A stretch of 64,000 bases of DNA from Actinomycetota bacterium (GCA_046712825.1 JBKKCR010000084.1:2492-66491); one strand, 5' to 3'; counted from the stretch's first letter, positions 1 through 64,000 are shown. Notes: a model not told the origin generated them from the letters alone. Numbers and translations: made by a program.

Positions 1-1
1 C

Positions 2-208
2 GTTTCTAGGTTCGTCGCCGATCTGAAGGCCGGCGTTTTTCGAAAAGGACTTCGGATCAAGGGTATCCAAGGAGCGCCTGGAGTCTTCGAGATGACCTGG
101 GCCCCCAACGGCCGCGCGACCTTCGTGTTCGGTCAACCCGTCCGCGACAGGGAGCCCCACATCATCTGGCGGCGCGTCGGGACCCACGACATCTTCGCGG
201 AGCCCTGA
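2..208 (+). CDS. 3' fragment (68 codons) of a RelE/ParE-like toxin; the gene starts outside the window
   Basis: In-frame translation runs from the window edge to TGA at 206-208: ...GVFEMTWAPNGRATFVFGQPVRDREPHIIWRRVGTHDIF. The C-terminal IIWRRVGTHD motif resembles the RelE/ParE family (I.RI.HR) motif. Call rests on motif-level similarity only. Confidence 0.35.
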   Translation, partial: VSRFVADLKAGVFRKGLRIKGIQGAPGVFEMTWAPNGRATFVFGQPVRDREPHIIWRRVGTHDIFAEP

Positions 209-218
209 GGATCTAGAG

Positions 219-584
219 CTAAGGCTGGTCCCAATCCGGGAGCGTGTCGCCGGCTGCCGGCTGGCGCCGTTTCTCGATCCGCGTGCGCAACGCGCGGGGG
301 AGTGAGCCCATCGTTGCCTCGACGCCCATCGTCGCGCGCTCGATGTTGAAGATGGCCCGCTCGAGCCGCTGGATGCGCTCAGGGGAGATCTCGATGCCCT
401 TCAGTTTCCCCTCGTACTCGCGGACCGTGTCGTCGAGCCGGTCGACCATCGCTTCGATCTTGAGCAGGATGCGGTGCGTGTCGCGCAGGATCTCGGGGAG
501 GTCCGTCGCAGTCTTCGCGTTTCCGGTCACGGCCTGAACGCCTTGCTGGAGCCGTCCGACGATGTCACCGATGTCGAGTCGCAC
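219..584 (-). CDS. hypothetical coiled-coil protein (121 aa)
   Basis: Clean ORF with protein-like composition (I, K, E, L rich, low Arg), unlike the GC-artefact ORFs. No family recognised. Confidence 0.45.
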   Translation of the reverse strand: MRLDIGDIVGRLQQGVQAVTGNAKTATDLPEILRDTHRILLKIEAMVDRLDDTVREYEGKLKGIEISPERIQRLERAIFNIERATMGVEATMGSLPRALRTRIEKRRQPAAGDTLPDWDQP

Positions 585-711
585 CGCTCACCTCCCGCCT
601 GCACCGCACGATAGCGAACCTCACTGCGGCGACGCATCCCGTCGCCGCAGGATCATCGGGAGGCCGTCTCTCGGCCGCAGCGTGGCCGTCGGCCACGGCG
701 CGCGGGTCATC

Positions 712-2466
712 TCAGTAGGGGGACGTCCCGCCGAACATCTCCGGGAGGCGCATCGCGACGCCGATGTCGCCTTTGATGTCGAGCTGACCCTCCATCAGCA
801 CGACGGCGGGGTTCTCGCCGGCCGCGAGCTTCACGAGCGACGCGGCACCGATCTGCAGCGTCACGGTGGGGGAGCGAGCCGGCCCGGACCGCGCGGTCGC
901 CTTCGTGCCCACGACCTCGATGGTCCAGACCGCGGTCTCGCCGCCGGTCGCGGGGAAGCGGAGCTCGTGCTGGATCTCGCCCTCGAACCCGAACGCCATC
1001 TTCGGGTTGAACGACGCGGCCATCGCGGTATAGAGCCCGCGTTGCACGAGCTTCGAGGAGAAGCGCTTCTCGATGTTCGCGTCGGTCTTGCCGTGGGCCC
1101 AGCGGCCGAGGGCATGCGAACCGCGGCGCCGCATCGTTGAGCGGACCTCTCGAACGCCTTCACGTACGAGCGCGCGCGGCTTGAGCGAAACGCTCCGGCG
1201 CGAGCGGTGCGCCCGCTCGACTTCGGCTTCTTCGTCGATCAGATACGCCGGCGGCGCCTGGCGCGGCGGCGATCGTCTCGCCAGCGCTCGTTCGATCACC
1301 GGCGCGAGACGCTCGGCTTTCTCACGCTCGTGCTCCTCGCGTCGCTCGACGAACTCGGGCATCACGGCCTTGCCGAAGAGTTCCAGCGACTCGCAGATGT
1401 CTTCGTGCTTGTTCTTGCCGGCCTGCAAGGCGAAGCCGATCTGGTCGACGCCGACGGCCTCGTAGCGCCGGCAGAGCTCGGCGATCTGCTCCGGGGTGCC
1501 GACGGCGCCCCGCATCGAGCCGAGGCCGTGCTGCATGATCTTCACGGCGAGCGGCGCGTCGTCGGCCATGATGATGTCGCGGCTGAAGCCCTGATCGTGA
1601 CGCCGCGCGAGGAACTCGTCCCACACGCTCGTCAGGCCCGGCGCGTGCGGTGTCACGCCGTAGTAGTGGGCCAGCGCGAAGCCGAAGAAATGCGTCCCGT
1701 CGATCCCGCGCTCGATAGCCGTCTGCTCGTCCTCGTGACACATCATCGGGAGTACGACCGCGACGTTCGGATTGACCGCGAACCCCGCCGGGACGCACTC
1801 GTCGGACCCGAGGATGTCGTAATACTCCTTCACCCACTTGCCGGCGTCCTCGGGCTCGACGAACGAGAACGACAACGCGCCGATCCCCTTCGACGCGGCG
1901 AAGTGGATCGTCTCGCGCCGGGAGCACGCGACCCACAGCGGCGGGTGCGGCTTCTGGATCGGCTTGGGAACGACGTTGCGCGGAGGCATGCGCCAGAACT
2001 CGGACTCCCACCCGGCGAACGGCTCCTCGACGAACATGCGGGTGATCGCTTCGATCGCGTCCTCCCACATCGCCCGCTTGTCGTTGCGACGCACGCCGAA
2101 CCCGCCGAGCTCCGCTGCCGACGAGGACTCACCGGTCCCGAACTCGACGCGCCCGCCCGACACGATGTCGAGCGAGGCGATCCGCTCGGCGATCCGCGCG
2201 GGGTGGTTCACGTCCTGGGGCAGCTGCACGATCCCGTGCCCCAGCCGGATGCGGCTCGTGCGCTGCGAGGCCGCGGCGAGCACGACCTCGGGCGCGGAGG
2301 AGTGCGAGTACTCCTCCATGAAGTGATGCTCGACGAACCAGACGACGTCGAAGCCCGCGCGGTCGGCGAACTCGATCTGCTCGAGCGCCTCCTCGAACAA
2401 GCGCCGTTCGGAACCGGCGTCCCAAGGGCGGGGGAGCTGGAGCTCGTAGAACAGGCTGAATCGCAT
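712..2466 (-). CDS. LLM-class (luciferase-like) flavin/F420-dependent oxidoreductase fused to a C-terminal SCP2 sterol-carrier domain
   Basis: The N-terminal ~380 aa has the typical LLM TIM-barrel sequence (FDVVWFVEHHF..., GTPEQIAELCRRYEAVGVDQ). The C-terminal ~110 aa matches SCP2 (FNPKMAFGFEGEIQ...IKGDIGVAMRLPEMF). A low-complexity linker lies between them. Confidence 0.8.
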   Translation of the reverse strand: MRFSLFYELQLPRPWDAGSERRLFEEALEQIEFADRAGFDVVWFVEHHFMEEYSHSSAPEVVLAAASQRTSRIRLGHGIVQLPQDVNHPARIAERIASLDIVSGGRVEFGTGESSSAAELGGFGVRRNDKRAMWEDAIEAITRMFVEEPFAGWESEFWRMPPRNVVPKPIQKPHPPLWVACSRRETIHFAASKGIGALSFSFVEPEDAGKWVKEYYDILGSDECVPAGFAVNPNVAVVLPMMCHEDEQTAIERGIDGTHFFGFALAHYYGVTPHAPGLTSVWDEFLARRHDQGFSRDIIMADDAPLAVKIMQHGLGSMRGAVGTPEQIAELCRRYEAVGVDQIGFALQAGKNKHEDICESLELFGKAVMPEFVERREEHEREKAERLAPVIERALARRSPPRQAPPAYLIDEEAEVERAHRSRRSVSLKPRALVREGVREVRSTMRRRGSHALGRWAHGKTDANIEKRFSSKLVQRGLYTAMAASFNPKMAFGFEGEIQHELRFPATGGETAVWTIEVVGTKATARSGPARSPTVTLQIGAASLVKLAAGENPAVVLMEGQLDIKGDIGVAMRLPEMFGGTSPY

Positions 2467-2478
2467 ACGTCCTCCGGT

Positions 2479-4242
2479 CTACGCCGCCGCGAAGCGGAAT
2501 TTGTTCCCTTTCTTTTTGATCGTCGTGCGATCAGGGCGTCCGACCCGCCACGCCGCGAACCCGATCATCGCGATCCACACGGCCACGATCGACGCTTGCG
2601 TGCCGAAGATGAACCGTGCGGTGAGCGGGTTGCCGATCCGGGACTCACGCATCAGCAGGCGCGAGTCGCGCGCGAACGTCGACGTCCGATCCACCGCGGG
2701 GATCTCCTCGGCGCCGATCTCCGGATCGGCCGGCAGGTAGACGGGCACGGCCATGATCTCGCTGCCGCGGTGCAGGCGGACGAGCGTCTTCGCTCCGCCG
2801 GTGACCGGCAGGGGAACGGCTGTGCGGTAGCGTCCGGACTCGATCCGCTCGAGCGGCGCCAGCACGAGGCGACCGCTCTGCCACGACATCGTCTCGAACC
2901 ACGCGGCGCCTTCCGCCGCATCGGCCGGTGAGAGTGTCACGTCGACCAAAGCCGAGTCGCCGACTCGCGTGAGCGAGATCGCGGCCGTCACGTCGTCCGC
3001 GGTCGTCCGCTTGAACGGAAGTGCGATCGCGACCGCGAGCGCGACCAGGGAAACGGCGATGATGCCGAGCCGGACCGGCCTGACGGCGGGCCCGGTGGAC
3101 GTCGCGTATTCACCGCGCGCGATCGTCGCCAGTCCTGCGGCGAGCGTCGCGGCCGACACCCCGGCGACGAGCGCGAGGATCGGCCCATCGGGGATCAGGT
3201 CGCCGTTCCATGGGTGCCGTCCCCAGACGTGCGTCCAACCCCATTCGGCCGCGAGTCCGAGCGTCGCACAGGCGACACCGCTCCAGACCGCGAACCGAAT
3301 GCGGTTTGCGGTCCCGGCGAGCCGGGCTACGAGCTCGACGGCGAGCGCGGCGCCGATGTAGAGCGGGAACCGCGGCTCGGTGTGGCCTAGCATCCCACCG
3401 ACGAGCAGCGCCACGAGCCCGCGGATGGCGAGGAACCCGACGACCGCCTTCAAGGCGCCCCATCGCCCGAGCACGATCCGCGCAAGCGTTAGCGCGCCGG
3501 CGGCCGCCCCGGCCACGAGCACCGGGTGATAGAGGAGCTGGAACTGAGGAACCCCGAAATCGAACTCGCCTTGGAACGTCGACAGTCCGGTAAGGGTCGC
3601 GCCCGCGAGGACGATCGCGATCGTGCGCGGAAAGCCCGCCTGGGCCGACGCGCCGGCTTCCCGGAACACCAGCCACAGGGCGATCGGCGTGATAGATGCG
3701 CCGCCGATCATCATGAGATGCGTCGGCCCCCACATCGTCACGTCGATGCCGTACGCGCGATGCCACAGCTCGTCGAGCGGGAAGCCGGTCAGCGCTCCAA
3801 GACCTATCGCCCCCAACGCCAGCGACGACCAGGGAACCCGCAAGGCTCCCACGCGGAGACGGGTCTCGGCCCGCGTCACGCTCGCGAGCACGATCGCCGC
3901 GCCGGCGGCCACCGGGATCAGCAGCAATCCCAGGAGGATCATGTCGTGTGCCGGGGTGAACAGCGCCTTGTCGCGCCCGAGGTCGATGTGCCACGCGACA
4001 TCCCAGTAGAACCCGATGACGGCGATGCTGAGCGCGCCGAGTCCGATCCCGATCGTCGCCGCCGCCCAGCCCGCGATGCCGGTTATCTTCTCGAGGCGAT
4101 CGGAGATGCGCGCGAGCACACTCCGGCCGCCGTTCGGGCGCGCGAGCGCTCCGGTGATCGCGAGGAGCCCGAGTAACGGCACCGCCACGATCGCCCAGTC
4201 GTCCAATCCGGTCCCGGTTACGTGTGCGAGTAGGGGAGTCAT
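2479..4242 (-). CDS. polytopic integral membrane protein of unknown function (587 aa)
   Basis: More than 10 hydrophobic helices. It overlaps the upstream epimerase stop by 4 bp (ATGA). No catalytic motif recognised. Confidence 0.65.
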   Translation of the reverse strand: MTPLLAHVTGTGLDDWAIVAVPLLGLLAITGALARPNGGRSVLARISDRLEKITGIAGWAAATIGIGLGALSIAVIGFYWDVAWHIDLGRDKALFTPAHDMILLGLLLIPVAAGAAIVLASVTRAETRLRVGALRVPWSSLALGAIGLGALTGFPLDELWHRAYGIDVTMWGPTHLMMIGGASITPIALWLVFREAGASAQAGFPRTIAIVLAGATLTGLSTFQGEFDFGVPQFQLLYHPVLVAGAAAGALTLARIVLGRWGALKAVVGFLAIRGLVALLVGGMLGHTEPRFPLYIGAALAVELVARLAGTANRIRFAVWSGVACATLGLAAEWGWTHVWGRHPWNGDLIPDGPILALVAGVSAATLAAGLATIARGEYATSTGPAVRPVRLGIIAVSLVALAVAIALPFKRTTADDVTAAISLTRVGDSALVDVTLSPADAAEGAAWFETMSWQSGRLVLAPLERIESGRYRTAVPLPVTGGAKTLVRLHRGSEIMAVPVYLPADPEIGAEEIPAVDRTSTFARDSRLLMRESRIGNPLTARFIFGTQASIVAVWIAMIGFAAWRVGRPDRTTIKKKGNKFRFAAA

Positions 4243-5192
4243 CGTTTTCCTCCACGGGTTGTTCGAACGAACTCTTCGACGGTTTCACGGCCCGAATACT
4301 TGGGACGCCAGCCGAGCACCCGCTCGGCCTTATCGCCGGAGACCAGCGGGGGCCGCTGGGCGATGATGACCCAGCCGGGATCGATCCCCATCGCCGGCCG
4401 GTACCGCTCGGCGAGTCGCGTTGCGAACCGCGCCACGCCGGCGGGAACGGTCACCAGGCGGGCGCCGGCGATCGTCGCCATGTCTCGGTAGGTCAGGGTG
4501 TCCGACGGCGAGATGTTGAACGCGCCGGTCGCATCCGACAGCGTCGCGAGTCGGAACGCCTCGACGACATCGTCGATGTGCACGTACTGCGTCGCGCTCG
4601 CGTTGCGTCCGGGCCGGACACTGAGTCCGCCGGCGAGTCGCGTCGCGAGCTCATGGGTGTTCGGTCCAAGGATGATCGAGGGACGGAGCCGGACGACTTG
4701 CAGCTGAGGGTGGCTCTTCTCTATCTCGTCGAGCGCGCGCTCGGCGGCGCCCTTCGTTCGCGAGTACGGGAACGCGTCGAGCGGCCGCAACGGGTCCTCC
4801 TCGGTGAGGAGCCTTCCCGCGACGCCGAATCCGTATGCCGCCACCGAGGACGCGTGGACCAAACGCCTGCATCCTGCCTTCGCTGCAGCCTCGGCGACGT
4901 TGGCCGTCCCGCGGACGTTGACGTCCTCCGCCAGCCGCATATCGCCGAGCACCACGGCCGCGAGGTGCACGACCACGTGGACACCAGCGAACCGGTCGGC
5001 GAGGGCCGGGTCGCGTATGTCCGCGAGGGCCCATTCGACCCCGGCGATGTCGCCTGAGACGCGGTCGATCGCGACGACGCGGCCGATCGCCGGGTCGTCG
5101 CGCAGGGCCGGAACGGCGGCCCGGCCGAGGAACCCGGCCGCCCCGGTCACCGCCACCCTCAACGTCCCGTCAGCCACTACGTTTTCCTCCAA
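4239..5192 (-). CDS. NAD-dependent epimerase/dehydratase (extended SDR)
   Basis: Rossmann motif VAVTGAAGFLG near the N-terminus and a YxxxK-type core. TTG start at 5192, or GTG at 5177. Confidence 0.8.
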   Translation of the reverse strand: MEENVVADGTLRVAVTGAAGFLGRAAVPALRDDPAIGRVVAIDRVSGDIAGVEWALADIRDPALADRFAGVHVVVHLAAVVLGDMRLAEDVNVRGTANVAEAAAKAGCRRLVHASSVAAYGFGVAGRLLTEEDPLRPLDAFPYSRTKGAAERALDEIEKSHPQLQVVRLRPSIILGPNTHELATRLAGGLSVRPGRNASATQYVHIDDVVEAFRLATLSDATGAFNISPSDTLTYRDMATIAGARLVTVPAGVARFATRLAERYRPAMGIDPGWVIIAQRPPLVSGDKAERVLGWRPKYSGRETVEEFVRTTRGGKR

Positions 5193-5203
5193 GGCTCTTG
5201 CGT

Positions 5204-5234
5204 GTTACCCTGAGTAACTGTTACCATGAGTAAC
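5204..5234. promoter_or_regulatory. two tandem 15-bp palindromes GTTACnnTGAGTAAC (5204-5218 and 5220-5234), candidate TetR operator
   Basis: Read directly: gttaccctgagtaac t gttaccatgagtaac. The second copy spans the ATG of the TetR gene at 5226. The sites sit in the 33-bp gap between the divergent epimerase and TetR genes. Confidence 0.5.
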
Positions 5235-5888
5235 GTGAACCTGTCAAGCATGGATACGACCAGAACCTCCCGCAAAGAAGCTCGCCGGGAGGAGCTGCTC
5301 GATGCCGCCGACCGGGCGATCCGCAAGGAAGGTCCGACGGTCTCGATGGACGAGATCGCCGCCGAGGCCGGCGTCACCAAGCCGATCCTGTACCGGCACT
5401 TCGGCGACAAGGCGGGGCTGTCCCAGGCGCTGGGGGAGCGCTACCTCGAGCTGCTCCTCGGCCGCCTGCACGAGGCCCTCGACCGCGAGACGGAGCCGGC
5501 CGGGCGGCTCTCGGCGACCATGGACGCGTACCTGGAGCTGATCGAGAAGGAACCTGAGATCTACCGCTTCGTGATCCAGGAAACGATCGCGGAACTCGCG
5601 ACGACGATCGCCGAGCGGCGCCAGGGGGGCGCAGCCGCGTCGAGCTTCCTGCGCGGCGTCGCCGCCGAGGTGACGCTCCTCCTCCGCACGGAGGCGGCGC
5701 GGTTCGACGTTGATGTCGAATTCGCCGAGGAATGGGCGCACGGGATCGTGGGCATGGTGCATCTAGCAGGCGACCGCTGGCTCGAGCGCCGCAACATGCC
5801 GCGCGAAAAGCTCGTCCTTTCCCTCACGACGCTCCTCCTCGGCGGACTGACATCGCTCGCCGCCCCCCAGCCGGACGCCCGCGACTAG
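5226..5888 (+). CDS. TetR family transcriptional regulator
   Basis: N-terminal HTH (EARREELLDAADRAIRKEGPTVSMDEIAAEAGVTKPILYRHFGDKAGL) followed by a helical ligand-binding domain. Confidence 0.85.
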   Translation: MSNVNLSSMDTTRTSRKEARREELLDAADRAIRKEGPTVSMDEIAAEAGVTKPILYRHFGDKAGLSQALGERYLELLLGRLHEALDRETEPAGRLSATMDAYLELIEKEPEIYRFVIQETIAELATTIAERRQGGAAASSFLRGVAAEVTLLLRTEAARFDVDVEFAEEWAHGIVGMVHLAGDRWLERRNMPREKLVLSLTTLLLGGLTSLAAPQPDARD

Positions 5889-5900
5889 CCGGGGCAGGGT

Positions 5901-7214
5901 TTGCGGCCGGCGAGAGAGAAACACCTCCACGTGGCTCGTCTCCGTAGGCTGATCTCTGTAGCGCTTCTCGTCGTTACGCTGCCGTTCGCGGCTGGTGCGG
6001 CTGAGACGCCGGCCGTGGGTTGCTCGTGGCCGGCGAAGATCGATGCCGACACGCTGAACTTCGCGTATCCCGACGAGTCCGCGACCTATTGGGTGACGCG
6101 GTTCGTTTCGATCCCCGGCGCGCATCTCGAGATCCGCGGCACCTATCCCGACGCGCGCTACTTCTCGTTCCACGCCTACGACGAGCTCCAACGGCCTGTC
6201 GGTTCGCTTGCAGACCGCGAGATCGCGCCCGACGCCGGCTCGATCAACCCGTTCGTCACCCCGGGAACGACCCCGGGCGGCGCGTTCACCGCGCACGTCG
6301 CCTTCTCAGGGAAGCCCGAGACGCCGGCGCCGAACACGCTCTACGCCGGCGCCACAGCGGACGGCCTCCCGAACCCTGCCGGCTTCATCCTCATGCGCGT
6401 CTACACGCCCGACGACGCGAGCGATCCCGCCGGCGGACAGCCGCTGCCGCTGATCACGCTCGTGCTACCCGGCGACGTGCGGGTCCCGTTCGCGCCTTGC
6501 GATCCGCTGCCCCCGGCGACCGGCGGCACGGTGACGACGGCGATCCGCGAGGCGTCGTTCCCCGACGCGATCCCGCGTGTGTTCCCCTTCGTGCCCACGG
6601 AGCAGACGCCGGAGTTCCGGCGCTTCTACGGCCTAGATCGCGTGCTCTGGGATCGCGTTCCGTCGAACCCGGCCACCGACGCTGTGCCGCGGTTCCAAGG
6701 CGGGTTCCTGTCGAACCAGCACATCGCGTACCTATACCGGATCCTCTCGCGCTCGTTCGGCGACGTGTTCGTCCTGCGCGCGAAGGCGCCGACGTTCCCG
6801 GACACCCGCGCCGGCGACGATCCGACCCAGCCGTCGCAGGTGCGGTACTGGTCGATCTGCCAGAACGAGCTCGCGACGCAGCGCTACATCGCGTGCCTCG
6901 CCGACCATCAGAGCGTCATCGGCGCCGACGGCTTCATGACGTTCGTGATCTCCGACCCGGCCGACAAGCCGTCGGACGCCGCGCTCGCGGTGCACGCGGC
7001 GAACTGGATCCCCTGGGGCGGCGTCTTCTACGACGGCCTCGTGATCTACCGTCACATGCTTCCGGCCTCTTCGTTCGCCGAAGCGATCCAGAACGTTCCG
7101 GAAGGCGCCGACGCCGCCGCGATCATGGGCGACTACTTCCCGCGGAGCGGCTACTGCACGACGCAGGAGTTCGAAGCCGGCGGCGCCGGCGCGTGCATCG
7201 ACACGGCAGCGTGA
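5901..7214 (+). CDS. secreted hypothetical protein with signal peptide
   Basis: Signal-like stretch LISVALLVVTLPFAAGAAE, so the true start is probably GTG near 5931. Pro/Thr/Asp-rich mature part. Its stop overlaps the next gene's start (GTGA). Confidence 0.6.
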   Translation: MRPAREKHLHVARLRRLISVALLVVTLPFAAGAAETPAVGCSWPAKIDADTLNFAYPDESATYWVTRFVSIPGAHLEIRGTYPDARYFSFHAYDELQRPVGSLADREIAPDAGSINPFVTPGTTPGGAFTAHVAFSGKPETPAPNTLYAGATADGLPNPAGFILMRVYTPDDASDPAGGQPLPLITLVLPGDVRVPFAPCDPLPPATGGTVTTAIREASFPDAIPRVFPFVPTEQTPEFRRFYGLDRVLWDRVPSNPATDAVPRFQGGFLSNQHIAYLYRILSRSFGDVFVLRAKAPTFPDTRAGDDPTQPSQVRYWSICQNELATQRYIACLADHQSVIGADGFMTFVISDPADKPSDAALAVHAANWIPWGGVFYDGLVIYRHMLPASSFAEAIQNVPEGADAAAIMGDYFPRSGYCTTQEFEAGGAGACIDTAA

Positions 7215-8080
7215 CGGTCGAACCGCGTGTGATCGTCTCCGGTCTCGGGTTCCCCGAAGGGCCGGTATTCCTCGGGAACGGCGAGGTCACGGTCACCGAG
7301 ATCCGTGGGCAATGCATCACTCGGTGCTCGGAAGACTCCAAGACCCTCGTCGCGAAGACCGGTGGGGGAGCCAACGGGGCGGCGCTGGGAGCCGACGGCG
7401 AGCTGTGGGTCGCGAACAACGGGGGATTGAGCCTGGGGCCCGGCGGCTACTGGCACGCGCCCGGCGGGCTCATCGAGGGGCGCATCCAGCGCGTCACGCT
7501 CGACGGAGGCTGTGAAGATCTCCCCGACCTGCCCGGCGACGCGCCGCACCGGCCCAACGACATCTGCTTTGGGCCCGACGGCAAGTTCTACTTCACCGAC
7601 CCGCGCAATTGGGAGGACTTCGCGAACCTGAAGGTCGGCCGGATCTGGCGGCTCGATCCGGGCACGCGTGAAACCGAGGTGATCGCCGACGTTCCGATGT
7701 TCTGCAACGGGATCGGGTTCGGCCTCGACGGGCGTCTCTACGTCGCGCAGTCCAACATCATGAAGATCATCGCTTTCGACTGGACGCCCGAAGGCGTGGG
7801 GGAGCCGCAGGAGTTCGTCACGCTCCCGCGCGGGTTCCCCGACGGGTTCTGCTTCGCGTCCGACGGGGACCTCTACGCGTGCGGCTCGATGGGCGACGTC
7901 ATCCAGGTGTACGACGCCGAGGGCACGCACAAGGAAACGATGGAGTTCCCCGAGCACACCGAGCCGACCAACGCCTGCATCGGCGACGGCACCTTGTACG
8001 TCACCTGCTCCGGCACCGGCGAGCTCGTGGCGTTCGATCTCGGCATCGAGCCGCTCCCTCTGTATCCCTTTCGTTCCTGA
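7211..8080 (+). CDS. SMP-30/gluconolactonase/LRE-like (SGL) beta-propeller protein
   Basis: Repeated propeller blade motifs (GLGFPEGP, ELWVANNGG, NDICFGPDGKFYFTD, GLDGRLYVA, PDGFCFASDGDLY). The N-terminal part of the long six-frame ORF 6020-8080 is Arg-rich artefact. The real start is GTG 7211, overlapping the upstream stop. Confidence 0.7.
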   Translation: MTVEPRVIVSGLGFPEGPVFLGNGEVTVTEIRGQCITRCSEDSKTLVAKTGGGANGAALGADGELWVANNGGLSLGPGGYWHAPGGLIEGRIQRVTLDGGCEDLPDLPGDAPHRPNDICFGPDGKFYFTDPRNWEDFANLKVGRIWRLDPGTRETEVIADVPMFCNGIGFGLDGRLYVAQSNIMKIIAFDWTPEGVGEPQEFVTLPRGFPDGFCFASDGDLYACGSMGDVIQVYDAEGTHKETMEFPEHTEPTNACIGDGTLYVTCSGTGELVAFDLGIEPLPLYPFRS

Positions 8081-8146
8081 TCGCTCTTGCGCCTCGGCCG
8101 CCGGAGGGGAGAAGGTATCGGGGAGGCTCGAGCCGGGAGGGAGACC

Positions 8147-8887
8147 ATGGGCAACCCCGTCGTGCACTTCGAGGTCATCGGCAAGGACGGCCCCGCGCTC
8201 CAGAAGTTCTACGCCGAGCTATTCGGCTGGCACATCCAGAACATGCCCGAGATGCTGAACTACGGCGTCGTGGACACGCACGCCGGCGGTGGGATCAACG
8301 GAGGCGTAGGCCAGGAACCGGACGGCGGCACCGCGGTGACCTTCTACGCCGCGGTTCCCGACCTTCAGGCCACGCTGGATAAGGCGGAGTCGCTGGGCGG
8401 GAAGATCGCGATGCCGGTCATGGAGATCCCGGGCGTCGTGACGCTGGCACAGTTCCTCGATCCGCAGGGGAACCGCATCGGCATCATCAAGGACGACCCG
8501 ACGGTGGAAGACCCGGGCGTCTCGGCGGGCTCGAACCCGGCGATCACCTGGTTCGAGATCCTCGGCACCGACGCCAAGGCGCTGCAGGCGTTCTACTCAG
8601 AGCTCTTCGGCTGGAAGATCACCGTGGCGCCCGATGCCACGATCGAGTACGGCCATCTTGGGCCGCAAGACGGCAAAGGCATCGGCGGTGGGATCGGGGC
8701 ATCGCCCACCGGGCAGCCGATGGTCACCGTCTACGCGCAGGTGGACGATCTCGACAAGTACCTGGAGCGGGCGGAGTCGCTGGGCGCGAAGACGGTCATG
8801 AAGCCGATGGATATGGACACCGTTTCCTACGCCCAGTTCGCCGATCCCGAGGGCAACGTTTTCGGCCTGTTCAACGACCGCTCGTAA
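8147..8887 (+). CDS. tandem VOC (glyoxalase/bleomycin-resistance/dioxygenase) domain protein
   Basis: Two repeats of the VVHFEV...FY..LFGW / ITWFEILGTD...FY.ELFGW pattern. Start chosen at the ATG preceded by gggaggga (RBS). Confidence 0.8.
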   Translation: MGNPVVHFEVIGKDGPALQKFYAELFGWHIQNMPEMLNYGVVDTHAGGGINGGVGQEPDGGTAVTFYAAVPDLQATLDKAESLGGKIAMPVMEIPGVVTLAQFLDPQGNRIGIIKDDPTVEDPGVSAGSNPAITWFEILGTDAKALQAFYSELFGWKITVAPDATIEYGHLGPQDGKGIGGGIGASPTGQPMVTVYAQVDDLDKYLERAESLGAKTVMKPMDMDTVSYAQFADPEGNVFGLFNDRS

Positions 8888-8899
8888 CCGGTCTGCTGC

Positions 8900-9787
8900 T
8901 CAGCCGAAAGCGACCGTGACCTGACGCTCTTCGGCCCCGCGCAGGACCGTGAGCTTCAGCGTGGCGCCCGCAGTCAGTGCGTCGAGCGCGGCGTGAAGAT
9001 CGTCGGTGTCGCGAACCGGCTTATCGCCGGCCTTGACGATCAGGTCGCCTTCACGGATCTCGGCGTGTGCGGCCGGGCTGTCCTCTTCGACGCCGCGCAC
9101 GAGCAAGCCGTCCGCGTCCGGAAGACCGACGGCCTTCCGCAGGCGACGGCCCACCTCAGCCGGCGCGATGGCGACACCGAGTCGCGGCCGCTCCGGCATC
9201 TCGCCGCGCCCCAGCGCGTCGACGCGATCGCGCAGCGCCTGATCGGCCGGGATCGCGAGATAGAACCCTTCGCCGAGCCGGTTGGTGTTGAGACCGAGCA
9301 GCGTCCCGTCTTCGTCGACGATCGGACCGCCCGAGGATCCCGGCAGCAACGGCGCGGTGTGCTCGAGGCTTCCGGAGATGCGGCGACCTCGCGGCCCGCG
9401 GAACGAACGCTCCGTGCCCGACACCAGCCCGACCGTCACGCGCAGCCCGCGACCGCCCGGGTTCGCGAGCGCGAAGACGGCGTGGCCGAGGTCCGGCCCG
9501 CCGTTGGCGGACCACGTCACCGCCGGCGCGTCCTTGGTGTCGACGGAGACGACCGCGATGTCGCCGTCCACGTCTATGCCAGACACCGATCCGACTTCGG
9601 TGCGGCCGTCGGAGAAGGTGACGGCGAGTTCGTCGCCGCGGATGTTGTGCGCGTTGGTGAGCACCTTGCCGGACCCGATCACGACGCCCGAGCCCACGCC
9701 CCAACGCTGCCCGACGCCGACCAAGGACGGACCGACCTCATCGGCCAGCTTCTTGATCGCCTCTCTGAGCTCCGGGAAAACCGCCAT
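8900..9787 (-). CDS. HtrA/DegP-like trypsin-type serine protease with C-terminal PDZ domain
   Basis: Catalytic His (TNAHNI), Asp (DIAVV) and Ser (GSSGGPIV), plus a PDZ-like C-terminus (GLLVRGVEEDSPAA...GDLIVKAGDKPV). Confidence 0.85.
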   Translation of the reverse strand: MAVFPELREAIKKLADEVGPSLVGVGQRWGVGSGVVIGSGKVLTNAHNIRGDELAVTFSDGRTEVGSVSGIDVDGDIAVVSVDTKDAPAVTWSANGGPDLGHAVFALANPGGRGLRVTVGLVSGTERSFRGPRGRRISGSLEHTAPLLPGSSGGPIVDEDGTLLGLNTNRLGEGFYLAIPADQALRDRVDALGRGEMPERPRLGVAIAPAEVGRRLRKAVGLPDADGLLVRGVEEDSPAAHAEIREGDLIVKAGDKPVRDTDDLHAALDALTAGATLKLTVLRGAEERQVTVAFG

Positions 9788-9814
9788 CTGAACCTCCTGC
9801 TACTCTTCTGGCTA

Positions 9815-9832
9815 TACTTGCGACTTGCAAGT
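9815..9832. promoter_or_regulatory. perfect 10-bp palindrome ACTTGCAAGT with an upstream half-repeat, candidate HxlR operator
   Basis: tacttgcg acttgcaagt lies immediately upstream of the HxlR ATG, in the htrA/hxlR divergent region, which is locally AT-richer. Confidence 0.4.
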
Positions 9833-9836
9833 TACT

Positions 9837-10352
9837 ATGAGCAAACCTGCAGCGCAAGTGGAGGATAGGATGTCCAGGATGTCGATGCGCAAGGGTGGGA
9901 CGATCGCGGCCGGCCGTGGGCTGGCAGACGCGCCGTCATCCGACGACTCCCCCCTCGCGAGAGCCGTGGCTCGGGTCGGCGACCGTTGGGCTCTGCTGAT
10001 CGTCGACGCTTTGCGCGGTGGCGGGCGACGGTTCAACGACCTGCTTTCCCAGATCCCAGGCATCGCTTCGAACGTCCTGTCGCAACGGCTGAAGCATCTC
10101 GAGGCGGAAGGCGTCGTGGTCGCGCGGCCGTACCAGACGCGGCCGCCGCGCCACGCGTACGAGCTCTCCGGCGCCGGACGCGGGCTCGCGGGTGCGCTGC
10201 GGATGCTCGCGCAGTGGGGTGCCGTCGAGCCGAGTGAGATCGAGCATCTCCGGCACGAGTCGTGCGGTACGCCGTTGGATGCCCGGTGGTTCTGCCCGAC
10301 GTGCGTTCGCTCCGTCGGCGACGACGAAAGCGACGAGCTTCGTTACGTCTGA
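9837..10352 (+). CDS. HxlR-type winged-helix transcriptional regulator with C-terminal Cys cluster
   Basis: HxlR signature (CGTPL) and ARVGDRWALLIVDAL...RFNDL...IASNVLSQRLKHLEAEGVV. Exact start is uncertain (TTG 9825, ATG 9837, ATG 9870). Confidence 0.8.
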   Translation: MSKPAAQVEDRMSRMSMRKGGTIAAGRGLADAPSSDDSPLARAVARVGDRWALLIVDALRGGGRRFNDLLSQIPGIASNVLSQRLKHLEAEGVVVARPYQTRPPRHAYELSGAGRGLAGALRMLAQWGAVEPSEIEHLRHESCGTPLDARWFCPTCVRSVGDDESDELRYV

Positions 10353-10807
10353 GGCATCGACCGCGCTTGCTCTTGCAAGCGCTGCGCGGTCTCGAACGCT
10401 TCGAGCTGACGGCCGACGAGCACACGACGACGATCGACTTCATCGACCGACGTGGCGCGCAGGACGACCTCGCGCAGATCGTGCGCACCGAACGGGCGGA
10501 TGAGAAGGTCGATCGCGCCGGCCATGAAGGACTCGACCGGACCTTTCTCATCGTGTGCGTCGAGGATCGCGACGATCGGGGTGTTCTCGCGCCCGGGTAG
10601 CGTGCGGGTCCGCGTCATGACCTCGTATGCGTCGACGTCGCCGAGGGCTGTGCCGATGAACATCAGATCGACGGGGTATTTGGCGACGATCTCGAGCGCT
10701 TCCCGGCCGGTCCCCGCCTCGGCGGCACGATGACCGTCGAGATCCAACGTCATCCGCATGATGCGTCGTTCTACCGAATCGCCATCAACCAGCAGGATCG
10801 TTGCCAT
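10343..10807 (-). CDS. stand-alone response-regulator receiver (CheY-like) domain protein
   Basis: ILLVDGDSVERRIMRMTLDLDGH...VDLMFIGTALGDVDAYEV...IVAILDAHDEK matches a REC domain with the phospho-acceptor Asp. There is no output domain and no kinase adjacent. Confidence 0.8.
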   Translation of the reverse strand: MATILLVDGDSVERRIMRMTLDLDGHRAAEAGTGREALEIVAKYPVDLMFIGTALGDVDAYEVMTRTRTLPGRENTPIVAILDAHDEKGPVESFMAGAIDLLIRPFGAHDLREVVLRATSVDEVDRRRVLVGRQLEAFETAQRLQEQARSMPQT

Positions 10808-10953
10808 TCCCCCGCCTCCCCGATGCCGGTCCCCTGAAGCGTCTCCATTCTCTTATAACACGACGCCGGAAGCGAGTGAGACCTTGTTCGCAAGCCGTCC
10901 GACCTGCTTGAACGGGTCAAACGAGCGGCTTTCTGTGCCCGAGCCCTTGACAA

Positions 10954-10967
10954 ACCGACCGGTCGGT
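10954..10967. promoter_or_regulatory. perfect 14-bp palindrome ACCGACCGGTCGGT just downstream of a TTGACA -35-like hexamer, candidate TetR operator/promoter
   Basis: cttgaca a accgaccggtcggt atggaaagat lies about 20 bp upstream of the TetR-MmpL operon start. Confidence 0.45.
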
Positions 10968-10986
10968 ATGGAAAGATGAGGGCTCC

Positions 10987-11607
10987 ATGGAGGCTCACGT
11001 CAGCACCGCAGCCGCCACCGACCGGGGCGAGGCATCCCGCCAGCACATCCTGTCCGTGGCAGCCCTCGCGTTCGCCGAGCACGGCTACAACGGCGTCAGC
11101 CTGAACGACATCGTCCGAGACACCGGCCTCACCAAGGGCGCCTTCTATTTCCACTTCCCATCCAAAGAAGCGCTCGCGCTCGACGTGTTCGGCACCAAGC
11201 AGGAGCAATGGCAAGCGCACATCCTCGCGGTGATGCAGCAGCATCCGCGCGCGATCGACCGGCTCAACGCGATGCTCGACTGCGGCTGTGAGATGTACGA
11301 GCTCGACGCCTCCGCGCGCGTCGTCGGGCGGCTGTGCGTGGAGCTTGCGCGCGAACGCCGGCTGGCGCCGAGGCTGACGGGCTACCTCCGGGTGTGGTTC
11401 GAGATGGTCGCCGAACTGATCCGGACCGCGCAGGCCGAGGGCGACGCGCGCACCGATCTCGATCCACAAACCACCGCCGAGGTCATCGTGTCGGCCTTCA
11501 TCGGCGTCGAGCAGGTATCGGACGCATTGACGGAGCTCGGGGACTTCCGTGCGCGCATCGAGAACATGCGGACCTTCGTGATGGCCGCCATGCGGCCGTG
11601 TCCGTAG
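10987..11607 (+). CDS. TetR family transcriptional regulator
   Basis: HTH: SRQHILSVAALAFAEHGYNGVSLNDIVRDTGLTKGAFYFHFPSKEAL. Confidence 0.85.
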   Translation: MEAHVSTAAATDRGEASRQHILSVAALAFAEHGYNGVSLNDIVRDTGLTKGAFYFHFPSKEALALDVFGTKQEQWQAHILAVMQQHPRAIDRLNAMLDCGCEMYELDASARVVGRLCVELARERRLAPRLTGYLRVWFEMVAELIRTAQAEGDARTDLDPQTTAEVIVSAFIGVEQVSDALTELGDFRARIENMRTFVMAAMRPCP

Positions 11608-11623
11608 GACCGTCGGGGAGGAG

Positions 11624-13942
11624 ATGGACAAGATGGAGCTCAACGGGAAACGCGAAGCTGCACCGAACATGCAGCGGTCCCGGTTCTACCGCCTGGGGAC
11701 GTTCGCCTACCGCAGACGCGTCTGGGTTCTGATCGCGTGGGTCGGGATCCTCTTCGCCCTCGGCCCGGCGCTCGGAAAGATCTCGGACAACCTTTCCCAA
11801 GGAGGGTTCGAGGTTCCGGGCTCGCAGTCGGACTTCGTCGCGAAGGCGGTCGAGAACGACTTCTCCGCGTACGAGCTCACGGACCTGCTTGTCATGAAGT
11901 CCGGCACGCTCACCGCTACCGACCCGAAGTTCCGCCAGACGTTCGAGACGGTGCGCGATGCGCTGCTCAAAGCGCCGGGTGTCGCCGCGGTGTCCGACCC
12001 CTACGCGGCCCCCGAGCGGTCGATCTCGCGCGACGGGCATGTGCTCACCGCGACCGTCGGGATCACCGACGACCAGGACCAAGCCCTCGCCCACAACCCC
12101 GCGGTCGAGAAGGCCGTTGAGGATGCCGCGAGGGGGAGCGGTATCACGGCGCTCGTCACCGGCGCGCCGCCCTTCTACGCGGCGTTCGAGCACACCACAA
12201 CCACCGACCTTGAGCGCGCCGAGCGGATCGCGCTGCCGATCACGCTGATAATCCTCGTGATCGCGTTCGGTTCGGTCGTCGCGGCCGGCGTTCCGCTGGT
12301 GATGGCGCTGGTCGGTCTCGGCGTCGCGTTCGGAGTGATCTCGATCATCGCCAGCCAGACGACGGTCAGCACATTCGCGCAGAACACGGCGTCGATGGTC
12401 GGCATCGGCGTCGGGATCGACTATTCGCTGTTCATCCTGACGCGGTTCCGCGAGCATCTGAGGAACGACCGCGCCGTGTCGCAGGCGATCGCCGAGGCGA
12501 TGGCCTCGAGTGGCAAGGCGGTTTTCGTCTCGGCGATGACGGTCGTCGTGGCGCTCGCCGGCACGCAGCTCGTCAACGTTGCCGCGTTCCGGTCCATGGG
12601 CTTCGCGCCGATGATCGCGGTAGCGCTCGCGGGCGCGGCCGCGCTGACGCTGCTTCCGGCGTTTCTGGGGCTGCTCGGTCGCCGCGTCAACAAGTGGGCG
12701 ATCAAACGCAAGCGTTCGGTCGAGGGCGCGGTATGGCATCGCTGGGCCATGACGGTCATGCGTCGCCCATGGACGGCGCTCGCCGTATCGGTCCTGATCC
12801 TCGGCGTGCTCGCGGCGCCGGCGGTCGGCTTGCGGATGGGGTCGTCTGGGCCGTCGATCCTGCCGCCCGACGCGGGTCCACGGGTCGCCGCTGAGATAAC
12901 CGCGGAAGCGTTCGGCGAGGGCCAGGTCGCCCCCGTTCAGATCGTCGTCGACCACCCGCGCGGCGTCCTCGGCGCCGGGTTCACCGATATCTACGCGCTT
13001 GCGCAGGAGATCGCGACCGATCGTGAGGTTGCACGGGTCGACTCGGTGGCCACGATCCTCCCGAACGCACCGCCGCAGCAGGCTCTGGCCGTGGCGAACT
13101 CGCCGCAGGCGAAGCCCTTCGTGTCCACCCTTGTGGCGCGGAACGGAACCCGAACGATCCTCTACGCAGTCACCAAGCACGGCCCGCAGTCGGACCCCGT
13201 CGACGCGTTCGTCGAACGGCTACGCGACCAGCTACCGAGAACCCTTCCCGCAGGAGTCACGGCTGCGGTCGGCGGCGACGGCGCGCTCAACACCGACATC
13301 AATAACGAGATGCAGAACAAGTTGATCCCGGTCGTCGGGCTGGTGATGTTGCTCTCCTTCCTGGTGCTGATGCTGTTCTTCCGCAGCATCTTGCTCCCGC
13401 TCAAGGCCATCTTGATGAATACCGCGTCCGTGCTCGCCACGTACGGCGTGATCGTGTTCATCTTCCAGCAAGGGCATTTCGAGGGGCTGCTCGGGTTCGA
13501 GTCCACCGGAAACATCGACTCGTTCCTGCCGCTGTTCCTCTTCTGCATCCTGTTCGGCCTGTCGATGGACTACGAGGTGTTCATGCTCGCGCGCATCCGC
13601 GAGGAATACCTGCGGACGCACGACAACACCGAGGCGGTCGGCTGGGGCCTCGAGCACACCGCGCGGATCATCACGAGTGCAGCGCTCGTCATGGTGACCG
13701 TGTTCGGCGCGTTCGCGTTCGCGTCGCTGGCGCCGATCAAAGCCATGGGCTTCGGCCTGGCGACCGCGGTGTTCCTCGACGCGTCGCTCATCCGGGTCGT
13801 TCTCGTCCCGGCGACGATGCGGTTGATGGGGGACTGGAACTGGTGGCTGCCGAAGTGGCTCGACCGCATCCTGCCTAAGGTCTCCGTCGAGGAAGAGCTG
13901 GCCTACATCGAGCCGGAGCCCGAGCCCGCCGGAGCGCGCTAG
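11624..13942 (+). CDS. MMPL family RND-type membrane transporter
   Basis: 772 aa with two 6-TM bundles separated by periplasmic domains. Typical MmpL N-terminus (RFYRLGTFAYRRRVWVLIAWVGILF). Sits 17 bp downstream of the TetR gene. Confidence 0.9.
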   Translation: MDKMELNGKREAAPNMQRSRFYRLGTFAYRRRVWVLIAWVGILFALGPALGKISDNLSQGGFEVPGSQSDFVAKAVENDFSAYELTDLLVMKSGTLTATDPKFRQTFETVRDALLKAPGVAAVSDPYAAPERSISRDGHVLTATVGITDDQDQALAHNPAVEKAVEDAARGSGITALVTGAPPFYAAFEHTTTTDLERAERIALPITLIILVIAFGSVVAAGVPLVMALVGLGVAFGVISIIASQTTVSTFAQNTASMVGIGVGIDYSLFILTRFREHLRNDRAVSQAIAEAMASSGKAVFVSAMTVVVALAGTQLVNVAAFRSMGFAPMIAVALAGAAALTLLPAFLGLLGRRVNKWAIKRKRSVEGAVWHRWAMTVMRRPWTALAVSVLILGVLAAPAVGLRMGSSGPSILPPDAGPRVAAEITAEAFGEGQVAPVQIVVDHPRGVLGAGFTDIYALAQEIATDREVARVDSVATILPNAPPQQALAVANSPQAKPFVSTLVARNGTRTILYAVTKHGPQSDPVDAFVERLRDQLPRTLPAGVTAAVGGDGALNTDINNEMQNKLIPVVGLVMLLSFLVLMLFFRSILLPLKAILMNTASVLATYGVIVFIFQQGHFEGLLGFESTGNIDSFLPLFLFCILFGLSMDYEVFMLARIREEYLRTHDNTEAVGWGLEHTARIITSAALVMVTVFGAFAFASLAPIKAMGFGLATAVFLDASLIRVVLVPATMRLMGDWNWWLPKWLDRILPKVSVEEELAYIEPEPEPAGAR

Positions 13943-13945
13943 GTC

Positions 13946-14869
13946 TTAGCTCTTTCCAGCGGCGCGCGCCCCGCTCGACCCCGGTCGGATGGTGCGCGCG
14001 CCGCGGTCTCCGGCACCGTCTTGTGGTGGTGTCGAAATCTGAGATGTGGGTGCCTGAGGCGAGGGCACCGTCGCGGGGTCGGGCTCGAACTGCGCCGGAT
14101 CCGCGAAGTACGCCTTGAAGGGCTTCAACAGCTGCGAGATGTGCCACCCGTCGGCGTACCGGTGGTCGATCGTCGCGGTAAGGGGCAGCATCGGCCGTAC
14201 CTTCACCTTGCCGTCGATCGCGACCGGCTTGTCGGTGATCTCGCCGACCAGGACCAGCAGCGGCATCCGATAGAACTTGGCCAGCGGGGCAAAACCTTGC
14301 GGCAGGCCGAACATGCCGACGCTCGTGACCATCGCGCTCCCGAACGGGTTCGCCTTGACGCCGAGCGCCTTCAACGACTTGTTGCGGTCCCCGGCCACCC
14401 AGGCGCTGAATCGCATCGCGAGCTTGAGCGCGCGGCGGGGGAGCGCCTCCATGGTCTTCTTGGTCTTGGCGAACTCCGGGTCGTCGCCGGCCTTCATCCG
14501 CGAGGCGCGCACGTAGAGCTCGTCGGCGATCTCGAAGACCGACTTGCGGTCGGCGTTGTCCACTCTGACGCCCGACAAGGAGCGGCCGCCCTCGACGGCG
14601 GCGATGTAGAAGATGTCGACCGACTCGCGCGGGATCATCTTCGAGCCGTAGATCCGCATGTTGAAGTCGGGGACGGCGGCCAGCGCGAGCGCGATCGAAC
14701 GTCCAACAAGATGCGTCACGGTGACACGGTGGCCGGCAGCCTTGCCGCGCTCGATCAGGTCGATCAGAGGGCCGGCGTCGAACTCCATCGCGCCGTAGAT
14801 CTGAGGGTCGTCCGGCGGGCCCCACATCGCCCCCGCGATCTTCCGCCAACCCGCGAGCTTCGCCATCAT
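13946..14869 (-). CDS. 2-oxoacid dehydrogenase E2-type acyltransferase catalytic domain protein (CAT-like), stand-alone
   Basis: Catalytic motif TIDHRYADGWH (DHRxxDG). No lipoyl or subunit-binding domains. Convergent with MmpL, 3 bp apart. Confidence 0.75.
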   Translation of the reverse strand: MMAKLAGWRKIAGAMWGPPDDPQIYGAMEFDAGPLIDLIERGKAAGHRVTVTHLVGRSIALALAAVPDFNMRIYGSKMIPRESVDIFYIAAVEGGRSLSGVRVDNADRKSVFEIADELYVRASRMKAGDDPEFAKTKKTMEALPRRALKLAMRFSAWVAGDRNKSLKALGVKANPFGSAMVTSVGMFGLPQGFAPLAKFYRMPLLVLVGEITDKPVAIDGKVKVRPMLPLTATIDHRYADGWHISQLLKPFKAYFADPAQFEPDPATVPSPQAPTSQISTPPQDGAGDRGARTIRPGSSGARAAGKS

Positions 14870-14910
14870 GTCCTTAGCCTCTCAGTCCCTCCGCCTGCGA
14901 GGCAAAGCAG

Positions 14911-15909
14911 GTGGACCCGTCCGGAAGGTCGAACCTATGCCAGATGATCAAGCACCTGCTCGGACTCGCGCTCGCCGCTGTCACATTGATGCCCGTCGGG
15001 GGCGATGCCGCGCTGGGTGACAACCCGTGGCTCGATCGGCGGGTCTGGAACATCGCGCATCAGGGCGGCGAGAACGAAGCGCCGTCCGACACGCTCTACG
15101 CGTTCAAGACCGCACTCACCAAAGGCGTTGACATGCTCGAGCTCGACGTGCACGCCACGAAGGACGGAGAGATCGTCGTCCTCCACGACACGACCGTCGA
15201 CCGGACGACCAACGGGACCGGGCGGGTCGATGAGCTCACGCTCGCTCAGATCAAGACGCTCGATGCCGCGCACTGGTTCGTTCCCGTGAAAGGCACGACG
15301 CATTCGGCCGCGGAGTCCGAGTACATCTTCCGTGGCGTCGCCACCGGCGCGGTGCCGCCGCCGGCCGGCTTCGAGCCGAACGACTTCACCATCCCGACGC
15401 TGCGCGAGGTGCTCGAGACCTTCCCCGGCTTCCCGACCAACATCGAGATCAAGAACACGCTGCCCGACACCGCTCCGTACGAGAAGATCCTGGCCGATCT
15501 GCTTCGGGAGTTCGGCCGATCGGACGACGTGATCGTGGTTTCGTTCCTCGATCACGCGATCGAGCTCTTCAAGCTCTGGGCGCCGGAGATCGACACCGCA
15601 ACCGCAACCGTCGAGACGGCGATCTTCCACACCTCCGCCCGCGGGCCGCTCCCCGGCCTTCCCAATCCGCGCTACGTCGCGCTCCAGGTTCCGGTGATCT
15701 TCAACGCGATCCCGGGGGTGCCGATCGAGGTCGTGAACGCGGACTTCGTGGCGAACGCGCACGCGAACGGGCTCGCGGTGCACGTCTGGACGATCAACGA
15801 TGTTCCGACGATGTGCGCGCTGCTCGGCATGGACGTCGACGGGATCATGACGGACTTCCCGACGATCCTCGAGCAGGTCCTCGCCGACCCGGTCGCGGCC
15901 TGCGGGTGA
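14911..15909 (+). CDS. glycerophosphodiester phosphodiesterase (GDPD) family, secreted
   Basis: HQGGENEAPSDTLYAF...LELDVHATKDGEIVVLHDTTVDRTTNG is the GDPD core. Signal peptide LLGLALAAVTLMP. Alternative start at ATG 14944. Confidence 0.8.
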   Translation: MDPSGRSNLCQMIKHLLGLALAAVTLMPVGGDAALGDNPWLDRRVWNIAHQGGENEAPSDTLYAFKTALTKGVDMLELDVHATKDGEIVVLHDTTVDRTTNGTGRVDELTLAQIKTLDAAHWFVPVKGTTHSAAESEYIFRGVATGAVPPPAGFEPNDFTIPTLREVLETFPGFPTNIEIKNTLPDTAPYEKILADLLREFGRSDDVIVVSFLDHAIELFKLWAPEIDTATATVETAIFHTSARGPLPGLPNPRYVALQVPVIFNAIPGVPIEVVNADFVANAHANGLAVHVWTINDVPTMCALLGMDVDGIMTDFPTILEQVLADPVAACG

Positions 15910-15926
15910 AGACCCCGAGAAAGGCC

Positions 15927-15952
15927 GAAGCCCCGAGCAAGCTCGGGGCTTC
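15927..15952. terminator. bidirectional hairpin terminator between convergent genes
   Basis: gaagccccgagc aa gctcggggcttc, a 12-bp perfect inverted repeat. No U-tract, which is common in high-GC genomes. Confidence 0.5.
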
Positions 15953-15975
15953 GACTGCCGGGTCTGGTTCTGGTG

Positions 15976-16308
15976 TTACGCGGCCTTGGTGCTCGCGGAA
16001 GCCTTCTTGGCCTTGCGAGCGTTCCAGAAGGTCTTGGTGGTGAGGGGCTCGAGCGCCTTCAGCAGCTCGAGCGAGTAGTCCTTCGCAGCGCCTAGGAACT
16101 TCTCCGCGAGCTCGAAACCGGTCTTCGTGGTCTCGCGCGGCGTCGGGACGCTGTCGGCGATCGGGTTCTTGGGCAGGTCGGGCAGCACGTCGGCGATGCG
16201 CTCGCTCACGGTCGAGACCGTGGAAACGACGGCTTCCTGCGCCTTGCCGAGGGCCGAAAGGGCCTGGTCGCCGGCCTCGTCGACCATCTTCAGATAGCTG
16301 CGTGCCAT
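15976..16308 (-). CDS. HbhA-like / phasin-like protein with Lys/Ala-rich C-terminal tail (110 aa)
   Basis: Start is the ATG preceded by a perfect SD (aaggaggaagacATG). The six-frame ORF's upstream extension is not used. The tail ARKAKKASASTKAA resembles the heparin-binding Lys/Ala repeats of HbhA. The XRE regulator immediately upstream mirrors the mycobacterial Rv0474-hbhA arrangement. Confidence 0.55.
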   Translation of the reverse strand: MARSYLKMVDEAGDQALSALGKAQEAVVSTVSTVSERIADVLPDLPKNPIADSVPTPRETTKTGFELAEKFLGAAKDYSLELLKALEPLTTKTFWNARKAKKASASTKAA

Positions 16309-16378
16309 GTCTTCCTCCTTGCGGTCCCCCCACTGGGGCTCTCGTGGTGCTAGGTATACCAAGCGGATGCTTGGCGTG

Positions 16379-16831
16379 TCAAGTCTGGCGCTTGGTTCTT
16401 TTCGCAACCTGCTTGGGTGGCTTAGCAGAGCCGGTCGCGGACTCCCGGCCCGCCGCCTCGCGATCTGCGGAGACGAAGCTCCGATAGACCCGCAGCAGAG
16501 CGTTCTTCTGCTCGGCGGTCAGTTCGAGGTCGAGCCGGATCGAGCGCTCGACGTCGGCGGCTTGCTCGCGAGCGGCACGCTCCGCGTCCACCTCTTCGGG
16601 GGCGCGAGCATCGAGTAATCCGACCCGCGCGTAGAGGTTCTCGGCGGAGATCTTCAGCGCATCGGCGATCGCCTTGAGCACCTCGGCCGACGGCTTGTAG
16701 ATGCCGCGCTCGATCTGGCTGAGATACGGGTTGGAAACCTTGGTGACGTTGGCGAGCTGGCGCAACGACATGTCGGCCAGACGCCGTTGCGTCCGAATGA
16801 ACTCGCCGAGTGACTTCCATCGCTCGTCCAT
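16379..16831 (-). CDS. XRE-family helix-turn-helix transcriptional regulator
   Basis: HTH: MSLRQLANVTKVSNPYLSQIERGIYKPSAEVLKAIADAL. Confidence 0.8.
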   Translation of the reverse strand: MDERWKSLGEFIRTQRRLADMSLRQLANVTKVSNPYLSQIERGIYKPSAEVLKAIADALKISAENLYARVGLLDARAPEEVDAERAAREQAADVERSIRLDLELTAEQKNALLRVYRSFVSADREAAGRESATGSAKPPKQVAKRTKRQT

Positions 16832-16963
16832 GCACGCAGCCTAGCACCCGCTTGGTGGCCCAAGCAACACGTGATTCACGGCCCGGCGTGCAGCGCCCCA
16901 GGCGGCCGGATTTCGGCGGCTCGCGCGTTGATGAGGTTGTGGGATGGGTAGCATTCGCGAGCG

Positions 16964-17536
16964 ATGGAAGAGATCACGTACGAGCAGCTCGGCGTCAACT
17001 TCATCACGCACGTGGTCACGCCCGAACGGGTGGCGGCCACGATCGCGCACGTCGCAGGGGACGAGGTCCGGGTTGGGCCGATGAACGCCGGGCCCGGTGG
17101 CGCCGCATCGGTGACCGCCACGGGAACGCTCGGAACGGTCACCGCGAAGAACGCGTGGCGCGGGGGACCGCTCTCGTTCGACGCGACGATCCCGATCGAT
17201 CTCGCCCTGGACGTGCGGGTCGCAGGCGCGTCGCATCGATACAAGGGGCAGCTTTCCATCGCGCTTCGGATCGCGCTCCGCGCTCTTGAGCCGGTGACGC
17301 TGGCGTTCGACATCGACCCGGTGCTGCCCGAAGACGTGGGCGTGAAGCTGTCCGCCGACGGGATGCGCGCGAAGGTTCTTCAGCGCATCGGCGGCATCGA
17401 CGACGAGGTGCGGCGGGCCGTGGCGGCTACCGTCACGGAGCGGTTGGACTCGGAGGCGGCACGGGCCGTCCGGATGATCGACATCCTCCGATACGTGGGC
17501 GATGCCTGGACGCCCGGCGGGGACGGTTCCGCTTAA
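16964..17536 (+). CDS. hypothetical protein (190 aa)
   Basis: Protein-like composition. Overlaps the next gene by 4 bp, convergent. No family recognised. Confidence 0.45.
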   Translation: MEEITYEQLGVNFITHVVTPERVAATIAHVAGDEVRVGPMNAGPGGAASVTATGTLGTVTAKNAWRGGPLSFDATIPIDLALDVRVAGASHRYKGQLSIALRIALRALEPVTLAFDIDPVLPEDVGVKLSADGMRAKVLQRIGGIDDEVRRAVAATVTERLDSEAARAVRMIDILRYVGDAWTPGGDGSA

Positions 17537-18429
17537 GCGAGCACCACGCACGAGATAGACGGCAAGCCCGCGGCGATCTCCTTCCACGATCGTCCCGCGT
17601 CTTCGGAGACGAAGACGATGCCGTCGCTCGTTCCGAGCGCCGCGCTCGTAGCGTCGGCATCGAGGCAGTACGTGTCCACGTTGTCGGCGAACCATTGGGG
17701 GAGGCCCTCCGTGCAGCGCTCGAACGTTTCGCCTTCAAGGTCTCGGCGGTACAAGGCGGACTTCCGGCCCGTGTGGCTCGTGGAAGCGGATAGCAGGATC
17801 ACGTCGCCGGCTAGCCCGACCGCGCGACAGTACGCCGCGTGGAGCCCCTCTTCGGTGAACTCCCAGGAAGCCCCGCCGTCCCGAGTGACGGCCATCCCGA
17901 TCGCCGTCGCCGCGAAGGCGAGGCCGGGCACGGTGGGGTGGGCGAGCACCTGGTGGACGTCGGCGTCCACGTCCATCGTCGTCGCGTGCCAGCCGGCCTC
18001 GCCGTCCTCGGAGGCGAGGATCCCGCCGACGTGGACGTTCGCGTAGACGCGACCGCCGGCGTCGCGGGTCAGAGAGCGGGTGTCGGGTGGGCCGCCCCAC
18101 GGCGTGTACCAGTCGTCACGTGTTGAAACGCGGTCGAAAGAGCGCACGCGTGTCGCCGAGCTACCGACAACCTTCACGAGATGCGCTTCGGACGTGCCGA
18201 TCAAGGCGCCGCCGTCGGAGGCGACGAGGCATCTCGCGCTCAGCCCTCGGATGTCCGCGGCCTCGCTCCACGTTAGGGCGTCCGGCGAGGAGAAGATGCG
18301 ATACTCGTCGACGACGGACCACCATATGCCCTCGGTGTGCGCGATCGCGCCGATCGAGCCGAGGAGCAGCGTCTCCCCGGACCCCACGTCGAGAAGCCCC
18401 TTTTCGGTCCCCGCCAAGACGCGCGTCAT
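17533..18429 (-). CDS. beta-propeller (BNR/Asp-box or Ycf48-like) repeat protein
   Basis: Repeated S/T-x-D-G-G-x-W and GG-W motifs (TRDGGASWEF, SEDAGRSWKEI, SEDGEAGWHA). Overlaps the upstream macro-domain gene by 4 bp. Confidence 0.55.
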   Translation of the reverse strand: MTRVLAGTEKGLLDVGSGETLLLGSIGAIAHTEGIWWSVVDEYRIFSSPDALTWSEAADIRGLSARCLVASDGGALIGTSEAHLVKVVGSSATRVRSFDRVSTRDDWYTPWGGPPDTRSLTRDAGGRVYANVHVGGILASEDGEAGWHATTMDVDADVHQVLAHPTVPGLAFAATAIGMAVTRDGGASWEFTEEGLHAAYCRAVGLAGDVILLSASTSHTGRKSALYRRDLEGETFERCTEGLPQWFADNVDTYCLDADATSAALGTSDGIVFVSEDAGRSWKEIAAGLPSISCVVLA

Positions 18430-18944
18430 AGCGCTTCCTTCAACGCGCGATCGAACGCCTCCAGGGCGGCGTCGTCGAACAGCACGAACCGCACCGCCTC
18501 AACGCCGGTTGCTGCGGTGGCGACCGCGCGGATCGCCACCCGCGCCGCGAGATCGAGCGGGTAGCCGTACACACCGGTCGAGATGGCCGGGAACGCCACG
18601 CTCTTCGCGCCGAGCTCGTCGGCGATCCGCAGCGACTCCGTGTGGCACGACGCCAGGATGGCCGAGCGGTCCTCGTTCTTGGAGTACACGGGCCCGACCG
18701 TGTGGATCACCCAACGCGCCGCGAGCTTGCCCCCGGTCGTGGCGACAGCCCGTCCGGGGGGAAGACCTTGCTGGTGCGTTGTCGCACGGATGTGCCGGCA
18801 CTCCTCGATGATCTCCGGGCCGCCCTTGCGATGGATCGCTCCGTCGACGCCGCCGCCGCCCATCAACGATGAGTTCGCTGCGTTGACGATCGCGTCGACG
18901 CTCTCGGCGGTGATATCGCCCTTCGCCAGCGTGATCGTGGGCAT
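18426..18944 (-). CDS. Macro domain protein (O-acetyl-ADP-ribose deacetylase / ADP-ribose binding, YmdB-like)
   Basis: ITLAKGDITAESVDAIVNAANSSLMGGGGVDGAIHRKGG and VAFPAISTGVYGYP are canonical macro-domain motifs. Confidence 0.85.
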   Translation of the reverse strand: MPTITLAKGDITAESVDAIVNAANSSLMGGGGVDGAIHRKGGPEIIEECRHIRATTHQQGLPPGRAVATTGGKLAARWVIHTVGPVYSKNEDRSAILASCHTESLRIADELGAKSVAFPAISTGVYGYPLDLAARVAIRAVATAATGVEAVRFVLFDDAALEAFDRALKEAL

Positions 18945-18953
18945 GATCGGATA

Positions 18954-20360
18954 TTAGCCCGGCGGTGTCTCCTCGGGCGGGGCGAGCGGGGCGATGCGGC
19001 ACTCGCTCTCGCGCAGGTGAGCGGGGTCGTCGAAGGCGAACAGGCACGCGGAAACGAGCTCGCCGGTGCTCGGATCGAACTCGAGCAGCCCGAACCCGTA
19101 CGGCGCGCTCTTCGGTGTCTTGATCCCGTTGGCGCCACTGGTTCCGGGCGAGATCTCGAGCACGCCTCCGTCGATGGCGAGCAGCGGCTTGTGGTCGTGA
19201 CCTCGCACGAAAACCATGGGACGTCCCGCATCGCGCGCCGCGTCGGCCGCGCATTCTCCGAGTCGGCGGTCGTGGACGACGACGATCAGGGCGTCGGTGG
19301 CGAGGAATCGCTGCGCGAGCTGCTCGCAGCGAGCGGGGATCTCCACATCGGCCAGGTCGTTCCGTGGATCCGAGGCGATGCCGTAGGCGTTCGGATCGGT
19401 CTCTCCGAGCACCGCGATCCCTTCGGCTTCCACGAGGTCCGTTCGGCCCGATTCCAGCAGCGTCACGCCCGACATCGTCCCGACGAGATCCAAGGTCGCG
19501 CGATCCTCATGGTTGCCGCCGACGACGATCTGCCGCGGCGTCACCGCGCCGAAGCGCGCGAAAAGCTCCGCCTCAGTCTGCGTTCCACGGTCGGTGAAGT
19601 CGCCGGCGTTGATCGTCACGCTCGCGCCGAAGCGCTGCGCCAGCTCCTGCGCGATCAGGAAACCGATCGGGTTGTTGTGGACGTCCGACACGACGAGGAC
19701 CTTCGTCGTCGGCCCTGAGGGGGCTGCCGGTCGAGACGTGATCTGGGAGTGAAGGCGCAGCAGGCCTTCGGCGACCTTGTTGATGTTCCGCCGCGCGCCG
19801 GCGAGGTCGCGGCTTACCTCACCGAGTACTTCGAGCACGCGCGGCGCGTCCTCGATCGGCCCGCGGTAGTGAGGTTCCTCCAGCGCGTTGGAATCGAAGG
19901 TGAGGATGGTGGCGCCGACGACGAGCGATCCGGCCGCGAGAAAGGTGAACGCGCCGACCCCACCGGCGATCGCCGTCCGCCTGCGCCCCATCGCGTCGGC
20001 GACGAGGAGGCCGCCGAGCGCCCCGGCGAGCGCGAGCCACACCAGCTTGCGGATGAGGAACGCGAGCCGAAGATCCCGGAGCTCCGCCAGGTCGGGCAGG
20101 CCTCGTGGCCGTTCGCCGATCACGAACGAGGCGTGAACGTCGAGCGGGGCCGTGTGGGTGTTCCACGACAGCTGGCCGAACGGCCCGAGGTCGAGTGCGA
20201 CGGTACCGCCCGGGATGTTCGGGGTGACCCGCACGACGATCTCGCCTGAGGAGAAGGGGAAGGACACGGGCGCGAAAATCCGCCCCGCGCAGAGCGCGAA
20301 GCCGACCAGAAGGACCGCACGCCGCACGGGCGGGCGCGTCAACCACCCAGGGAAACGCAT
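18954..20360 (-). CDS. membrane-anchored calcineurin-like metallophosphoesterase
   Basis: N-terminal TM helices, then the metallophosphoesterase motifs VLVVSDVHNN, NAGDFTDRG, GGNHED and RGHDH. Confidence 0.75.
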   Translation of the reverse strand: MRFPGWLTRPPVRRAVLLVGFALCAGRIFAPVSFPFSSGEIVVRVTPNIPGGTVALDLGPFGQLSWNTHTAPLDVHASFVIGERPRGLPDLAELRDLRLAFLIRKLVWLALAGALGGLLVADAMGRRRTAIAGGVGAFTFLAAGSLVVGATILTFDSNALEEPHYRGPIEDAPRVLEVLGEVSRDLAGARRNINKVAEGLLRLHSQITSRPAAPSGPTTKVLVVSDVHNNPIGFLIAQELAQRFGASVTINAGDFTDRGTQTEAELFARFGAVTPRQIVVGGNHEDRATLDLVGTMSGVTLLESGRTDLVEAEGIAVLGETDPNAYGIASDPRNDLADVEIPARCEQLAQRFLATDALIVVVHDRRLGECAADAARDAGRPMVFVRGHDHKPLLAIDGGVLEISPGTSGANGIKTPKSAPYGFGLLEFDPSTGELVSACLFAFDDPAHLRESECRIAPLAPPEETPPG

Positions 20361-20495
20361 CGCTTGAGGCTACTAAGGAGAACCGTTGTGGGCCCGCACA
20401 TACGGGGTGAACTGCGGATATGGCGGACGGAACTGGGGTGCATGGGTCTGCGTCAGCAGGGTAAGGTACGGCAACGGTTGGACGGGGAGGGCCAG

Positions 20496-20891
20496 ATGTT
20501 GCTGCGGGAGATCATGACGACCGACGTCCTGGACGTCGAGCCTGCCACGACGCTCCAAGCGGCGGCGCAGGCGATGAAGGAGCGGAAGGCTTCCTCGGTG
20601 GTCATCACGGAGGACGGCTACCTGATCGGCATCCTCACCGAGCGCGACATCGTCAAGGCCGTGGCCGAGGGCATCGACACCGAGGTCACTCACATCCGCG
20701 ACTACATGACCCCGGCTCCGACCGCCGTCACCCCCGACATCAGCGTCGAAGAGGCTGCTCAGGTGATGCTCGAGCACGGGTTCCGACACTTGCCGGTGGT
20801 GGATGGCGAGCGGGAGCTCAAGGGGATCGTCTCGATACGGGACATCGCCCGCGCCGGCATCAAGCTCCCCGCCGAAGCCGTCGTCAAGTAG
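20496..20891 (+). CDS. CBS-domain pair protein
   Basis: Two CBS motifs (IMTTDVLDV..., YMTPAPTAVTPDISVEEAAQVMLEHGFRHLPVV). Start at the ATG with upstream ggggagg. The longer six-frame N-terminus is discarded. Confidence 0.8.
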   Translation: MLLREIMTTDVLDVEPATTLQAAAQAMKERKASSVVITEDGYLIGILTERDIVKAVAEGIDTEVTHIRDYMTPAPTAVTPDISVEEAAQVMLEHGFRHLPVVDGERELKGIVSIRDIARAGIKLPAEAVVK

Positions 20892-20931
20892 CGGCTCGGG
20901 ACCCGGCGCCCCGCGGGCCCGAACCCCTTCC

Positions 20932-21531
20932 ATGACGCGCACGGGTGGCGAGGAGCGGCGTCGCCAGCTCATCCACCACGCGGTCGCGCTGTTCGGTGGC
21001 CGGGGGTACGAAGGCACCAGCCTCGACGCGGTCGCCGAAGCATCCGGCGTGCGTAAGCAAACGCTCCTGTACTACTTCCCGGGGAAGGACGAGCTGTTCG
21101 ACGCCTGCATCGGCGAGCTCGCGACCCGGCTGTCGTCGGCGCTCGAACGGGCCCTGGAAGGGGAGGACGAGCGGGAGCGCCCCGAGCGGGTGATCTCGGC
21201 CATCTTCCGTCTGGCGGAGGAGTGGCCGGAGTTCCCGCCGTTCGCGCGCGAGGCATCCCGGCGCGGCCCCGAGGTGATCCAACGGGTAACCGGAGTTCTC
21301 GAGCCCCTGCGGAAGCGGGCCCTCGTTCATCTCGAGCGCGGCATGGACGACGGCACGTTCCGCCGCCAAGACCCGACGTTGCTGCTGTTCACCCTCTACA
21401 CGGCCGTCGTGGGATCGCTGACCGAGGCGGGTGTCTTGCGGGCGTTGGGCGGTGGGCAGCAGAGCCGAAGCGCGCTGAAGCGCCGCGAGGAAGAGCTCGT
21501 GGAGTTCGTGCGACGGGCGCTCGAGCCGTGA
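20932..21531 (+). CDS. TetR family transcriptional regulator
   Basis: HTH: RRRQLIHHAVALFGGRGYEGTSLDAVAEASGVRKQTLLYYFPGKDELF. Confidence 0.8.
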   Translation: MTRTGGEERRRQLIHHAVALFGGRGYEGTSLDAVAEASGVRKQTLLYYFPGKDELFDACIGELATRLSSALERALEGEDERERPERVISAIFRLAEEWPEFPPFAREASRRGPEVIQRVTGVLEPLRKRALVHLERGMDDGTFRRQDPTLLLFTLYTAVVGSLTEAGVLRALGGGQQSRSALKRREEELVEFVRRALEP

Positions 21532-21911
21532 AAGCCGCGGAGCGCCGAACGATCTCCCCGCTAAACCTCCTGATCGGGGACGCTATCGCGATCGCGATGT
21601 TCGCGGTTATCGGGCTAGCGCGCCATGAGGAAGGCATCACCGTCGGAGGGGTCGCACGCAACGCACTGCCGATCCTGGCCGCTTGGTTCGTCGTCGCGGC
21701 GTTCGTGGGGACGTATTCGCAGCCGGGCCTCCGCACGATGCTCATCACCTGGGCGATCGCCGTCCCGGCCGGCGTCGCGATCAGAGCGATCGTGCTGAGC
21801 CGGCCGGCCGACGGATCTCAGGTCGTGTTCGGGATCGTGACGATGACGGTCACGGTGGTATTGCTGCTCGGCTGGCGCGCGATCGCGGCGATGGTTTCGA
21901 GCAGGCGCTAA
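21528..21911 (+). CDS. small 4-TM membrane protein (DUF3054-like)
   Basis: GTG start overlaps the TetR stop (GTGA). The hydrophobic helices begin at LLIGDAIAIAMFAVIGL. The DUF assignment is from memory of family character only. Confidence 0.55.
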   Translation: MKAAERRTISPLNLLIGDAIAIAMFAVIGLARHEEGITVGGVARNALPILAAWFVVAAFVGTYSQPGLRTMLITWAIAVPAGVAIRAIVLSRPADGSQVVFGIVTMTVTVVLLLGWRAIAAMVSSRR

Positions 21912-21918
21912 GCGCTCC

Positions 21919-22344
21919 TCAGCCGCGATCGAGCTCCAGCGACGCGCTGTTGATGCACCAGCGCTGACCGCCGGCTTCGCGGGGCCCGTCATCGAAGAGG
22001 TGACCGAGGTGGGAGCCGCAGCGGGCGCATCGCACCTCCGTTCGGACCATCCCGTGGCTCCGGTCCTCGTGCAGGATCACCGCCTCGGGTGAGACCGCCT
22101 CGGTGAAGCTCGGCCATCCGGAACCCGAGTGGTACTTGACGTCGCTCTTGAAAAGGACGTTGCCGCATGCCGTGCACCGATACGTCCCGTCGTCCTCGGT
22201 GTCGACGTACTCGCCGGTGAACGCTCGCTCGGTGCCGGCCCCCCGCAGGATGCGGTACTGCTCCGGCGTGAGCCGTGCCCGCCACTCCTCTTCGGTGGTG
22301 GGCAGACGATCGCTCTCTCTGGCCACGACCCCTCCTCCCGTCAT
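21919..22344 (-). CDS. msrB: peptide-methionine (R)-S-oxide reductase MsrB (zinc-binding type)
   Basis: Two CxxC pairs (CTACGN, CARCGS) and the catalytic RCxxCGxHLGHVF-type motif ([17 protein letters not shown]). Confidence 0.85.
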
Positions 22345-22375
22345 CGAACACTCTAGTTCCGGTGTGGGCGGTAGC

Positions 22376-22401
22376 GTATTGACAATCATTCTCATTATCT
22401 C
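22376..22401. promoter_or_regulatory. AT-rich Zur-box-like operator in the msrB/znuA divergent promoter
   Basis: tatTGACAATCATTCTCAttatc is a 21-bp AT-rich island in a 70 percent GC genome. It matches the actinobacterial Zur consensus TGAAAATCATTTTCA at 13 of 15 positions. A Fur-family (Zur) gene ends the downstream operon. Confidence 0.5.
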
Positions 22402-22414
22402 TTACGGTCCCGGC

Positions 22415-23323
22415 ATGGCTTGGACCGGTTGGAGGCCCGGCGTCGTCGCGGTGGCGCTCGCGATGGCTTCGGCTGGCTGCGGGGGCAGCGGAGCGCCGCC
22501 GGGGCCCGGCCTGGACGTCGTCGCGGCGTTCTACCCGCTGGCCGAGGCGGCGCGTCAGGCCGGCGGGCCATTCGTTCGCGTCCACGACATCACGCCCACC
22601 GGCGTGGAGCCGCACGACCTCGAGCTGAAGCCGAGCGATGTTGGGCTGATCCGCTCGGCCGACCTCATCCTGTACCTCGGCGGTGGGTTCCAGCCGGCTC
22701 TGGAGGACGCGATCGGGGCCATCCCCAACAAGACCACCGCAGTGGACCTGCTCGAAGGATTCCCCCTGACGAAGGACGCCGACGACGATGAGGCTACCGA
22801 TCCTCACGTCTGGCTGGATCCGTTGCTCATGATCCGCATCGTCGAGCGGGTGGCCGAGGAGATGAGCGCGCGGCTCTCGGAAGAGCAGACGGTGTTCGAG
22901 AGCCGCGCCTTCACCCACAAGACCTCGCTCGAGGAGCTGCATCGCAGCTTCCGGGCCACGCTGGCCACGTGCGGGCGGCGGGAGATCGTTACCGCACACG
23001 CATCGTTCGGATACCTCGCGGCTCGGTACGGATTGGAGCAGATCGCCATCTCCGGTTTGTCGCCCGAGGCCGAGCCGTCGCCTCGGCGGCTCGAGGAGGT
23101 CGCCCGGATCGCCAAGCAGCGCGGCGTGAAGACGATCTTCTTCGAGACATTGGTCAGCCCGCGCGTGGCCGAGACGGTTGCTCGCACGGTGGGGGCGCGC
23201 ACCGCGGTGCTCAACCCGATCGAGGGGCTCACCGAGGAGCAGCGGACCGCAGGCGAGGACTACGTGTCGTTGATGCGGGCGAACCTGGCAGAGCTCGCGT
23301 TGGGGCTGCAATGCAAGAGCTGA
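22415..23323 (+). CDS. znuA: zinc/manganese ABC transporter substrate-binding lipoprotein (ZnuA/TroA cluster 9)
   Basis: Lipobox LAMASAGCGG and cluster-9 SBP sequence (HVWLDP, acidic/His loop DADDDEATDPH). The long N-terminal extension of the six-frame ORF is antisense to msrB and is discarded. Confidence 0.85.
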   Translation: MAWTGWRPGVVAVALAMASAGCGGSGAPPGPGLDVVAAFYPLAEAARQAGGPFVRVHDITPTGVEPHDLELKPSDVGLIRSADLILYLGGGFQPALEDAIGAIPNKTTAVDLLEGFPLTKDADDDEATDPHVWLDPLLMIRIVERVAEEMSARLSEEQTVFESRAFTHKTSLEELHRSFRATLATCGRREIVTAHASFGYLAARYGLEQIAISGLSPEAEPSPRRLEEVARIAKQRGVKTIFFETLVSPRVAETVARTVGARTAVLNPIEGLTEEQRTAGEDYVSLMRANLAELALGLQCKS

Positions 23324-24060
23324 GCGACCGCACACCGAAAGACGCCGTGCTCGAGGTTCGTGAGATCGAGTTCGCCTTCGAAAGCGGACGCGTTCTCAAC
23401 GCCGTGAGCCTCGCCGTACGGCCGCGCGACTTCCTCGTGCTGCTCGGGCCCAACGGCAGCGGCAAGAGCACGTTGGTCAAGGTCGCGCTCGGCCTGCTCG
23501 AGCCCGCCGCCGGAACGGCGGCCTTATTCGGGCTTCCCGCCCGGGATCCGCGCGCGCGAGAGAACGTCGGTTACGTGCCGCAGCGCGCCGCGATCTCTTC
23601 GCGGGTGCCGGCGACGGTCGCCGAGGTGGTCCTCACCGGGCGTGTGCACGGCTCCCCGTTCGGCGTGTTCCGGCGCGCGGACCGGGAGGCCGCCGCGAAG
23701 GCGCTCGACCGCGTCGGACTCGCGCACCTGGCCGGTCGCCGGATCGGCGAGCTGTCCGGCGGTGAGCAGCAGCGCGTTCTCATCGCGCGCGCTCTGGTGT
23801 CCGACCCGAGGCTGCTCGTGCTCGACGAGCCCACGGCCGGTGTCGACAAGGAGTCGCAGTCGCGATTCGCCCAGGTCTTGCGGGACCTGAATGCCTCGGG
23901 CGTCACGATCGTGATGGTGGCCCACGACGTCGGCGCCGTCGGACCCCACCTCACGCGCGTCGTCGCCCTCCATCAGGGGCATCTCGACGAGATCCCGCTC
24001 GAGGAAGCGCGCGAGCAGATCGGGATGTTCGTCGAGGACCACCCGTCGGGTGGCCACTGA
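23311..24060 (+). CDS. znuC: zinc ABC transporter ATP-binding protein
   Basis: Walker A GPNGSGKST, signature LSGGEQQR, Walker B LLVLDEPT. Confidence 0.85.
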   Translation: MQELSDRTPKDAVLEVREIEFAFESGRVLNAVSLAVRPRDFLVLLGPNGSGKSTLVKVALGLLEPAAGTAALFGLPARDPRARENVGYVPQRAAISSRVPATVAEVVLTGRVHGSPFGVFRRADREAAAKALDRVGLAHLAGRRIGELSGGEQQRVLIARALVSDPRLLVLDEPTAGVDKESQSRFAQVLRDLNASGVTIVMVAHDVGAVGPHLTRVVALHQGHLDEIPLEEAREQIGMFVEDHPSGGH

Positions 24061-24881
24061 TGGGCTTCTTCGAGCTGTTCTGGATGTCGGTCGTGGCCGG
24101 CGCGGCCGTCGGGGCGGCGGCGCCGTCGATCGGGACGTTCGTCGTGCAGAAGCGGCTCTCACTGATCGGCGACGGCATCGGGCACGTCGCGTTCGCCGGC
24201 GTTGCGTTCGCGCTCTGGCTCGACGTGTCGCCGCTCGCCGCGGCGCTCACGTTCGCCGTGCTGGGAGCGATCGGGATCGACGTGATGCGTCGCCGCAGTC
24301 CGGAGGAGGCCGACATGGGCCTCGCGCTGTTCTTCTACGGCTCGATCGCGTTGGGCGCGGTCGTGCTGCAGCTCGGCGGGTCGTTCAACGCGGGGCTTCT
24401 CGGGATCCTGTTCGGTCAGGTGCTGAGCGTCACCGCCGGCGAGCTCGTCACGATCGTGGTGCTCGCCGTGTTCATCCTCGGCGTCGTCGCTTTGAGCTAC
24501 CGCGGCTTGGTCACCGTCGCGATCGATGAGGAGGCGGCGGTCGTTCGCGGGCTGCCGGTCGGCGCGCTCAACGCCGGGCTCATGATGCTCACGGCGTTGA
24601 CGATCGGGGTCGGGATGCGTGTCGTGGGCATCCTGCTCATCGCGGCCATGATGGTCCTGCCGGTGGGCATCGCGCGCAACGTCGTTCGGAGCTTCAAGGC
24701 GACGCTGGTGACCGCGTCGCTGGTTGGGGCTGCGTGCGCGGTTGCGGGGATCGCGGCCTCGTACGCCTTGGACACGGTGCCCAGCGGCACCATCGTCCTC
24801 GTCGCGGTCGCCGCGTACCTGATCTCGGACGCGGTGCGGCTCGCGCGGCGTTCGCTCGCGCGGGGGAGGGTCGCTGCGTGA
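24060..24881 (+). CDS. znuB: zinc ABC transporter permease (ABC-3 family)
   Basis: 8-9 TM helices typical of the ZnuB/TroCD family. Overlaps the znuC stop by 1 bp (TGATG). Confidence 0.85.
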   Translation: MGFFELFWMSVVAGAAVGAAAPSIGTFVVQKRLSLIGDGIGHVAFAGVAFALWLDVSPLAAALTFAVLGAIGIDVMRRRSPEEADMGLALFFYGSIALGAVVLQLGGSFNAGLLGILFGQVLSVTAGELVTIVVLAVFILGVVALSYRGLVTVAIDEEAAVVRGLPVGALNAGLMMLTALTIGVGMRVVGILLIAAMMVLPVGIARNVVRSFKATLVTASLVGAACAVAGIAASYALDTVPSGTIVLVAVAAYLISDAVRLARRSLARGRVAA

Positions 24882-25300
24882 GGCGCGAGACGAAGCAGCG
24901 GAGCGAAGTGCTGGCGTCGCTCGCCGGTGGTGAGGCGCTGTCGGCGCAGGAGTTGCACGATCGGTTGCGCCACGCGGGGAGCCGGACGGGTCTGGCGACC
25001 GTCTACCGGACGCTGCGTATGCTCGTCGAGGACGGCGTCGTCGACGTCTTGCGCGAGGACCCGGTCCAGCTCCGGTACCGCGTCTGCTCTGTCGAGCACC
25101 ATCACCATCTCGTGTGTGAGTCCTGCGGCCGGGTCGAGGAGATCCCCGAGTGCGACGTGAGCGAGTGGGCGGTCCGCGTCGCCCGGCCGCGCGGGTTCCG
25201 TGTCCGAACACATCGCGCCGAGATCCTCGGCGTGTGCGGGACGTGCGCAGGCGACGTTAGAAAACCTCGGAGCCGTCGTCCGCGGACCGCTCCGGCCTGA
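24878..25300 (+). CDS. zur: Fur-family metalloregulator, probable zinc uptake regulator Zur
   Basis: GTG start overlaps the znuB stop (GTGA). Metal site HHHHLVCESCG...CGTC. Operon context is znuACB. Confidence 0.8.
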   Translation: MRRETKQRSEVLASLAGGEALSAQELHDRLRHAGSRTGLATVYRTLRMLVEDGVVDVLREDPVQLRYRVCSVEHHHHLVCESCGRVEEIPECDVSEWAVRVARPRGFRVRTHRAEILGVCGTCAGDVRKPRSRRPRTAPA

Positions 25301-25568
25301 GCACGACGACGCCGGCCGGCGTCTGGACGCCGAGGACCAGACATTCCGACACGACGCCGGCGATCCGCTTCGGCGGAAGATCCACGAGCGCGACGACCTG
25401 CGACCCGACCAGGTCGGCTGGGGAATAGAGGTCGGTGATCTGGGCGCTCGAGCGCTTGCGCCCCGCGGCACCGAAATCGATCTCGAGCACGTAGGCAGGC
25501 TTGCGGGCCCCCGCGAGCGGTTCCGCCGACACGATGGTGCCGACCAGGGCCTTTCCGCTCAGCTCCAT
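25257..25568 (-). CDS. tRNA-binding (Myf/EMAP-type OB fold) domain protein, CsaA-like
   Basis: GKALVGTIVSAEPLAGARKPAYVLEIDFGAAG...SSAQITDLYSPADLVGSQVVALVDLPPKRIAGVVSE matches the CsaA tRNA-binding fold. Its 3' end overlaps the zur 3' end by 44 bp (convergent). Confidence 0.7.
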   Translation of the reverse strand: MELSGKALVGTIVSAEPLAGARKPAYVLEIDFGAAGRKRSSAQITDLYSPADLVGSQVVALVDLPPKRIAGVVSECLVLGVQTPAGVVVLRPERSADDGSEVF

Positions 25569-25610
25569 GCCGGCGCCATCATCGGCGGCGGAACCCCTTG
25601 ACGGCAAGGA

Positions 25611-26261
25611 ATGAACCGTTGTTCAATCCTTGCGATGCCGTACCGGCGGACGGAGTTGATGGAGGAGCGGCTCGCGGAGACGCGCGAGCGGATCGTGCGG
25701 GCCGCGCTCGGCCTTATCGCGCGCGGCGGCTATCGCGAGGTGTCGGTCGCGGCCGTGGCCGACGAGGCCGGTGTCGCGACGGGAAGCGTCTACCGGCACT
25801 TCTCTTCGAAGGCCGACCTCTTCGCCGAGGTGTTTCGTCGCGCGTCCGGGCGCGAGCTGGCGGTGGTGCGCGCGGTCGCCGCGCGCACGGACGCGCGACC
25901 CACAGAGCGCCTGGTAGCGGCGCTGGAGACCTTCGCCCGCCGGGCCCTCAGCGGCCGGCGGCTCGCGTACGCACTGATCGCCGAGCCCGCCGACCCGGCG
26001 GTCGACGAGGAGCGGCTCCGGTTCCGCCGCGCGTACCGCGATGTGTTCGCGAGGCTGCTGCGCGAAGCGATCGCGGCCGGCGAGCTTCCGGAACAAGACG
26101 TCCAGGTCGTCGCATCAGCTTTGGTGGGTGCGATGGGGGAGGCCCTCGTCGGGCCGTTGTCGCCGTCGGCGCGAGCCCGGAACCCCGGACGGCTCATCGA
26201 GGCGATCGTTCGGTTCTGCACCCGTGCCATCTCTCGGGAGGTCTCGTATGCCAACGCATGA
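25611..26261 (+). CDS. TetR family transcriptional regulator
   Basis: HTH: TRERIVRAALGLIARGGYREVSVAAVADEAGVATGSVYRHFSSKADLF. Confidence 0.8.
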   Translation: MNRCSILAMPYRRTELMEERLAETRERIVRAALGLIARGGYREVSVAAVADEAGVATGSVYRHFSSKADLFAEVFRRASGRELAVVRAVAARTDARPTERLVAALETFARRALSGRRLAYALIAEPADPAVDEERLRFRRAYRDVFARLLREAIAAGELPEQDVQVVASALVGAMGEALVGPLSPSARARNPGRLIEAIVRFCTRAISREVSYANA

Positions 26262-27888
26262 GGTCACCAACCAGCCGCCGCCGCTCTCCGGGTACAACGT
26301 CTTCGAGTCCGACCGTGCGCTCGTGGAAGCGCTCGGCCGCGAGGGCGCGGATTGGGCGGAGGACGAGTGCCGCGAGCTCGGGGAGATCGCCGGGTCCGAG
26401 ACCGCGCAGGCGTGGGGTGTCCAGGCCAACGTCAACCCGCCGGTGCTGCGCACCCACGATCGCTACGGGAACCGTATCGACGAGGTCGAGTTCCATCCCT
26501 CATGGCATCGGCTGATGGAGATCGCCGTCTCGCACGGACTTCACGCGCTGCCGTGGCGCGACGACCGGCCGGGCGCGCACGTCGCCCGGGCGGCGATGTT
26601 CATGACCTGGCAGGTCGAGGCCGGTCACGGCTGCCCGATCTCGATGACCTACTCGGTCATGCCGGCGTTGCGGAAGCAGCCGGAGCTCGCGGCGGAGTGG
26701 GAGCCGCGGTTCACCTCGCTCGACTACGACCCGCGCTCGATGCCGTCGGCGTCGAAACGCGGTGCGCTCGCCGGGATGGCGATGACCGAGAAGCAGGGCG
26801 GCTCCGACGTTCGCACGAACGCCACGCGCGCCGTCGCATCCAACGGCGGCGGACCGGGCTCCGAGTACCGGATCACCGGGCACAAGTGGTTCTGCTCCGC
26901 GCCGATGTGCGACGCGTTCCTCGTGCTCGCTCAGGCGCCCGGCGGGCTGTCGTGCTTCCTGCTTCCGCGGTGGCTTCCCGACGGCACGCGCAACGCGTTC
27001 CACATCCAGCGGCTGAAGGACAAGCTCGGCAACCGCTCCAACGCCTCGAGCGAGGTCGAGTTCGCCGGCGCGACCGCGTGGATGGTGGGGGAGGAGGGCC
27101 GCGGCGTTCCGACGATCATCGACATGGTGACCCACACCCGGCTCGACTGCGTGATCGGCACGACGGCGCAGATTCGACAAGGGGTCGCGCAAGCGACGCA
27201 CCACGCCGCGTATCGGTCGGCGTTCGGCAGGACGCTGATCGACCAGCCGTTGATGCGGAACGTGCTCGCCGATCTCGCGCTCGAGTCCGAGGCCGCGACG
27301 ATCACCGCGATGCGGCTCGCGCGCGCGTACGACGCGGGGGCCGACGACGAGGAAGAGATGTTGTTCCGGCGGCTGGCTGCGGCGATCTCGAAGTACTGGA
27401 TCTGCAAGCGGGGCCCCGCGCACGCCGCCGAGGCGCTGGAGGTGCTCGGCGGGAACGGCTACGTCGAGGACTCGGGGATGCCGCGTCTGTTCCGCGAGAG
27501 CCCGCTGAACTCGATCTGGGAAGGCTCGGGCAACGTCATCTGCCTGGACGTGCTCCGCGCGCTGGCGAAGACGCCGCAAGCCCTCGACGCGCTCTTCGCG
27601 GAGATCGAGCTCGCGTCCGGCGCCGATCCACGGCTGGACGCGTTCGTCGCCTCGGTGCGGACGGAGCTCGCCGATCCGACGGACGGGATCGAAGCGCGCG
27701 CTCGCCGTTTGGTCGAACGCTTGGCGCTCGCGCTCCAAGGATCGCTGATGGTGCGCCACGCCTCGCCGGCTGCCGCCGACGCATTCTGCGCGTCACGGAT
27801 GGCGGGTGACTGGGGCCGCGCATTCGGCACGCTCCCGTCCGGGTTGGACCTCGGCGCGATCGTCGAGCGGGCCCGGCCGAAGCTCTAG
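26248..27888 (+). CDS. acyl-CoA dehydrogenase family protein, AidB-like
   Basis: AidB-like N-terminus (FHPSWHRLMEIAVSHGLHALPW) and an ACAD core. Overlaps the TetR stop by 14 bp. The N-terminal extension of the six-frame ORF is discarded. Confidence 0.85.
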   Translation: MPTHEVTNQPPPLSGYNVFESDRALVEALGREGADWAEDECRELGEIAGSETAQAWGVQANVNPPVLRTHDRYGNRIDEVEFHPSWHRLMEIAVSHGLHALPWRDDRPGAHVARAAMFMTWQVEAGHGCPISMTYSVMPALRKQPELAAEWEPRFTSLDYDPRSMPSASKRGALAGMAMTEKQGGSDVRTNATRAVASNGGGPGSEYRITGHKWFCSAPMCDAFLVLAQAPGGLSCFLLPRWLPDGTRNAFHIQRLKDKLGNRSNASSEVEFAGATAWMVGEEGRGVPTIIDMVTHTRLDCVIGTTAQIRQGVAQATHHAAYRSAFGRTLIDQPLMRNVLADLALESEAATITAMRLARAYDAGADDEEEMLFRRLAAAISKYWICKRGPAHAAEALEVLGGNGYVEDSGMPRLFRESPLNSIWEGSGNVICLDVLRALAKTPQALDALFAEIELASGADPRLDAFVASVRTELADPTDGIEARARRLVERLALALQGSLMVRHASPAAADAFCASRMAGDWGRAFGTLPSGLDLGAIVERARPKL

Positions 27889-27908
27889 CCCTCGTCGTCG
27901 GTTGGGGT

Positions 27909-28313
27909 TCAGATCGACGCGAGGTCGATCGCCGTCTCGGGTGCGGCCGCCAGGATCCGGTCGTCGTCGGTAAGGAGTGGGATGCCGCGGGACTCAGCCA
28001 GCGCAACGTAGGCCGCGTCGTACGCGGAGAGTCCCCGGGCGATCCAAGGAGTCAGATCTTCGAGGTCTGCCTCCGCCACCTCGAAAGCGACCATCTTCAG
28101 GGATGCCGCCAGGTCGAGGAGGTCGGCCTCGGCCCATGTCCATCGGCGGCCGGCAACGTTGAGGATCTCGAGAAAGAGCAACGACGGTACGGTTACGATC
28201 AGCTCGCCGGCGCGATGCCGTTCCCTAACGATACGGGCTTGCTCGGAAGAGACCTCCGCATTCGGCGCGAACCACTTGAGCACGACTGAGGCGTCGAGGA
28301 CGGCCTCGGTCAC
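27909..28313 (-). CDS. vapC: PIN-domain ribonuclease toxin VapC
   Basis: LDASVVLKWF...acidic residues (D, E, D, D) in PIN spacing. GTG start overlaps the antitoxin stop by 4 bp. Confidence 0.8.
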   Translation of the reverse strand: MTEAVLDASVVLKWFAPNAEVSSEQARIVRERHRAGELIVTVPSLLFLEILNVAGRRWTWAEADLLDLAASLKMVAFEVAEADLEDLTPWIARGLSAYDAAYVALAESRGIPLLTDDDRILAAAPETAIDLASI

Positions 28314-28558
28314 CGTGCGTCTCGCTCGGCTCGGATCGCGATGGTGGGGTCCTCGGACATGCCGTTGGCGCGAAAGAGCGCGTCCAGCCGATCCATCGCG
28401 CGTCGGACGCTGGCTTGCCGTCCCGGTCCGTTGCGAGCGCCGAGCTCGCGTTCCGCCATTCGGGCGAGGTAGGCGCTTCGCGTGAGGCCTTGGCGTTTGG
28501 CTTCCCGATCGACTCTGGCCAGCAATCGGTCGTCGAAGGAGACAAGAACTTTCGCCAT
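28310..28558 (-). CDS. vapB: ribbon-helix-helix (CopG/MetJ-type) antitoxin VapB
   Basis: MAKVLVSFDDRLLARVDREAKRQGLTRSAYLARMA is the classic RHH N-terminus. Confidence 0.75.
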   Translation of the reverse strand: MAKVLVSFDDRLLARVDREAKRQGLTRSAYLARMAERELGARNGPGRQASVRRAMDRLDALFRANGMSEDPTIAIRAERDAR

Positions 28559-28674
28559 GACCCGGAGGATATCCGGATATCCCTCCTGATGTCAAGCGAT
28601 CCTGACGGCATGGCGGTGATCGAGCGCAAAGAGTCGATGCGCTCTATCCTCCGGTGAGAACCTGAGGGGGCGAG

Positions 28675-29124
28675 ATGACTCCGGAAGAGATGGTCAAGGT
28701 TCAGGACGAGCACATCGCGGCGGAGAACCGTGGCGACGTCGACGCGGCGGTGGCGACGTTCGTGGACGAGTGCTTCCTCGAGATCGTCGCGCTCGGACTG
28801 AAGTTCGAAGGGAAACAGGGGGTCGCGCTTCAATACGCGACACTCTTCTACACGTTCCCCGACGCGGTCCTGAGCATCGACGACCGCGCGTTCGGCGACG
28901 ACACGCTGGTCGAGTGGGGATCGTTCACCGGGACGATGAAGGGCGAGTTCATGGGCGTGGCGCCGACCGGGCGCCGTTTGGATCTGCCCTTCATCGCCGT
29001 CGTCCGGTTCAAGGACGGGCTGATGGAGTCCGAGCGGGCGTACTACGACATCGCGAGCCTGTGCGATCAGCTCGAGATCGGCATCGACGAGGTCCGCGCC
29101 GCGGCGAAGCTCCTCGCCGGTTAG
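28675..29124 (+). CDS. SnoaL-like / NTF2-like (ester cyclase-type) domain protein
   Basis: HIAAENRGDVDAAVATFVDECFLE...FMGVAPTGRRLDLPFIAVVRFKDGLMESERAYYD is a typical SnoaL-like polyketide cyclase fold sequence. Confidence 0.75.
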   Translation: MTPEEMVKVQDEHIAAENRGDVDAAVATFVDECFLEIVALGLKFEGKQGVALQYATLFYTFPDAVLSIDDRAFGDDTLVEWGSFTGTMKGEFMGVAPTGRRLDLPFIAVVRFKDGLMESERAYYDIASLCDQLEIGIDEVRAAAKLLAG

Positions 29125-29358
29125 CTCCTTACGCTGCTGCGGTGGCGCGGCCGAGGACCGCTCGGACCGCCGTCATCGCCGCTTCCACGCCGTCCCGATA
29201 CCCGATCGGCACGTCGTAGAGGAAGGCGCGGCTCATCAGGTCGTCCTCGACGTCTTCCAGCCGTTCAAGTAGGGCTTCCATACGTCCCACCTCCCAGGCC
29301 GACACTAGCGGGTGGAGGTTTCGAGCGGTTTTCGATCGCGTAACGGCTGGGTGAACTC

Positions 29359-29652
29359 TCAGCCGGCCAGCGGGAGGGCGAGGAGCTTCTGCTCGTCCCC
29401 CGAGTCGACGCGGGTGCGGAAATAGGGCTCGAGCCCACAGACCGGGCATTTGCCGATGACGACCTCGGCCTCTATCTCATCGTTCTTGATGAAGAACCGC
29501 TCGCCCGTCCAGACGAGCTGAGTCAGCCGCTCGACGCCGATCGTGATCGGCTCACCCGAGCCGAGATGGCCGGAGGTGTAGCCGACGAGCTTCACATGCT
29601 CGTGCGTGCCGTCGTCCGACAGCACGGTCTGCCTGGCGATGACCTCAGGCAC
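29359..29652 (-). CDS. small hypothetical protein (97 aa) with a single CPVCG motif
   Basis: Protein-like composition. Last gene of the cysH-sirA co-directional string. Confidence 0.5.
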   Translation of the reverse strand: MPEVIARQTVLSDDGTHEHVKLVGYTSGHLGSGEPITIGVERLTQLVWTGERFFIKNDEIEAEVVIGKCPVCGLEPYFRTRVDSGDEQKLLALPLAG

Positions 29653-29721
29653 GGCGCCTCCGCGTCAGGTTGTCGTCGGCGGAAGGATACCGGCTCGTCG
29701 GTCTCGAGTCGCGCCTCCGGA

Positions 29722-29979
29722 TCAGGCGCTCACCAGCTCGACCGCGATCGTCGACACCTCCGCGCCGTCGGCGGTGATGTCGATCTGCTGCTTGGACTCG
29801 GTGGCCCCGGCGGCCTTGGCCTCCAGCGTCCAGGAGCCCGGCGCGACGTGGAACGTGAACTTCCCGTCGTCCTTGGTGTACTGCTCGGAAACGAACTCGC
29901 CGGACGGCCCGATGAGCCGTATGTACACACCTCCGGCCGGCTTCCCTTCCAGAGTTACCGCCCCATTGATCGATGGCAT
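29722..29979 (-). CDS. small transthyretin/CarboxypepD_reg-like beta-sandwich protein (85 aa), possibly SseC/DUF1416-like
   Basis: INGAVTLEGKPAGGVYIRLIGPSGEF...DGKFTFHVAPGSWTLEA is the carboxypeptidase-regulatory-domain-like pattern. Start is 1 bp after the zinc-ribbon ORF stop. Confidence 0.55.
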   Translation of the reverse strand: MPSINGAVTLEGKPAGGVYIRLIGPSGEFVSEQYTKDDGKFTFHVAPGSWTLEAKAAGATESKQQIDITADGAEVSTIAVELVSA

Positions 29980-29980
29980 C

Positions 29981-30163
29981 TCACCCTCCTCCTCCTACTC
30001 GCTTGAACTCCAGCCGCCACAGCCGGTCGCACGTCCGGCAGTGGTAGGTCCCGTGCTCCTCGCCCGGCCGCAGGTCCTGCTCTCCGCAGTACGGGCAGTA
30101 ATACGGTTGCGCGCGCGGCGTCGGCGACTCGCCGCCCCCTTCCGACGTTGGGTCTGCCGTCAT
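29981..30163 (-). CDS. 60-aa zinc-ribbon protein (CPYCG...CRTCD), CysX-like position next to sulfite reductase
   Basis: Four Cys arranged as CxxC-x17-CxxC. Overlaps the sirA stop by 4 bp (ATGA). Confidence 0.5.
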   Translation of the reverse strand: MTADPTSEGGGESPTPRAQPYYCPYCGEQDLRPGEEHGTYHCRTCDRLWRLEFKRVGGGG

Positions 30164-31938
30164 GAGCGCGGCGGCGCGGCGAAGGCGGTCAGCTCTTCGT
30201 CGGAGAGCCCGTTGACGAACTCCGAGAACGAGCGATGACCGTTCCGCCGCACCATGTACCGGCGGATGAGCGTCTCGACGTAGGGAGCGAGATCCTCGCC
30301 GAACACGCGCACCCCCCGCGCCTTCCGCCCGAAGGAGTGGCCCTCACCCAGGTGCCCCCCGAGATGAACCAGGAACGCGTCGGACTTGGTTCCGTTCGAC
30401 CGTTTCATGATCGCGCCCATCAAGCCGATGTCGGCCGTCTGGAACCGGGCGCACGAGTTGGGGCAACCGTTGACGTTGATCTGGATGTGCTCGTCGAAGT
30501 CGGGGATGCGCTCCTCGAGCTCTTGGTAGAGCTGCTGCGCGCGCATCTTCGTCTCCGACAGCGCGAGCTTGCAGAACTCGATCCCGGTGCACGCCATCGT
30601 GCCGCGGCGGAACGCGCTCGGGCGCACGCGGAGATCCTGGTCGCCCAGCGCGGCGACGAGTTCCTCGACCCGGTCGGGCGCTACGTCGACGATCACCATC
30701 TTCTGCTGTGTGGTCGTACGGATCCGCCCGGTCGCGTAAAGCTCGGCCAGATCGGCGACGACGCGGAGTTGATGTCCGTAGATGCGTCCCGCCTTTGGTG
30801 CGAAGCCGACGTATGAGCGTCCGTCGGACTGCTCGAACACGCCGACGTGATCCCGCTGGGAGGTATTCGTCGAAGGCGGCGGGTCGCCGTCGGCGAGCGC
30901 GTACCCGAGGTATTCACGCTCGATCACCTCGCGGAACCTCTCGGGGCCCCAGTCGGCCATCAGGAACTTCAGCCTGGCGTGGTTCCGCGAGCGCCGGTAG
31001 CCGTGATCCCGGAAGGTTCCGGTGACGGCGGCCCACACGTCGGGCACCTGCTCGGGCGTCACGAAGGCCCCGAGCCGCTTGGCGAAGTGCGGGGTCGGGC
31101 CGAGCCCCCCGCCGACCCAGAGGTCGAACCCGGTCTGTCCGTCCTCCCGGCGCACGCCGACGAAGCCGATGTCGTTGATCTCGTGCTGCGCGCACTGCTG
31201 GACGCATCCGGAGATCGAGGTCTTGTACTTACGCGGCAGGTTCGAGAACGCCGGATCGCCCACGAACCGCTTGTGGGTGAGCTCGACGATCGGTGTCGCG
31301 TCGAGGATCTCCTCCGCGTCGACGCCGGCGAGCGGACAGCCGAGGATGTTGCGCGGCGTGTCGCCGCAGGCCTCGCACGTCGTGAGCCCGACACGCTCGA
31401 TCTCCTCGAAGATCCGCGGCACGTCCTCGATCCGGATCCAGTGGAGCTGGATGTTCTGCCGGTCGGTCACGTCCGCCACGTCGCGTCCGAAACGCTCCGA
31501 GACCCACGCGATCGCGCGGAGCTGCTCGGAGGTGAGCAGGCCGCCCGCGATCCGGATCCGGAGCATGAAGAACTCGTCCTCCAGCTCCTCCGGCTCGGCG
31601 GTCGCGGTGGCCCCGGCGGGGGTTCCCTGCTTGCGCTGGGTGTAGAGGCCCCACCAGCGGAACCGCGAGCGGAGGTCGGGCGGGGGGATCGAGCGGAAGC
31701 CTTTGACCGAGTAGATCTTCTCGATGCGATCGCGCACGTTCAGGCCGTCGTCATCGCGCTTCGTTTGCTCGGGCAAGTTGAGCGGTTCGTAGTAGCCGAG
31801 CGCCCACTGGCCCTGTGCGCGCTTGGGCTTGGCCTTCCCGCGGCGCTCGCGTTCGGACGCAGCGCGGGCATGCGAGTCCGGGCGCGCCGGCGCGTTCGGC
31901 GTCGATGCCGCCGCTACTTCGTCGCTTCGTCGATCCAC
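30160..31938 (-). CDS. sirA: ferredoxin-dependent sulfite reductase (NirA/SirA family, siroheme-[4Fe-4S])
   Basis: Near full-length similarity to M. tuberculosis SirA (GQWALGYYEPLN, RFRWWGLYTQR, CGDTPRNILGCPLAG, MACTGIEFCKL, NVNGCPNSCAR). The start is uncertain. GTG 31938 is chosen. The long Arg-rich upstream extension is discarded. Confidence 0.9.
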   Translation of the reverse strand: MDRRSDEVAAASTPNAPARPDSHARAASERERRGKAKPKRAQGQWALGYYEPLNLPEQTKRDDDGLNVRDRIEKIYSVKGFRSIPPPDLRSRFRWWGLYTQRKQGTPAGATATAEPEELEDEFFMLRIRIAGGLLTSEQLRAIAWVSERFGRDVADVTDRQNIQLHWIRIEDVPRIFEEIERVGLTTCEACGDTPRNILGCPLAGVDAEEILDATPIVELTHKRFVGDPAFSNLPRKYKTSISGCVQQCAQHEINDIGFVGVRREDGQTGFDLWVGGGLGPTPHFAKRLGAFVTPEQVPDVWAAVTGTFRDHGYRRSRNHARLKFLMADWGPERFREVIEREYLGYALADGDPPPSTNTSQRDHVGVFEQSDGRSYVGFAPKAGRIYGHQLRVVADLAELYATGRIRTTTQQKMVIVDVAPDRVEELVAALGDQDLRVRPSAFRRGTMACTGIEFCKLALSETKMRAQQLYQELEERIPDFDEHIQINVNGCPNSCARFQTADIGLMGAIMKRSNGTKSDAFLVHLGGHLGEGHSFGRKARGVRVFGEDLAPYVETLIRRYMVRRNGHRSFSEFVNGLSDEELTAFAAPPRS

Positions 31939-32669
31939 TCGAGCTCCTGATCGAATCGCTCGTGCGGCATCTCCTTGTGCAAGCCGCACTCCTTGAACTC
32001 CGAGTTCTCCCACCACCAGCGACCGGCGCGCTCGTCCTCGCCGGGTGCCACCGCGCGCGTGCACGGCGCGCAGCCGATCGAGGTGTAACCCTGGTTGTAG
32101 AGCTCGCTGTAGGGGAGCCTGTGTCCGCGGATGTAGTCCCAGACCTGATCCTTGGTCCAGTCGGCGATCGGGTTCACCTTGACGATGCCGCCGTGCGTCT
32201 CATCGATCTCGACCTTGCCGACGTCGGCGCGAGTCGTGGCCTGGTCGCGTCCGAGGCCCGTGATCCAGCCGTCGAGCTCGGACACCGCGCGCCGTAGCGG
32301 CTCGACCTTGCGGATGTGGCAGCAGAGCATCCGCTGCGTCTGGTGGCGCTGGAAGAGGTTCATGCCGTGCTGGCGGACCATCGCCTGCACGCGGGCGTGG
32401 TCGGGGCTGATCACGTCGACCTTGATGTCGTAACGGTGCCGGACCTCGTCTATGAGGGTGTGGGTCTCCTGCGGCAAGCGTCCCGTGTCGATGGTGAAGA
32501 TCCGAACGTCGCGCCGGATCTTGGTGGCGAGGTCGAGGATCACCATCGATTCGGCTTGGAAGGAGCTCGAGATCGCGATGCGGGGATGGAACTCGTCGAG
32601 AGCCCAGCCGAGGACCTCCTCAGCCGAGGCAGCATCGAGCCGGGTCAGGTCCTCAACGGCGATGGTCAA
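31914..32669 (-). CDS. cysH: adenosine 5'-phosphosulfate (APS)/PAPS reductase CysH, Fe-S cluster type
   Basis: Strong similarity to Mtb CysH including CC...CxxC (MLCCHIRK, ECGLH), which indicates the APS reductase type. TTG start. Confidence 0.9.
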   Translation of the reverse strand: MTIAVEDLTRLDAASAEEVLGWALDEFHPRIAISSSFQAESMVILDLATKIRRDVRIFTIDTGRLPQETHTLIDEVRHRYDIKVDVISPDHARVQAMVRQHGMNLFQRHQTQRMLCCHIRKVEPLRRAVSELDGWITGLGRDQATTRADVGKVEIDETHGGIVKVNPIADWTKDQVWDYIRGHRLPYSELYNQGYTSIGCAPCTRAVAPGEDERAGRWWWENSEFKECGLHKEMPHERFDQELEWIDEATK

Positions 32670-32829
32670 CAGCGGCCCCCGGGGCGACGACGTTTCCCCT
32701 ATCTTTGACGGGAAAACCCCGGATACGCTGCGACTTCATCCGAGGTTCGAGAGAAACTATGACCCCGCCGGAGGTCGCTCGTCAAGTCGTTTGCCCGGTA
32801 ATAACAGTGCAAACCCGGTCGGCGACGCC

Positions 32830-33821
<992 letters not shown>

Positions 33822-33825
<4 letters not shown>

Positions 33826-34427
33826 CCGGTCTCGAGCGCGGTGGCCTCGGCGAGCTCTTCCGGGGTGTTGATGTTGCGGAAGGATCTGCCCGTCGGGTCG
33901 AGGCCGCGCCATACCTCCTCTTCGACCCAGCGCACCCGCAGGCGGTCGAGGGCGCCGCGGAGCGACCGCTCTCCGGCGGCGAGCGCAGCGAGCAACGGCT
34001 CGACGGCACAATCCCCGTAGGCGGCGTGCAGCGGTTGAGGGCCGTCCTCGGTCACGGGGACCACGGCGTCCACGTTGTCGTCGAGGCGGGCCGCAAGATC
34101 GGCCAGCAGCGGCACGCTCAGGAACGGCATGTCGCAGGCGACGGCGACGACCTTGGTCGTGCCGGCCGAGCGGATCCCGGCCACGAGCGCGGGCAGGGGG
34201 CCGGCGTACTCCTCGGCGTCTTCGACGACCGGCACCAGGATGGGCTCCAGCACGCTCCGCTCCCGCGCGCACACGACGACTTCGTCGGTCAGTCCGCGGA
34301 GACGCTCGACGACGACATCGATCATGCGACGCCCGCAGAAGGGGATCGTCGCCTTTTCGGTCCCCATCCGCTTCGAGCGCCCTCCGGCGAGGACGACGGC
34401 GGCGACTCCGGACGTGGCACCATCCAT
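33822..34427 (-). CDS. mobA: molybdenum cofactor guanylyltransferase MobA
   Basis: AAVVLAGGRSKRMGTEKATIPFCGRRMID is the MobA nucleotide-binding N-terminus. Overlaps moaA by 4 bp. Confidence 0.8.
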
Positions 34428-34462
34428 GCAGGCGACGGTACCACCATCGAAGGGAGCAGGGG

Positions 34463-34735
34463 ATGGACGCGACCGAGGAGACATGGATCCGCGGTGTGGA
34501 GGAGGGACTCGGCATCGCGGGCGGGATCGACGACGAGGCGAAACGCGTCCTTCTCCGCTTGACGAAGGTAACGGCCGACGCGACGGGGGTCCGCTACCTC
34601 GCTCCGTTGACCGCGTTCGTCGTCGGGCGCGCGGCGGGTCGCGCGGAGGCGGCGGGGGAGCGTTTCGACCTTCGCGCCGCGTCGGAGGCGGTCAGCGAGC
34701 TGGCGGCGCGGTGGGGTCCTCCGCAGGGAGGTTGA
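34463..34735 (+). CDS. hypothetical small protein (90 aa), weakly supported
   Basis: Protein-like composition. Divergent from mobA. Its 3' end overlaps the moaD/E 3' end by 44 bp. Confidence 0.35.
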   Translation: MDATEETWIRGVEEGLGIAGGIDDEAKRVLLRLTKVTADATGVRYLAPLTAFVVGRAAGRAEAAGERFDLRAASEAVSELAARWGPPQGG

Positions 34736-35381
34736 CCCAGCGCGTGCCGTCCGGGCCGAACTCTTGCTTCCAGATCGGCGCGCGCTCCTTCAACCCGTCG
34801 ATGACGTAGCGGCATGCGTCGAGCGCCTCCGCCCGATGCTCCGCCGAAACCGCCACGACGACGCTTGCGTCGCCGACGCGCAGGCGTCCGACCGAATGCA
34901 TGACGGCGAGCCGGTGCAGAGGCCAGCGTTCACGCGCCTCCCCGACGACGGCGCCGATCGCCTTGAGCGCCATCTCCTCATACGCCGTGTAGTCGATCTC
35001 GGCGACGGCCATACCGTCGTTGGTCTCGCGCACGACGCCGACGAAGACGCCGATCCCGCCTGATGCCGGCGTGGTGACGAAGCCGATCGCTTCCGATGGA
35101 TCGAGCGCGCCCGGCCGGATCTCGACGACGTCGTCCTGCCCGCCGGCGACGGGCGGGAGAAGCGCGACCTCGTCGCCGTCGGCAAGCGGGGCGCTGGGGT
35201 CGACGACATCGGCGTTGACGGCGACGCGCGTGGCCGTCCGGTAGCGGAGGAGCCTGGGCGCGCGCTCGGTGAGGAGATCGAGAACGTCGCCGGCGAGCGC
35301 GCCGGGATCGAGCTCGAGGACGTCTTCGGTGAACCCGGCTGCTTCGGCGAGGCCGCCCCAAAGGCGGACGCGGACCTTCAT
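34692..35381 (-). CDS. molybdopterin synthase MoaD-MoaE fusion (sulfur carrier plus catalytic subunit)
   Basis: N-terminal MoaD-like ubiquitin fold ending in GG (VALLPPVAGG) followed by the MoaE domain (GIGVFVGVVRE...HRLAVMHSVGRLRVGD...APIWKQE). Confidence 0.8.
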   Translation of the reverse strand: MKVRVRLWGGLAEAAGFTEDVLELDPGALAGDVLDLLTERAPRLLRYRTATRVAVNADVVDPSAPLADGDEVALLPPVAGGQDDVVEIRPGALDPSEAIGFVTTPASGGIGVFVGVVRETNDGMAVAEIDYTAYEEMALKAIGAVVGEARERWPLHRLAVMHSVGRLRVGDASVVVAVSAEHRAEALDACRYVIDGLKERAPIWKQEFGPDGTRWVNLPAEDPTAPPAR

Positions 35382-35395
35382 GCCTCGGCCCGCGA

Positions 35396-35596
35396 CTAGC
35401 AGGCGCCGCAGGCGCCCTGCCCACACACCGGAGCCGGCGCGGCTGCGCGGCCGGTCATCCCGGCGATGACGGAGATGAGCCGCCGAACCTCGTGCGCGCC
35501 GCAACGGGGACACGCCGTCTCGTCGGCGGCGGCCATCGAGACGATCTGATCGAAGCGCTTGTCGCACGCGCGGCACTCGTACTCGTAGAGGGGCAT
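35396..35596 (-). CDS. FmdB-family putative regulatory zinc-ribbon protein
   Basis: Canonical MPLYEYECRACDKRF...CPRCG start motif. Confidence 0.7.
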   Translation of the reverse strand: MPLYEYECRACDKRFDQIVSMAAADETACPRCGAHEVRRLISVIAGMTGRAAAPAPVCGQGACGAC

Positions 35597-35633
35597 CGCC
35601 CCGTATGGTAGCGCGACGGTAGGGTGCCCGACC

Positions 35634-36419
35634 ATGGGCTTCGACTATCGAGGCAGCGTGGCCGTCGTGACCGGCGCTTCGTCGGGGATCGGTGCCGCCG
35701 TGGCTCGGGATCTCGCCTCCCGCGGCTCGACGGTCGTCGCGGCCGCGCGACGCAGGGACCTTCTTGAGGCCGTCGTAGCCGATTGCCGCCGCGGCGCCCC
35801 GGCGAGCGAAGCGGTCGTCTGCGACATCGGCGACCGTGATCAGGCCGAGGCGCTCGTGCGGGACGCGCTGTCGCGACACGGCCGGATCGATGTGCTCGTC
35901 AACAACGCGGGCATCCCCATGCGGGTGCACGCGACGCGCCTGTCCGCCGACCAGGTGGAGCAGGTCATGCGGATCAATTTCCTGGGTGCGGTCTGGACGA
36001 CGCTCGCAGTGCTTCCGTCGATGGTGGAACGAGGGAGCGGACGGATCGTCAACATCTCGTCCGCCGCCGGCCGGATCCCCAGCCCGCGGGAGGCCGCGTA
36101 TACGGCGTCGAAGCACGCGCTGGCCGGCTGGAGCGAGGTGCTCGCCGGCGACCTGCACCGCACCGGTGTCGAGGTACATCTGATCAATCCGGGACCGATA
36201 CGAACGGAGATCTGGGACAAGGTCCAGGAGCCCGCGGCCTTCCACGGCAAGCTGCACCCACCCGAGCGCATCGCCGCAGCCGTGCGGGACTGCCTGGAGC
36301 ACGGGAAGTTCGAACGGTCGTTCCCGCGATGGCTGGGAGGCCTTCAGTTCTTCAAGCTCCTGGCGCCGCGCGCATTCATCCGTTCGATCGCCCGGTTCGA
36401 TCGCCGGGCCGACAGATAA
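35634..36419 (+). CDS. SDR family oxidoreductase
   Basis: TGASSGIG, NNAG and S...YTASK catalytic motifs. Confidence 0.85.
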   Translation: MGFDYRGSVAVVTGASSGIGAAVARDLASRGSTVVAAARRRDLLEAVVADCRRGAPASEAVVCDIGDRDQAEALVRDALSRHGRIDVLVNNAGIPMRVHATRLSADQVEQVMRINFLGAVWTTLAVLPSMVERGSGRIVNISSAAGRIPSPREAAYTASKHALAGWSEVLAGDLHRTGVEVHLINPGPIRTEIWDKVQEPAAFHGKLHPPERIAAAVRDCLEHGKFERSFPRWLGGLQFFKLLAPRAFIRSIARFDRRADR

Positions 36420-36426
36420 CCGCGGC

Positions 36427-36464
36427 CGGGAGATGGGGGCGTCACGTCAACGCGCCATCTCCCG
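36427..36464. terminator. hairpin between convergent SDR and DoxX genes
   Basis: cgggagatgg - 18 nt - ccatctcccg, a 10-bp perfect stem. Confidence 0.4.
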
Positions 36465-36482
36465 ACCGGCAGCCTGTCGTTC

Positions 36483-37019
36483 TTAAGCGGCGCGCTTCTT
36501 CCGCGTCGCCTCCGGCGCCGCCTGTTCTTGCGCAGGTGCCGGCTCGCGGCTCATCGCGACGATCGATCCGCTGATCGTGCCGAGCAGGATGGCGCTCAAG
36601 CCCCACGCACTGCCGGCGAGCTTGAGATCGAACGCCGAATCGATCGAAAAGGCGCCGGAACCGGCGAAAGCCAGGGTCGCGGCCACGGTGGACAGGACGA
36701 TCGGGTACTCCATGCCGCCGTTCGGGTTCCACAGCCCTTTCGGCGCGTGGACGGCGATGATCGCGTTCAGCATCACGCCGATGATCGCTGCAGCGGCGAA
36801 CGGCGTCAGGAAACCGAGCATGAGCAGCGCGCCGGAGCCGAACTCCACGAGACCGGTGAGCGTCGCCATCGCACGGCCGTTCCGGTAGCCGAGCGAGGAC
36901 ATGAACCCACCGGTTCCTTCGATCCCCTGGCCACCGAAAGACCCGAAGAGTTTCTGGGCGCCGTTCCCTACGAAAAGAGCCCCAACGACTGCACGCAAAA
37001 CAAGCAAACCAACATCCAT
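36483..37019 (-). CDS. DoxX family membrane protein
   Basis: DoxX-like helices (LLVLRAVVGALFVGNGAQKLFG). Start at the internal ATG (MDVGLL). Confidence 0.75.
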   Translation of the reverse strand: MDVGLLVLRAVVGALFVGNGAQKLFGSFGGQGIEGTGGFMSSLGYRNGRAMATLTGLVEFGSGALLMLGFLTPFAAAAIIGVMLNAIIAVHAPKGLWNPNGGMEYPIVLSTVAATLAFAGSGAFSIDSAFDLKLAGSAWGLSAILLGTISGSIVAMSREPAPAQEQAAPEATRKKRAA

Positions 37020-37098
37020 GGGTGACACCTCCCGTAAGGCTCTACCCGGGCGCCGGTCGTTCACACGCACTCCGTCGATAGACTTCGCCGAGCAGACC

Positions 37099-37172
37099 GG
37101 GCCCGTAGCTCAATCGGTTAGAGCACCGGACTCATAATCCGTTGGTTCCTGGTTCGAGACCAGGCGGGCCCA
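37099..37172 (+). tRNA. tRNA-Met (anticodon CAU), elongator-type (or possibly Ile2, which needs lysidine modification)
   Basis: Manual cloverleaf: acceptor GGGCCCG/CGGGCCC, D-arm GCTC...GAGC, anticodon loop CTCATAA, T-arm CCTGG-TTCGAGA-CCAGG. The 1-72 pair is intact, so it is not an initiator. No encoded CCA. Confidence 0.85.
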
Positions 37173-37176
37173 CACG

Positions 37177-39795
37177 GTGAGCAAGGACCTTCCAACAGGC
37201 GTCGTGACCTTCATGTTCACGGACATCGAAGGGTCGACCAAGCTCGTTCGCGAGCTCGGCGACCGGTACGGCGACGTGCTTGCCGATCAACGCCGGATCC
37301 TCCGAGAGGTTTGGCTAACCTGGCGGGGCGTCGAGCGAAGCACGGAGGGCGATTCTTTCTTCATCGTGTTCCGTTCGGCTGCGGATGCCGTCGGAGCGGC
37401 CGCGGAGGCGCAGCGAAGGCTGGCTGCGCACGAGTGGCCGCACGGGTGCCGGGTTCGTGTGCGCATAGGCATGCATACCGGCGCGACGCTCGTCGTGGAC
37501 GACGACTACTTCGGCATCGACGTGAATCGCGCCGCGCGGATAGCCGGCACGAGCCACGGAGGGCAGGTCGTGCTCTCCCGTGCGACGCGCGATCTCCTCG
37601 ATCCGCCGCCGGCGGGGATCGCGCTCAAGGACCTCGGCGAGCACCGCTTGAAGGACCTCGAGGAGCCGGAGTGGCTGTACCAGCTCGTCGGAGAAGGTCT
37701 GCCGGACGAATTCCCCGCGCTCCGCAGCCTCGAAGTCCCAACGAATCTCCCGACCCCTGCAACTTCGCTGATCGGTCGCGCGGCCGAGGTCGCCGAGCTG
37801 GAGGCACTGCTCGAACGGGACGAAACGAGGCTCGTCACGTTGACCGGACCCGGCGGCGCCGGCAAGACCCGGCTCGCGATCGAGGCGGCCGCGCGCGTGC
37901 GCGAGCGCTTCGCGAACGGCGTCTTCTTCGTCTCGCTGGCGGCGGTGACCGACCCCGCGGATGTGCTCCCGACGATCGCTCACGTCCTCGGCGTGGAGAT
38001 CGGATCCCGCAGGGTCGAAGAACGCCTGGCCGAAGACCTCCGGGTCCGATCGCTTCTTCTCGTGCTCGACAACTTCGAGCGCGTCGCGCGCGCTGCCCCG
38101 GGGATCGCAGCGCTTATCGCGGCGGCTCCTCGCCTGAAGGTTCTCGCGACGAGTCAGGCGTCCCTCCGGATCGGCGGGGAGCGCGAGTACGCCGTCGGTC
38201 CACTGGCGACCTCCGCCGGCACCGGCGGCCCCGAGGCGATCGACGACTCACCCGCCGCCGCGCTATTCCTCGAGCGAGCGCGAGCGGTAAAGCCTTCCTT
38301 GCGCGTGACGGCGGCGGATGCGGACGCCGTTCTCGAGATCTGCCGCAGGCTCGACGGGCTTCCTCTGGCGATCGAGCTGGCGGCCGCCCGGATGAAAACG
38401 CTTGCGCCGGGTCAGATCCTCCAACGGTTGGAAAGCCGGCTGACGCTTCTCAGGGGCGGTGCGCGAGACCTCCCTGCACGTCAGCAAACGCTGCGCGACA
38501 CGATCGCGTGGAGCGTCGATCTCCTCGAGCCTCCGGCCGCTTCGCTCTTCCGACACTTCGCCGTCTTCTCGGGCGGGGCAACCATCGATGCGCTCGAGGG
38601 CGTGCTCTCAGGTGACGACGAGGATCCGCTCGGTGCGCTCGACGTGCTCGTCGACCACAACCTCATCATCGCGACCGAGGCACAGGAGAAGCGATTCGAG
38701 ATGCTGCAGACGATCCGCGAGTTCGCGCTGGATCTGTTCGAGGGCTCCGGCGATGCGGAGGATCTCCGGGGCGCGCACGCCTCGTACTTCGCGGGCTTCG
38801 CTGAACGGGCCGACGCGGAGCTACGCGGGGCGGCCCAGAGCGAATGGCGGGTTCGTATCGAGGCCGAGCTCGCGAACTTCCGCGCGGCGCTCGCGTGGTG
38901 TTTCGAGGACGCTTCGCCGGGAGACCGGACCGTGCTCGGCGCGAGGCTCGCCGGAGCGCTCGGCTGGTTCTGGTACACGCACGCGGATGCGCTCGAGGGG
39001 TGTCGCTGGCTGGATCTCGCCCGGGAGAAGGTTCCGCACGCCGGCACAGAGCTGCGGGCCCGGGTCTTGGCGAGGCTCGGGGTGCTCCACGATCAGCGCG
39101 GAGACTTCGAGCCCGCCGCGCGGCTGTTCGAATCGGCCCTCGCCGCCTACCGGGAGCTCGGGGATCGGAGCGGGGTTGCGTCATCGCTCAACAGCTTGGG
39201 GTCGGCTGCCCGCAACGCCGGCGACATCCAGCGGGCCCGGACGTTCTTCGCGGAGAGCTTGTCGATAAGGCGCGCGATCGGGGATCCGGGCGGCGAAGCT
39301 TCCTCGACACACAACCTCGCCGTGATCGCGCTCGACGACGGGGATGGAGAGAGCGCGCGCGAGATGTTCGAGCGATGCATCCGGCTGGACGAGGCGGCCG
39401 GAAACGATTGGGGAGTTGCGGTCGACGGGTGCGGCCTCGCCGACGCGCTGCTGCTCGTCGGTGAGATCGAAGCCGCGGAAGCCAAGGCGGTCGAGTCGCT
39501 TCACGCCCTCGCATCCATCGGGGAGCGCGACTGGATGGCGGAGGCGCTGTCGATCATGTCGGGGATCGCGGCTGCGCGCGGCGACTTCGTCCGCGCCGCC
39601 CGGCTCGCCGGTGCGGCTTGGGGAACATGGAGGACGATCGGTTTTCCCCCCGTCGGCAAAGACCTAGAGCGTCATCACAAGCATTCCTCGGCGGCACGGG
39701 CCGGGTTGCCGGCCGCGGAGTTCGAGCGGGCGCACCTCGAGGGAGAGGCGATGACATTCGACCAGGCGATCGAGTACGCGACGCGCGCTCGCTGA
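37177..39795 (+). CDS. class III adenylate/guanylate cyclase domain-STAND NTPase-TPR protein without DNA-binding output
   Basis: N-terminal cyclase motifs (VTFMFTDIEGSTKL, GDSFFIVF, RVRIGMHTG), P-loop GPGGAGKTRLA, and C-terminal TPR-like repeats. It resembles the Mtb Rv0386/Rv1358 class but has no LuxR HTH. Confidence 0.85.
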   Translation: MSKDLPTGVVTFMFTDIEGSTKLVRELGDRYGDVLADQRRILREVWLTWRGVERSTEGDSFFIVFRSAADAVGAAAEAQRRLAAHEWPHGCRVRVRIGMHTGATLVVDDDYFGIDVNRAARIAGTSHGGQVVLSRATRDLLDPPPAGIALKDLGEHRLKDLEEPEWLYQLVGEGLPDEFPALRSLEVPTNLPTPATSLIGRAAEVAELEALLERDETRLVTLTGPGGAGKTRLAIEAAARVRERFANGVFFVSLAAVTDPADVLPTIAHVLGVEIGSRRVEERLAEDLRVRSLLLVLDNFERVARAAPGIAALIAAAPRLKVLATSQASLRIGGEREYAVGPLATSAGTGGPEAIDDSPAAALFLERARAVKPSLRVTAADADAVLEICRRLDGLPLAIELAAARMKTLAPGQILQRLESRLTLLRGGARDLPARQQTLRDTIAWSVDLLEPPAASLFRHFAVFSGGATIDALEGVLSGDDEDPLGALDVLVDHNLIIATEAQEKRFEMLQTIREFALDLFEGSGDAEDLRGAHASYFAGFAERADAELRGAAQSEWRVRIEAELANFRAALAWCFEDASPGDRTVLGARLAGALGWFWYTHADALEGCRWLDLAREKVPHAGTELRARVLARLGVLHDQRGDFEPAARLFESALAAYRELGDRSGVASSLNSLGSAARNAGDIQRARTFFAESLSIRRAIGDPGGEASSTHNLAVIALDDGDGESAREMFERCIRLDEAAGNDWGVAVDGCGLADALLLVGEIEAAEAKAVESLHALASIGERDWMAEALSIMSGIAAARGDFVRAARLAGAAWGTWRTIGFPPVGKDLERHHKHSSAARAGLPAAEFERAHLEGEAMTFDQAIEYATRAR

Positions 39796-39822
39796 AGCGT
39801 TACCGCCCCGGCGAGTCCGTGA

Positions 39823-40419
39823 TTAGGCCGACAGATCGACCGTCCCGTGATCGCCGTAGGTCAGCTCAGTCTCAAATCCCCAATCCTCGTCGACGAAACG
39901 GCCGGAGGACGTTCCAACTTTGAGTCCATCCGTGCCGAAGTCGAACGGTGAGTTCATCACACGTATCGGGCCCTGCTGATCGGCGCCTGTAAGAAGTTCC
40001 AGCTCCGCAGTCGCAAGAGTGCCGACGCTAAATGTGGGCTTCTTTCCGTCCTTGAAGTCGATCGGGACCTGCTTCACGCCCTTCACCGTGCCGTAGAGCG
40101 CCGCTAGGTCTGCGAACGTCCCGCCTGCTTTCCCCGTGAGGATCGTCTCGAGTGCGCTCCGCTGCTCCTCGCTGGCGGCGTCGTCGATGTAGAAGCCGGC
40201 CGTGATGTTGCCGGCGAACGGATTGCCCGACCACGAGAACGCGATGGCAACCTTGCGACCGCCCAGGTCGACGGATCCGTAGTTCCCTGTGGCGATGCTT
40301 ATGCACTCGATCGCGACGCAAGTCCCTTTGGTTGGGTCGCGACCGAAGATGCATGGGCACGGCGAGTCGCAGGGGCACGCCCCGGCCATTTCACCCTTGA
40401 GGACCCACTTCTCAGCCAT
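39823..40419 (-). CDS. DUF1326-like Cys-rich protein
   Basis: N-terminal WVLKGEMAGACPCDSPCPCIF matches the W.LKG...C.C..CPC hallmark of DUF1326, as recalled from the family description. Confidence 0.55.
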   Translation of the reverse strand: MAEKWVLKGEMAGACPCDSPCPCIFGRDPTKGTCVAIECISIATGNYGSVDLGGRKVAIAFSWSGNPFAGNITAGFYIDDAASEEQRSALETILTGKAGGTFADLAALYGTVKGVKQVPIDFKDGKKPTFSVGTLATAELELLTGADQQGPIRVMNSPFDFGTDGLKVGTSSGRFVDEDWGFETELTYGDHGTVDLSA

Positions 40420-40558
40420 GGCTCCCTCCTTGACTCGCCCTCGAGGAGGGACGCTAACGCCCTAAGGCGGAGGCGTCAAAGGTGAGGCGTCGTTTCCGAG
40501 CTTCAAGCAAAGCCCGACTTTGACCGCCTCCTGGCCGCTGTTCTGGGCGAGGTTCCTG

Positions 40559-41395
40559 CTACAGATCCGGGATCGTGCGCGGGAGGAGCTCGAACGTCCA
40601 ACCGCCGTCGACCTCGAGGAGTTTGCCGGTCACCCACGACGACGCGTCGGAGCACAGGTACAGCGCGGCCGCGGCGACGTCCTCGGGCGTGCCGTTCCGC
40701 TGGAGCAGCGTCCGATCGACCATCGTGTCGCGGATGGGGGTGCCTTTCTCCTCCATGTACCCGAGGTACCAGTTCAAAGCCCAGGTCTCGACGGCGCCGG
40801 GCAGGACGGCGTTCACCCGGATCTTCGGCGCGAGGTCGGATGCCATGAGCTTGGTGGCGTGCGCCATCGCGGCCTTCGCGGTGCCGTATGCGAGATACCC
40901 CCTCGACGCGTGGGCCCCGGCCATCGACCCGATGTTGAGGATCGCCCCGCCGCCGCGCCGGAGCATGTACGGCACCACGAGCCGGGAGAGCTCGACCGGC
41001 GCCGAGACGTTGAAGTGGAAGGCCCACTCCAGATGCTCTGCCTTTGTGTCCATGAAGGGGGCCGGAACCGCGCCGCCGGCGTTGTTGACCGCGATGTCGA
41101 TCCCGCCGAGCTCGGCTACCGTCCGGTCCACCGCCGCCGAGAGCGCATCGAAGTCCATGACGTCGGTCGGGACCACGAGCGCCCGCCGGCCGTGCTCCCG
41201 GATCGCGGCCGCGACGCGTTCCAGATCGGCTTCCGTCCGAGCCAGCAGGGCCACGTCCGCCCCCGCCTCCGCGAAGGTCAGGGCGATGGCCGCGCCGATA
41301 CCCTTGCCGGCGCCCGTCACGATCGCCACGCGGTCGGTCATCTGGAAGCGGTCGAGCAGCGCCATATCCGGCTCCTTGGTCGCGGGGTCGGCCAC
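40559..41395 (-). CDS. SDR family oxidoreductase
   Basis: TGAGKGIG, NNAG, S...YGTAK. Confidence 0.85.
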   Translation of the reverse strand: MADPATKEPDMALLDRFQMTDRVAIVTGAGKGIGAAIALTFAEAGADVALLARTEADLERVAAAIREHGRRALVVPTDVMDFDALSAAVDRTVAELGGIDIAVNNAGGAVPAPFMDTKAEHLEWAFHFNVSAPVELSRLVVPYMLRRGGGAILNIGSMAGAHASRGYLAYGTAKAAMAHATKLMASDLAPKIRVNAVLPGAVETWALNWYLGYMEEKGTPIRDTMVDRTLLQRNGTPEDVAAAALYLCSDASSWVTGKLLEVDGGWTFELLPRTIPDL

Positions 41396-41494
41396 TGATA
41401 CACGACCCCGGCGCCATATTGCACCTCATGTGTGGAAAAGAACCCCTTGACGGGGGTGCCCGTAGGAGAGTGAAATCATCCGGCACATCTCGGT

Positions 41495-41992
41495 GTGGGG
41501 ACTGGAGGGGCAGTGGCGATAGAGATCGGGGAGATCACGCTACCCCGTAAACCGTTCACCGATGTGCACGAGCTCGTCTACCTTTTCCACAGCTGGCAGC
41601 TGATCCTCGATGCAGAGAACATCCCCGAGGCTCTCCGGCCGCTCCAGTCCATCCCCGAGCACCTCGCGGCGACGATGACACAGGCGCTCACGGACGCTCA
41701 GGCGCAGCTCGAGTCCGCCCAGGCCGGCACCGATATCGCCCTGCGGTTCCCGGCGACCCCCGAGTTCTCCGAGCTCATGCGGTGGGGATGGGACCAGCTC
41801 AACCAAGTCGAAGCGTCGCTTGAAGAAGAGGCCTTGCACGAGACTTGGGTGCGTGCGATGCAGCTCGCCAAGGATTTCGTCGGCGCCGCGCTCGAGCAGT
41901 TGAGCTTCGAGCAGATAGGGTCGCCCAGTCGGACTGAGTCAGGGCAGAAGCACGATCTTTCCGAGGGCCTTCCGCTCCAGCAGGTCGTTTAG
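41495..41992 (+). CDS. hypothetical protein (165 aa)
   Basis: Low-Arg, protein-like composition. The 3' end overlaps the convergent quinone oxidoreductase gene by 54 bp. Confidence 0.45.
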   Translation: MGTGGAVAIEIGEITLPRKPFTDVHELVYLFHSWQLILDAENIPEALRPLQSIPEHLAATMTQALTDAQAQLESAQAGTDIALRFPATPEFSELMRWGWDQLNQVEASLEEEALHETWVRAMQLAKDFVGAALEQLSFEQIGSPSRTESGQKHDLSEGLPLQQVV

Positions 41993-42910
41993 CGCGTCCG
42001 CCGCCCGCTCCAGCGGATAGCCGGCCGAGATGTGCGGGTCGATCTTTCCCTGGGCGTGCCATCCGAACAGCTCGGCGAGGAGCTCGCGGTTGCGGCCGGG
42101 GTCGCGGGTGACGAACGCTCCCCAGAACACCCCGATGACCGAGCACGACTTGAGCAGGATCAGGTTGAGCGGCACGCTCGGGATCCCCGCAACGAAACCG
42201 ATCACGAGATAGCGGCCGTTCCACGCCATGCCTCGTACGGCCGCCTCGGCGTGATCTCCGCCGACCGGGTCGAACACCACATCGACCCCGGAGCCTCCGG
42301 TGAGATCCTTGATCCGGGTACGAAGGTCCTCGGTCGCGTAGTTGATCGTTTCGGCGGCGCCTCGTTCCCGGCACAGTTCGAGCTTCTCCTCCGAGGACGC
42401 GACGGCGATGACGCGGGCGCCGATCACCGAGCCGACCTCGACGGCCGCCAGACCGGTACCCCCGGCGGCGCCGAGCACGAGCAGCGTCTGACCGGCTTCG
42501 AGCGGGGCGCGATCCCGGAGCGCGTACTGCGCGGTCCCGTAGGTGAACAGGAGTGCAGACCCGGCGGGGAAGTCCATGCCGTCGGGCAGCGGGACGAGCC
42601 GTTCCGCGTCGGTCACCACTTCCTCGGCGAAGCCGCCGTAACCGGTGACGGCGATCACGCGGTCGCCGGGCCGTACGGAGGTCACACCCTCACCGACGCG
42701 CGCGACGACGCCGGCGACCTCGCCACCAGGTGAGAAAGGCATCGGCGGTTTGAACTGATAGCGGCCTTCGATCATCAGCGTGTCCGGGAAGTTGACCCCG
42801 CATGACTTCACGCTGATGACGACTTGTCCCGATCCGGGCTGCGGGGACGGAACGTTATCGAGGACGAGCGAGGACGGAGGACCGAACGCTCTGCAAAGTA
42901 CCGCGCGCAT
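41939..42910 (-). CDS. NADPH:quinone oxidoreductase / zinc-type ADH-like MDR family protein
   Basis: QOR-type sequence (GVNFPDTLMIEGRYQ, GAAGGTGLAAVE, ...GKIVLLP terminus). Confidence 0.85.
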   Translation of the reverse strand: MRAVLCRAFGPPSSLVLDNVPSPQPGSGQVVISVKSCGVNFPDTLMIEGRYQFKPPMPFSPGGEVAGVVARVGEGVTSVRPGDRVIAVTGYGGFAEEVVTDAERLVPLPDGMDFPAGSALLFTYGTAQYALRDRAPLEAGQTLLVLGAAGGTGLAAVEVGSVIGARVIAVASSEEKLELCRERGAAETINYATEDLRTRIKDLTGGSGVDVVFDPVGGDHAEAAVRGMAWNGRYLVIGFVAGIPSVPLNLILLKSCSVIGVFWGAFVTRDPGRNRELLAELFGWHAQGKIDPHISAGYPLERAADALNDLLERKALGKIVLLP

Positions 42911-42915
42911 GTGAG

Positions 42916-44709
42916 TTACCGCAGTGGGAAGAAGATCGGGACGAGCACGAGCACGGCAACGGCCGTCGCGATCGTCAGCGGCGCGCCGAGGCGCGAGAAA
43001 TCACGATACCGGTAGCCGCCCATCCCCCATACGAGCGTGTTCGCCTGGTAGCCGATCGGGGTGAGGAAGGACAGCGTCGCTCCGAAGAGGATCACGATCG
43101 CAAAGGGGCGGAACTGGAGCCCGGCGGTCTGCGCGGTGGCCATCGCGATCGGGAACATCAACACCGCCGCTGCGTTGTTCGAAAGAAGTTCGGTCATCAT
43201 CATCGTTGCGATCAAGACGCCGCCGAGGATCCCCACGTCCCCGAGCGGCTGGAAGCCCTTCACGATCAGATCGGCGATATCCCGTGCCAGCCCGCTTTCC
43301 GCCATCGCTATGCCCAGCCCGAAAGACGTTGCCATCAGGAGGATGACGTCGAGATCGACCGATCGTTTCGCCTCCGCGGGTGTGATGACCCCGAAGATCA
43401 CCAGCGCCATCGCGATAACCAAGGAAGTCTGCAGAAGGTTCAGCAGCCCTGCGCCGGCGACGCCGATCATGGCGACCGTCAGGAGCTGGACGATCCACGC
43501 CTTCTCCTTGCGCTGGGGCACCCTGCCGAACAGTGGAGTTACGACCAGGAAGTCCGGATGGTCGGTCCACCGGTACCAGAAGCCCGGATCCGCCACGATG
43601 ACCAGCACGTCTCCGGTGCGCAGCCGCACATCACCGAGCTTGCCGGGGATACGCTGACCAGACCGATGGATCGCGAGAACGGCTCCGCCGTAGTGACTCC
43701 GGAAATCGGCCTCCTTGAGCGTCCCGCCGACGAGCGGGGAGCTCTCGCCGACGACTGCCTCGAAGAACCGGCGCTCGAGACTCTTCCCGACCGTTGTGAA
43801 ATGACGTTCTTCCGCCGACGCCAGGCCTGGCGTCCTCTGTAGGTCGAGCACCCGGGCCACGTTCCCGGCGAACGTGAGCCGGTCGCCTTCCACGAGTATC
43901 TCCTCCGGCGACACCGGGGCGATCGTACGCCGGTCTCGCTCGATCTCGATAAGGAACACGCCCTGAAGGTTGCGGAGCCCGGCTTCGGCGACGGACTTGC
44001 CGGCGAGAGGACTCTGCGCCGCGACGACCATCTCGACGGTGAACTCACGCATGGTCCTCAGTGACTCGTTCGGCGCGCTGCGGACCGGAAGGAGCCGAGG
44101 AGCCAGGAGCACGATCAGCGTCACCCCGATGATCGCGATCGGGACGCCGGCCGGCGAGATCTCGAAAACATCGAGCGGCTTGAGCCCTGCGTCGCGCAGC
44201 AAGCCCGACACCACAAGATTCGTCGACGTACCGACGAGCGTCATGCAGCCGCCGAAGATCACCGCATATGAAAGCGGCATCAGGTACCGCGATGCCGAGC
44301 GACCGCTGCGCTCGCACCACGCAAGCACGCGAGGCGCCAGCATGGCAACGAGCGGCGTGTTCGCGATGAACGCGGAGACGGCCATCGACGGATAAGCGAT
44401 GCGCGAGAGTTGTCGGCGATGGGCGAGACGCGTGTCGTCGGAGGCGGCCTTAGAGCCGAGCGCCCGTGATGTGAGCCCGTCGAGCGCGCCGGTGACCTCG
44501 GCCGCGCCGGCGAGGATGTAGAGGGCGGCGACGGTCACCGGCGCTTCGTTGGCGAAGCCGGCAAGCGCCCCCTTCTCGTCGATCACGCCGGCCACCAGAA
44601 GGGTTGTGACGGCACCCCCCATCACCAGCGGCGGGGGGAAGCGATCCAGGGCCAGCAGGACGATCGTCGTCAGGGTCACCACGAGAGTCACCCAGGCATC
44701 GGCGCTCAT
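42916..44709 (-). CDS. SLC13/DASS-family anion permease with two cytoplasmic TrkA-C domains
   Basis: N- and C-terminal transporter repeats. Two central TrkA_C-like domains (GKSVAEAGLR...VFLIEIERD and GGTLKEADFRSHYGGAVLAIHR). Confidence 0.85.
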   Translation of the reverse strand: MSADAWVTLVVTLTTIVLLALDRFPPPLVMGGAVTTLLVAGVIDEKGALAGFANEAPVTVAALYILAGAAEVTGALDGLTSRALGSKAASDDTRLAHRRQLSRIAYPSMAVSAFIANTPLVAMLAPRVLAWCERSGRSASRYLMPLSYAVIFGGCMTLVGTSTNLVVSGLLRDAGLKPLDVFEISPAGVPIAIIGVTLIVLLAPRLLPVRSAPNESLRTMREFTVEMVVAAQSPLAGKSVAEAGLRNLQGVFLIEIERDRRTIAPVSPEEILVEGDRLTFAGNVARVLDLQRTPGLASAEERHFTTVGKSLERRFFEAVVGESSPLVGGTLKEADFRSHYGGAVLAIHRSGQRIPGKLGDVRLRTGDVLVIVADPGFWYRWTDHPDFLVVTPLFGRVPQRKEKAWIVQLLTVAMIGVAGAGLLNLLQTSLVIAMALVIFGVITPAEAKRSVDLDVILLMATSFGLGIAMAESGLARDIADLIVKGFQPLGDVGILGGVLIATMMMTELLSNNAAAVLMFPIAMATAQTAGLQFRPFAIVILFGATLSFLTPIGYQANTLVWGMGGYRYRDFSRLGAPLTIATAVAVLVLVPIFFPLR

Positions 44710-44738
44710 GGGCGGGAAGCGTACCCGTACGGGAGGCT

Positions 44739-47700
44739 TTGTCGGCCAGGTGGGCGCAGGCGATGTCTTTCGGAGAGACCGGCGAGAGCCCCGGAAGGGC
44801 TCCCTCGTTGTTTAGACTCCTTGGGCCGATGAACTGCCCGTCCTGCACGGCAACGAACCCCGACGACGCTTCCTTCTGCGGGAGCTGCGGGACGCCGCTC
44901 GCACCCGAAGGCCCCTGTCCGCGGTGCAACCGGACGAATCCACTCGATCTGAAGTTCTGCCGGGGATGCGGGTACCGGCTCGGCGCCGCCGAGCCTGCAC
45001 GGCAACCCAGTCTTCCCTCCGCGTTCGCGGGAGGCCGGTACAAGGTCGAGCGCTTCCTCGGCGAGGGGGGCCGCAAGCGGGTGTTCCTCGCTCACGACTC
45101 GCGACTCGAGCGCGACGTCGCGCTGGCGCTCATCAAGACCGAGGGGCTCGACCAATCCGGGCTCGACCGGGTCCGCTTCGAGGCGCAGGCGATGGCCCGC
45201 CTCGGGGACCATCAGAACATCGTGACCGTCTTCGACGTGGTGGAGGAGGACGGCTCTATGTATCTGGTGTGTCAGTACATGAGCGGCGGATCGGTTGAAG
45301 ATCTCATCGCCGCCGCGGACGGCCGCGGGCTGCCCTTGGAAGACACGGTGCGCATCGGCGGCCAGGTCGCGCACGCCCTCGAGCACGCGCACGGCCGTGG
45401 CGTCGTCCACCGGGATGTGAAGCCGGGGAACGTTTGGCTCCAAGAGAACGGCAGCGCACGTCTGGGCGACTTCGGGCTCGCGGTCGCCCTCGACCGATCG
45501 CGGCTCACCGCGGAGGGCATGATGCTCGGCACCGTCGCGTACATGGCGCCGGAGCAAGCCATGGGGCGGCCCCCCGACGCCCGGAGCGACCTGTATTCGC
45601 TCGGCGCGATGCTCTACGAGATGCTGACCGGACGTCCGCCGTTCCTCGGCGACGAAGCCGTCGCGATCATCTCGCAGCACATCGGTACCGCTCCGGTCGC
45701 GCCGTCGTGGCACACCCCCGACGTACCACCGGCCCTCGAGCGGTTGGTGCTGGGATTGCTCGCGAAGGATCCCGAGAAGCGGCTCCAGTCGGCGACCGAG
45801 GTCCGCGACGCGCTCGTCAAGATCGCGACGGCCACCACCACGGCCGGTCCATCCGCCGCGGCGCGCGAGGAGGCGAACCCGCTCGACCGGCTCGCCGGCG
45901 GCGTCTTCGTCGGGCGCGAACGAGAGATGGACGATCTACGCGCCGGCTTGGACGACGCGCTCTCGGGTCGAGGACGTCTCTTGCTCCTCATGGGAGAGCC
46001 GGGGATCGGCAAGACGCGCATGGCCGACGAGCTCACCACCTACGCCAGGTTGCGCGGCGCGCAGGTCTTGGTGGGTCGCTGCTACGAAGGCGAAGGCGCG
46101 CCGGCGTACTGGCCGTGGGTCCAGGTGATCCGCGCGTTCATCCACGACCGCGACGCCGCGGCGCTCACGTCGGTCATGGGCACCGGCGCGCCGGAGATCG
46201 CCCAGATCGTTTCGGACGTTCGCGAACGGATCCCGGACCTGCCCGAGCCGCCGGCGCTCGACCCAGAGCAAGCCCGGTTCCGCCTCTTCGATGCGATCGC
46301 AACGTTCCTCAAGAGCGCCTCCCGCGCGCAGCCGCTCGTGATCGTGCTCGACGACCTGCATTGGGCCGACAAGCCGACGCTGCTATTGCTCCAATTCCTC
46401 GCGCGAGAGCTGCGCTCGAGCAGGCTGCTGGTGCTCGGCACCTATCGGGATGTGGAGCTCCGGCGCCAGCATCCGCTGGCTCAGGCACTCGCCGAGCTCG
46501 CCCGCGAGCAGGTGAGCCAGCGGGTGATATTGCGAGGGCTCATGGTGGACGACGTAGCGCGCTTCATCGAGATGACGTGCGGCGTGCAACCCCCGCCCGA
46601 GCTCGTTCGAGCGGTTCACCGCGAGACGGAGGGAAACCCGTTCTTCGTCGCGGAGATCGTGCGTCTCCTCGCCAGCGAAGGGAAATTCGAGGATCCCGGG
46701 GAGAGCTCGTGGAGTCTGAGCATCCCTCAGAGCGTGCGGGAGGTGATCGGCCGCCGGCTCGATCAGCTCTCGGAGAAGACCAACGCGCTGCTGTCTATCG
46801 CTGCCGTCGCCGGGCGCGAGTTTCCGCTCGGGGTCGTTCAAGCGGTGAGCGACCTCGATCCGGCATCGGTGATGGACGCGGTCGACGAGGCACGCGCCGC
46901 TCGTGTGATCGGAGAGGCGCCTCGATCGGTTGATCGTTACATCTTCTCGCACGCGTTGATCCGCGAGACCTTGTACGAGGAGATCCCGACGACGCGCCGC
47001 GTGATGCTCCATCGGCGGATGGGTGAGACGCTCGAGATGCTGTACGGGGAACGCAACACCGCGAATCTTTCGGAGCTTGCTTACCACTTCCTCGAGGCCG
47101 CTCCGGGCGGGGACGTCGGCAAGGCCATCGACTACGCGAGCGCCGCGGCGAAGCGTGCGACCGAGCTTCTCGCCTACGAGGAAGCGGCGCGTCACTACCA
47201 GAGGGCCATCGAGGCGATGTCGCTGCTCGAAACGCCCGACGAGGCTCTGCGGTGCCGGTTCTTGCTGGCGCTCGGCGACGCGCAGCGACGGTCCGGCGAC
47301 GTCGACGCCGCCCGAGCGGCCTTCTTCGACGCGGCAGCCCGCTCTCGCAAGATCGGCGACGCACCCTCCCTCGCCGAAGCGGCGATCGGCTTGCAAGCCG
47401 GTGCCGCGTTCGGTCAGGTGGACGAGAAGCGAGTGGTGATCCTCGAGCAGGCGATCGAGGCGATCGGCGAAAACGATCTCGCGCTCCGTTCTCGTCTCCT
47501 CGGCCACCTGGCTCGCGCGCTGTACTTCTCCGACGATTTCGAGCCCGTGCGCGCGTTGGGCGATCAGACTGTGGCCGTGGCCGAGTCGGCCGATGATCCG
47601 GTGGCGCTCGCCGAGGCGCTCAGTACTCGCGCGTACGTCTTGTGGGCGGTCGAGCCGCCTGAGGCTCGTGAGGCGGCCGGCGGCAGGATCGCCGACATCG

Positions 47701-49223
47701 CTCGCCGCGTCGGTGATGTCGAGCTCGAGCTGGACGGGTTGATGTGGCGGATCATCGCGTTCACCGATATGGGTGACCTCGCCCGCTCGAAGGCGGCGAT
47801 CGACGAATACACCCGAGTTGCGGAGGCGTCCCACATCCCCCGGTACCGGCTGTACGCCCTCTCCCGACAAGCGATGCTCGCCTCCGTTTTCGGACGCTTC
47901 GAGGAGGCGGAACGGCTCTCACTCGAGGCGTTCCGGATCGGCACCAACGCACAGGAGCCGGACGCCATCCAAGTGCGGGCTGGACAGGCATTCGCCAACG
48001 CCTTCGCCACCGGGAACCGTGAGACCATGGCCTGGTCCCAGCAGTCGCTCAAGACCTATGCGGCGACGTACTCAGCCCGGCAACCCTGGACGCGCGTGTT
48101 CGTGTCCCTGGGCGCCTACAGACTCGGCGACACCGCCGAGGCGGTCCGGGAGTTCGACAGAGCCTTCGCCGAAGGTTTGGTGACCCTTCCCGCGCAAGGC
48201 GTGTCGTCCGGGATGATGCTCGCGACGGCGGCCGTGCTCTGCGGACTCTTGGATCGACCCGAAGAGGCGGAGCAGATCGAACCGCTGATCCGGCCCTTCG
48301 AGAAGCGGGTGATCATGGGGGCAGGCGCTGTGTTCTGCAACGGGGTGGGCGCCCGCTATCTCGGGATCCTCGCGACGGTTCGCGGACGTTACGACGAGGC
48401 CGACCGGTTCTTCCGTTGGGGGGTTGATCGTTGCCGGTCGATGGGCGCGCGGCCCTGGGTAGCCGAGATCCTTCACGATCACGCCACGATGCTGCTTGCC
48501 CGCCGCGGGGCCGGCGACGTGGACGAGGCGATTCGCCACCTGGACGGGGCCCTGGAGATAGCGAAAGAGCTCGGGATGTCGCCGCTCGCCGAACGAGCTC
48601 TCCAGCAGAAGATGAGCGCGCAAGGCATGGTGCTCCCCACCGACATCAAGAGCTCGATCGACCGTGTCGCCTCATCGTTGGAGCGCGAACGCCCGAACCT
48701 TCGCAGCCACGCGGCACCGGACGGCACGGTTACCTTGCTCTTCACCGACATCGAGGGTTCCACCGCACTGAACGAACAGGTCGGCGACCGGCGGTGGATC
48801 GAGTTGCTCCGCATGCACAACGCGATCGTGCGCGAGCAGGTCGCCGCGCAGGGTGGGTTCGAGGTGAAATCCTCGGGCGACGGATTCATGGTCGCGTTCT
48901 CCTCGGCGCGACGTGCGGTCGCTTGCGCGGTCGAGGTCCAACGCGCGCTCGCCGAGCACGCGGACAAGGCTCCCGACGACGGGATCCGTGTGCGCATCGG
49001 CTTGCACACCGGTGAGGCGATCGCGGAGGAGGGCGACTTCTACGGACGACACGTCAACCTCGCGGCCCGGGTCGGCGCCGCGGCCGAGGGAGGCGAGATC
49101 CTCGTTTCATCCTTGCTGCGAGAGCTCACGGCCTCCAGCAAAGAGTTCGAGTTCGGCGAGGCGCGCGACGTTCAGCTCAAAGGCCTTACCGGCACGCATC
49201 GGCTCTACCCGGTGAGGTGGTGA
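44739..49223 (+). CDS. multidomain signalling protein: double zinc-ribbon, Ser/Thr protein kinase, STAND/AAA NTPase, TPR-like region, C-terminal class III adenylate/guanylate cyclase (1494 aa)
   Basis: N-terminal CPSC...CGSC and CPRC...CRGC. Kinase motifs HRDVKPGN, DFG and APE. P-loop GEPGIGKTRMA with hhhhDD Walker B (LVIVLDDLHW). Long helical TPR-like middle region. C-terminal cyclase (VTLLFTDIEGSTAL, GDGFMVAF, RVRIGLHTGEA). An alternative start at ATG 44829 (MNCPSC) is possible. Confidence 0.9.
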   Translation: MSARWAQAMSFGETGESPGRAPSLFRLLGPMNCPSCTATNPDDASFCGSCGTPLAPEGPCPRCNRTNPLDLKFCRGCGYRLGAAEPARQPSLPSAFAGGRYKVERFLGEGGRKRVFLAHDSRLERDVALALIKTEGLDQSGLDRVRFEAQAMARLGDHQNIVTVFDVVEEDGSMYLVCQYMSGGSVEDLIAAADGRGLPLEDTVRIGGQVAHALEHAHGRGVVHRDVKPGNVWLQENGSARLGDFGLAVALDRSRLTAEGMMLGTVAYMAPEQAMGRPPDARSDLYSLGAMLYEMLTGRPPFLGDEAVAIISQHIGTAPVAPSWHTPDVPPALERLVLGLLAKDPEKRLQSATEVRDALVKIATATTTAGPSAAAREEANPLDRLAGGVFVGREREMDDLRAGLDDALSGRGRLLLLMGEPGIGKTRMADELTTYARLRGAQVLVGRCYEGEGAPAYWPWVQVIRAFIHDRDAAALTSVMGTGAPEIAQIVSDVRERIPDLPEPPALDPEQARFRLFDAIATFLKSASRAQPLVIVLDDLHWADKPTLLLLQFLARELRSSRLLVLGTYRDVELRRQHPLAQALAELAREQVSQRVILRGLMVDDVARFIEMTCGVQPPPELVRAVHRETEGNPFFVAEIVRLLASEGKFEDPGESSWSLSIPQSVREVIGRRLDQLSEKTNALLSIAAVAGREFPLGVVQAVSDLDPASVMDAVDEARAARVIGEAPRSVDRYIFSHALIRETLYEEIPTTRRVMLHRRMGETLEMLYGERNTANLSELAYHFLEAAPGGDVGKAIDYASAAAKRATELLAYEEAARHYQRAIEAMSLLETPDEALRCRFLLALGDAQRRSGDVDAARAAFFDAAARSRKIGDAPSLAEAAIGLQAGAAFGQVDEKRVVILEQAIEAIGENDLALRSRLLGHLARALYFSDDFEPVRALGDQTVAVAESADDPVALAEALSTRAYVLWAVEPPEAREAAGGRIADIARRVGDVELELDGLMWRIIAFTDMGDLARSKAAIDEYTRVAEASHIPRYRLYALSRQAMLASVFGRFEEAERLSLEAFRIGTNAQEPDAIQVRAGQAFANAFATGNRETMAWSQQSLKTYAATYSARQPWTRVFVSLGAYRLGDTAEAVREFDRAFAEGLVTLPAQGVSSGMMLATAAVLCGLLDRPEEAEQIEPLIRPFEKRVIMGAGAVFCNGVGARYLGILATVRGRYDEADRFFRWGVDRCRSMGARPWVAEILHDHATMLLARRGAGDVDEAIRHLDGALEIAKELGMSPLAERALQQKMSAQGMVLPTDIKSSIDRVASSLERERPNLRSHAAPDGTVTLLFTDIEGSTALNEQVGDRRWIELLRMHNAIVREQVAAQGGFEVKSSGDGFMVAFSSARRAVACAVEVQRALAEHADKAPDDGIRVRIGLHTGEAIAEEGDFYGRHVNLAARVGAAAEGGEILVSSLLRELTASSKEFEFGEARDVQLKGLTGTHRLYPVRW

Positions 49224-49882
49224 TGACCCAGGGCTTCGTCGCCGCGCTGGAGCCGGGCGACCTCGAGGCGCTGACGGCGTGGGGACGCGCGCGGCGTTTC
49301 CGTCGCGGAGCGATCCTCTTCCACGAAGGCGAAGGTGCCGAGCACGTCCTCATCGTTCGAGCCGGCCGCGTGAAAGTTTCGAGCTTCACCGCCGACGGCA
49401 GGGAGGTGGTCCTCGCGGTTCGCGGGCCCGGCGAGCTGCTCGGGGAGCTCTCCGCTATCGATGGTGAGCCGCGTTCGGCCTCGGCGAGCGCGCTCGAGCA
49501 GGTCGACGTGCTGAGCGTGCCGGCCGAAGACTTCCGCGCCTTCCTGGAGATGCGTCCGCGCGTCACCGTATCGCTCATGCAGATGCTCTCCCGGAAGCTC
49601 CGCGACGCCGACCGGAAACGCATCGAGTTCGGCGCGCACGACACCGTTGGGCGCGTTTGCCACCGGCTGGTCGAGCTCGCAGAGCGTTTCGGAGAAGAGT
49701 CCACGCGCGGGCTCCGCATCACGCTCCCGCTGTCGCAGCAAGAGCTCGCCGGATGGACCGGCGCGTCCAGGGAGGCCGTGAGCAAGGCGCTCCACCAGCT
49801 CCGATCGCGCGGCTACATCGAGACCGCGCGCCGCGGGATCACCGTCCTCGACATGCCGGCGCTCCGTCGCCGCGCGATGTGA
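49217..49882 (+). CDS. Crp/Fnr family transcriptional regulator (cNMP-binding domain plus HTH)
   Basis: cNMP-binding beta-roll (ILFHEGEGAEHVLIVRAGRVKV...GELLGELSAIDGEPRSASA) and C-terminal HTH (LSQQELAGWTGASREAVSKALHQLRSRGYI). Start GTG 49217 or ATG 49220 overlaps the kinase-cyclase stop. Confidence 0.85.
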   Translation: MVMTQGFVAALEPGDLEALTAWGRARRFRRGAILFHEGEGAEHVLIVRAGRVKVSSFTADGREVVLAVRGPGELLGELSAIDGEPRSASASALEQVDVLSVPAEDFRAFLEMRPRVTVSLMQMLSRKLRDADRKRIEFGAHDTVGRVCHRLVELAERFGEESTRGLRITLPLSQQELAGWTGASREAVSKALHQLRSRGYIETARRGITVLDMPALRRRAM

Positions 49883-49895
49883 AGGGAGACCATCG

Positions 49896-50603
49896 ATGGC
49901 AGAGCTCGGCACGATCCTCGGCGTCTGGGCGCATCCCGACGACGAGACGTACCTGACCGCCGGGCTCATGGCTCGAGCGGCGGACGACGGCGATCGGGTC
50001 GTGTGCGTGACGGCGACGAAGGGCGAAGGCGGCTCCTGGGACGAGAAGCGCTGGCCGTCGGAGACGATGGGCCGGGTGCGAGACGCCGAGCTGATGGAGT
50101 CGCTGCGCATCCTCGGCGTGAAGGAGCACCACTGGCTCGGCTACATCGACGGTTCGTGCGCTGATGTTCCTCCCGAGGAAGCTACGGCGAAGGTGCAAGC
50201 GATCATGGAAGAGGTGTCACCGGACTCCGTCTTCACGTTCGGGCCCGACGGGATGACCGATCACGCCGATCACAAGGCCGTCTGCGCCTGGACGACTGAG
50301 GCCTTCCGACGCTCGGGGAAGCCGGGGGCGAAGCTCTATTACGCGACGACCACCAAGGAGTGGGCGGAGGAGTTCGTTCCTCGCATGAACAAATTCAATG
50401 TGTTCGCTCCCGGATTGCCGCCGGTCAGTCCGCCGGACGAGCTGGCGATCGACTTCGCGCTCGATCCCGACCTGATGGACCGCAAGCTGCAGGCGATCGA
50501 GGCGCACGTGTCGCAGGTCGAGTACATGCTTCGCTACTTCGGCGCAGACTTCTTCCGTGAGGCGCACAAGATCGAGCTGTTCCGGCTCGCAGAGTCTCGG
50601 TGA
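49896..50603 (+). CDS. PIG-L family (LmbE-like) N-acetylglucosaminyl deacetylase
   Basis: VWAHPDDE and HxDH (DHADH) motifs. Confidence 0.85.
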   Translation: MAELGTILGVWAHPDDETYLTAGLMARAADDGDRVVCVTATKGEGGSWDEKRWPSETMGRVRDAELMESLRILGVKEHHWLGYIDGSCADVPPEEATAKVQAIMEEVSPDSVFTFGPDGMTDHADHKAVCAWTTEAFRRSGKPGAKLYYATTTKEWAEEFVPRMNKFNVFAPGLPPVSPPDELAIDFALDPDLMDRKLQAIEAHVSQVEYMLRYFGADFFREAHKIELFRLAESR

Positions 50604-50641
50604 GCGTGGGTTGGGCTCGGACTGGGTAGGGGAACGAGGTT

Positions 50642-52042
50642 ATGCCTAGGAAGCGCCGACCCCCGCCGGAGGAGACCGTCGCGAGCGAGTTCTCCGCCGA
50701 GCTCGAGCCGCACATAGGCGAGCTCGACGGGGTCGAGATCATCTGCGGGATCCCATCGTTCAACAACGTCCGAACGATCCCCAACGTCGTCCGCGCCGTA
50801 GAGGCCGGGCTGCGCCGGGCCTTCCCCGGCGTCTCGGCCGCCATCGTCGTGTCGGACGGCGGATCCGAGGACGGCACCGTCGCTGCCGCGATGGAAGCAT
50901 CGACCGGTCCCGACGAAGAGTTCCTGCTGATCGATCCGAAGGCGCCTTCGCCGAAGCGGCTCGCCCTCCGGTACCGCGGGATCTCCGGGAAGGGAAGCGC
51001 GTTCCGGACGCTGTTCTCCGTCGTCGAGACGGTCGGCGCCCGGGCGTGCGCCGTCTTCGACTCGGATCTCCGCTCGATCACGCCGCAGTGGGTCGAGTCG
51101 CTGTTGCGGCCGGTGCTCGTGAACGGACACGACTTCGTCGCGCCGATGTACGCGCGCCACAAGTACGACGGAACGATAACCAACGCGATCGCGTTCCCAC
51201 TGACGTCCGCGCTCTACGGGTCGCTCGTCCGCCAGCCGATCGGCGGAGAGTTCGGCTTCTCAGGCCGGATGGCCGCGAGCTGGGCGCACCGCGACGTCTG
51301 GGGCACCGACGTCGCCCGGTACGGCATCGACATCTGGATGACCACGACGGCGATCGTCGAAGGCTTCCGCGTTTGTCAGACGCAGCTGGGCGCGAAGGTC
51401 CACGATGCGAAAGACCCCGGGACGCATCTCGGCCCGATGTTCCGGCAAGTCGTCGGATCGCTGTTCGCCCTCGCCGGCCGGTACTCCGACCGATGGAGCG
51501 ACGTCGAGGACATGACGCCGGTCCCCACGTATGGCTTCCGCGCCGCGACGTCGGCCGAGGAGATCCGCATCAAGGCCGGGCGGCTCACCTGGCGCTTCAT
51601 CGAGGGATACATGAAGTACGAGAAACTCTGGCGCGACGTCCTTTCGGCCGAGACGCTCAACGCGGTGGTGCGGGCGACGGACGAAGCCGCCGAGAAGACC
51701 GAGGGTTTCGTGCTCCCAGCCGACCTGTGGGCGCACATCGTCTACGACTACTTGGTAGCGTTCAGTGCCGCGGAGTTCGACTCGTCGGTGCTTCTAGACT
51801 CGATGATCCCGCTTTACTTCGCACGGACGGCGACGTTCGTGCAGGAAGCCTCCGGCGACGATCAGTACGCGGCTGAGGAGCGTATAGGCCGGTACGCCGA
51901 CCTCTTCCTCGAACGCAAGCCCTATCTGCTCCGCCGCTGGGCCGAAGCGGGTGTCCAGCGCACCCTCGCCGAGCAGACGGTTCCGCCTGCGGGCATCGAG
52001 GCGTCGGAAACCTCGGAGATGCTCGGCGCCCAGTCCGACTGA
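50642..52042 (+). CDS. GT-A fold glycosyltransferase, mannosylglycerate-synthase (GT78)-like with C-terminal helical domain
   Basis: IICGIPSFNN...VVSDGGSEDGT, DSDL (DxD), and HDFVAPMYARHKYDGTITNAI resembling the MGS segment VRHYFPRASTDAMIT. Similarity judged from memory of MGS. Confidence 0.7.
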   Translation: MPRKRRPPPEETVASEFSAELEPHIGELDGVEIICGIPSFNNVRTIPNVVRAVEAGLRRAFPGVSAAIVVSDGGSEDGTVAAAMEASTGPDEEFLLIDPKAPSPKRLALRYRGISGKGSAFRTLFSVVETVGARACAVFDSDLRSITPQWVESLLRPVLVNGHDFVAPMYARHKYDGTITNAIAFPLTSALYGSLVRQPIGGEFGFSGRMAASWAHRDVWGTDVARYGIDIWMTTTAIVEGFRVCQTQLGAKVHDAKDPGTHLGPMFRQVVGSLFALAGRYSDRWSDVEDMTPVPTYGFRAATSAEEIRIKAGRLTWRFIEGYMKYEKLWRDVLSAETLNAVVRATDEAAEKTEGFVLPADLWAHIVYDYLVAFSAAEFDSSVLLDSMIPLYFARTATFVQEASGDDQYAAEERIGRYADLFLERKPYLLRRWAEAGVQRTLAEQTVPPAGIEASETSEMLGAQSD

Positions 52043-52109
52043 GCGCTACGCTTCGTCCAGCTCGGTTGTGACCAACCGGGCGGATCGCTTCCCCTGTGAG
52101 GAGGTCCGG

Positions 52110-52808
52110 ATGCGACGGCTCGTTCTCTGTGCGCTGGTCGTCGGCCTCCTGATCGGGGCAGATCCTTTGGCCGCCTCAGCCAACGACCCACCCATTGCAC
52201 AAGGGACCGGTGACATCACGCGGTCGGTCGACGAACTATGGGCAGATGTCGGCAAGATAGTCCCCGAATTCGGAGGGTTCTTCTACAGCCAGGAACAGCG
52301 CGCATTGAAGATCTATGTAACCGCACAGCGGCCGGGTATTGCGGAAGACCTGAGGGCCGCGCTCGAGAGTGTTTTCAAGTCGAACCTCGACGGCCAGTCT
52401 CTCGACAACATCGTCCTGCTCGAGGGGCGCTACGGCATGCTGCAGCTCATAGAGTGGCGCGATCGCATGCGCCGGGGAAGCATGATGTCGGTGCGTTGCG
52501 TGACCTCGATCGGATTCGCGGAACCCGAGAATAGGCTGCGCGTCAGAGTTGAGGGATTGGGCGCGAAACCACTTGTTGAGAGCAAGCTCGACGAGCTCGG
52601 CATTCCTCGAGAGGCAGTGATCATCAAGCAAGGCGTCGTACAGTTGCTCGGAGGCACATCCCCGCATCAATCGCCGGATCCTAGATGCGCTGCGCCAAAC
52701 AAGATGGGCGTTGTTTGGTGGGTCGGGGGAGCGGGCGCTCTGATCCTGGCGGCCGGAGTTGCTAGGTTGCTTTTCGCGAGACGTTCAGCGAAGCCTGTGC
52801 TGGCTTAG
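52110..52808 (+). CDS. hypothetical secreted protein with C-terminal membrane anchor, atypical (lower-GC) composition
   Basis: Strong SD (gaggagg) upstream of ATG 52110. Signal peptide LVLCALVVGLLIGADPLAASA and a C-terminal hydrophobic anchor (VVWWVGGAGALILAAGVARLLF). Codon third positions are noticeably A/T-richer than in neighbouring genes. Confidence 0.55.
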   Translation: MRRLVLCALVVGLLIGADPLAASANDPPIAQGTGDITRSVDELWADVGKIVPEFGGFFYSQEQRALKIYVTAQRPGIAEDLRAALESVFKSNLDGQSLDNIVLLEGRYGMLQLIEWRDRMRRGSMMSVRCVTSIGFAEPENRLRVRVEGLGAKPLVESKLDELGIPREAVIIKQGVVQLLGGTSPHQSPDPRCAAPNKMGVVWWVGGAGALILAAGVARLLFARRSAKPVLA

Positions 52809-53854
52809 AGGGTCGCGGCCTGCTCTTCTTCCTCGTCCGTCAAAGCCTTGACGTGCGCCGCGATCTGCTCCATCGGCGGGCGCTCGACCTCGATGCTGTT
52901 GTGGATCTCGATGCCGTCCGGTGAGGGACGCAGCAGTGGCGCGGCAGAGAAATCGATTCCGGAACGCATACGCCCCCGCTCTTCGGCCCGGCGCAGGATC
53001 GTTTTGCCGATCGTGTACGCCATCGGCCCCAGCTCGGCGAGCGACCGATTCCGGTGGATGCGCTCGTCGAGGTCGACCTGCGCCATCGCGTCGAGACCAA
53101 CGGTGTCGAGCAGGTCGATCAGCAGGCCGACTTCCACGCTGTACCCGGTGAAGAACGGCACGCGCTTGAGGACGTCGATGTGGCCGGCGTACTCGCCGGA
53201 CAGCGGCTGGATGAACCCGGACAGCTCGGGGAACAGCGCCGCCAGCATCGGACGGGCGAGGAGCTCGGTGACGCGGCCGCCCTCGTCGGGGATCAGCTCT
53301 TCCCCGCGCGCGATCGGGCGGCGGTAGAAGCCCTTGGTGAAGGAGATCGTCGGGTCGCTCAGGATCGGCGCGACGAGGCGCGTCACGAACCGCGTGGAGA
53401 AATTGCGGATGTCGGAGTCGACCCACACGACGATGTCGCCGGACACAACCGAAAGGCTCCGCCACAACGCTTCGCCCTTGCCGAGCACGACCGGCATCTC
53501 GGGGACGAGGTCGGAGATGTCGTGCACGATCGCGCCGGCCTCGGTCGCGATCTCGGGTGTGCCGTCCTCCGACGAGCAATCGACAACGAGCAACTCATCG
53601 ACGAGACCCGAGCCTTCGATCAGGTGTCGCTTGATCGTCGAGCAGATCGGACCGATCGTGGCAGCTTCGTTGAGCGCGGGAAGCACCACGCTGATGCGCT
53701 CGCCCGACGCGAGCTTGCGGGCGGCGAGCTCGCGGGCGCCCGGCAAGTTGCGCGATCCGAACGTGCGATGCCGGTGCCAGCGTTGCGCCAGGCCCGTGAG
53801 CCAAGGGAACTCGTAGGCTTCGTTCGAACCGGTCACCATGTCGTCCTCCGGCAA
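52805..53854 (-). CDS. gpgS: glucosyl-3-phosphoglycerate synthase (GpgS, GT81)
   Basis: ISVVLPALNEAATIG, DxD (VDSD) and overall collinearity with the mycobacterial GpgS family. Confidence 0.8.
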   Translation of the reverse strand: MPEDDMVTGSNEAYEFPWLTGLAQRWHRHRTFGSRNLPGARELAARKLASGERISVVLPALNEAATIGPICSTIKRHLIEGSGLVDELLVVDCSSEDGTPEIATEAGAIVHDISDLVPEMPVVLGKGEALWRSLSVVSGDIVVWVDSDIRNFSTRFVTRLVAPILSDPTISFTKGFYRRPIARGEELIPDEGGRVTELLARPMLAALFPELSGFIQPLSGEYAGHIDVLKRVPFFTGYSVEVGLLIDLLDTVGLDAMAQVDLDERIHRNRSLAELGPMAYTIGKTILRRAEERGRMRSGIDFSAAPLLRPSPDGIEIHNSIEVERPPMEQIAAHVKALTDEEEEQAATL

Positions 53855-54006
53855 GGCGGGCGGTGCTTGCGCGGCTTATCCCCTCCCTGGGTGATGCCCA
53901 AACTGGCAGCACCCGGGCGAAACGGCGCCTCAGGCTACGAGGAGCTTGCATCGTTGAGCAACGCGACCCACAGAGATACCGACGCTTCACGCGTTGTTAA
54001 TGTTCC

Positions 54007-54774
54007 GTGCAGATGTCGATCGATCACATCGCTTCCTCGGGATTCCAGGCAGGAGCCGATGCATACGAGCGCGCGCGGCCCGGCTACCCACCCGCTGCGG
54101 TCGGCTGGCTCGTAGAGCGGCTACGGATCCGGCCAGATTCTCGGGTTGTGGACCTCGGGGCCGGAACCGGAAAGTTCACCGAGTTGCTCGTGCCGACCGG
54201 CGCTCGCCTGATCGCGCTCGAGCCGGTGGATGCCATGCGCGCGAAGCTCGCCGCGCTGCTGCCCACGGTCACGACCGTGGCCGGTGATGCCGAAGCGATC
54301 CCGCTCGCATCGGGAGCGGCCCGCGCGGTGGTCGCGGCTCAGGCGTTCCATTGGTTCGACGCACCGCGCGCGCTCGCTGAGATCCATCGCGTGCTCGAGC
54401 CCGGCGGCGGTCTGGGGCTCGTGTGGAACGCACGCGACACCTCAGTCGATTGGGTCCGCGAGATGGCCGCGATCGTCGATGAGTACGGTGACGCGATCCG
54501 CCGCCACGAATCGGGGGAGTGGCGAGCCGCGTTCCCCGCGCCCGGCTTCGGACCGCTGGAGGATCGTTCCTTCCCGAACGTGCAGCCGATCGAGCCGGAC
54601 GGGGTTGTGGAGCGCGTTGCGTCCACAAGCTTCATCGCACGGCTTCCGGACGACGAACGAGCGCAGATCCTCGAGCGCATCCGGACGTTGATAGGATCTC
54701 ACCCGCAGACGAAGGGCCGAACGCACATCGACTTCCCGCACACGACGCGCGTCTACGTGTGCGAACGGACCTAG
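54007..54774 (+). CDS. class I SAM-dependent methyltransferase
   Basis: Motif I VVDLGAGTGKFT, acidic post-I loop (IALEP) and motif II (AVVAAQAFHWF). Confidence 0.8.
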   Translation: MQMSIDHIASSGFQAGADAYERARPGYPPAAVGWLVERLRIRPDSRVVDLGAGTGKFTELLVPTGARLIALEPVDAMRAKLAALLPTVTTVAGDAEAIPLASGAARAVVAAQAFHWFDAPRALAEIHRVLEPGGGLGLVWNARDTSVDWVREMAAIVDEYGDAIRRHESGEWRAAFPAPGFGPLEDRSFPNVQPIEPDGVVERVASTSFIARLPDDERAQILERIRTLIGSHPQTKGRTHIDFPHTTRVYVCERT

Positions 54775-55619
54775 AGCTCGATCTCCATCCCCTCATACGC
54801 CAGGACAGGGCCCCCGCCGTTGCCGTTCGCGCCCCAGAGCTCTCCCGCCCTCGAGACGAGCGCCTCGAGGTGGCCGTCGGAGTGGAGCGGGTCGTGGTGG
54901 AACATAACGAGCTGCTTCACCTTCGACACGAGACCGAACGTGACGACGTGCTCCACGCTCGAGTGTCCCCAGCCGACGCGGTCGGCGTATTCCTCCGGCG
55001 TGTACTGCGCGTCGTGGAACAGCACGTCGGCGCCTTCCGCCACGCCGTGTCCGGAGATCCACTCGGGCTCCATCTCTGCGAGGTCCACGCCGAGCGCTGG
55101 TTCGTGGTCGGGGAGATAGGCCAACGTTTTGCCGTTTTCCGTGATGCGGTAGCCGACCGTCGGTCCGCGGTGAGAGATCGGTTGAGCTCGGACCGTCGCA
55201 CCGCCGATCGTGAACTCACCGTCGGGGACGTCGTGGAACTGCGGATGCGACGGGATGTCGGACAGATGCACAGGGAAGAGCGGTGGGGAGAGGTAGCGCG
55301 CGATCCGTTGCTCGAGCGAGCGCAGCGGCGACGGCGGCCCCCACACATGCAGTTCCACGTCGGGGCGCCACAGCGGCGAGAAGAATCCAAGCCCCTCGAG
55401 ATGATCCAAGTGCAGATGCGAAAGGAACAGGTGGATCGTCTTGTCGCGGTCGGGGTCGAGCGAGAGTCCGAACGGGCGGATGCCGGTGCCGGCGTCGAGC
55501 ACCAAGAGCGTGCCGTCCGACAGTCTCACTTCCATACAGGAGGTGTTGCCGCCGTACCGGATCGTCTCCGGCCCAGGCGAAGCGAGCGATCCCCGGCACC
55601 CCCAGATCCGCGCGTGCAT
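54771..55619 (-). CDS. MBL-fold metallo-hydrolase (RNase BN/PhnP-like)
   Basis: HLHLDH (HxHxDH) motif and downstream His/Asp ligands. The N-terminal extension is discarded. Confidence 0.75.
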   Translation of the reverse strand: MHARIWGCRGSLASPGPETIRYGGNTSCMEVRLSDGTLLVLDAGTGIRPFGLSLDPDRDKTIHLFLSHLHLDHLEGLGFFSPLWRPDVELHVWGPPSPLRSLEQRIARYLSPPLFPVHLSDIPSHPQFHDVPDGEFTIGGATVRAQPISHRGPTVGYRITENGKTLAYLPDHEPALGVDLAEMEPEWISGHGVAEGADVLFHDAQYTPEEYADRVGWGHSSVEHVVTFGLVSKVKQLVMFHHDPLHSDGHLEALVSRAGELWGANGNGGGPVLAYEGMEIEL

Positions 55620-55621
55620 CC

Positions 55622-56035
55622 TTACGCCGATCCCTGCGGCTTCTGTTCCCAGAAGATCGCGACGGCGCCGACGAACTCGTTCGCCCTCGCGAAGAGCGGG
55701 AACGCGGTGACGGCTATCTTTCGCTTCTCGTCGTCGAGCCCCGTGATGGTGAACTCCATGTGTCCGGGCTCGAGGTCGCGCATCACCTTCGCAAGGGGAA
55801 GCACGTCGAGTGGGATGGACTCGTCGTTCTCGTCCACCGGCGAGAACATGGTTCCCCATTCCTCGGGAGACAAGGGGCCGGTCTCGGCGAAGCTCCGTCC
55901 GAGGACGTGCTCGGCCGGCTCATTGAAGAAGATGAGGTTCCCCGCCGGGTCGACGACGAACATCGGCGTCGCCGAGTTCGAGGCAAGCTCCCGAGCGAGG
56001 ATCAGAACGAGGTTTCGCTGCTGTGTCTTCTCCAC
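55622..56035 (-). CDS. stand-alone PAS domain protein
   Basis: PAS-like sequence (ATPMFVVDPAGNLIFFNEPAEHVLGRSFAE...). 2 bp downstream of the MBL gene start. Confidence 0.6.
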   Translation of the reverse strand: MEKTQQRNLVLILARELASNSATPMFVVDPAGNLIFFNEPAEHVLGRSFAETGPLSPEEWGTMFSPVDENDESIPLDVLPLAKVMRDLEPGHMEFTITGLDDEKRKIAVTAFPLFARANEFVGAVAIFWEQKPQGSA

Positions 56036-56264
56036 AAGGCGGCGAGCCTATCGCGCCGCCCGGCTGCAGAACAAGGTTCCTGCCCTGGTCGCGGGGGGTT
56101 TGGCTAAAAGGGGCGGATCGGTTTTGTGGCGCGGCATATAACTCGGGACGTTCGGGTAAATCTGCTGATAAGGAACCGGGCGACGACGGACGAAGGGTGT
56201 TCATCGCGCCTACCATGAGGTTTGCCCCAAAAGGGGCGACCGACTCGGAGGGTGGGGGTCCAGG

Positions 56265-57128
56265 ATGAAGGGTTCTCGCAAGTTCGCGGTCGCGCTCGCA
56301 GCAGCAGCTTTGGCCACGATGATCGTGGCGCCGGCGGTATCCAACGCGGGCCTGCTCGGCAAGAGCATCCAATGGAAGACGCTCAAAGCGCCGGCTCCGT
56401 CGTGGTACACGGACGCGCTGCATCAGAAGGTGCTCGCCGCCGGGCCGCGCGGCGTGCCGGTGCCCGCCGAAGCAGCGATCCCGGCGTCCTCGCTGACCTT
56501 CCTCGGGATCCGGCCCGGCCAGCTGATCATCCTCAGCGGTGGCTCTCTTTGCACATCGAACTTCGTGTTCACCAACGGCGCTGGTGAATATTTCATCGGC
56601 ACCGCGGGTCACTGCGGAAACGTGGGCGAGCAGGTCACGATGCTGTATCTCCCCGGTGGTTTGGTCAACATCGGCAACGTCATCCTGAGCACCGGCGACG
56701 CGGGGATCGGTAACGACTTCGCGCTCATCAAGATCAAGCCGGAGCTGTACGGCGACGTGAGCCCGTCGCTCGCGTACTGGGGCGGACCGACCGGCGTGTA
56801 CGGCGGCACCGGTCCCGCGGTTGTTCAGCACGCGGGCTGGGGTCTCGTTGTCGGCACCGGTGGAACACCGCGCGTGGGGCTCGGCCTCGACTGGGGGCCG
56901 AACGCGTGGCGATTCGAAGGCGTGATCACGCCGGGCGACTCGGGGAGCGGCGCGATCGTCCTCGGTGGACAGGCGGCCGGGAACATCACGCACATCGCCG
57001 TCGACGGCAGTCAGTTCCCGCCGGCGTTCATGACCGGTACGTCGATGACGAAGATCTTGCAGATCGCCGGCGGATACCAGCTCGCAACGTGCTCGGCCAT
57101 CCCGTGGCCGTTGCCGGGCTGTCCATAG
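56265..57128 (+). CDS. secreted chymotrypsin-fold (S1) serine protease, paralog 1
   Basis: Signal peptide. Catalytic triad contexts TAGHCGN (His), NDFALI (Asp), GDSGSG (Ser). Conserved Cys pairs. Confidence 0.8.
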   Translation: MKGSRKFAVALAAAALATMIVAPAVSNAGLLGKSIQWKTLKAPAPSWYTDALHQKVLAAGPRGVPVPAEAAIPASSLTFLGIRPGQLIILSGGSLCTSNFVFTNGAGEYFIGTAGHCGNVGEQVTMLYLPGGLVNIGNVILSTGDAGIGNDFALIKIKPELYGDVSPSLAYWGGPTGVYGGTGPAVVQHAGWGLVVGTGGTPRVGLGLDWGPNAWRFEGVITPGDSGSGAIVLGGQAAGNITHIAVDGSQFPPAFMTGTSMTKILQIAGGYQLATCSAIPWPLPGCP

Positions 57129-57146
57129 TCCGACCGCGAAACGTGA

Positions 57147-57171
57147 GAAGGGGGCGCTCAGCGCCCCCTTC
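57147..57171. terminator. hairpin terminator after protease paralog 1
   Basis: gaagggggcgc tca gcgcccccttc, an 11-bp perfect stem. Confidence 0.5.
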
Positions 57172-57255
57172 CTCGTATCCACAAGGGGAGGACTTCGGGG
57201 AGCGCGGGGCGAAGTAAGGATTGGAACGAAATCCAATGCTTCGGGAGGATCCCTC

Positions 57256-58098
57256 ATGAAGATCGCTCGCCTCGCTTTCGTCGCCGCTCTGGCAACTGCG
57301 CTGGCCGCGCCGGGGATGGGAAGCACCGCTCCGGCTCTGAAAGCCATCCCGCTCTCCGCGCCTGCCCCGTCCTGGTACACGCCCGATCTTCACGCCAAGG
57401 TGCTGGCCTCGGGTGTGGAAGGCGTCGCGCTGCCGGAGTCGGTCACGGTTCCGACGGCGGGGATCGCGTTCCTTGGGATCCGGCCCGGGCAGTTCATCAT
57501 CGTCGGCGGCGGCTCGTTGTGCAGCACGAACTTCGTGTTCCGCAACGGCGCCAACTGGGCGATCGGCACCGCGGGTCACTGCGGCAACGTCGGCGAGCAG
57601 GTGACGATGCTCGCGCTACCGCGCGTTCTGCTCAACATCGGAACCATCACCAAGAGCGTCAACGGCGGACCCGGGAACGACTTCGCGCTGATCTCGATCA
57701 ACCCGGCGCTGAACAGTCTCGTGAGCCCGTCGATGGCCTTCTGGGGCGGCCCGACCGCTAATTATCCCGGGCCGAACGCCCCGCTCCTCGTCCGTCACGT
57801 CGGCTGGGGCGCCGGTATCGGGGCCGGCGGCACGCCGCGTGTCGGTGTCGGCATCGCCTGGTCACCCACGATTTGGCGGTTCTCCGGCGTGATCGTCAAC
57901 GGTGACTCGGGGAGCGGCGCGATCAACGAGAAGAGTAAAGCGATCGGGAACATCACCCACATCCAGGTCGACACGAGGTTCTTGCTCCCGGTGTTCAACA
58001 GTGGAACTGCGATGCCGCGCATCTTGGCGATCGCCGGCCTTCCGCTTGCGACGTGCGGGCCGAGCCCGTGGCCGCTCTACGGCTGTCCAGGCCAGTAG
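57256..58098 (+). CDS. secreted chymotrypsin-fold (S1) serine protease, paralog 2
   Basis: Roughly half of residues identical to paralog 1 by eye (LGIRPGQ.II..GGSLC.TNFVF.NGA...IGTAGHCGNVGEQVTML, GNDFALI, GDSGSGAI, GNITHI). Confidence 0.8.
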   Translation: MKIARLAFVAALATALAAPGMGSTAPALKAIPLSAPAPSWYTPDLHAKVLASGVEGVALPESVTVPTAGIAFLGIRPGQFIIVGGGSLCSTNFVFRNGANWAIGTAGHCGNVGEQVTMLALPRVLLNIGTITKSVNGGPGNDFALISINPALNSLVSPSMAFWGGPTANYPGPNAPLLVRHVGWGAGIGAGGTPRVGVGIAWSPTIWRFSGVIVNGDSGSGAINEKSKAIGNITHIQVDTRFLLPVFNSGTAMPRILAIAGLPLATCGPSPWPLYGCPGQ

Positions 58099-58141
58099 CG
58101 GACGCGCAGCAGTACGAGGGCTTGCCGGGAATCGAAGCGGC

Positions 58142-59338
58142 TCAGCCGATCAGCGGAAGCAGCGGGTGATCGGCGCCGATGATCGGGCCGGGGTCGACGC
58201 CGAATGCCTGCGACAGAACGCTGCTGTAGACGCTGCCGAGGTGGATGGTCGGCTCGAGGTTGCCGTCGACCAGGGCGGTGAGGTCCGGCTTGGCGCCGTA
58301 TGAGCCGCCGAGCACCCGCGGCCCCATCACGAGGACCGGCATCGACGAGCCGTGGTCGGTGCCGCCGGAGGCGTTCTCGCCGACGCGCCTGCCGAAGTCC
58401 GAGAACGTCACCACGGTTGCGCGATCGGCGATCCCGAGGGTGCCGGCCATGTCGAAGAAGGCCGCGATCGCGGTATCGACTTCCTTCAGTTGCGCCGCGT
58501 GCGCGCCCCGCTGCGTGGTGTGTGTGTCGAAGCCGCCGACCGAGATGAACCCGATCTGGGTTCCGACACCGGCAGCGAACATCTGAGCGATCGTCTTCGC
58601 GGGCGTCATCGGGCCGGCAACGTCGTCGGCAACCTTCGACACCGCCGAGACGGCGTTCGTCATTCGGCTCTGCGCCTCGATGACCTTCGCGTGCATCGAG
58701 CCGTCGGACGATCCCGCCCCGAACGCGGCGAACGCCGCCCGCCGGAGCGCGGCATCGGGCCGGCCCTCGTCGGCGAAGGCGAAATCCGACAGGCTGTTGA
58801 GCGCGACGCCTCCGCCGGCTTCACCGATCAGGGTGCGCGGCAGCCCGGCGGTTCCCACCGCGACGGCGCGCACCGGCCCGTTCGAGGCGCCGTCGGTCGC
58901 GTCGAGATACCGGCCGAGCCAGCCCGTGTGGTACTGCATATCGGGGCCGGCCGTCTCCCAGATGTAGGTTGAGTCGAAGTGCGAGAAGTTCGGCTTCGGA
59001 TAGCCGACGTTGTGCACTATGGCGACTTGGCCCGCGCTCCACATCGCGCTGACTCGCGCCAGCGACTTGTGTAGCGCGAGCCCGCCGCCGATCCCGTACA
59101 GCTCGTCCGGCTTAAGCGCGAGCTGCGGCCGCGCGGCCTTGTACGCGCCGTCGAGATACGGTACGACCGTGTTCAGCCCGTCGTTCCCGCCGCCCAAGAA
59201 GAGCACGAGCAGCAGATGGTCCGGGATCGGGACGGACCCTCCCTCGGCGGCTTCCGCACCGATCGCACTGAACCGCACCCAGAGGGGAGCCGACGAGGCC
59301 AGCGCGACGGCCTTGAGGAATTCCCGGCGGTTCATCAT
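58142..59338 (-). CDS. DUF1501 family protein (sulfatase-like fold) with twin-arginine signal
   Basis: MMNRREFLKAVALASSAP Tat motif and DUF1501-typical GGxDxxN / GxDHG (GGTDHG) motifs. Confidence 0.85.
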   Translation of the reverse strand: MMNRREFLKAVALASSAPLWVRFSAIGAEAAEGGSVPIPDHLLLVLFLGGGNDGLNTVVPYLDGAYKAARPQLALKPDELYGIGGGLALHKSLARVSAMWSAGQVAIVHNVGYPKPNFSHFDSTYIWETAGPDMQYHTGWLGRYLDATDGASNGPVRAVAVGTAGLPRTLIGEAGGGVALNSLSDFAFADEGRPDAALRRAAFAAFGAGSSDGSMHAKVIEAQSRMTNAVSAVSKVADDVAGPMTPAKTIAQMFAAGVGTQIGFISVGGFDTHTTQRGAHAAQLKEVDTAIAAFFDMAGTLGIADRATVVTFSDFGRRVGENASGGTDHGSSMPVLVMGPRVLGGSYGAKPDLTALVDGNLEPTIHLGSVYSSVLSQAFGVDPGPIIGADHPLLPLIG

Positions 59339-60690
59339 GCGAGTGAGAAGTCTGGGCTCGCGAGGACCAAGGTGATCATCGCGGCGTCGAGGGTCTGCGG
59401 CGTCGGGTCCTTCGCCTGATCGAGGTAGTTCTGCAATGCGGTCGCCGTCGCCGGCGCGAGTTCGGTCATCCCGAAGACCTCGCCCCACGCTTTGACCGTC
59501 GTCCCTCTGATCGCGGTTTGCCCCGGCAGAACGAACGCCGCGACGTGCCGGTCGGCGAGCGCGTTCCCGGCGTTGTAGCGGGCAAGCACCTGCCCGGCGC
59601 CGAGCCATCCCTCGTTGTGCGGCCAGCCGCCGACGTTGGGGGGGTCGTACAGCGCCTGTCCGGCCTGGCTCATCCATGCGATCGCCGCTTGCAGGAGGTC
59701 GTTCTCGGTGCGGCCGAGGGCGCGGAACGCGCCGGTCATGAACTCGGCGGGGGACTTCACCAGCGCGCCCCGGACCGCCGGGTCCTTGAACTCCGCGGAT
59801 GTGAAGATCGCTCGCAGGGCCGGGACGAGCTCCCAGTTGTCCGCCTTCAACGACGACGCGATCTTGCCGACGAACGCGGACGAGGGAGCGGGCGTCACGA
59901 ACGTTTCGATGAGCTTCTGAGCGAGGAACGTGGATGCCGCGGGGTGGTCCAGGATGATGTTGATCACGTCGTGGGGCATGAACTTGCCCGTCTTCCCGAG
60001 GATCGTCTTCGTGCCGTCGTCGTGAAGCTCGGCGTTGAAGACCATGATGTTCCGCGGCCCGCGCGGCTCGAGGTTGTACCCGATCTGATAGCCGGTCAGC
60101 GCTCGCGCAGCTTCGCGGACATCCGTCTCCGTGTAGTTCCCGACCCCGAGCGTGAACAACTCCATCAGCTCCCGCGCGAGGTTCTCGTTCGGGTGCTCCT
60201 TCACGTTGACGTTGTTGTCGAGCCACGCCGAGAGCGCCACGTCCTCGAGCATCGCGTGGCAGAGCGTCTTCCAGTTGCCGAGCGCGTTCCGCCGGAACAG
60301 GTGGTTCTGAGCAGTGAGCTCCTGCGTGTCGACGATGTCGCCCGGCCGGTAGGCCGTCGCGAAATGATCGTGGAGGAAGAGGGTCATCCGCTCGACCAGC
60401 GGCGTGGTCGACGTCACCATCCGATTCAACCACTCGGTCTGGATGTCGAGCAGCCCGCGAGGCGCCAGGCGTCCGACGAGGTTGTACGCCGGCTCTTGAA
60501 CGGTTCCGGTGGCTTCCGGCAACGACGCCTGCTGGCCCATGAGTGGCTCGCCGGAGAGGAGCTCCTCCACGGCGGTGTCGTATCCGGCGGCCTGATAGTG
60601 GTCGAGCTCGGCCGCGCGCGCCGCGAAACCGGCGCGGCGGAACAGGTGGGCGATAAGCGGGCGGACCTCCCCGGCCAAGCCAACCCCCAA
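59335..60690 (-). CDS. DUF1800 family protein
   Basis: Partner of DUF1501, overlapping by 4 bp. Typical DUF1800 segments (MTLFLHDHFAT, LMELFTLGVGNYTE). Confidence 0.8.
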   Translation of the reverse strand: MGVGLAGEVRPLIAHLFRRAGFAARAAELDHYQAAGYDTAVEELLSGEPLMGQQASLPEATGTVQEPAYNLVGRLAPRGLLDIQTEWLNRMVTSTTPLVERMTLFLHDHFATAYRPGDIVDTQELTAQNHLFRRNALGNWKTLCHAMLEDVALSAWLDNNVNVKEHPNENLARELMELFTLGVGNYTETDVREAARALTGYQIGYNLEPRGPRNIMVFNAELHDDGTKTILGKTGKFMPHDVINIILDHPAASTFLAQKLIETFVTPAPSSAFVGKIASSLKADNWELVPALRAIFTSAEFKDPAVRGALVKSPAEFMTGAFRALGRTENDLLQAAIAWMSQAGQALYDPPNVGGWPHNEGWLGAGQVLARYNAGNALADRHVAAFVLPGQTAIRGTTVKAWGEVFGMTELAPATATALQNYLDQAKDPTPQTLDAAMITLVLASPDFSLA

Positions 60691-60848
60691 CTCGAACGCG
60701 TCCGGCTTGCTTCGCCTGAGGGCAGGAGGAATCCTGCCGGGGGCGCAAAGGACAAACTAGGACGATATGTCGATGCATCAGCGCCAGAATCGCTCGAATC
60801 GCCCGGGACCGGGAGGTGTGAGTACCTCGCTCGCCGAAACGCTGGACG

Positions 60849-61553
60849 ATGCGACGCGGGTACACGCGACGAGGGTTCTTGTCGGCCGCCGCCAAGGCGG
60901 GCGCCGCGGGCGCGACGGTTGCGTCCATCCCTTTGAGCGCCGTCTCCCTCAAGGCTCAGCCCGCCCAGCCCGTTCTCGTCCCGGCTCAGCGGGCGACCCT
61001 CGACGCGGCGCTGGCGCGCATGATCCCCGCGGATGGTCCCGACGACTGGTCGGCGGCGGATCTCGGCGCCGGCGACTACATAGAGCGTCTTCTCTCCGGC
61101 GACGGCGACATCTACGCCGGCGGTCCGACCCGCGAGAGCTTCCCTGCCTTCCCGCCGCTGACGCGCGCGAAGGAGATGGGCTGGGCGGCCGAGGTTGACC
61201 GTCTGCGCATCGTCTACGCCGAAGGTCTCGCGGAACTCGACCGGCGCGCCGGCGGCTCGTTCGCCGACGCTTCGGAACCGATCCAAGATCTCGTCCTGAC
61301 CACGCTCGACCTCGAGGGGTCGGCGTTCTTCGCCGCCCTGTACGCTCACACGATGGAAGCGGTTTACGGGCATCCCGTCTACGGCGGCAACCAGGGGTAT
61401 CGCTCCTGGAAGGATCTCTGCTATCAGGGGGACGTGCACGGCGTGCGCTTCCCGTCGACCGGAAGCGAGGGAGCCTGGAACCTGTACGGCGGGTACGCGC
61501 CCGAGGAGATGATCGGGGCCGGCACGTGCCCGGGTCAGGGGCCGGTCGAATGA
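60849..61553 (+). CDS. gluconate 2-dehydrogenase subunit 3 family protein (Tat-signal small subunit of a GMC oxidoreductase complex)
   Basis: Tat motif RRGFLSAAA. Family-typical RMIPAD and YGGN segments. Its stop overlaps the next start (ATGA). Confidence 0.7.
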   Translation: MRRGYTRRGFLSAAAKAGAAGATVASIPLSAVSLKAQPAQPVLVPAQRATLDAALARMIPADGPDDWSAADLGAGDYIERLLSGDGDIYAGGPTRESFPAFPPLTRAKEMGWAAEVDRLRIVYAEGLAELDRRAGGSFADASEPIQDLVLTTLDLEGSAFFAALYAHTMEAVYGHPVYGGNQGYRSWKDLCYQGDVHGVRFPSTGSEGAWNLYGGYAPEEMIGAGTCPGQGPVE

Positions 61554-62389
61554 GACGCGCCGTGCTGGCATGTGCGGCCCTGGTGCTCGCCGCCTCGGTC
61601 GCGTCCGCGGACGACTTCCCCGCCACGCCGATAACGCAAAGCCCTATGGGGCCCCTCATCGACGTCACCGATACCTGGGTCGATTACCAGCCGGCGGAGG
61701 CGTTCTGCGTCAGACCCGACGTGTTCCAGTTCACCGGAATCGGGCCGACCGTCAACGGCGACGACCCCGACTGCGCTCTCTCCGGCTTCGCCCCGGCGGA
61801 CACCGGCCTGGTGAAGATCGAGATCGTCACGCCGCCGCTGTGCAACGGCTGCCGGCGGCTGTTCCTCGACTATTCGCAGATCCCGGCGAACGAGCCGTCG
61901 GTCCGTTACGCGCACGGGCATTCGTACTTCCACTATGGGTCGCTCAACCCGACCTACACGGTCGAGCCCATCGCGCACAGTCCCAACGTCAAGAACTTCT
62001 CCAACGACAAAGCGGTCGTCTCCGAGGGTTCCGTTCAGGAGCCGCTGGTGTGGGCGTTCGATAGTTACAACCGCACCTTCACAGGCAACACGGCGCACTT
62101 CGTGCACTCCGATGTCCAGGGACCGTACTACACGGGCCCGTGGTACGTGAACGCGTCCGGCCAGCGGATCATCGGCTCGTACCTCGACGTTACCGTGGCG
62201 GGCTTTGGTCCCCTGCCGGGCGACCACCGGCTCAACGAGATCGCATACGTCGCCGCGTTCCACTCCGGTGAGCCGACCTGCCCCGACGAGCTCATCGGCG
62301 GCGGCGCGTACGCCGACGGCGACGCGTTCTACGGCGGCTGCATCGACGGATTCGGCGCCGGTCGCGAAGTCATAGACCCGTTCGCCTAG
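61550..62389 (+). CDS. secreted Cys- and His-rich hypothetical protein (279 aa) inserted between dehydrogenase subunits
   Basis: Signal peptide MRRAVLACAALVLAASVASA, 8 Cys, and His clusters (YAHGHSYFHYG, HFVHSD). No family recognised. Confidence 0.6.
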   Translation: MRRAVLACAALVLAASVASADDFPATPITQSPMGPLIDVTDTWVDYQPAEAFCVRPDVFQFTGIGPTVNGDDPDCALSGFAPADTGLVKIEIVTPPLCNGCRRLFLDYSQIPANEPSVRYAHGHSYFHYGSLNPTYTVEPIAHSPNVKNFSNDKAVVSEGSVQEPLVWAFDSYNRTFTGNTAHFVHSDVQGPYYTGPWYVNASGQRIIGSYLDVTVAGFGPLPGDHRLNEIAYVAAFHSGEPTCPDELIGGGAYADGDAFYGGCIDGFGAGREVIDPFA

Positions 62390-62391
62390 CG

Positions 62392-64000
62392 ATGGGTAAG
62401 CAGGCGTTCGACGTCTGCATCGTCGGCTCCGGAGCGGGAGGCGGCGTCGCCGCCTACGTCCTCGCGAAGGCCGGCGCGCGCGTGCTCGTGCTCGAGAAGG
62501 GCCCCTGGCTCACCGAGAAGGACTTCGGCGACGATGAGCTCCGATTCGGCGAGCGGAACCTGATCGATCAGGATCCGTTGATCGAGCCCCGCACGTTCCG
62601 CGATCGGCCGGAAGAGGGCCCCCATCAGTTCGTCGGGAAGGTCCTTCCCGTGTCCCGCTGTGTCGGCGGCGGAAGTGTGCACTACGGCGCGGTGTGCTTC
62701 CGTTTCCGGCCCGAAGACTTCAACGCGCGATCGACGTGGGGCGACCTGCCCGGCGCCGACATCGTGGACTGGCCACTCACGTACGACGACCTTGCACCCG
62801 CGTATCGTGATGTCGAGCGGCTCATCGGCGTCGCGGGTGGGCGCATGAAGGACGAGCAGCAGCCGGGCTCCCCGGTGCCCGGGGCGGAGTGGCGGACCGA
62901 TCCGTATCCGATGCCGGGCCATCCGCCGAACTACGGCGCCAAGCTTTTCGAAGAGGCATCCCGGGCGCTCGGTTTCCATCCGTTCCCCACGCCGGTCGCG
63001 ATCAACAACGGGCCGTACGACGGCCGGCCGGGCTGCTCGTACTGCGGGTTCTGCTCGTCGCACGGCTGCCCGATCAACGCCAAAGGCGACACCCGCGTCA
63101 CGGCGCTCGCGAAAGCGGTTGCGACCGGGCGATGCGAGATCCGTCCGGACTCCTACGTGTTCCGGATCGAGATGTCCGGCGGCAACGTGAAGCGTGTGCT
63201 CTACGTCGACGGCGAAGGCGTGACCCGCTCGGCCGAGGCGAAGACCTTCGTGCTCGCGGCATCGACGGTCGACACGCCACGTCTCGTCCTGCTGTCGGAG
63301 CTGCCGCGCAACCTCGTCAATCACGACGTCGTCGGCCGCTATCTGCAGATCCATCATTTCCCCGGAGGCGTCGGCTTCTTCGACGAGCGGATCGACTACT
63401 ACCGCGGGTTCTGGAGCATGCGTTGTCTCGACGACTTCTACCTCGGGCCGCCGGGGGGACCGCCCGTCTTCGGATTCGGAAACCTCCAGACGATCGGCCC
63501 GTCGAGCGGCTATCCGATCCTCGCCGGCGGCATCATCTCGTCGGCCAAGACCGCCGGATGGGGGAGGGGCCACAAGCCGTTCATGCGCAGCGTCTTCGGC
63601 CGCTTCCAGTTCCTCGGGATGGTGGGACAGGATCCGCCGGTCCGCACCAACGTCGTGGATCTCGATCCGATCGTGAAGGACGTCTTCGGGTTCCCCGTCG
63701 CCCGCATCACCTATCTCCATCACCCGAACGATCTGGCGGTTCAGACCGCCATGATCCCGGTCCTGGAGGCGATCTTCACGGCGATGGGAGCCGTGTCGTC
63801 CCAGACGGTGCTGCCGTTCGCGATCCCGACCGGCATCCCGCAGCTCGGCGAAACCGACGCGCACAAACGCGGGATCGGACGCCAGCTTCCGAACCCGATC
63901 GGCGGCGCCGTCAACCATCAGCTCGGCACCATGCGGATGGGCACCGATCCGGATGCAAGCGTGGTCGATGCGGACGGACGTTTCCACGGGATCCCGAACC
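62392..64000 (+). CDS. GMC family FAD-dependent oxidoreductase (gluconate 2-dehydrogenase large-subunit-like), 3' end beyond the window
   Basis: N-terminal FAD motif DVCIVGSGAGGGVAAYVLAKAGARVLVLEKG and the GMC core. No in-frame stop before the window end. The overlapping 533-aa minus-strand ORF is antisense artefact. Confidence 0.8.
   Translation, partial: MGKQAFDVCIVGSGAGGGVAAYVLAKAGARVLVLEKGPWLTEKDFGDDELRFGERNLIDQDPLIEPRTFRDRPEEGPHQFVGKVLPVSRCVGGGSVHYGAVCFRFRPEDFNARSTWGDLPGADIVDWPLTYDDLAPAYRDVERLIGVAGGRMKDEQQPGSPVPGAEWRTDPYPMPGHPPNYGAKLFEEASRALGFHPFPTPVAINNGPYDGRPGCSYCGFCSSHGCPINAKGDTRVTALAKAVATGRCEIRPDSYVFRIEMSGGNVKRVLYVDGEGVTRSAEAKTFVLAASTVDTPRLVLLSELPRNLVNHDVVGRYLQIHHFPGGVGFFDERIDYYRGFWSMRCLDDFYLGPPGGPPVFGFGNLQTIGPSSGYPILAGGIISSAKTAGWGRGHKPFMRSVFGRFQFLGMVGQDPPVRTNVVDLDPIVKDVFGFPVARITYLHHPNDLAVQTAMIPVLEAIFTAMGAVSSQTVLPFAIPTGIPQLGETDAHKRGIGRQLPNPIGGAVNHQLGTMRMGTDPDASVVDADGRFHGIPN

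Follow-up and report, generated by a model that had tools for sequence, protein, structure and literature searches.

We identified in a 64,000-nucleotide stretch of DNA (hereafter the window) a conserved pairing of two glycosyltransferase genes, gpgS and the gene of a 466-aa Ggs-like protein, and we propose, with a probability of about 0.62, that the functional unit of this locus is a two-gene, dual-route module for glucosylglycerate (GG) synthesis. The pairing of GpgS with a Ggs-like transferase is an already known kind of module, and what our comparisons below show directly is the assignment to families, the fold, and the conservation of residues and of gene linkage.

Organization of the locus

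A sequence-only reading of this DNA had described five neighbouring genes; all five ORFs are present where it had placed them, and the peptide that it quoted is genuinely encoded. It had overlooked a further ORF, inserted between the two transferase genes:

49896-50603, plus strand: PIG-L/LmbE-family deacetylase, 235 aa (Pfam PF02585, 108 bits vs cut-off of 28.2)
50642-52042, plus strand: Ggs-like retaining GT-A glycosyltransferase, 466 aa (PF00535, weak, 25.9 bits)
52110-52808, plus strand: ORF inserted between both transferases, 232 aa
52805-53854, minus strand: GpgS (GT81) by family, actinobacterial type, 349 aa (NF010496, 364 bits vs cut-off of 262)
54007-54774, plus strand: class-I SAM methyltransferase, generic (Methyltransf_11, 63 bits)
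54771-55619, minus strand: MBL-fold hydrolase (Lactamase_B_2, PF12706, 65.5 bits)

The 466-aa transferase gene and gpgS are convergent, with the inserted ORF between them, and the methyltransferase gene is divergent from gpgS. Genes for a kinase-cyclase and Crp are located upstream of the PIG-L gene; the host is an uncultured high-GC Actinomycetota. The inserted ORF is not part of the pathway. It is absent from close relatives (L001, L002 and L009), in which both transferase genes are 2-41 nt apart, it has a GC of 0.60 and a GC3 of 0.69 (neighbours, 0.85-0.88), and it has no Pfam or NCBIfam match and only 6 database homologues; the N-terminus of its product resembles a signal peptide, and the C-terminus is hydrophobic.

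The two glycosyltransferases

By family, the gene at 52805-53854 is firmly predicted to encode glucosyl-3-phosphoglycerate synthase, as a member of the GpgS/GT81 family of mycobacteria and Rubrobacter. Its NF010496 match runs from position 5 to position 306 of the 307-position profile and exceeds the curated cut-off for equivalogs, and it matches solved structures in the PDB at 223-241 bits (240.6 bits for R. xylanophilus MpgS/GpgS and 223-224 bits for mycobacterial GpgS), in agreement with the earlier claim that one of the enzymes is clearly GpgS. The translation shows VDSD (DxD), GGRVTEL (G-R-V-T acceptor) and QPLSGEY (QPLSGE donor pocket), motifs whose roles in GpgS have been described (PMC2581804). 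The exact start is uncertain, with TTG at 53854 and an ATG located 5 codons farther downstream as the two candidate start codons.

The 466-aa protein is a distant paralogue of GpgS (the two share 27% identity across 187 aa, and 24% within the GT-A domain) and is a candidate member of the Ggs family (EC 2.4.1.268), as judged from JGI names and gene context. Many of its more than 8000 homologues, in fact, carry the JGI name glucosylglycerate synthase, that of the Persephonella marina and Petrotoga mobilis enzyme; the names probably derive from KEGG orthology and differ even inside one 90% identity cluster. In the protein, the N-terminal catalytic domain covers approximately residues 30-290 and is followed by a helical domain at the C-terminus (approximately residues 310-436), as in the two-domain architecture of mannosylglycerate synthase (MGS), and its closest fold is that of a mannosyltransferase. 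Compared with GpgS, the helical domain is an addition, and Thr178 takes the place of the Arg of G-R-V-T.

The sequence-only reading had called this protein GT78-like; by sequence, it is not a member of GT78. HMM family assignment of 50642-52042 gave the weak PF00535 match listed above and a sub-threshold match to the NCBIfam GpgS model (57 bits vs cut-off of 262, E 1.3e-15), whereas Pfam PF21969 (MGS_GT) gave no match to the window protein even at E<=5. With the profile of its family, GpgS is found at E 8e-10, but an E value of 0.002 is all that is attained with MGS. Among its relatives, P0024 (68% identical) passes PF21969 with 32.4 bits (cut-off of 27), and P0097, with 25.8 bits, stays below the same cut-off. 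Rhodothermus marinus MGS (GT78; PDB 2BO4, 2Y4K) is 15% identical to the 466-aa protein, which is ~70-85 residues longer and whose donor is probably glucose, and not mannose.

Conserved residues of the 466-aa protein

The following motifs were located in the 466-aa protein:

51059-51067, plus strand: DxD motif D140-S-D142 (predicted metal and nucleotide-sugar binding), with D140 and D142 invariant in 91 homologues
51128-51190, plus strand: acceptor-loop segment HDFVAPMYARHKYDGTITNAI, containing R172-H-K-Y-D-G-T-I179-T180-N181
51233-51253, plus strand: Q198-P-I-G-G-E-F204, by alignment the counterpart of the QPL(S/G)GE donor pocket

D140 and D142 align with D100-A-D102 of MGS and with D134-S-D136 of GpgS, the DxD roles of the latter having been described (PMC2581804). 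The acceptor-loop segment, in which RHKxDGTITN is invariant in the 91 homologues, aligns gap-free, through the family relative P0243, with R131-ASTDAM-I138-T139, the glycerate-binding loop of MGS, and the resemblance to MGS noticed in the sequence-only reading is thereby confirmed for this segment. The glycerate carboxylate is bound by I138/T139 in MGS and by V186/T187 in GpgS (PMC2581804). The acceptor loop of the 466-aa protein has the MGS length, without the ~9 residues found before G-R-V-T in GpgS, which fits an unphosphorylated acceptor. The Q198-F204 motif aligns with QPLGGEY of M. hassiacum GpgS and QPLGGEL of MGS, and it is conserved in the 91 homologues; since it served as bait for the metagenome loci, its conservation there mirrors selection.

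K117, D140, D142, R172-HKxDGT-I179-T180-N, D230 and H254 are invariant among the 91 homologues (43-100% identity), and these residues align with MGS K76, D100/D102, R131...I138-T139 and D192, and with GpgS K114, D134/D136, V186-T187 and H258. By alignment, the 466-aa protein has both the retaining GT-A catalytic residues and the glycerate-carboxylate loop. A retaining GT-A enzyme with a glycerate-type acceptor loop is what it probably has in common with P. marina and P. mobilis Ggs.

Conserved pairing with GpgS

A 466-aa homologue and GpgS are adjacent, in varying orientations, in 8 of the 11 genome or long-contig loci, and the pairing recurs in Actinomycetota and Chloroflexota. Of 80 distant metagenome loci, 40 have a Methanococcoides-type GpgS near the homologue; when only the 43 loci flanked on each side by 1.5 kb or more are counted, 27 have it. 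An MPGP-family phosphatase (TIGR01486, 203 bits vs 165) and an MscS-like membrane protein are each found in 36 of the 80 distant loci, and natural fusions occur (GpgS-Ggs-like, Ggs-like-GpgS and Ggs-like-Usp-GpgS). Since the co-location of the two transferases recurs across phyla, with two GpgS types, and as fusions, it is not due to chance. The neighbourhoods of the relatives also contain TrkA/Kdp potassium-uptake genes (with one TrkA_N fusion) and, in Chloroflexota loci, a glycerate kinase. The MPGP-family phosphatase, MscS-like, Trk/Kdp and glycerate kinase contexts fit the general idea, put forward in the sequence-only reading, of a glycerate-based compatible solute.

The cassette of the distant relatives (GpgS, MPGP-family phosphatase and 466-aa-type transferase) resembles the gpgS-gpgP-ggs operon of P. 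marina and P. mobilis. In P. marina, ggs reportedly shares an operon-like unit with gpgS and gpgP, and its Ggs is reported to make GG from ADP-glucose and D-glycerate. The window differs from this operon, as its GpgS is of the actinobacterial (NF010496) and not of the Methanococcoides/Persephonella type (NF040724), its genes are convergent with an unrelated ORF inserted, and no GpgP or MscS-like gene was found near the pair. Regarding the association with gpgS and gpgP, the 466-aa transferase gene has gpgS alone beside it in the window; among the loci of the relatives, GpgS and an MPGP-family phosphatase both occur, in the 40 and 36 of 80 loci given above.

Proposed function

We place the two transferases in a scheme with two routes, in which donor sugar, acceptor and physiological role are inferred. 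In the first, GpgS would move glucose from NDP-glucose to 3-phosphoglycerate, forming glucosyl-3-phosphoglycerate, from which a phosphatase would then strip the phosphate. This route is incomplete locally, because no GpgP-type phosphatase was found in the window parts examined, where glycerate kinase and GG hydrolase were searched for with the same result; the high-GC3 ORFs of the window contain no RHG histidine-phosphatase or HAD motif. In the second route, the 466-aa enzyme would produce GG in a single step from NDP-glucose and free D-glycerate. It would be a retaining, metal-dependent, two-domain GT-A enzyme, as MGS, in which metal and nucleotide-sugar may be bound by D140/D142 and H254, K117 and D230 may constitute the ion-pair network, and the short loop R172...I179-T180 may hold the glycerate carboxylate. 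GG would act as a compatible solute against osmotic or nutrient stress. A single solute would thus be reached by two routes in this organism, as in P. marina and P. mobilis; paired routes of this kind have been described for P. marina, R. marinus and Petrotoga (PMC3736172).

It is, nevertheless, unexpected that the enzymes of two routes that only duplicate each other should be paired almost invariably, and at times fused, as this transferase is with GpgS. Such tight coupling, with operon cassettes in 27 of the 43 well-flanked loci and with fusions in which either partner comes first, is commoner for successive steps than for redundant routes, and the 466-aa enzyme could act after GpgS, transferring a second hexose onto glucosyl-3-phosphoglycerate or GG to give a di-hexosyl-glycerate (such as glucosylglucosylglycerate or mannosylglucosylglycerate), or could form a complex with GpgS. 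In addition, alpha(1-6)glucosyl-glucosylglycerate builds up in P. marina, and no synthase is known to make it, which counts in favour of such a role. We consider it unlikely, however: the R...I-T glycerate-carboxylate motif is kept beside the donor anomeric carbon, as in MGS and GpgS, which predicts glycerate itself as acceptor, and not a glycoside, and the P. marina and Petrotoga Ggs enzymes, in recombinant form, produce GG from D-glycerate. The dual-route precedents mentioned above also speak against it, as does the fact that the mannosylglucosylglycerate (MGG) synthases MggA and MggS, one of which is needed for MGG, are GT4 enzymes (PMC3736172). A pathway (GpgS, MggA/MggS and MggB) to MGG, a solute suggested in the sequence-only reading, is not supported: scanning of the window ORFs at 28.6-64 kb revealed no GT4 domain, and tblastn of the window with one GT4 from the locus of a relative (not MggA itself) gave nothing.

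There is a slim chance that the 466-aa enzyme is instead a functional mannosylglycerate synthase, using GDP-mannose and D-glycerate, and that the locus makes mannosylglycerate besides or in place of GG. Against this stand an MGS identity of only 15%, a catalytic domain nearer to the glucose-specific GpgS (24% identity), the consistent linkage of the family to GpgS-type genes, and not to GT55 MpgS, and the JGI name glucosylglycerate synthase.

Neighbouring genes

The proposed dual-route GG module comprises fewer genes than the five-gene cluster of the sequence-only reading. The co-location of all five is real in the window and in the three close relatives L001, L002 and L009, where PIG-L, methyltransferase and MBL adjoin the 466-aa homologue in the same gene order. 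As this order is kept only where the 466-aa protein is 78-96% identical to that of the window, we attribute the synteny to descent; loci whose protein is 70-75% identical (L006 and L010) no longer show it, and PIG-L, methyltransferase and MBL are beside the homologue in 0 of the 80 distant loci. The cluster is thus reduced to a two-gene module with lineage-specific neighbours: conservation is confined to the transferase pair and does not extend to the five-gene set, and PIG-L, methyltransferase, MBL, kinase-cyclase and Crp are neighbours inherited in one narrow lineage, for which a pathway role is not supported.

PIG-L bears the AHPDDE and HxDH zinc motifs and reaches none of the NCBIfam cut-offs for equivalogs (BshB2, 81 vs 195 bits; MshB, 71 vs 224 bits), its nearest solved structures being diacetylchitobiose deacetylase (46.7 bits) and MshB (38.9 bits). 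The methyltransferase reached no NCBIfam equivalog, and in the PDB its top hit, at 54.8 bits, is a 'Methyltransferase type 11' that is itself uncharacterised. For the MBL hydrolase, the NCBIfam matches are weak and far below the cut-offs (RNase Z, 59 bits; cyclic-nucleotide phosphodiesterase, 39 bits), and the PDB gave no sequence match at E<=1e-5. None of these three proteins matches a function in GG or MGLP synthesis.

The mycobacterial MGLP initiation genes are those of GpgS (Rv1208), GpgP (Rv2419c) and OctT (Rv2418c) and the Rv3030-3032 cluster, and an MGLP-type system requires GpgS and GpgP, an acyltransferase, a GT4 alpha-1,4-glucosyltransferase, GH57 and dedicated O-methyltransferases. 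The window is similar in having GpgS with an adjoining SAM methyltransferase, but the latter is generic and not conserved with the transferase pair, and the window parts examined, with Pfam scans of ORFs at 13.9-27.9 kb and at 28.6-64 kb, yielded neither a GpgP of the histidine-phosphatase type nor an acyltransferase, a GT4 glucosyltransferase or a GH57. With only GpgS and a generic Methyltransf_11 protein present in these parts, an MGLP-type polymethylated glucan system is not supported, and neither is the MGLP-like primer of the earlier reading.

It is highly improbable that PIG-L, both transferases, methyltransferase and MBL constitute one pathway, leading to an MGLP-like methylated glucan primer or to a deacetylated amino-sugar glycerate, since the analogy with the glycosyltransferase-deacetylase pairs MshA/MshB (mycothiol) and BshA/BshB (bacillithiol), the motif-bearing PIG-L that resembles MshB and BshB2, the order kept in the three close relatives and the tight same-strand gaps (13 nt from Crp to PIG-L and 38 nt from PIG-L to the 466-aa transferase gene) are set against the loss of that order in other loci, the pathway genes missing from the scanned parts of the window, and a methyltransferase and MBL that match no characterised sugar-modifying enzyme. 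Given its position 38 nt upstream on the same strand, PIG-L may nevertheless be co-transcribed with the 466-aa transferase gene, and hence be coupled to it in this lineage.

Gene layout

All five ORFs of the cluster proposed in the sequence-only reading (PIG-L deacetylase, GT78-like synthase, GpgS, methyltransferase and MBL hydrolase) are present where it had placed them, and their domains were confirmed by Pfam/NCBIfam; a 232-aa ORF between the convergent Ggs-like and gpgS genes had been overlooked. The window has a GC content of ~67% throughout.

Genes of the cluster (window positions; Ggs, glucosylglycerate synthase; GpgS, glucosyl-3-phosphoglycerate synthase, GT81)
49896-50603 (+): PIG-L deacetylase
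50642-52042 (+): 466-aa glycosyltransferase (Ggs-like)
52110-52808 (+): 232-aa ORF
52805-53854 (-): GpgS
54007-54774 (+): SAM methyltransferase
54771-55619 (-): MBL-fold hydrolase

The 232-aa ORF lies in an insertion at 52046-52808, which separates the stop codons of the two convergent genes by ~765 bp, is missing in three close relatives and has a GC content of 0.60 and a GC3 of 0.69, versus 0.85-0.88 in the adjoining genes. Its product starts with a signal-peptide-like segment and ends in a hydrophobic anchor, and no family match was found in Pfam/NCBIfam; only six homologues were present in a collection of 5.8 billion proteins, one of them a 100% identical NCBI protein.

The two glycosyltransferases

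The gene at 52805-53854 was confirmed as GpgS, as had been proposed: its product matches the NCBIfam equivalog model over the full length (364 bits versus a cut-off of 262) as well as GT81 structures from Rubrobacter xylanophilus (240.6 bits) and mycobacteria (223-224 bits), and contains VDSD, GGRVTEL and QPLSGEY, motifs whose functions in binding metal, acceptor and donor were described for M. tuberculosis GpgS (PMC2581804).

The Ggs-like protein showed a weak GT2 match in Pfam (25.9 bits) and a sub-threshold match to the NCBIfam GpgS model (57 vs 262 bits, E 1.3e-15). Its solved relatives found by sequence are GpgS enzymes only (E 4.5e-8), the central 146 residues gave only weak GpgS matches against the PDB, and identity to the GpgS of the window is 27% over 187 residues. 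A profile of the family (42 members) matched GpgS at E 8e-10 and the Rhodothermus mannosylglycerate synthase (MGS, GT78) at E 0.002; a relative with 68% identity (P0024) passes the Pfam MGS_GT model (32.4 vs 27 bits), as do some other relatives. The peptide HDFVAPMYARHKYDGTITNAI, in which a resemblance to MGS had been noticed, is indeed encoded at 51128-51190, within the Ggs-like gene, and this resemblance stands for the fold, although the window protein itself has no Pfam MGS_GT match at all. The family has the MGS fold, yet its catalytic domain is nearer to GT81 in sequence, and a genome annotation listing a "Glucosylglycerate synthase" places it in GT81 (PMC8790579).

Judging from homology searches, this family is very widespread and very large. 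Each of two seeds returned more than 8000 candidates, a low-GC relative used as seed retrieving only unnamed proteins from Nitrospirota and other MAGs, and a library clustered at 50% identity contained 2141 representatives at E<=1e-3 and 526 at E<=1e-30. The JGI label is "glucosylglycerate synthase" for many homologues and "glycosyltransferase involved in cell wall biosynthesis" for others, both labels being present within a single 90% identity cluster. Most copies now carry the latter label, so that our survey aids annotation, and it also bears on the relationship between GT78 and GT81.

Fold and active site of the Ggs-like protein

An AlphaFold2 model built from the family alignment was confident (pLDDT 86.6, pTM 0.87) and presents a GT-A domain with a helical domain C-terminal to it. 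The residues of the window protein were mapped to MGS via the alignment of a relative, P0243, with MGS, in which the acceptor loop is gap-free.

Residues of the Ggs-like protein and aligned residues of MGS (via P0243)
K117: K76
D140-S-D142: D100-A-D102
R172-HKYDGT-I179-T180: R131-ASTDAM-I138-T139
QPIGGEF: QPLGGEL
YGID230: WGID192

The carboxylate of glycerate or 3-phosphoglycerate is bound by I138/T139 in MGS and V186/T187 in GpgS, the metal ligands are the second aspartate of the DxD motif and a histidine (H217 in MGS, H258 in GpgS), and the lysine forms a conserved ion pair with the acidic residue (PMC2581804). His254 of the Ggs-like protein is the counterpart of the metal-binding histidine. 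The counterparts of these functional residues, H254 included, are invariant across 91 homologues (43-100% identity), and the invariance of RHKxDGTITN in the 80 of them from distant metagenome loci is not a selection artefact, since the motif was not used in finding them. In contrast to GpgS, the Ggs-like protein lacks ~9 residues just N-terminal of the acceptor motif, and it has a threonine where G-R-V-T has its arginine; in the GpgS crystal, the ~9-residue stretch is a disordered loop thought to touch the rest of 3-phosphoglycerate (PMC2581804). From the aligned active-site residues and these loop and arginine differences, we infer that the Ggs-like protein is a metal-dependent, retaining transferase that acts on free glycerate, with the chemistry of MGS and Ggs. 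The proposal that both transferases are glycosyl-glycerate synthases is upheld at the level of the GpgS equivalog match and the aligned residues.

Conservation of the neighbouring genes

The full order PIG-L, transferase, GpgS, methyltransferase, MBL hydrolase and PAS protein is kept in three relatives, whose transferases are 96% (L001), 86% (L009) and 78% (L002) identical to that of the window. In two others (L006 and L010, 70-75% identity), GpgS is the only cluster gene that still adjoins the transferase, in divergent orientation. Three Chloroflexota MAGs (L003-L005, 45-47% identity) have the order transferase, Usp, GpgS, followed in L003 and L004 by a glycerate kinase (TIGR00045, 404 bits), L005 stopping within its GpgS gene; this kinase would tie glycerate phosphorylation to both routes to glucosylglycerate (GG) proposed below. 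The protein encoded between the two genes in L003 and L004 (L004 9299-12419) is a tandem-Usp protein whose reading frame continues into the GpgS start, so that it may be fused with GpgS.

Among the 80 metagenome loci (homologues with 43-61% identity), a Methanococcoides-type GpgS (NF040724-like) is present in 40, and in 27 of the 43 that are flanked by 1.5 kb or more on each side. A HAD phosphatase of the MPGP family (TIGR01486, 203 vs 165 bits) and an MscS-like membrane protein occur in 36 loci each, the commonest order being gpgS, transferase, MscS-like gene, phosphatase. None of the 80 has a PIG-L, methyltransferase or MBL gene beside the homologue. These three genes, kept only in L001, L009 and L002, are neighbours by descent only, and the five-gene extent claimed for the cluster does not hold.

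The cassette of gpgS, Ggs-like, MscS-like and phosphatase genes was found across many uncultured lineages, the contigs having a GC content of 37-73% (L012-L091; for example, L078 4621-7958 and L066 2150-7970). Its MscS-like member (~233 aa, with the MscS N-terminal helix domain) is consistent and unexplained.

In predicted fusions, the transferase domain is combined with a bona fide GpgS domain (397-437 bits), which may come before or after it: Ggs-like-Usp-GpgS (P0245, 1061 aa), GpgS-Ggs-like (P0250, 748 aa) and Ggs-like-GpgS (P0285, 730 aa); a further one is Ggs-like-TrkA_N (P0264, 622 aa). Streptomyces-like relatives without an adjacent GpgS have Trk and Kdp potassium-uptake genes alongside. 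Since the link between transferase and GpgS is kept with two GpgS types, in several orientations and in fusions, it is strong evidence for a shared function, and this link is far tighter than the literature consulted suggests.

Proposed routes to glucosylglycerate

We propose that the locus encodes two routes to GG. In the first, GpgS would make glucosyl-3-phosphoglycerate, from which a phosphatase encoded elsewhere would remove the phosphate; in the second, the Ggs-like enzyme would glycosylate D-glycerate directly. A compatible solute, as had been suggested from the sequence, is the likely product, presumably with a stress-protective role. The analysis shows the family assignments, the fold, the active-site residues and the gene linkage; donor and acceptor, like the stress-protective role, follow from these by inference. 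No MPGP/HAD or histidine-phosphatase GpgP was found in the window by motifs and Pfam (13.9-27.9 and 28.6-64 kb), nor was a glycerate kinase, a GDE/MGH-like GG hydrolase or an MscS-like gene found there. The P. marina ggs gene was reportedly located with gpgS and gpgP by Fernandes et al. in 2007, and its product is said to use ADP-glucose and D-glycerate to form GG. P. marina, R. marinus and Petrotoga are each described as having a pair of routes to the same glycosyl-glycerate solute (PMC3736172). The finding does not amount to a new kind of system. If the proposal is correct, an uncultured soil/sediment actinobacterium can make GG by a phosphorylating and a single-step route, and the pairing, known first from the thermophiles Persephonella and Petrotoga, extends to mesophilic, high-GC lineages.

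The tight coupling to GpgS and the fusions would also suit a Ggs-like enzyme that acts in a step consecutive to GpgS, or in complex with it, which we consider unlikely. Because of the near-obligatory operon linkage with GpgS, the MPGP-type phosphatase and the MscS-like gene and of the repeated fusions in both orders, the enzyme might, more broadly, not be redundant, serving either in a GpgS complex or in a further step (e.g., to a di-hexosyl-glycerate). Alternatively, in this lineage, where the PIG-L and Ggs-like genes are operon-like, the outcome might be a deacetylated amino-sugar glycerate, much as in the opening two steps of mycothiol/bacillithiol synthesis. These readings too seem rather unlikely. 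A mannose donor, conceivable given the MGS-like fold, is improbable in place of the glucose donor of the two-route proposal. Least probable is the five-gene pathway. Its suggested products, mannosylglucosylglycerate (MGG) or an MGLP-like primer, are not supported: MggA and MggS, required for MGG, are GT4 enzymes (PMC3736172), and no GT4 transferase was found in the window (ORFs scanned at 28.6-64 kb); for MGLP, the methyltransferase proved to be generic (Methyltransf_11), and a GpgP-type phosphatase is likewise missing from the window.

The zinc-site motifs are present in the PIG-L protein, which falls below every equivalog cut-off and has diacetylchitobiose deacetylase and MshB as its closest solved structures. 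The MBL hydrolase gave only weak RNase Z and phosphodiesterase-like matches, and a PDB sequence search found no solved relative; with such sub-threshold matches, we did not adopt it as the missing phosphatase or as a cyclic-nucleotide phosphodiesterase.

Signalling genes and other neighbours

The surroundings of the cluster look like a cyclic-nucleotide signalling region.

Genes around the cluster
30160-32735 (-): sulfite reductase and PAPS reductase (sulfate assimilation)
37138-39795 (+): second cyclase-AAA-TPR protein, ~5 kb upstream of the kinase-cyclase
44739-49223 (+): 1494-aa Ser/Thr kinase-AAA-TPR-adenylate/guanylate cyclase
49217-49882 (+): Crp-family cNMP-binding regulator, its start overlapped by the kinase-cyclase gene
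56265-57128 and 57256-58098 (+): tandem pair of paralogous secreted proteins with TAGHCG and GDSGSG motifs
58142-60756 (-): DUF1501/DUF1800 pair
60849-63999 (+): gluconate-2-dehydrogenase-subunit-3-like protein beside a GMC oxidoreductase

The kinase-cyclase/Crp pair lies directly upstream of the PIG-L and Ggs-like genes, and the region at 54771-56035 (-) holds the MBL hydrolase, which weakly matches a model of cyclic-nucleotide phosphodiesterases (39 bits), followed by the small PAS protein. The genes at 30160-32735, 58142-60756 and 60849-63999 are ordinary neighbours. A search of the whole window for TGTGA-N6-TCACA with at most two mismatches retrieved two Crp-type sites, versus 10 expected by chance, and none near the cluster; visible regulation of the cluster by the adjacent Crp was therefore dropped. 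In L001, the kinase-cyclase gene (4100-8581) is split over several frames and called as three genes, which could reflect a pseudogene or assembly indels. For the tandem secreted proteins, no Pfam family is on record and a direct scan of 56265-57128 was empty; cross-matches on L001 indicate that they are ~57-59% identical, and their TAGHCG and GDSGSG motifs are typical of chymotrypsin-fold (S1) serine proteases.
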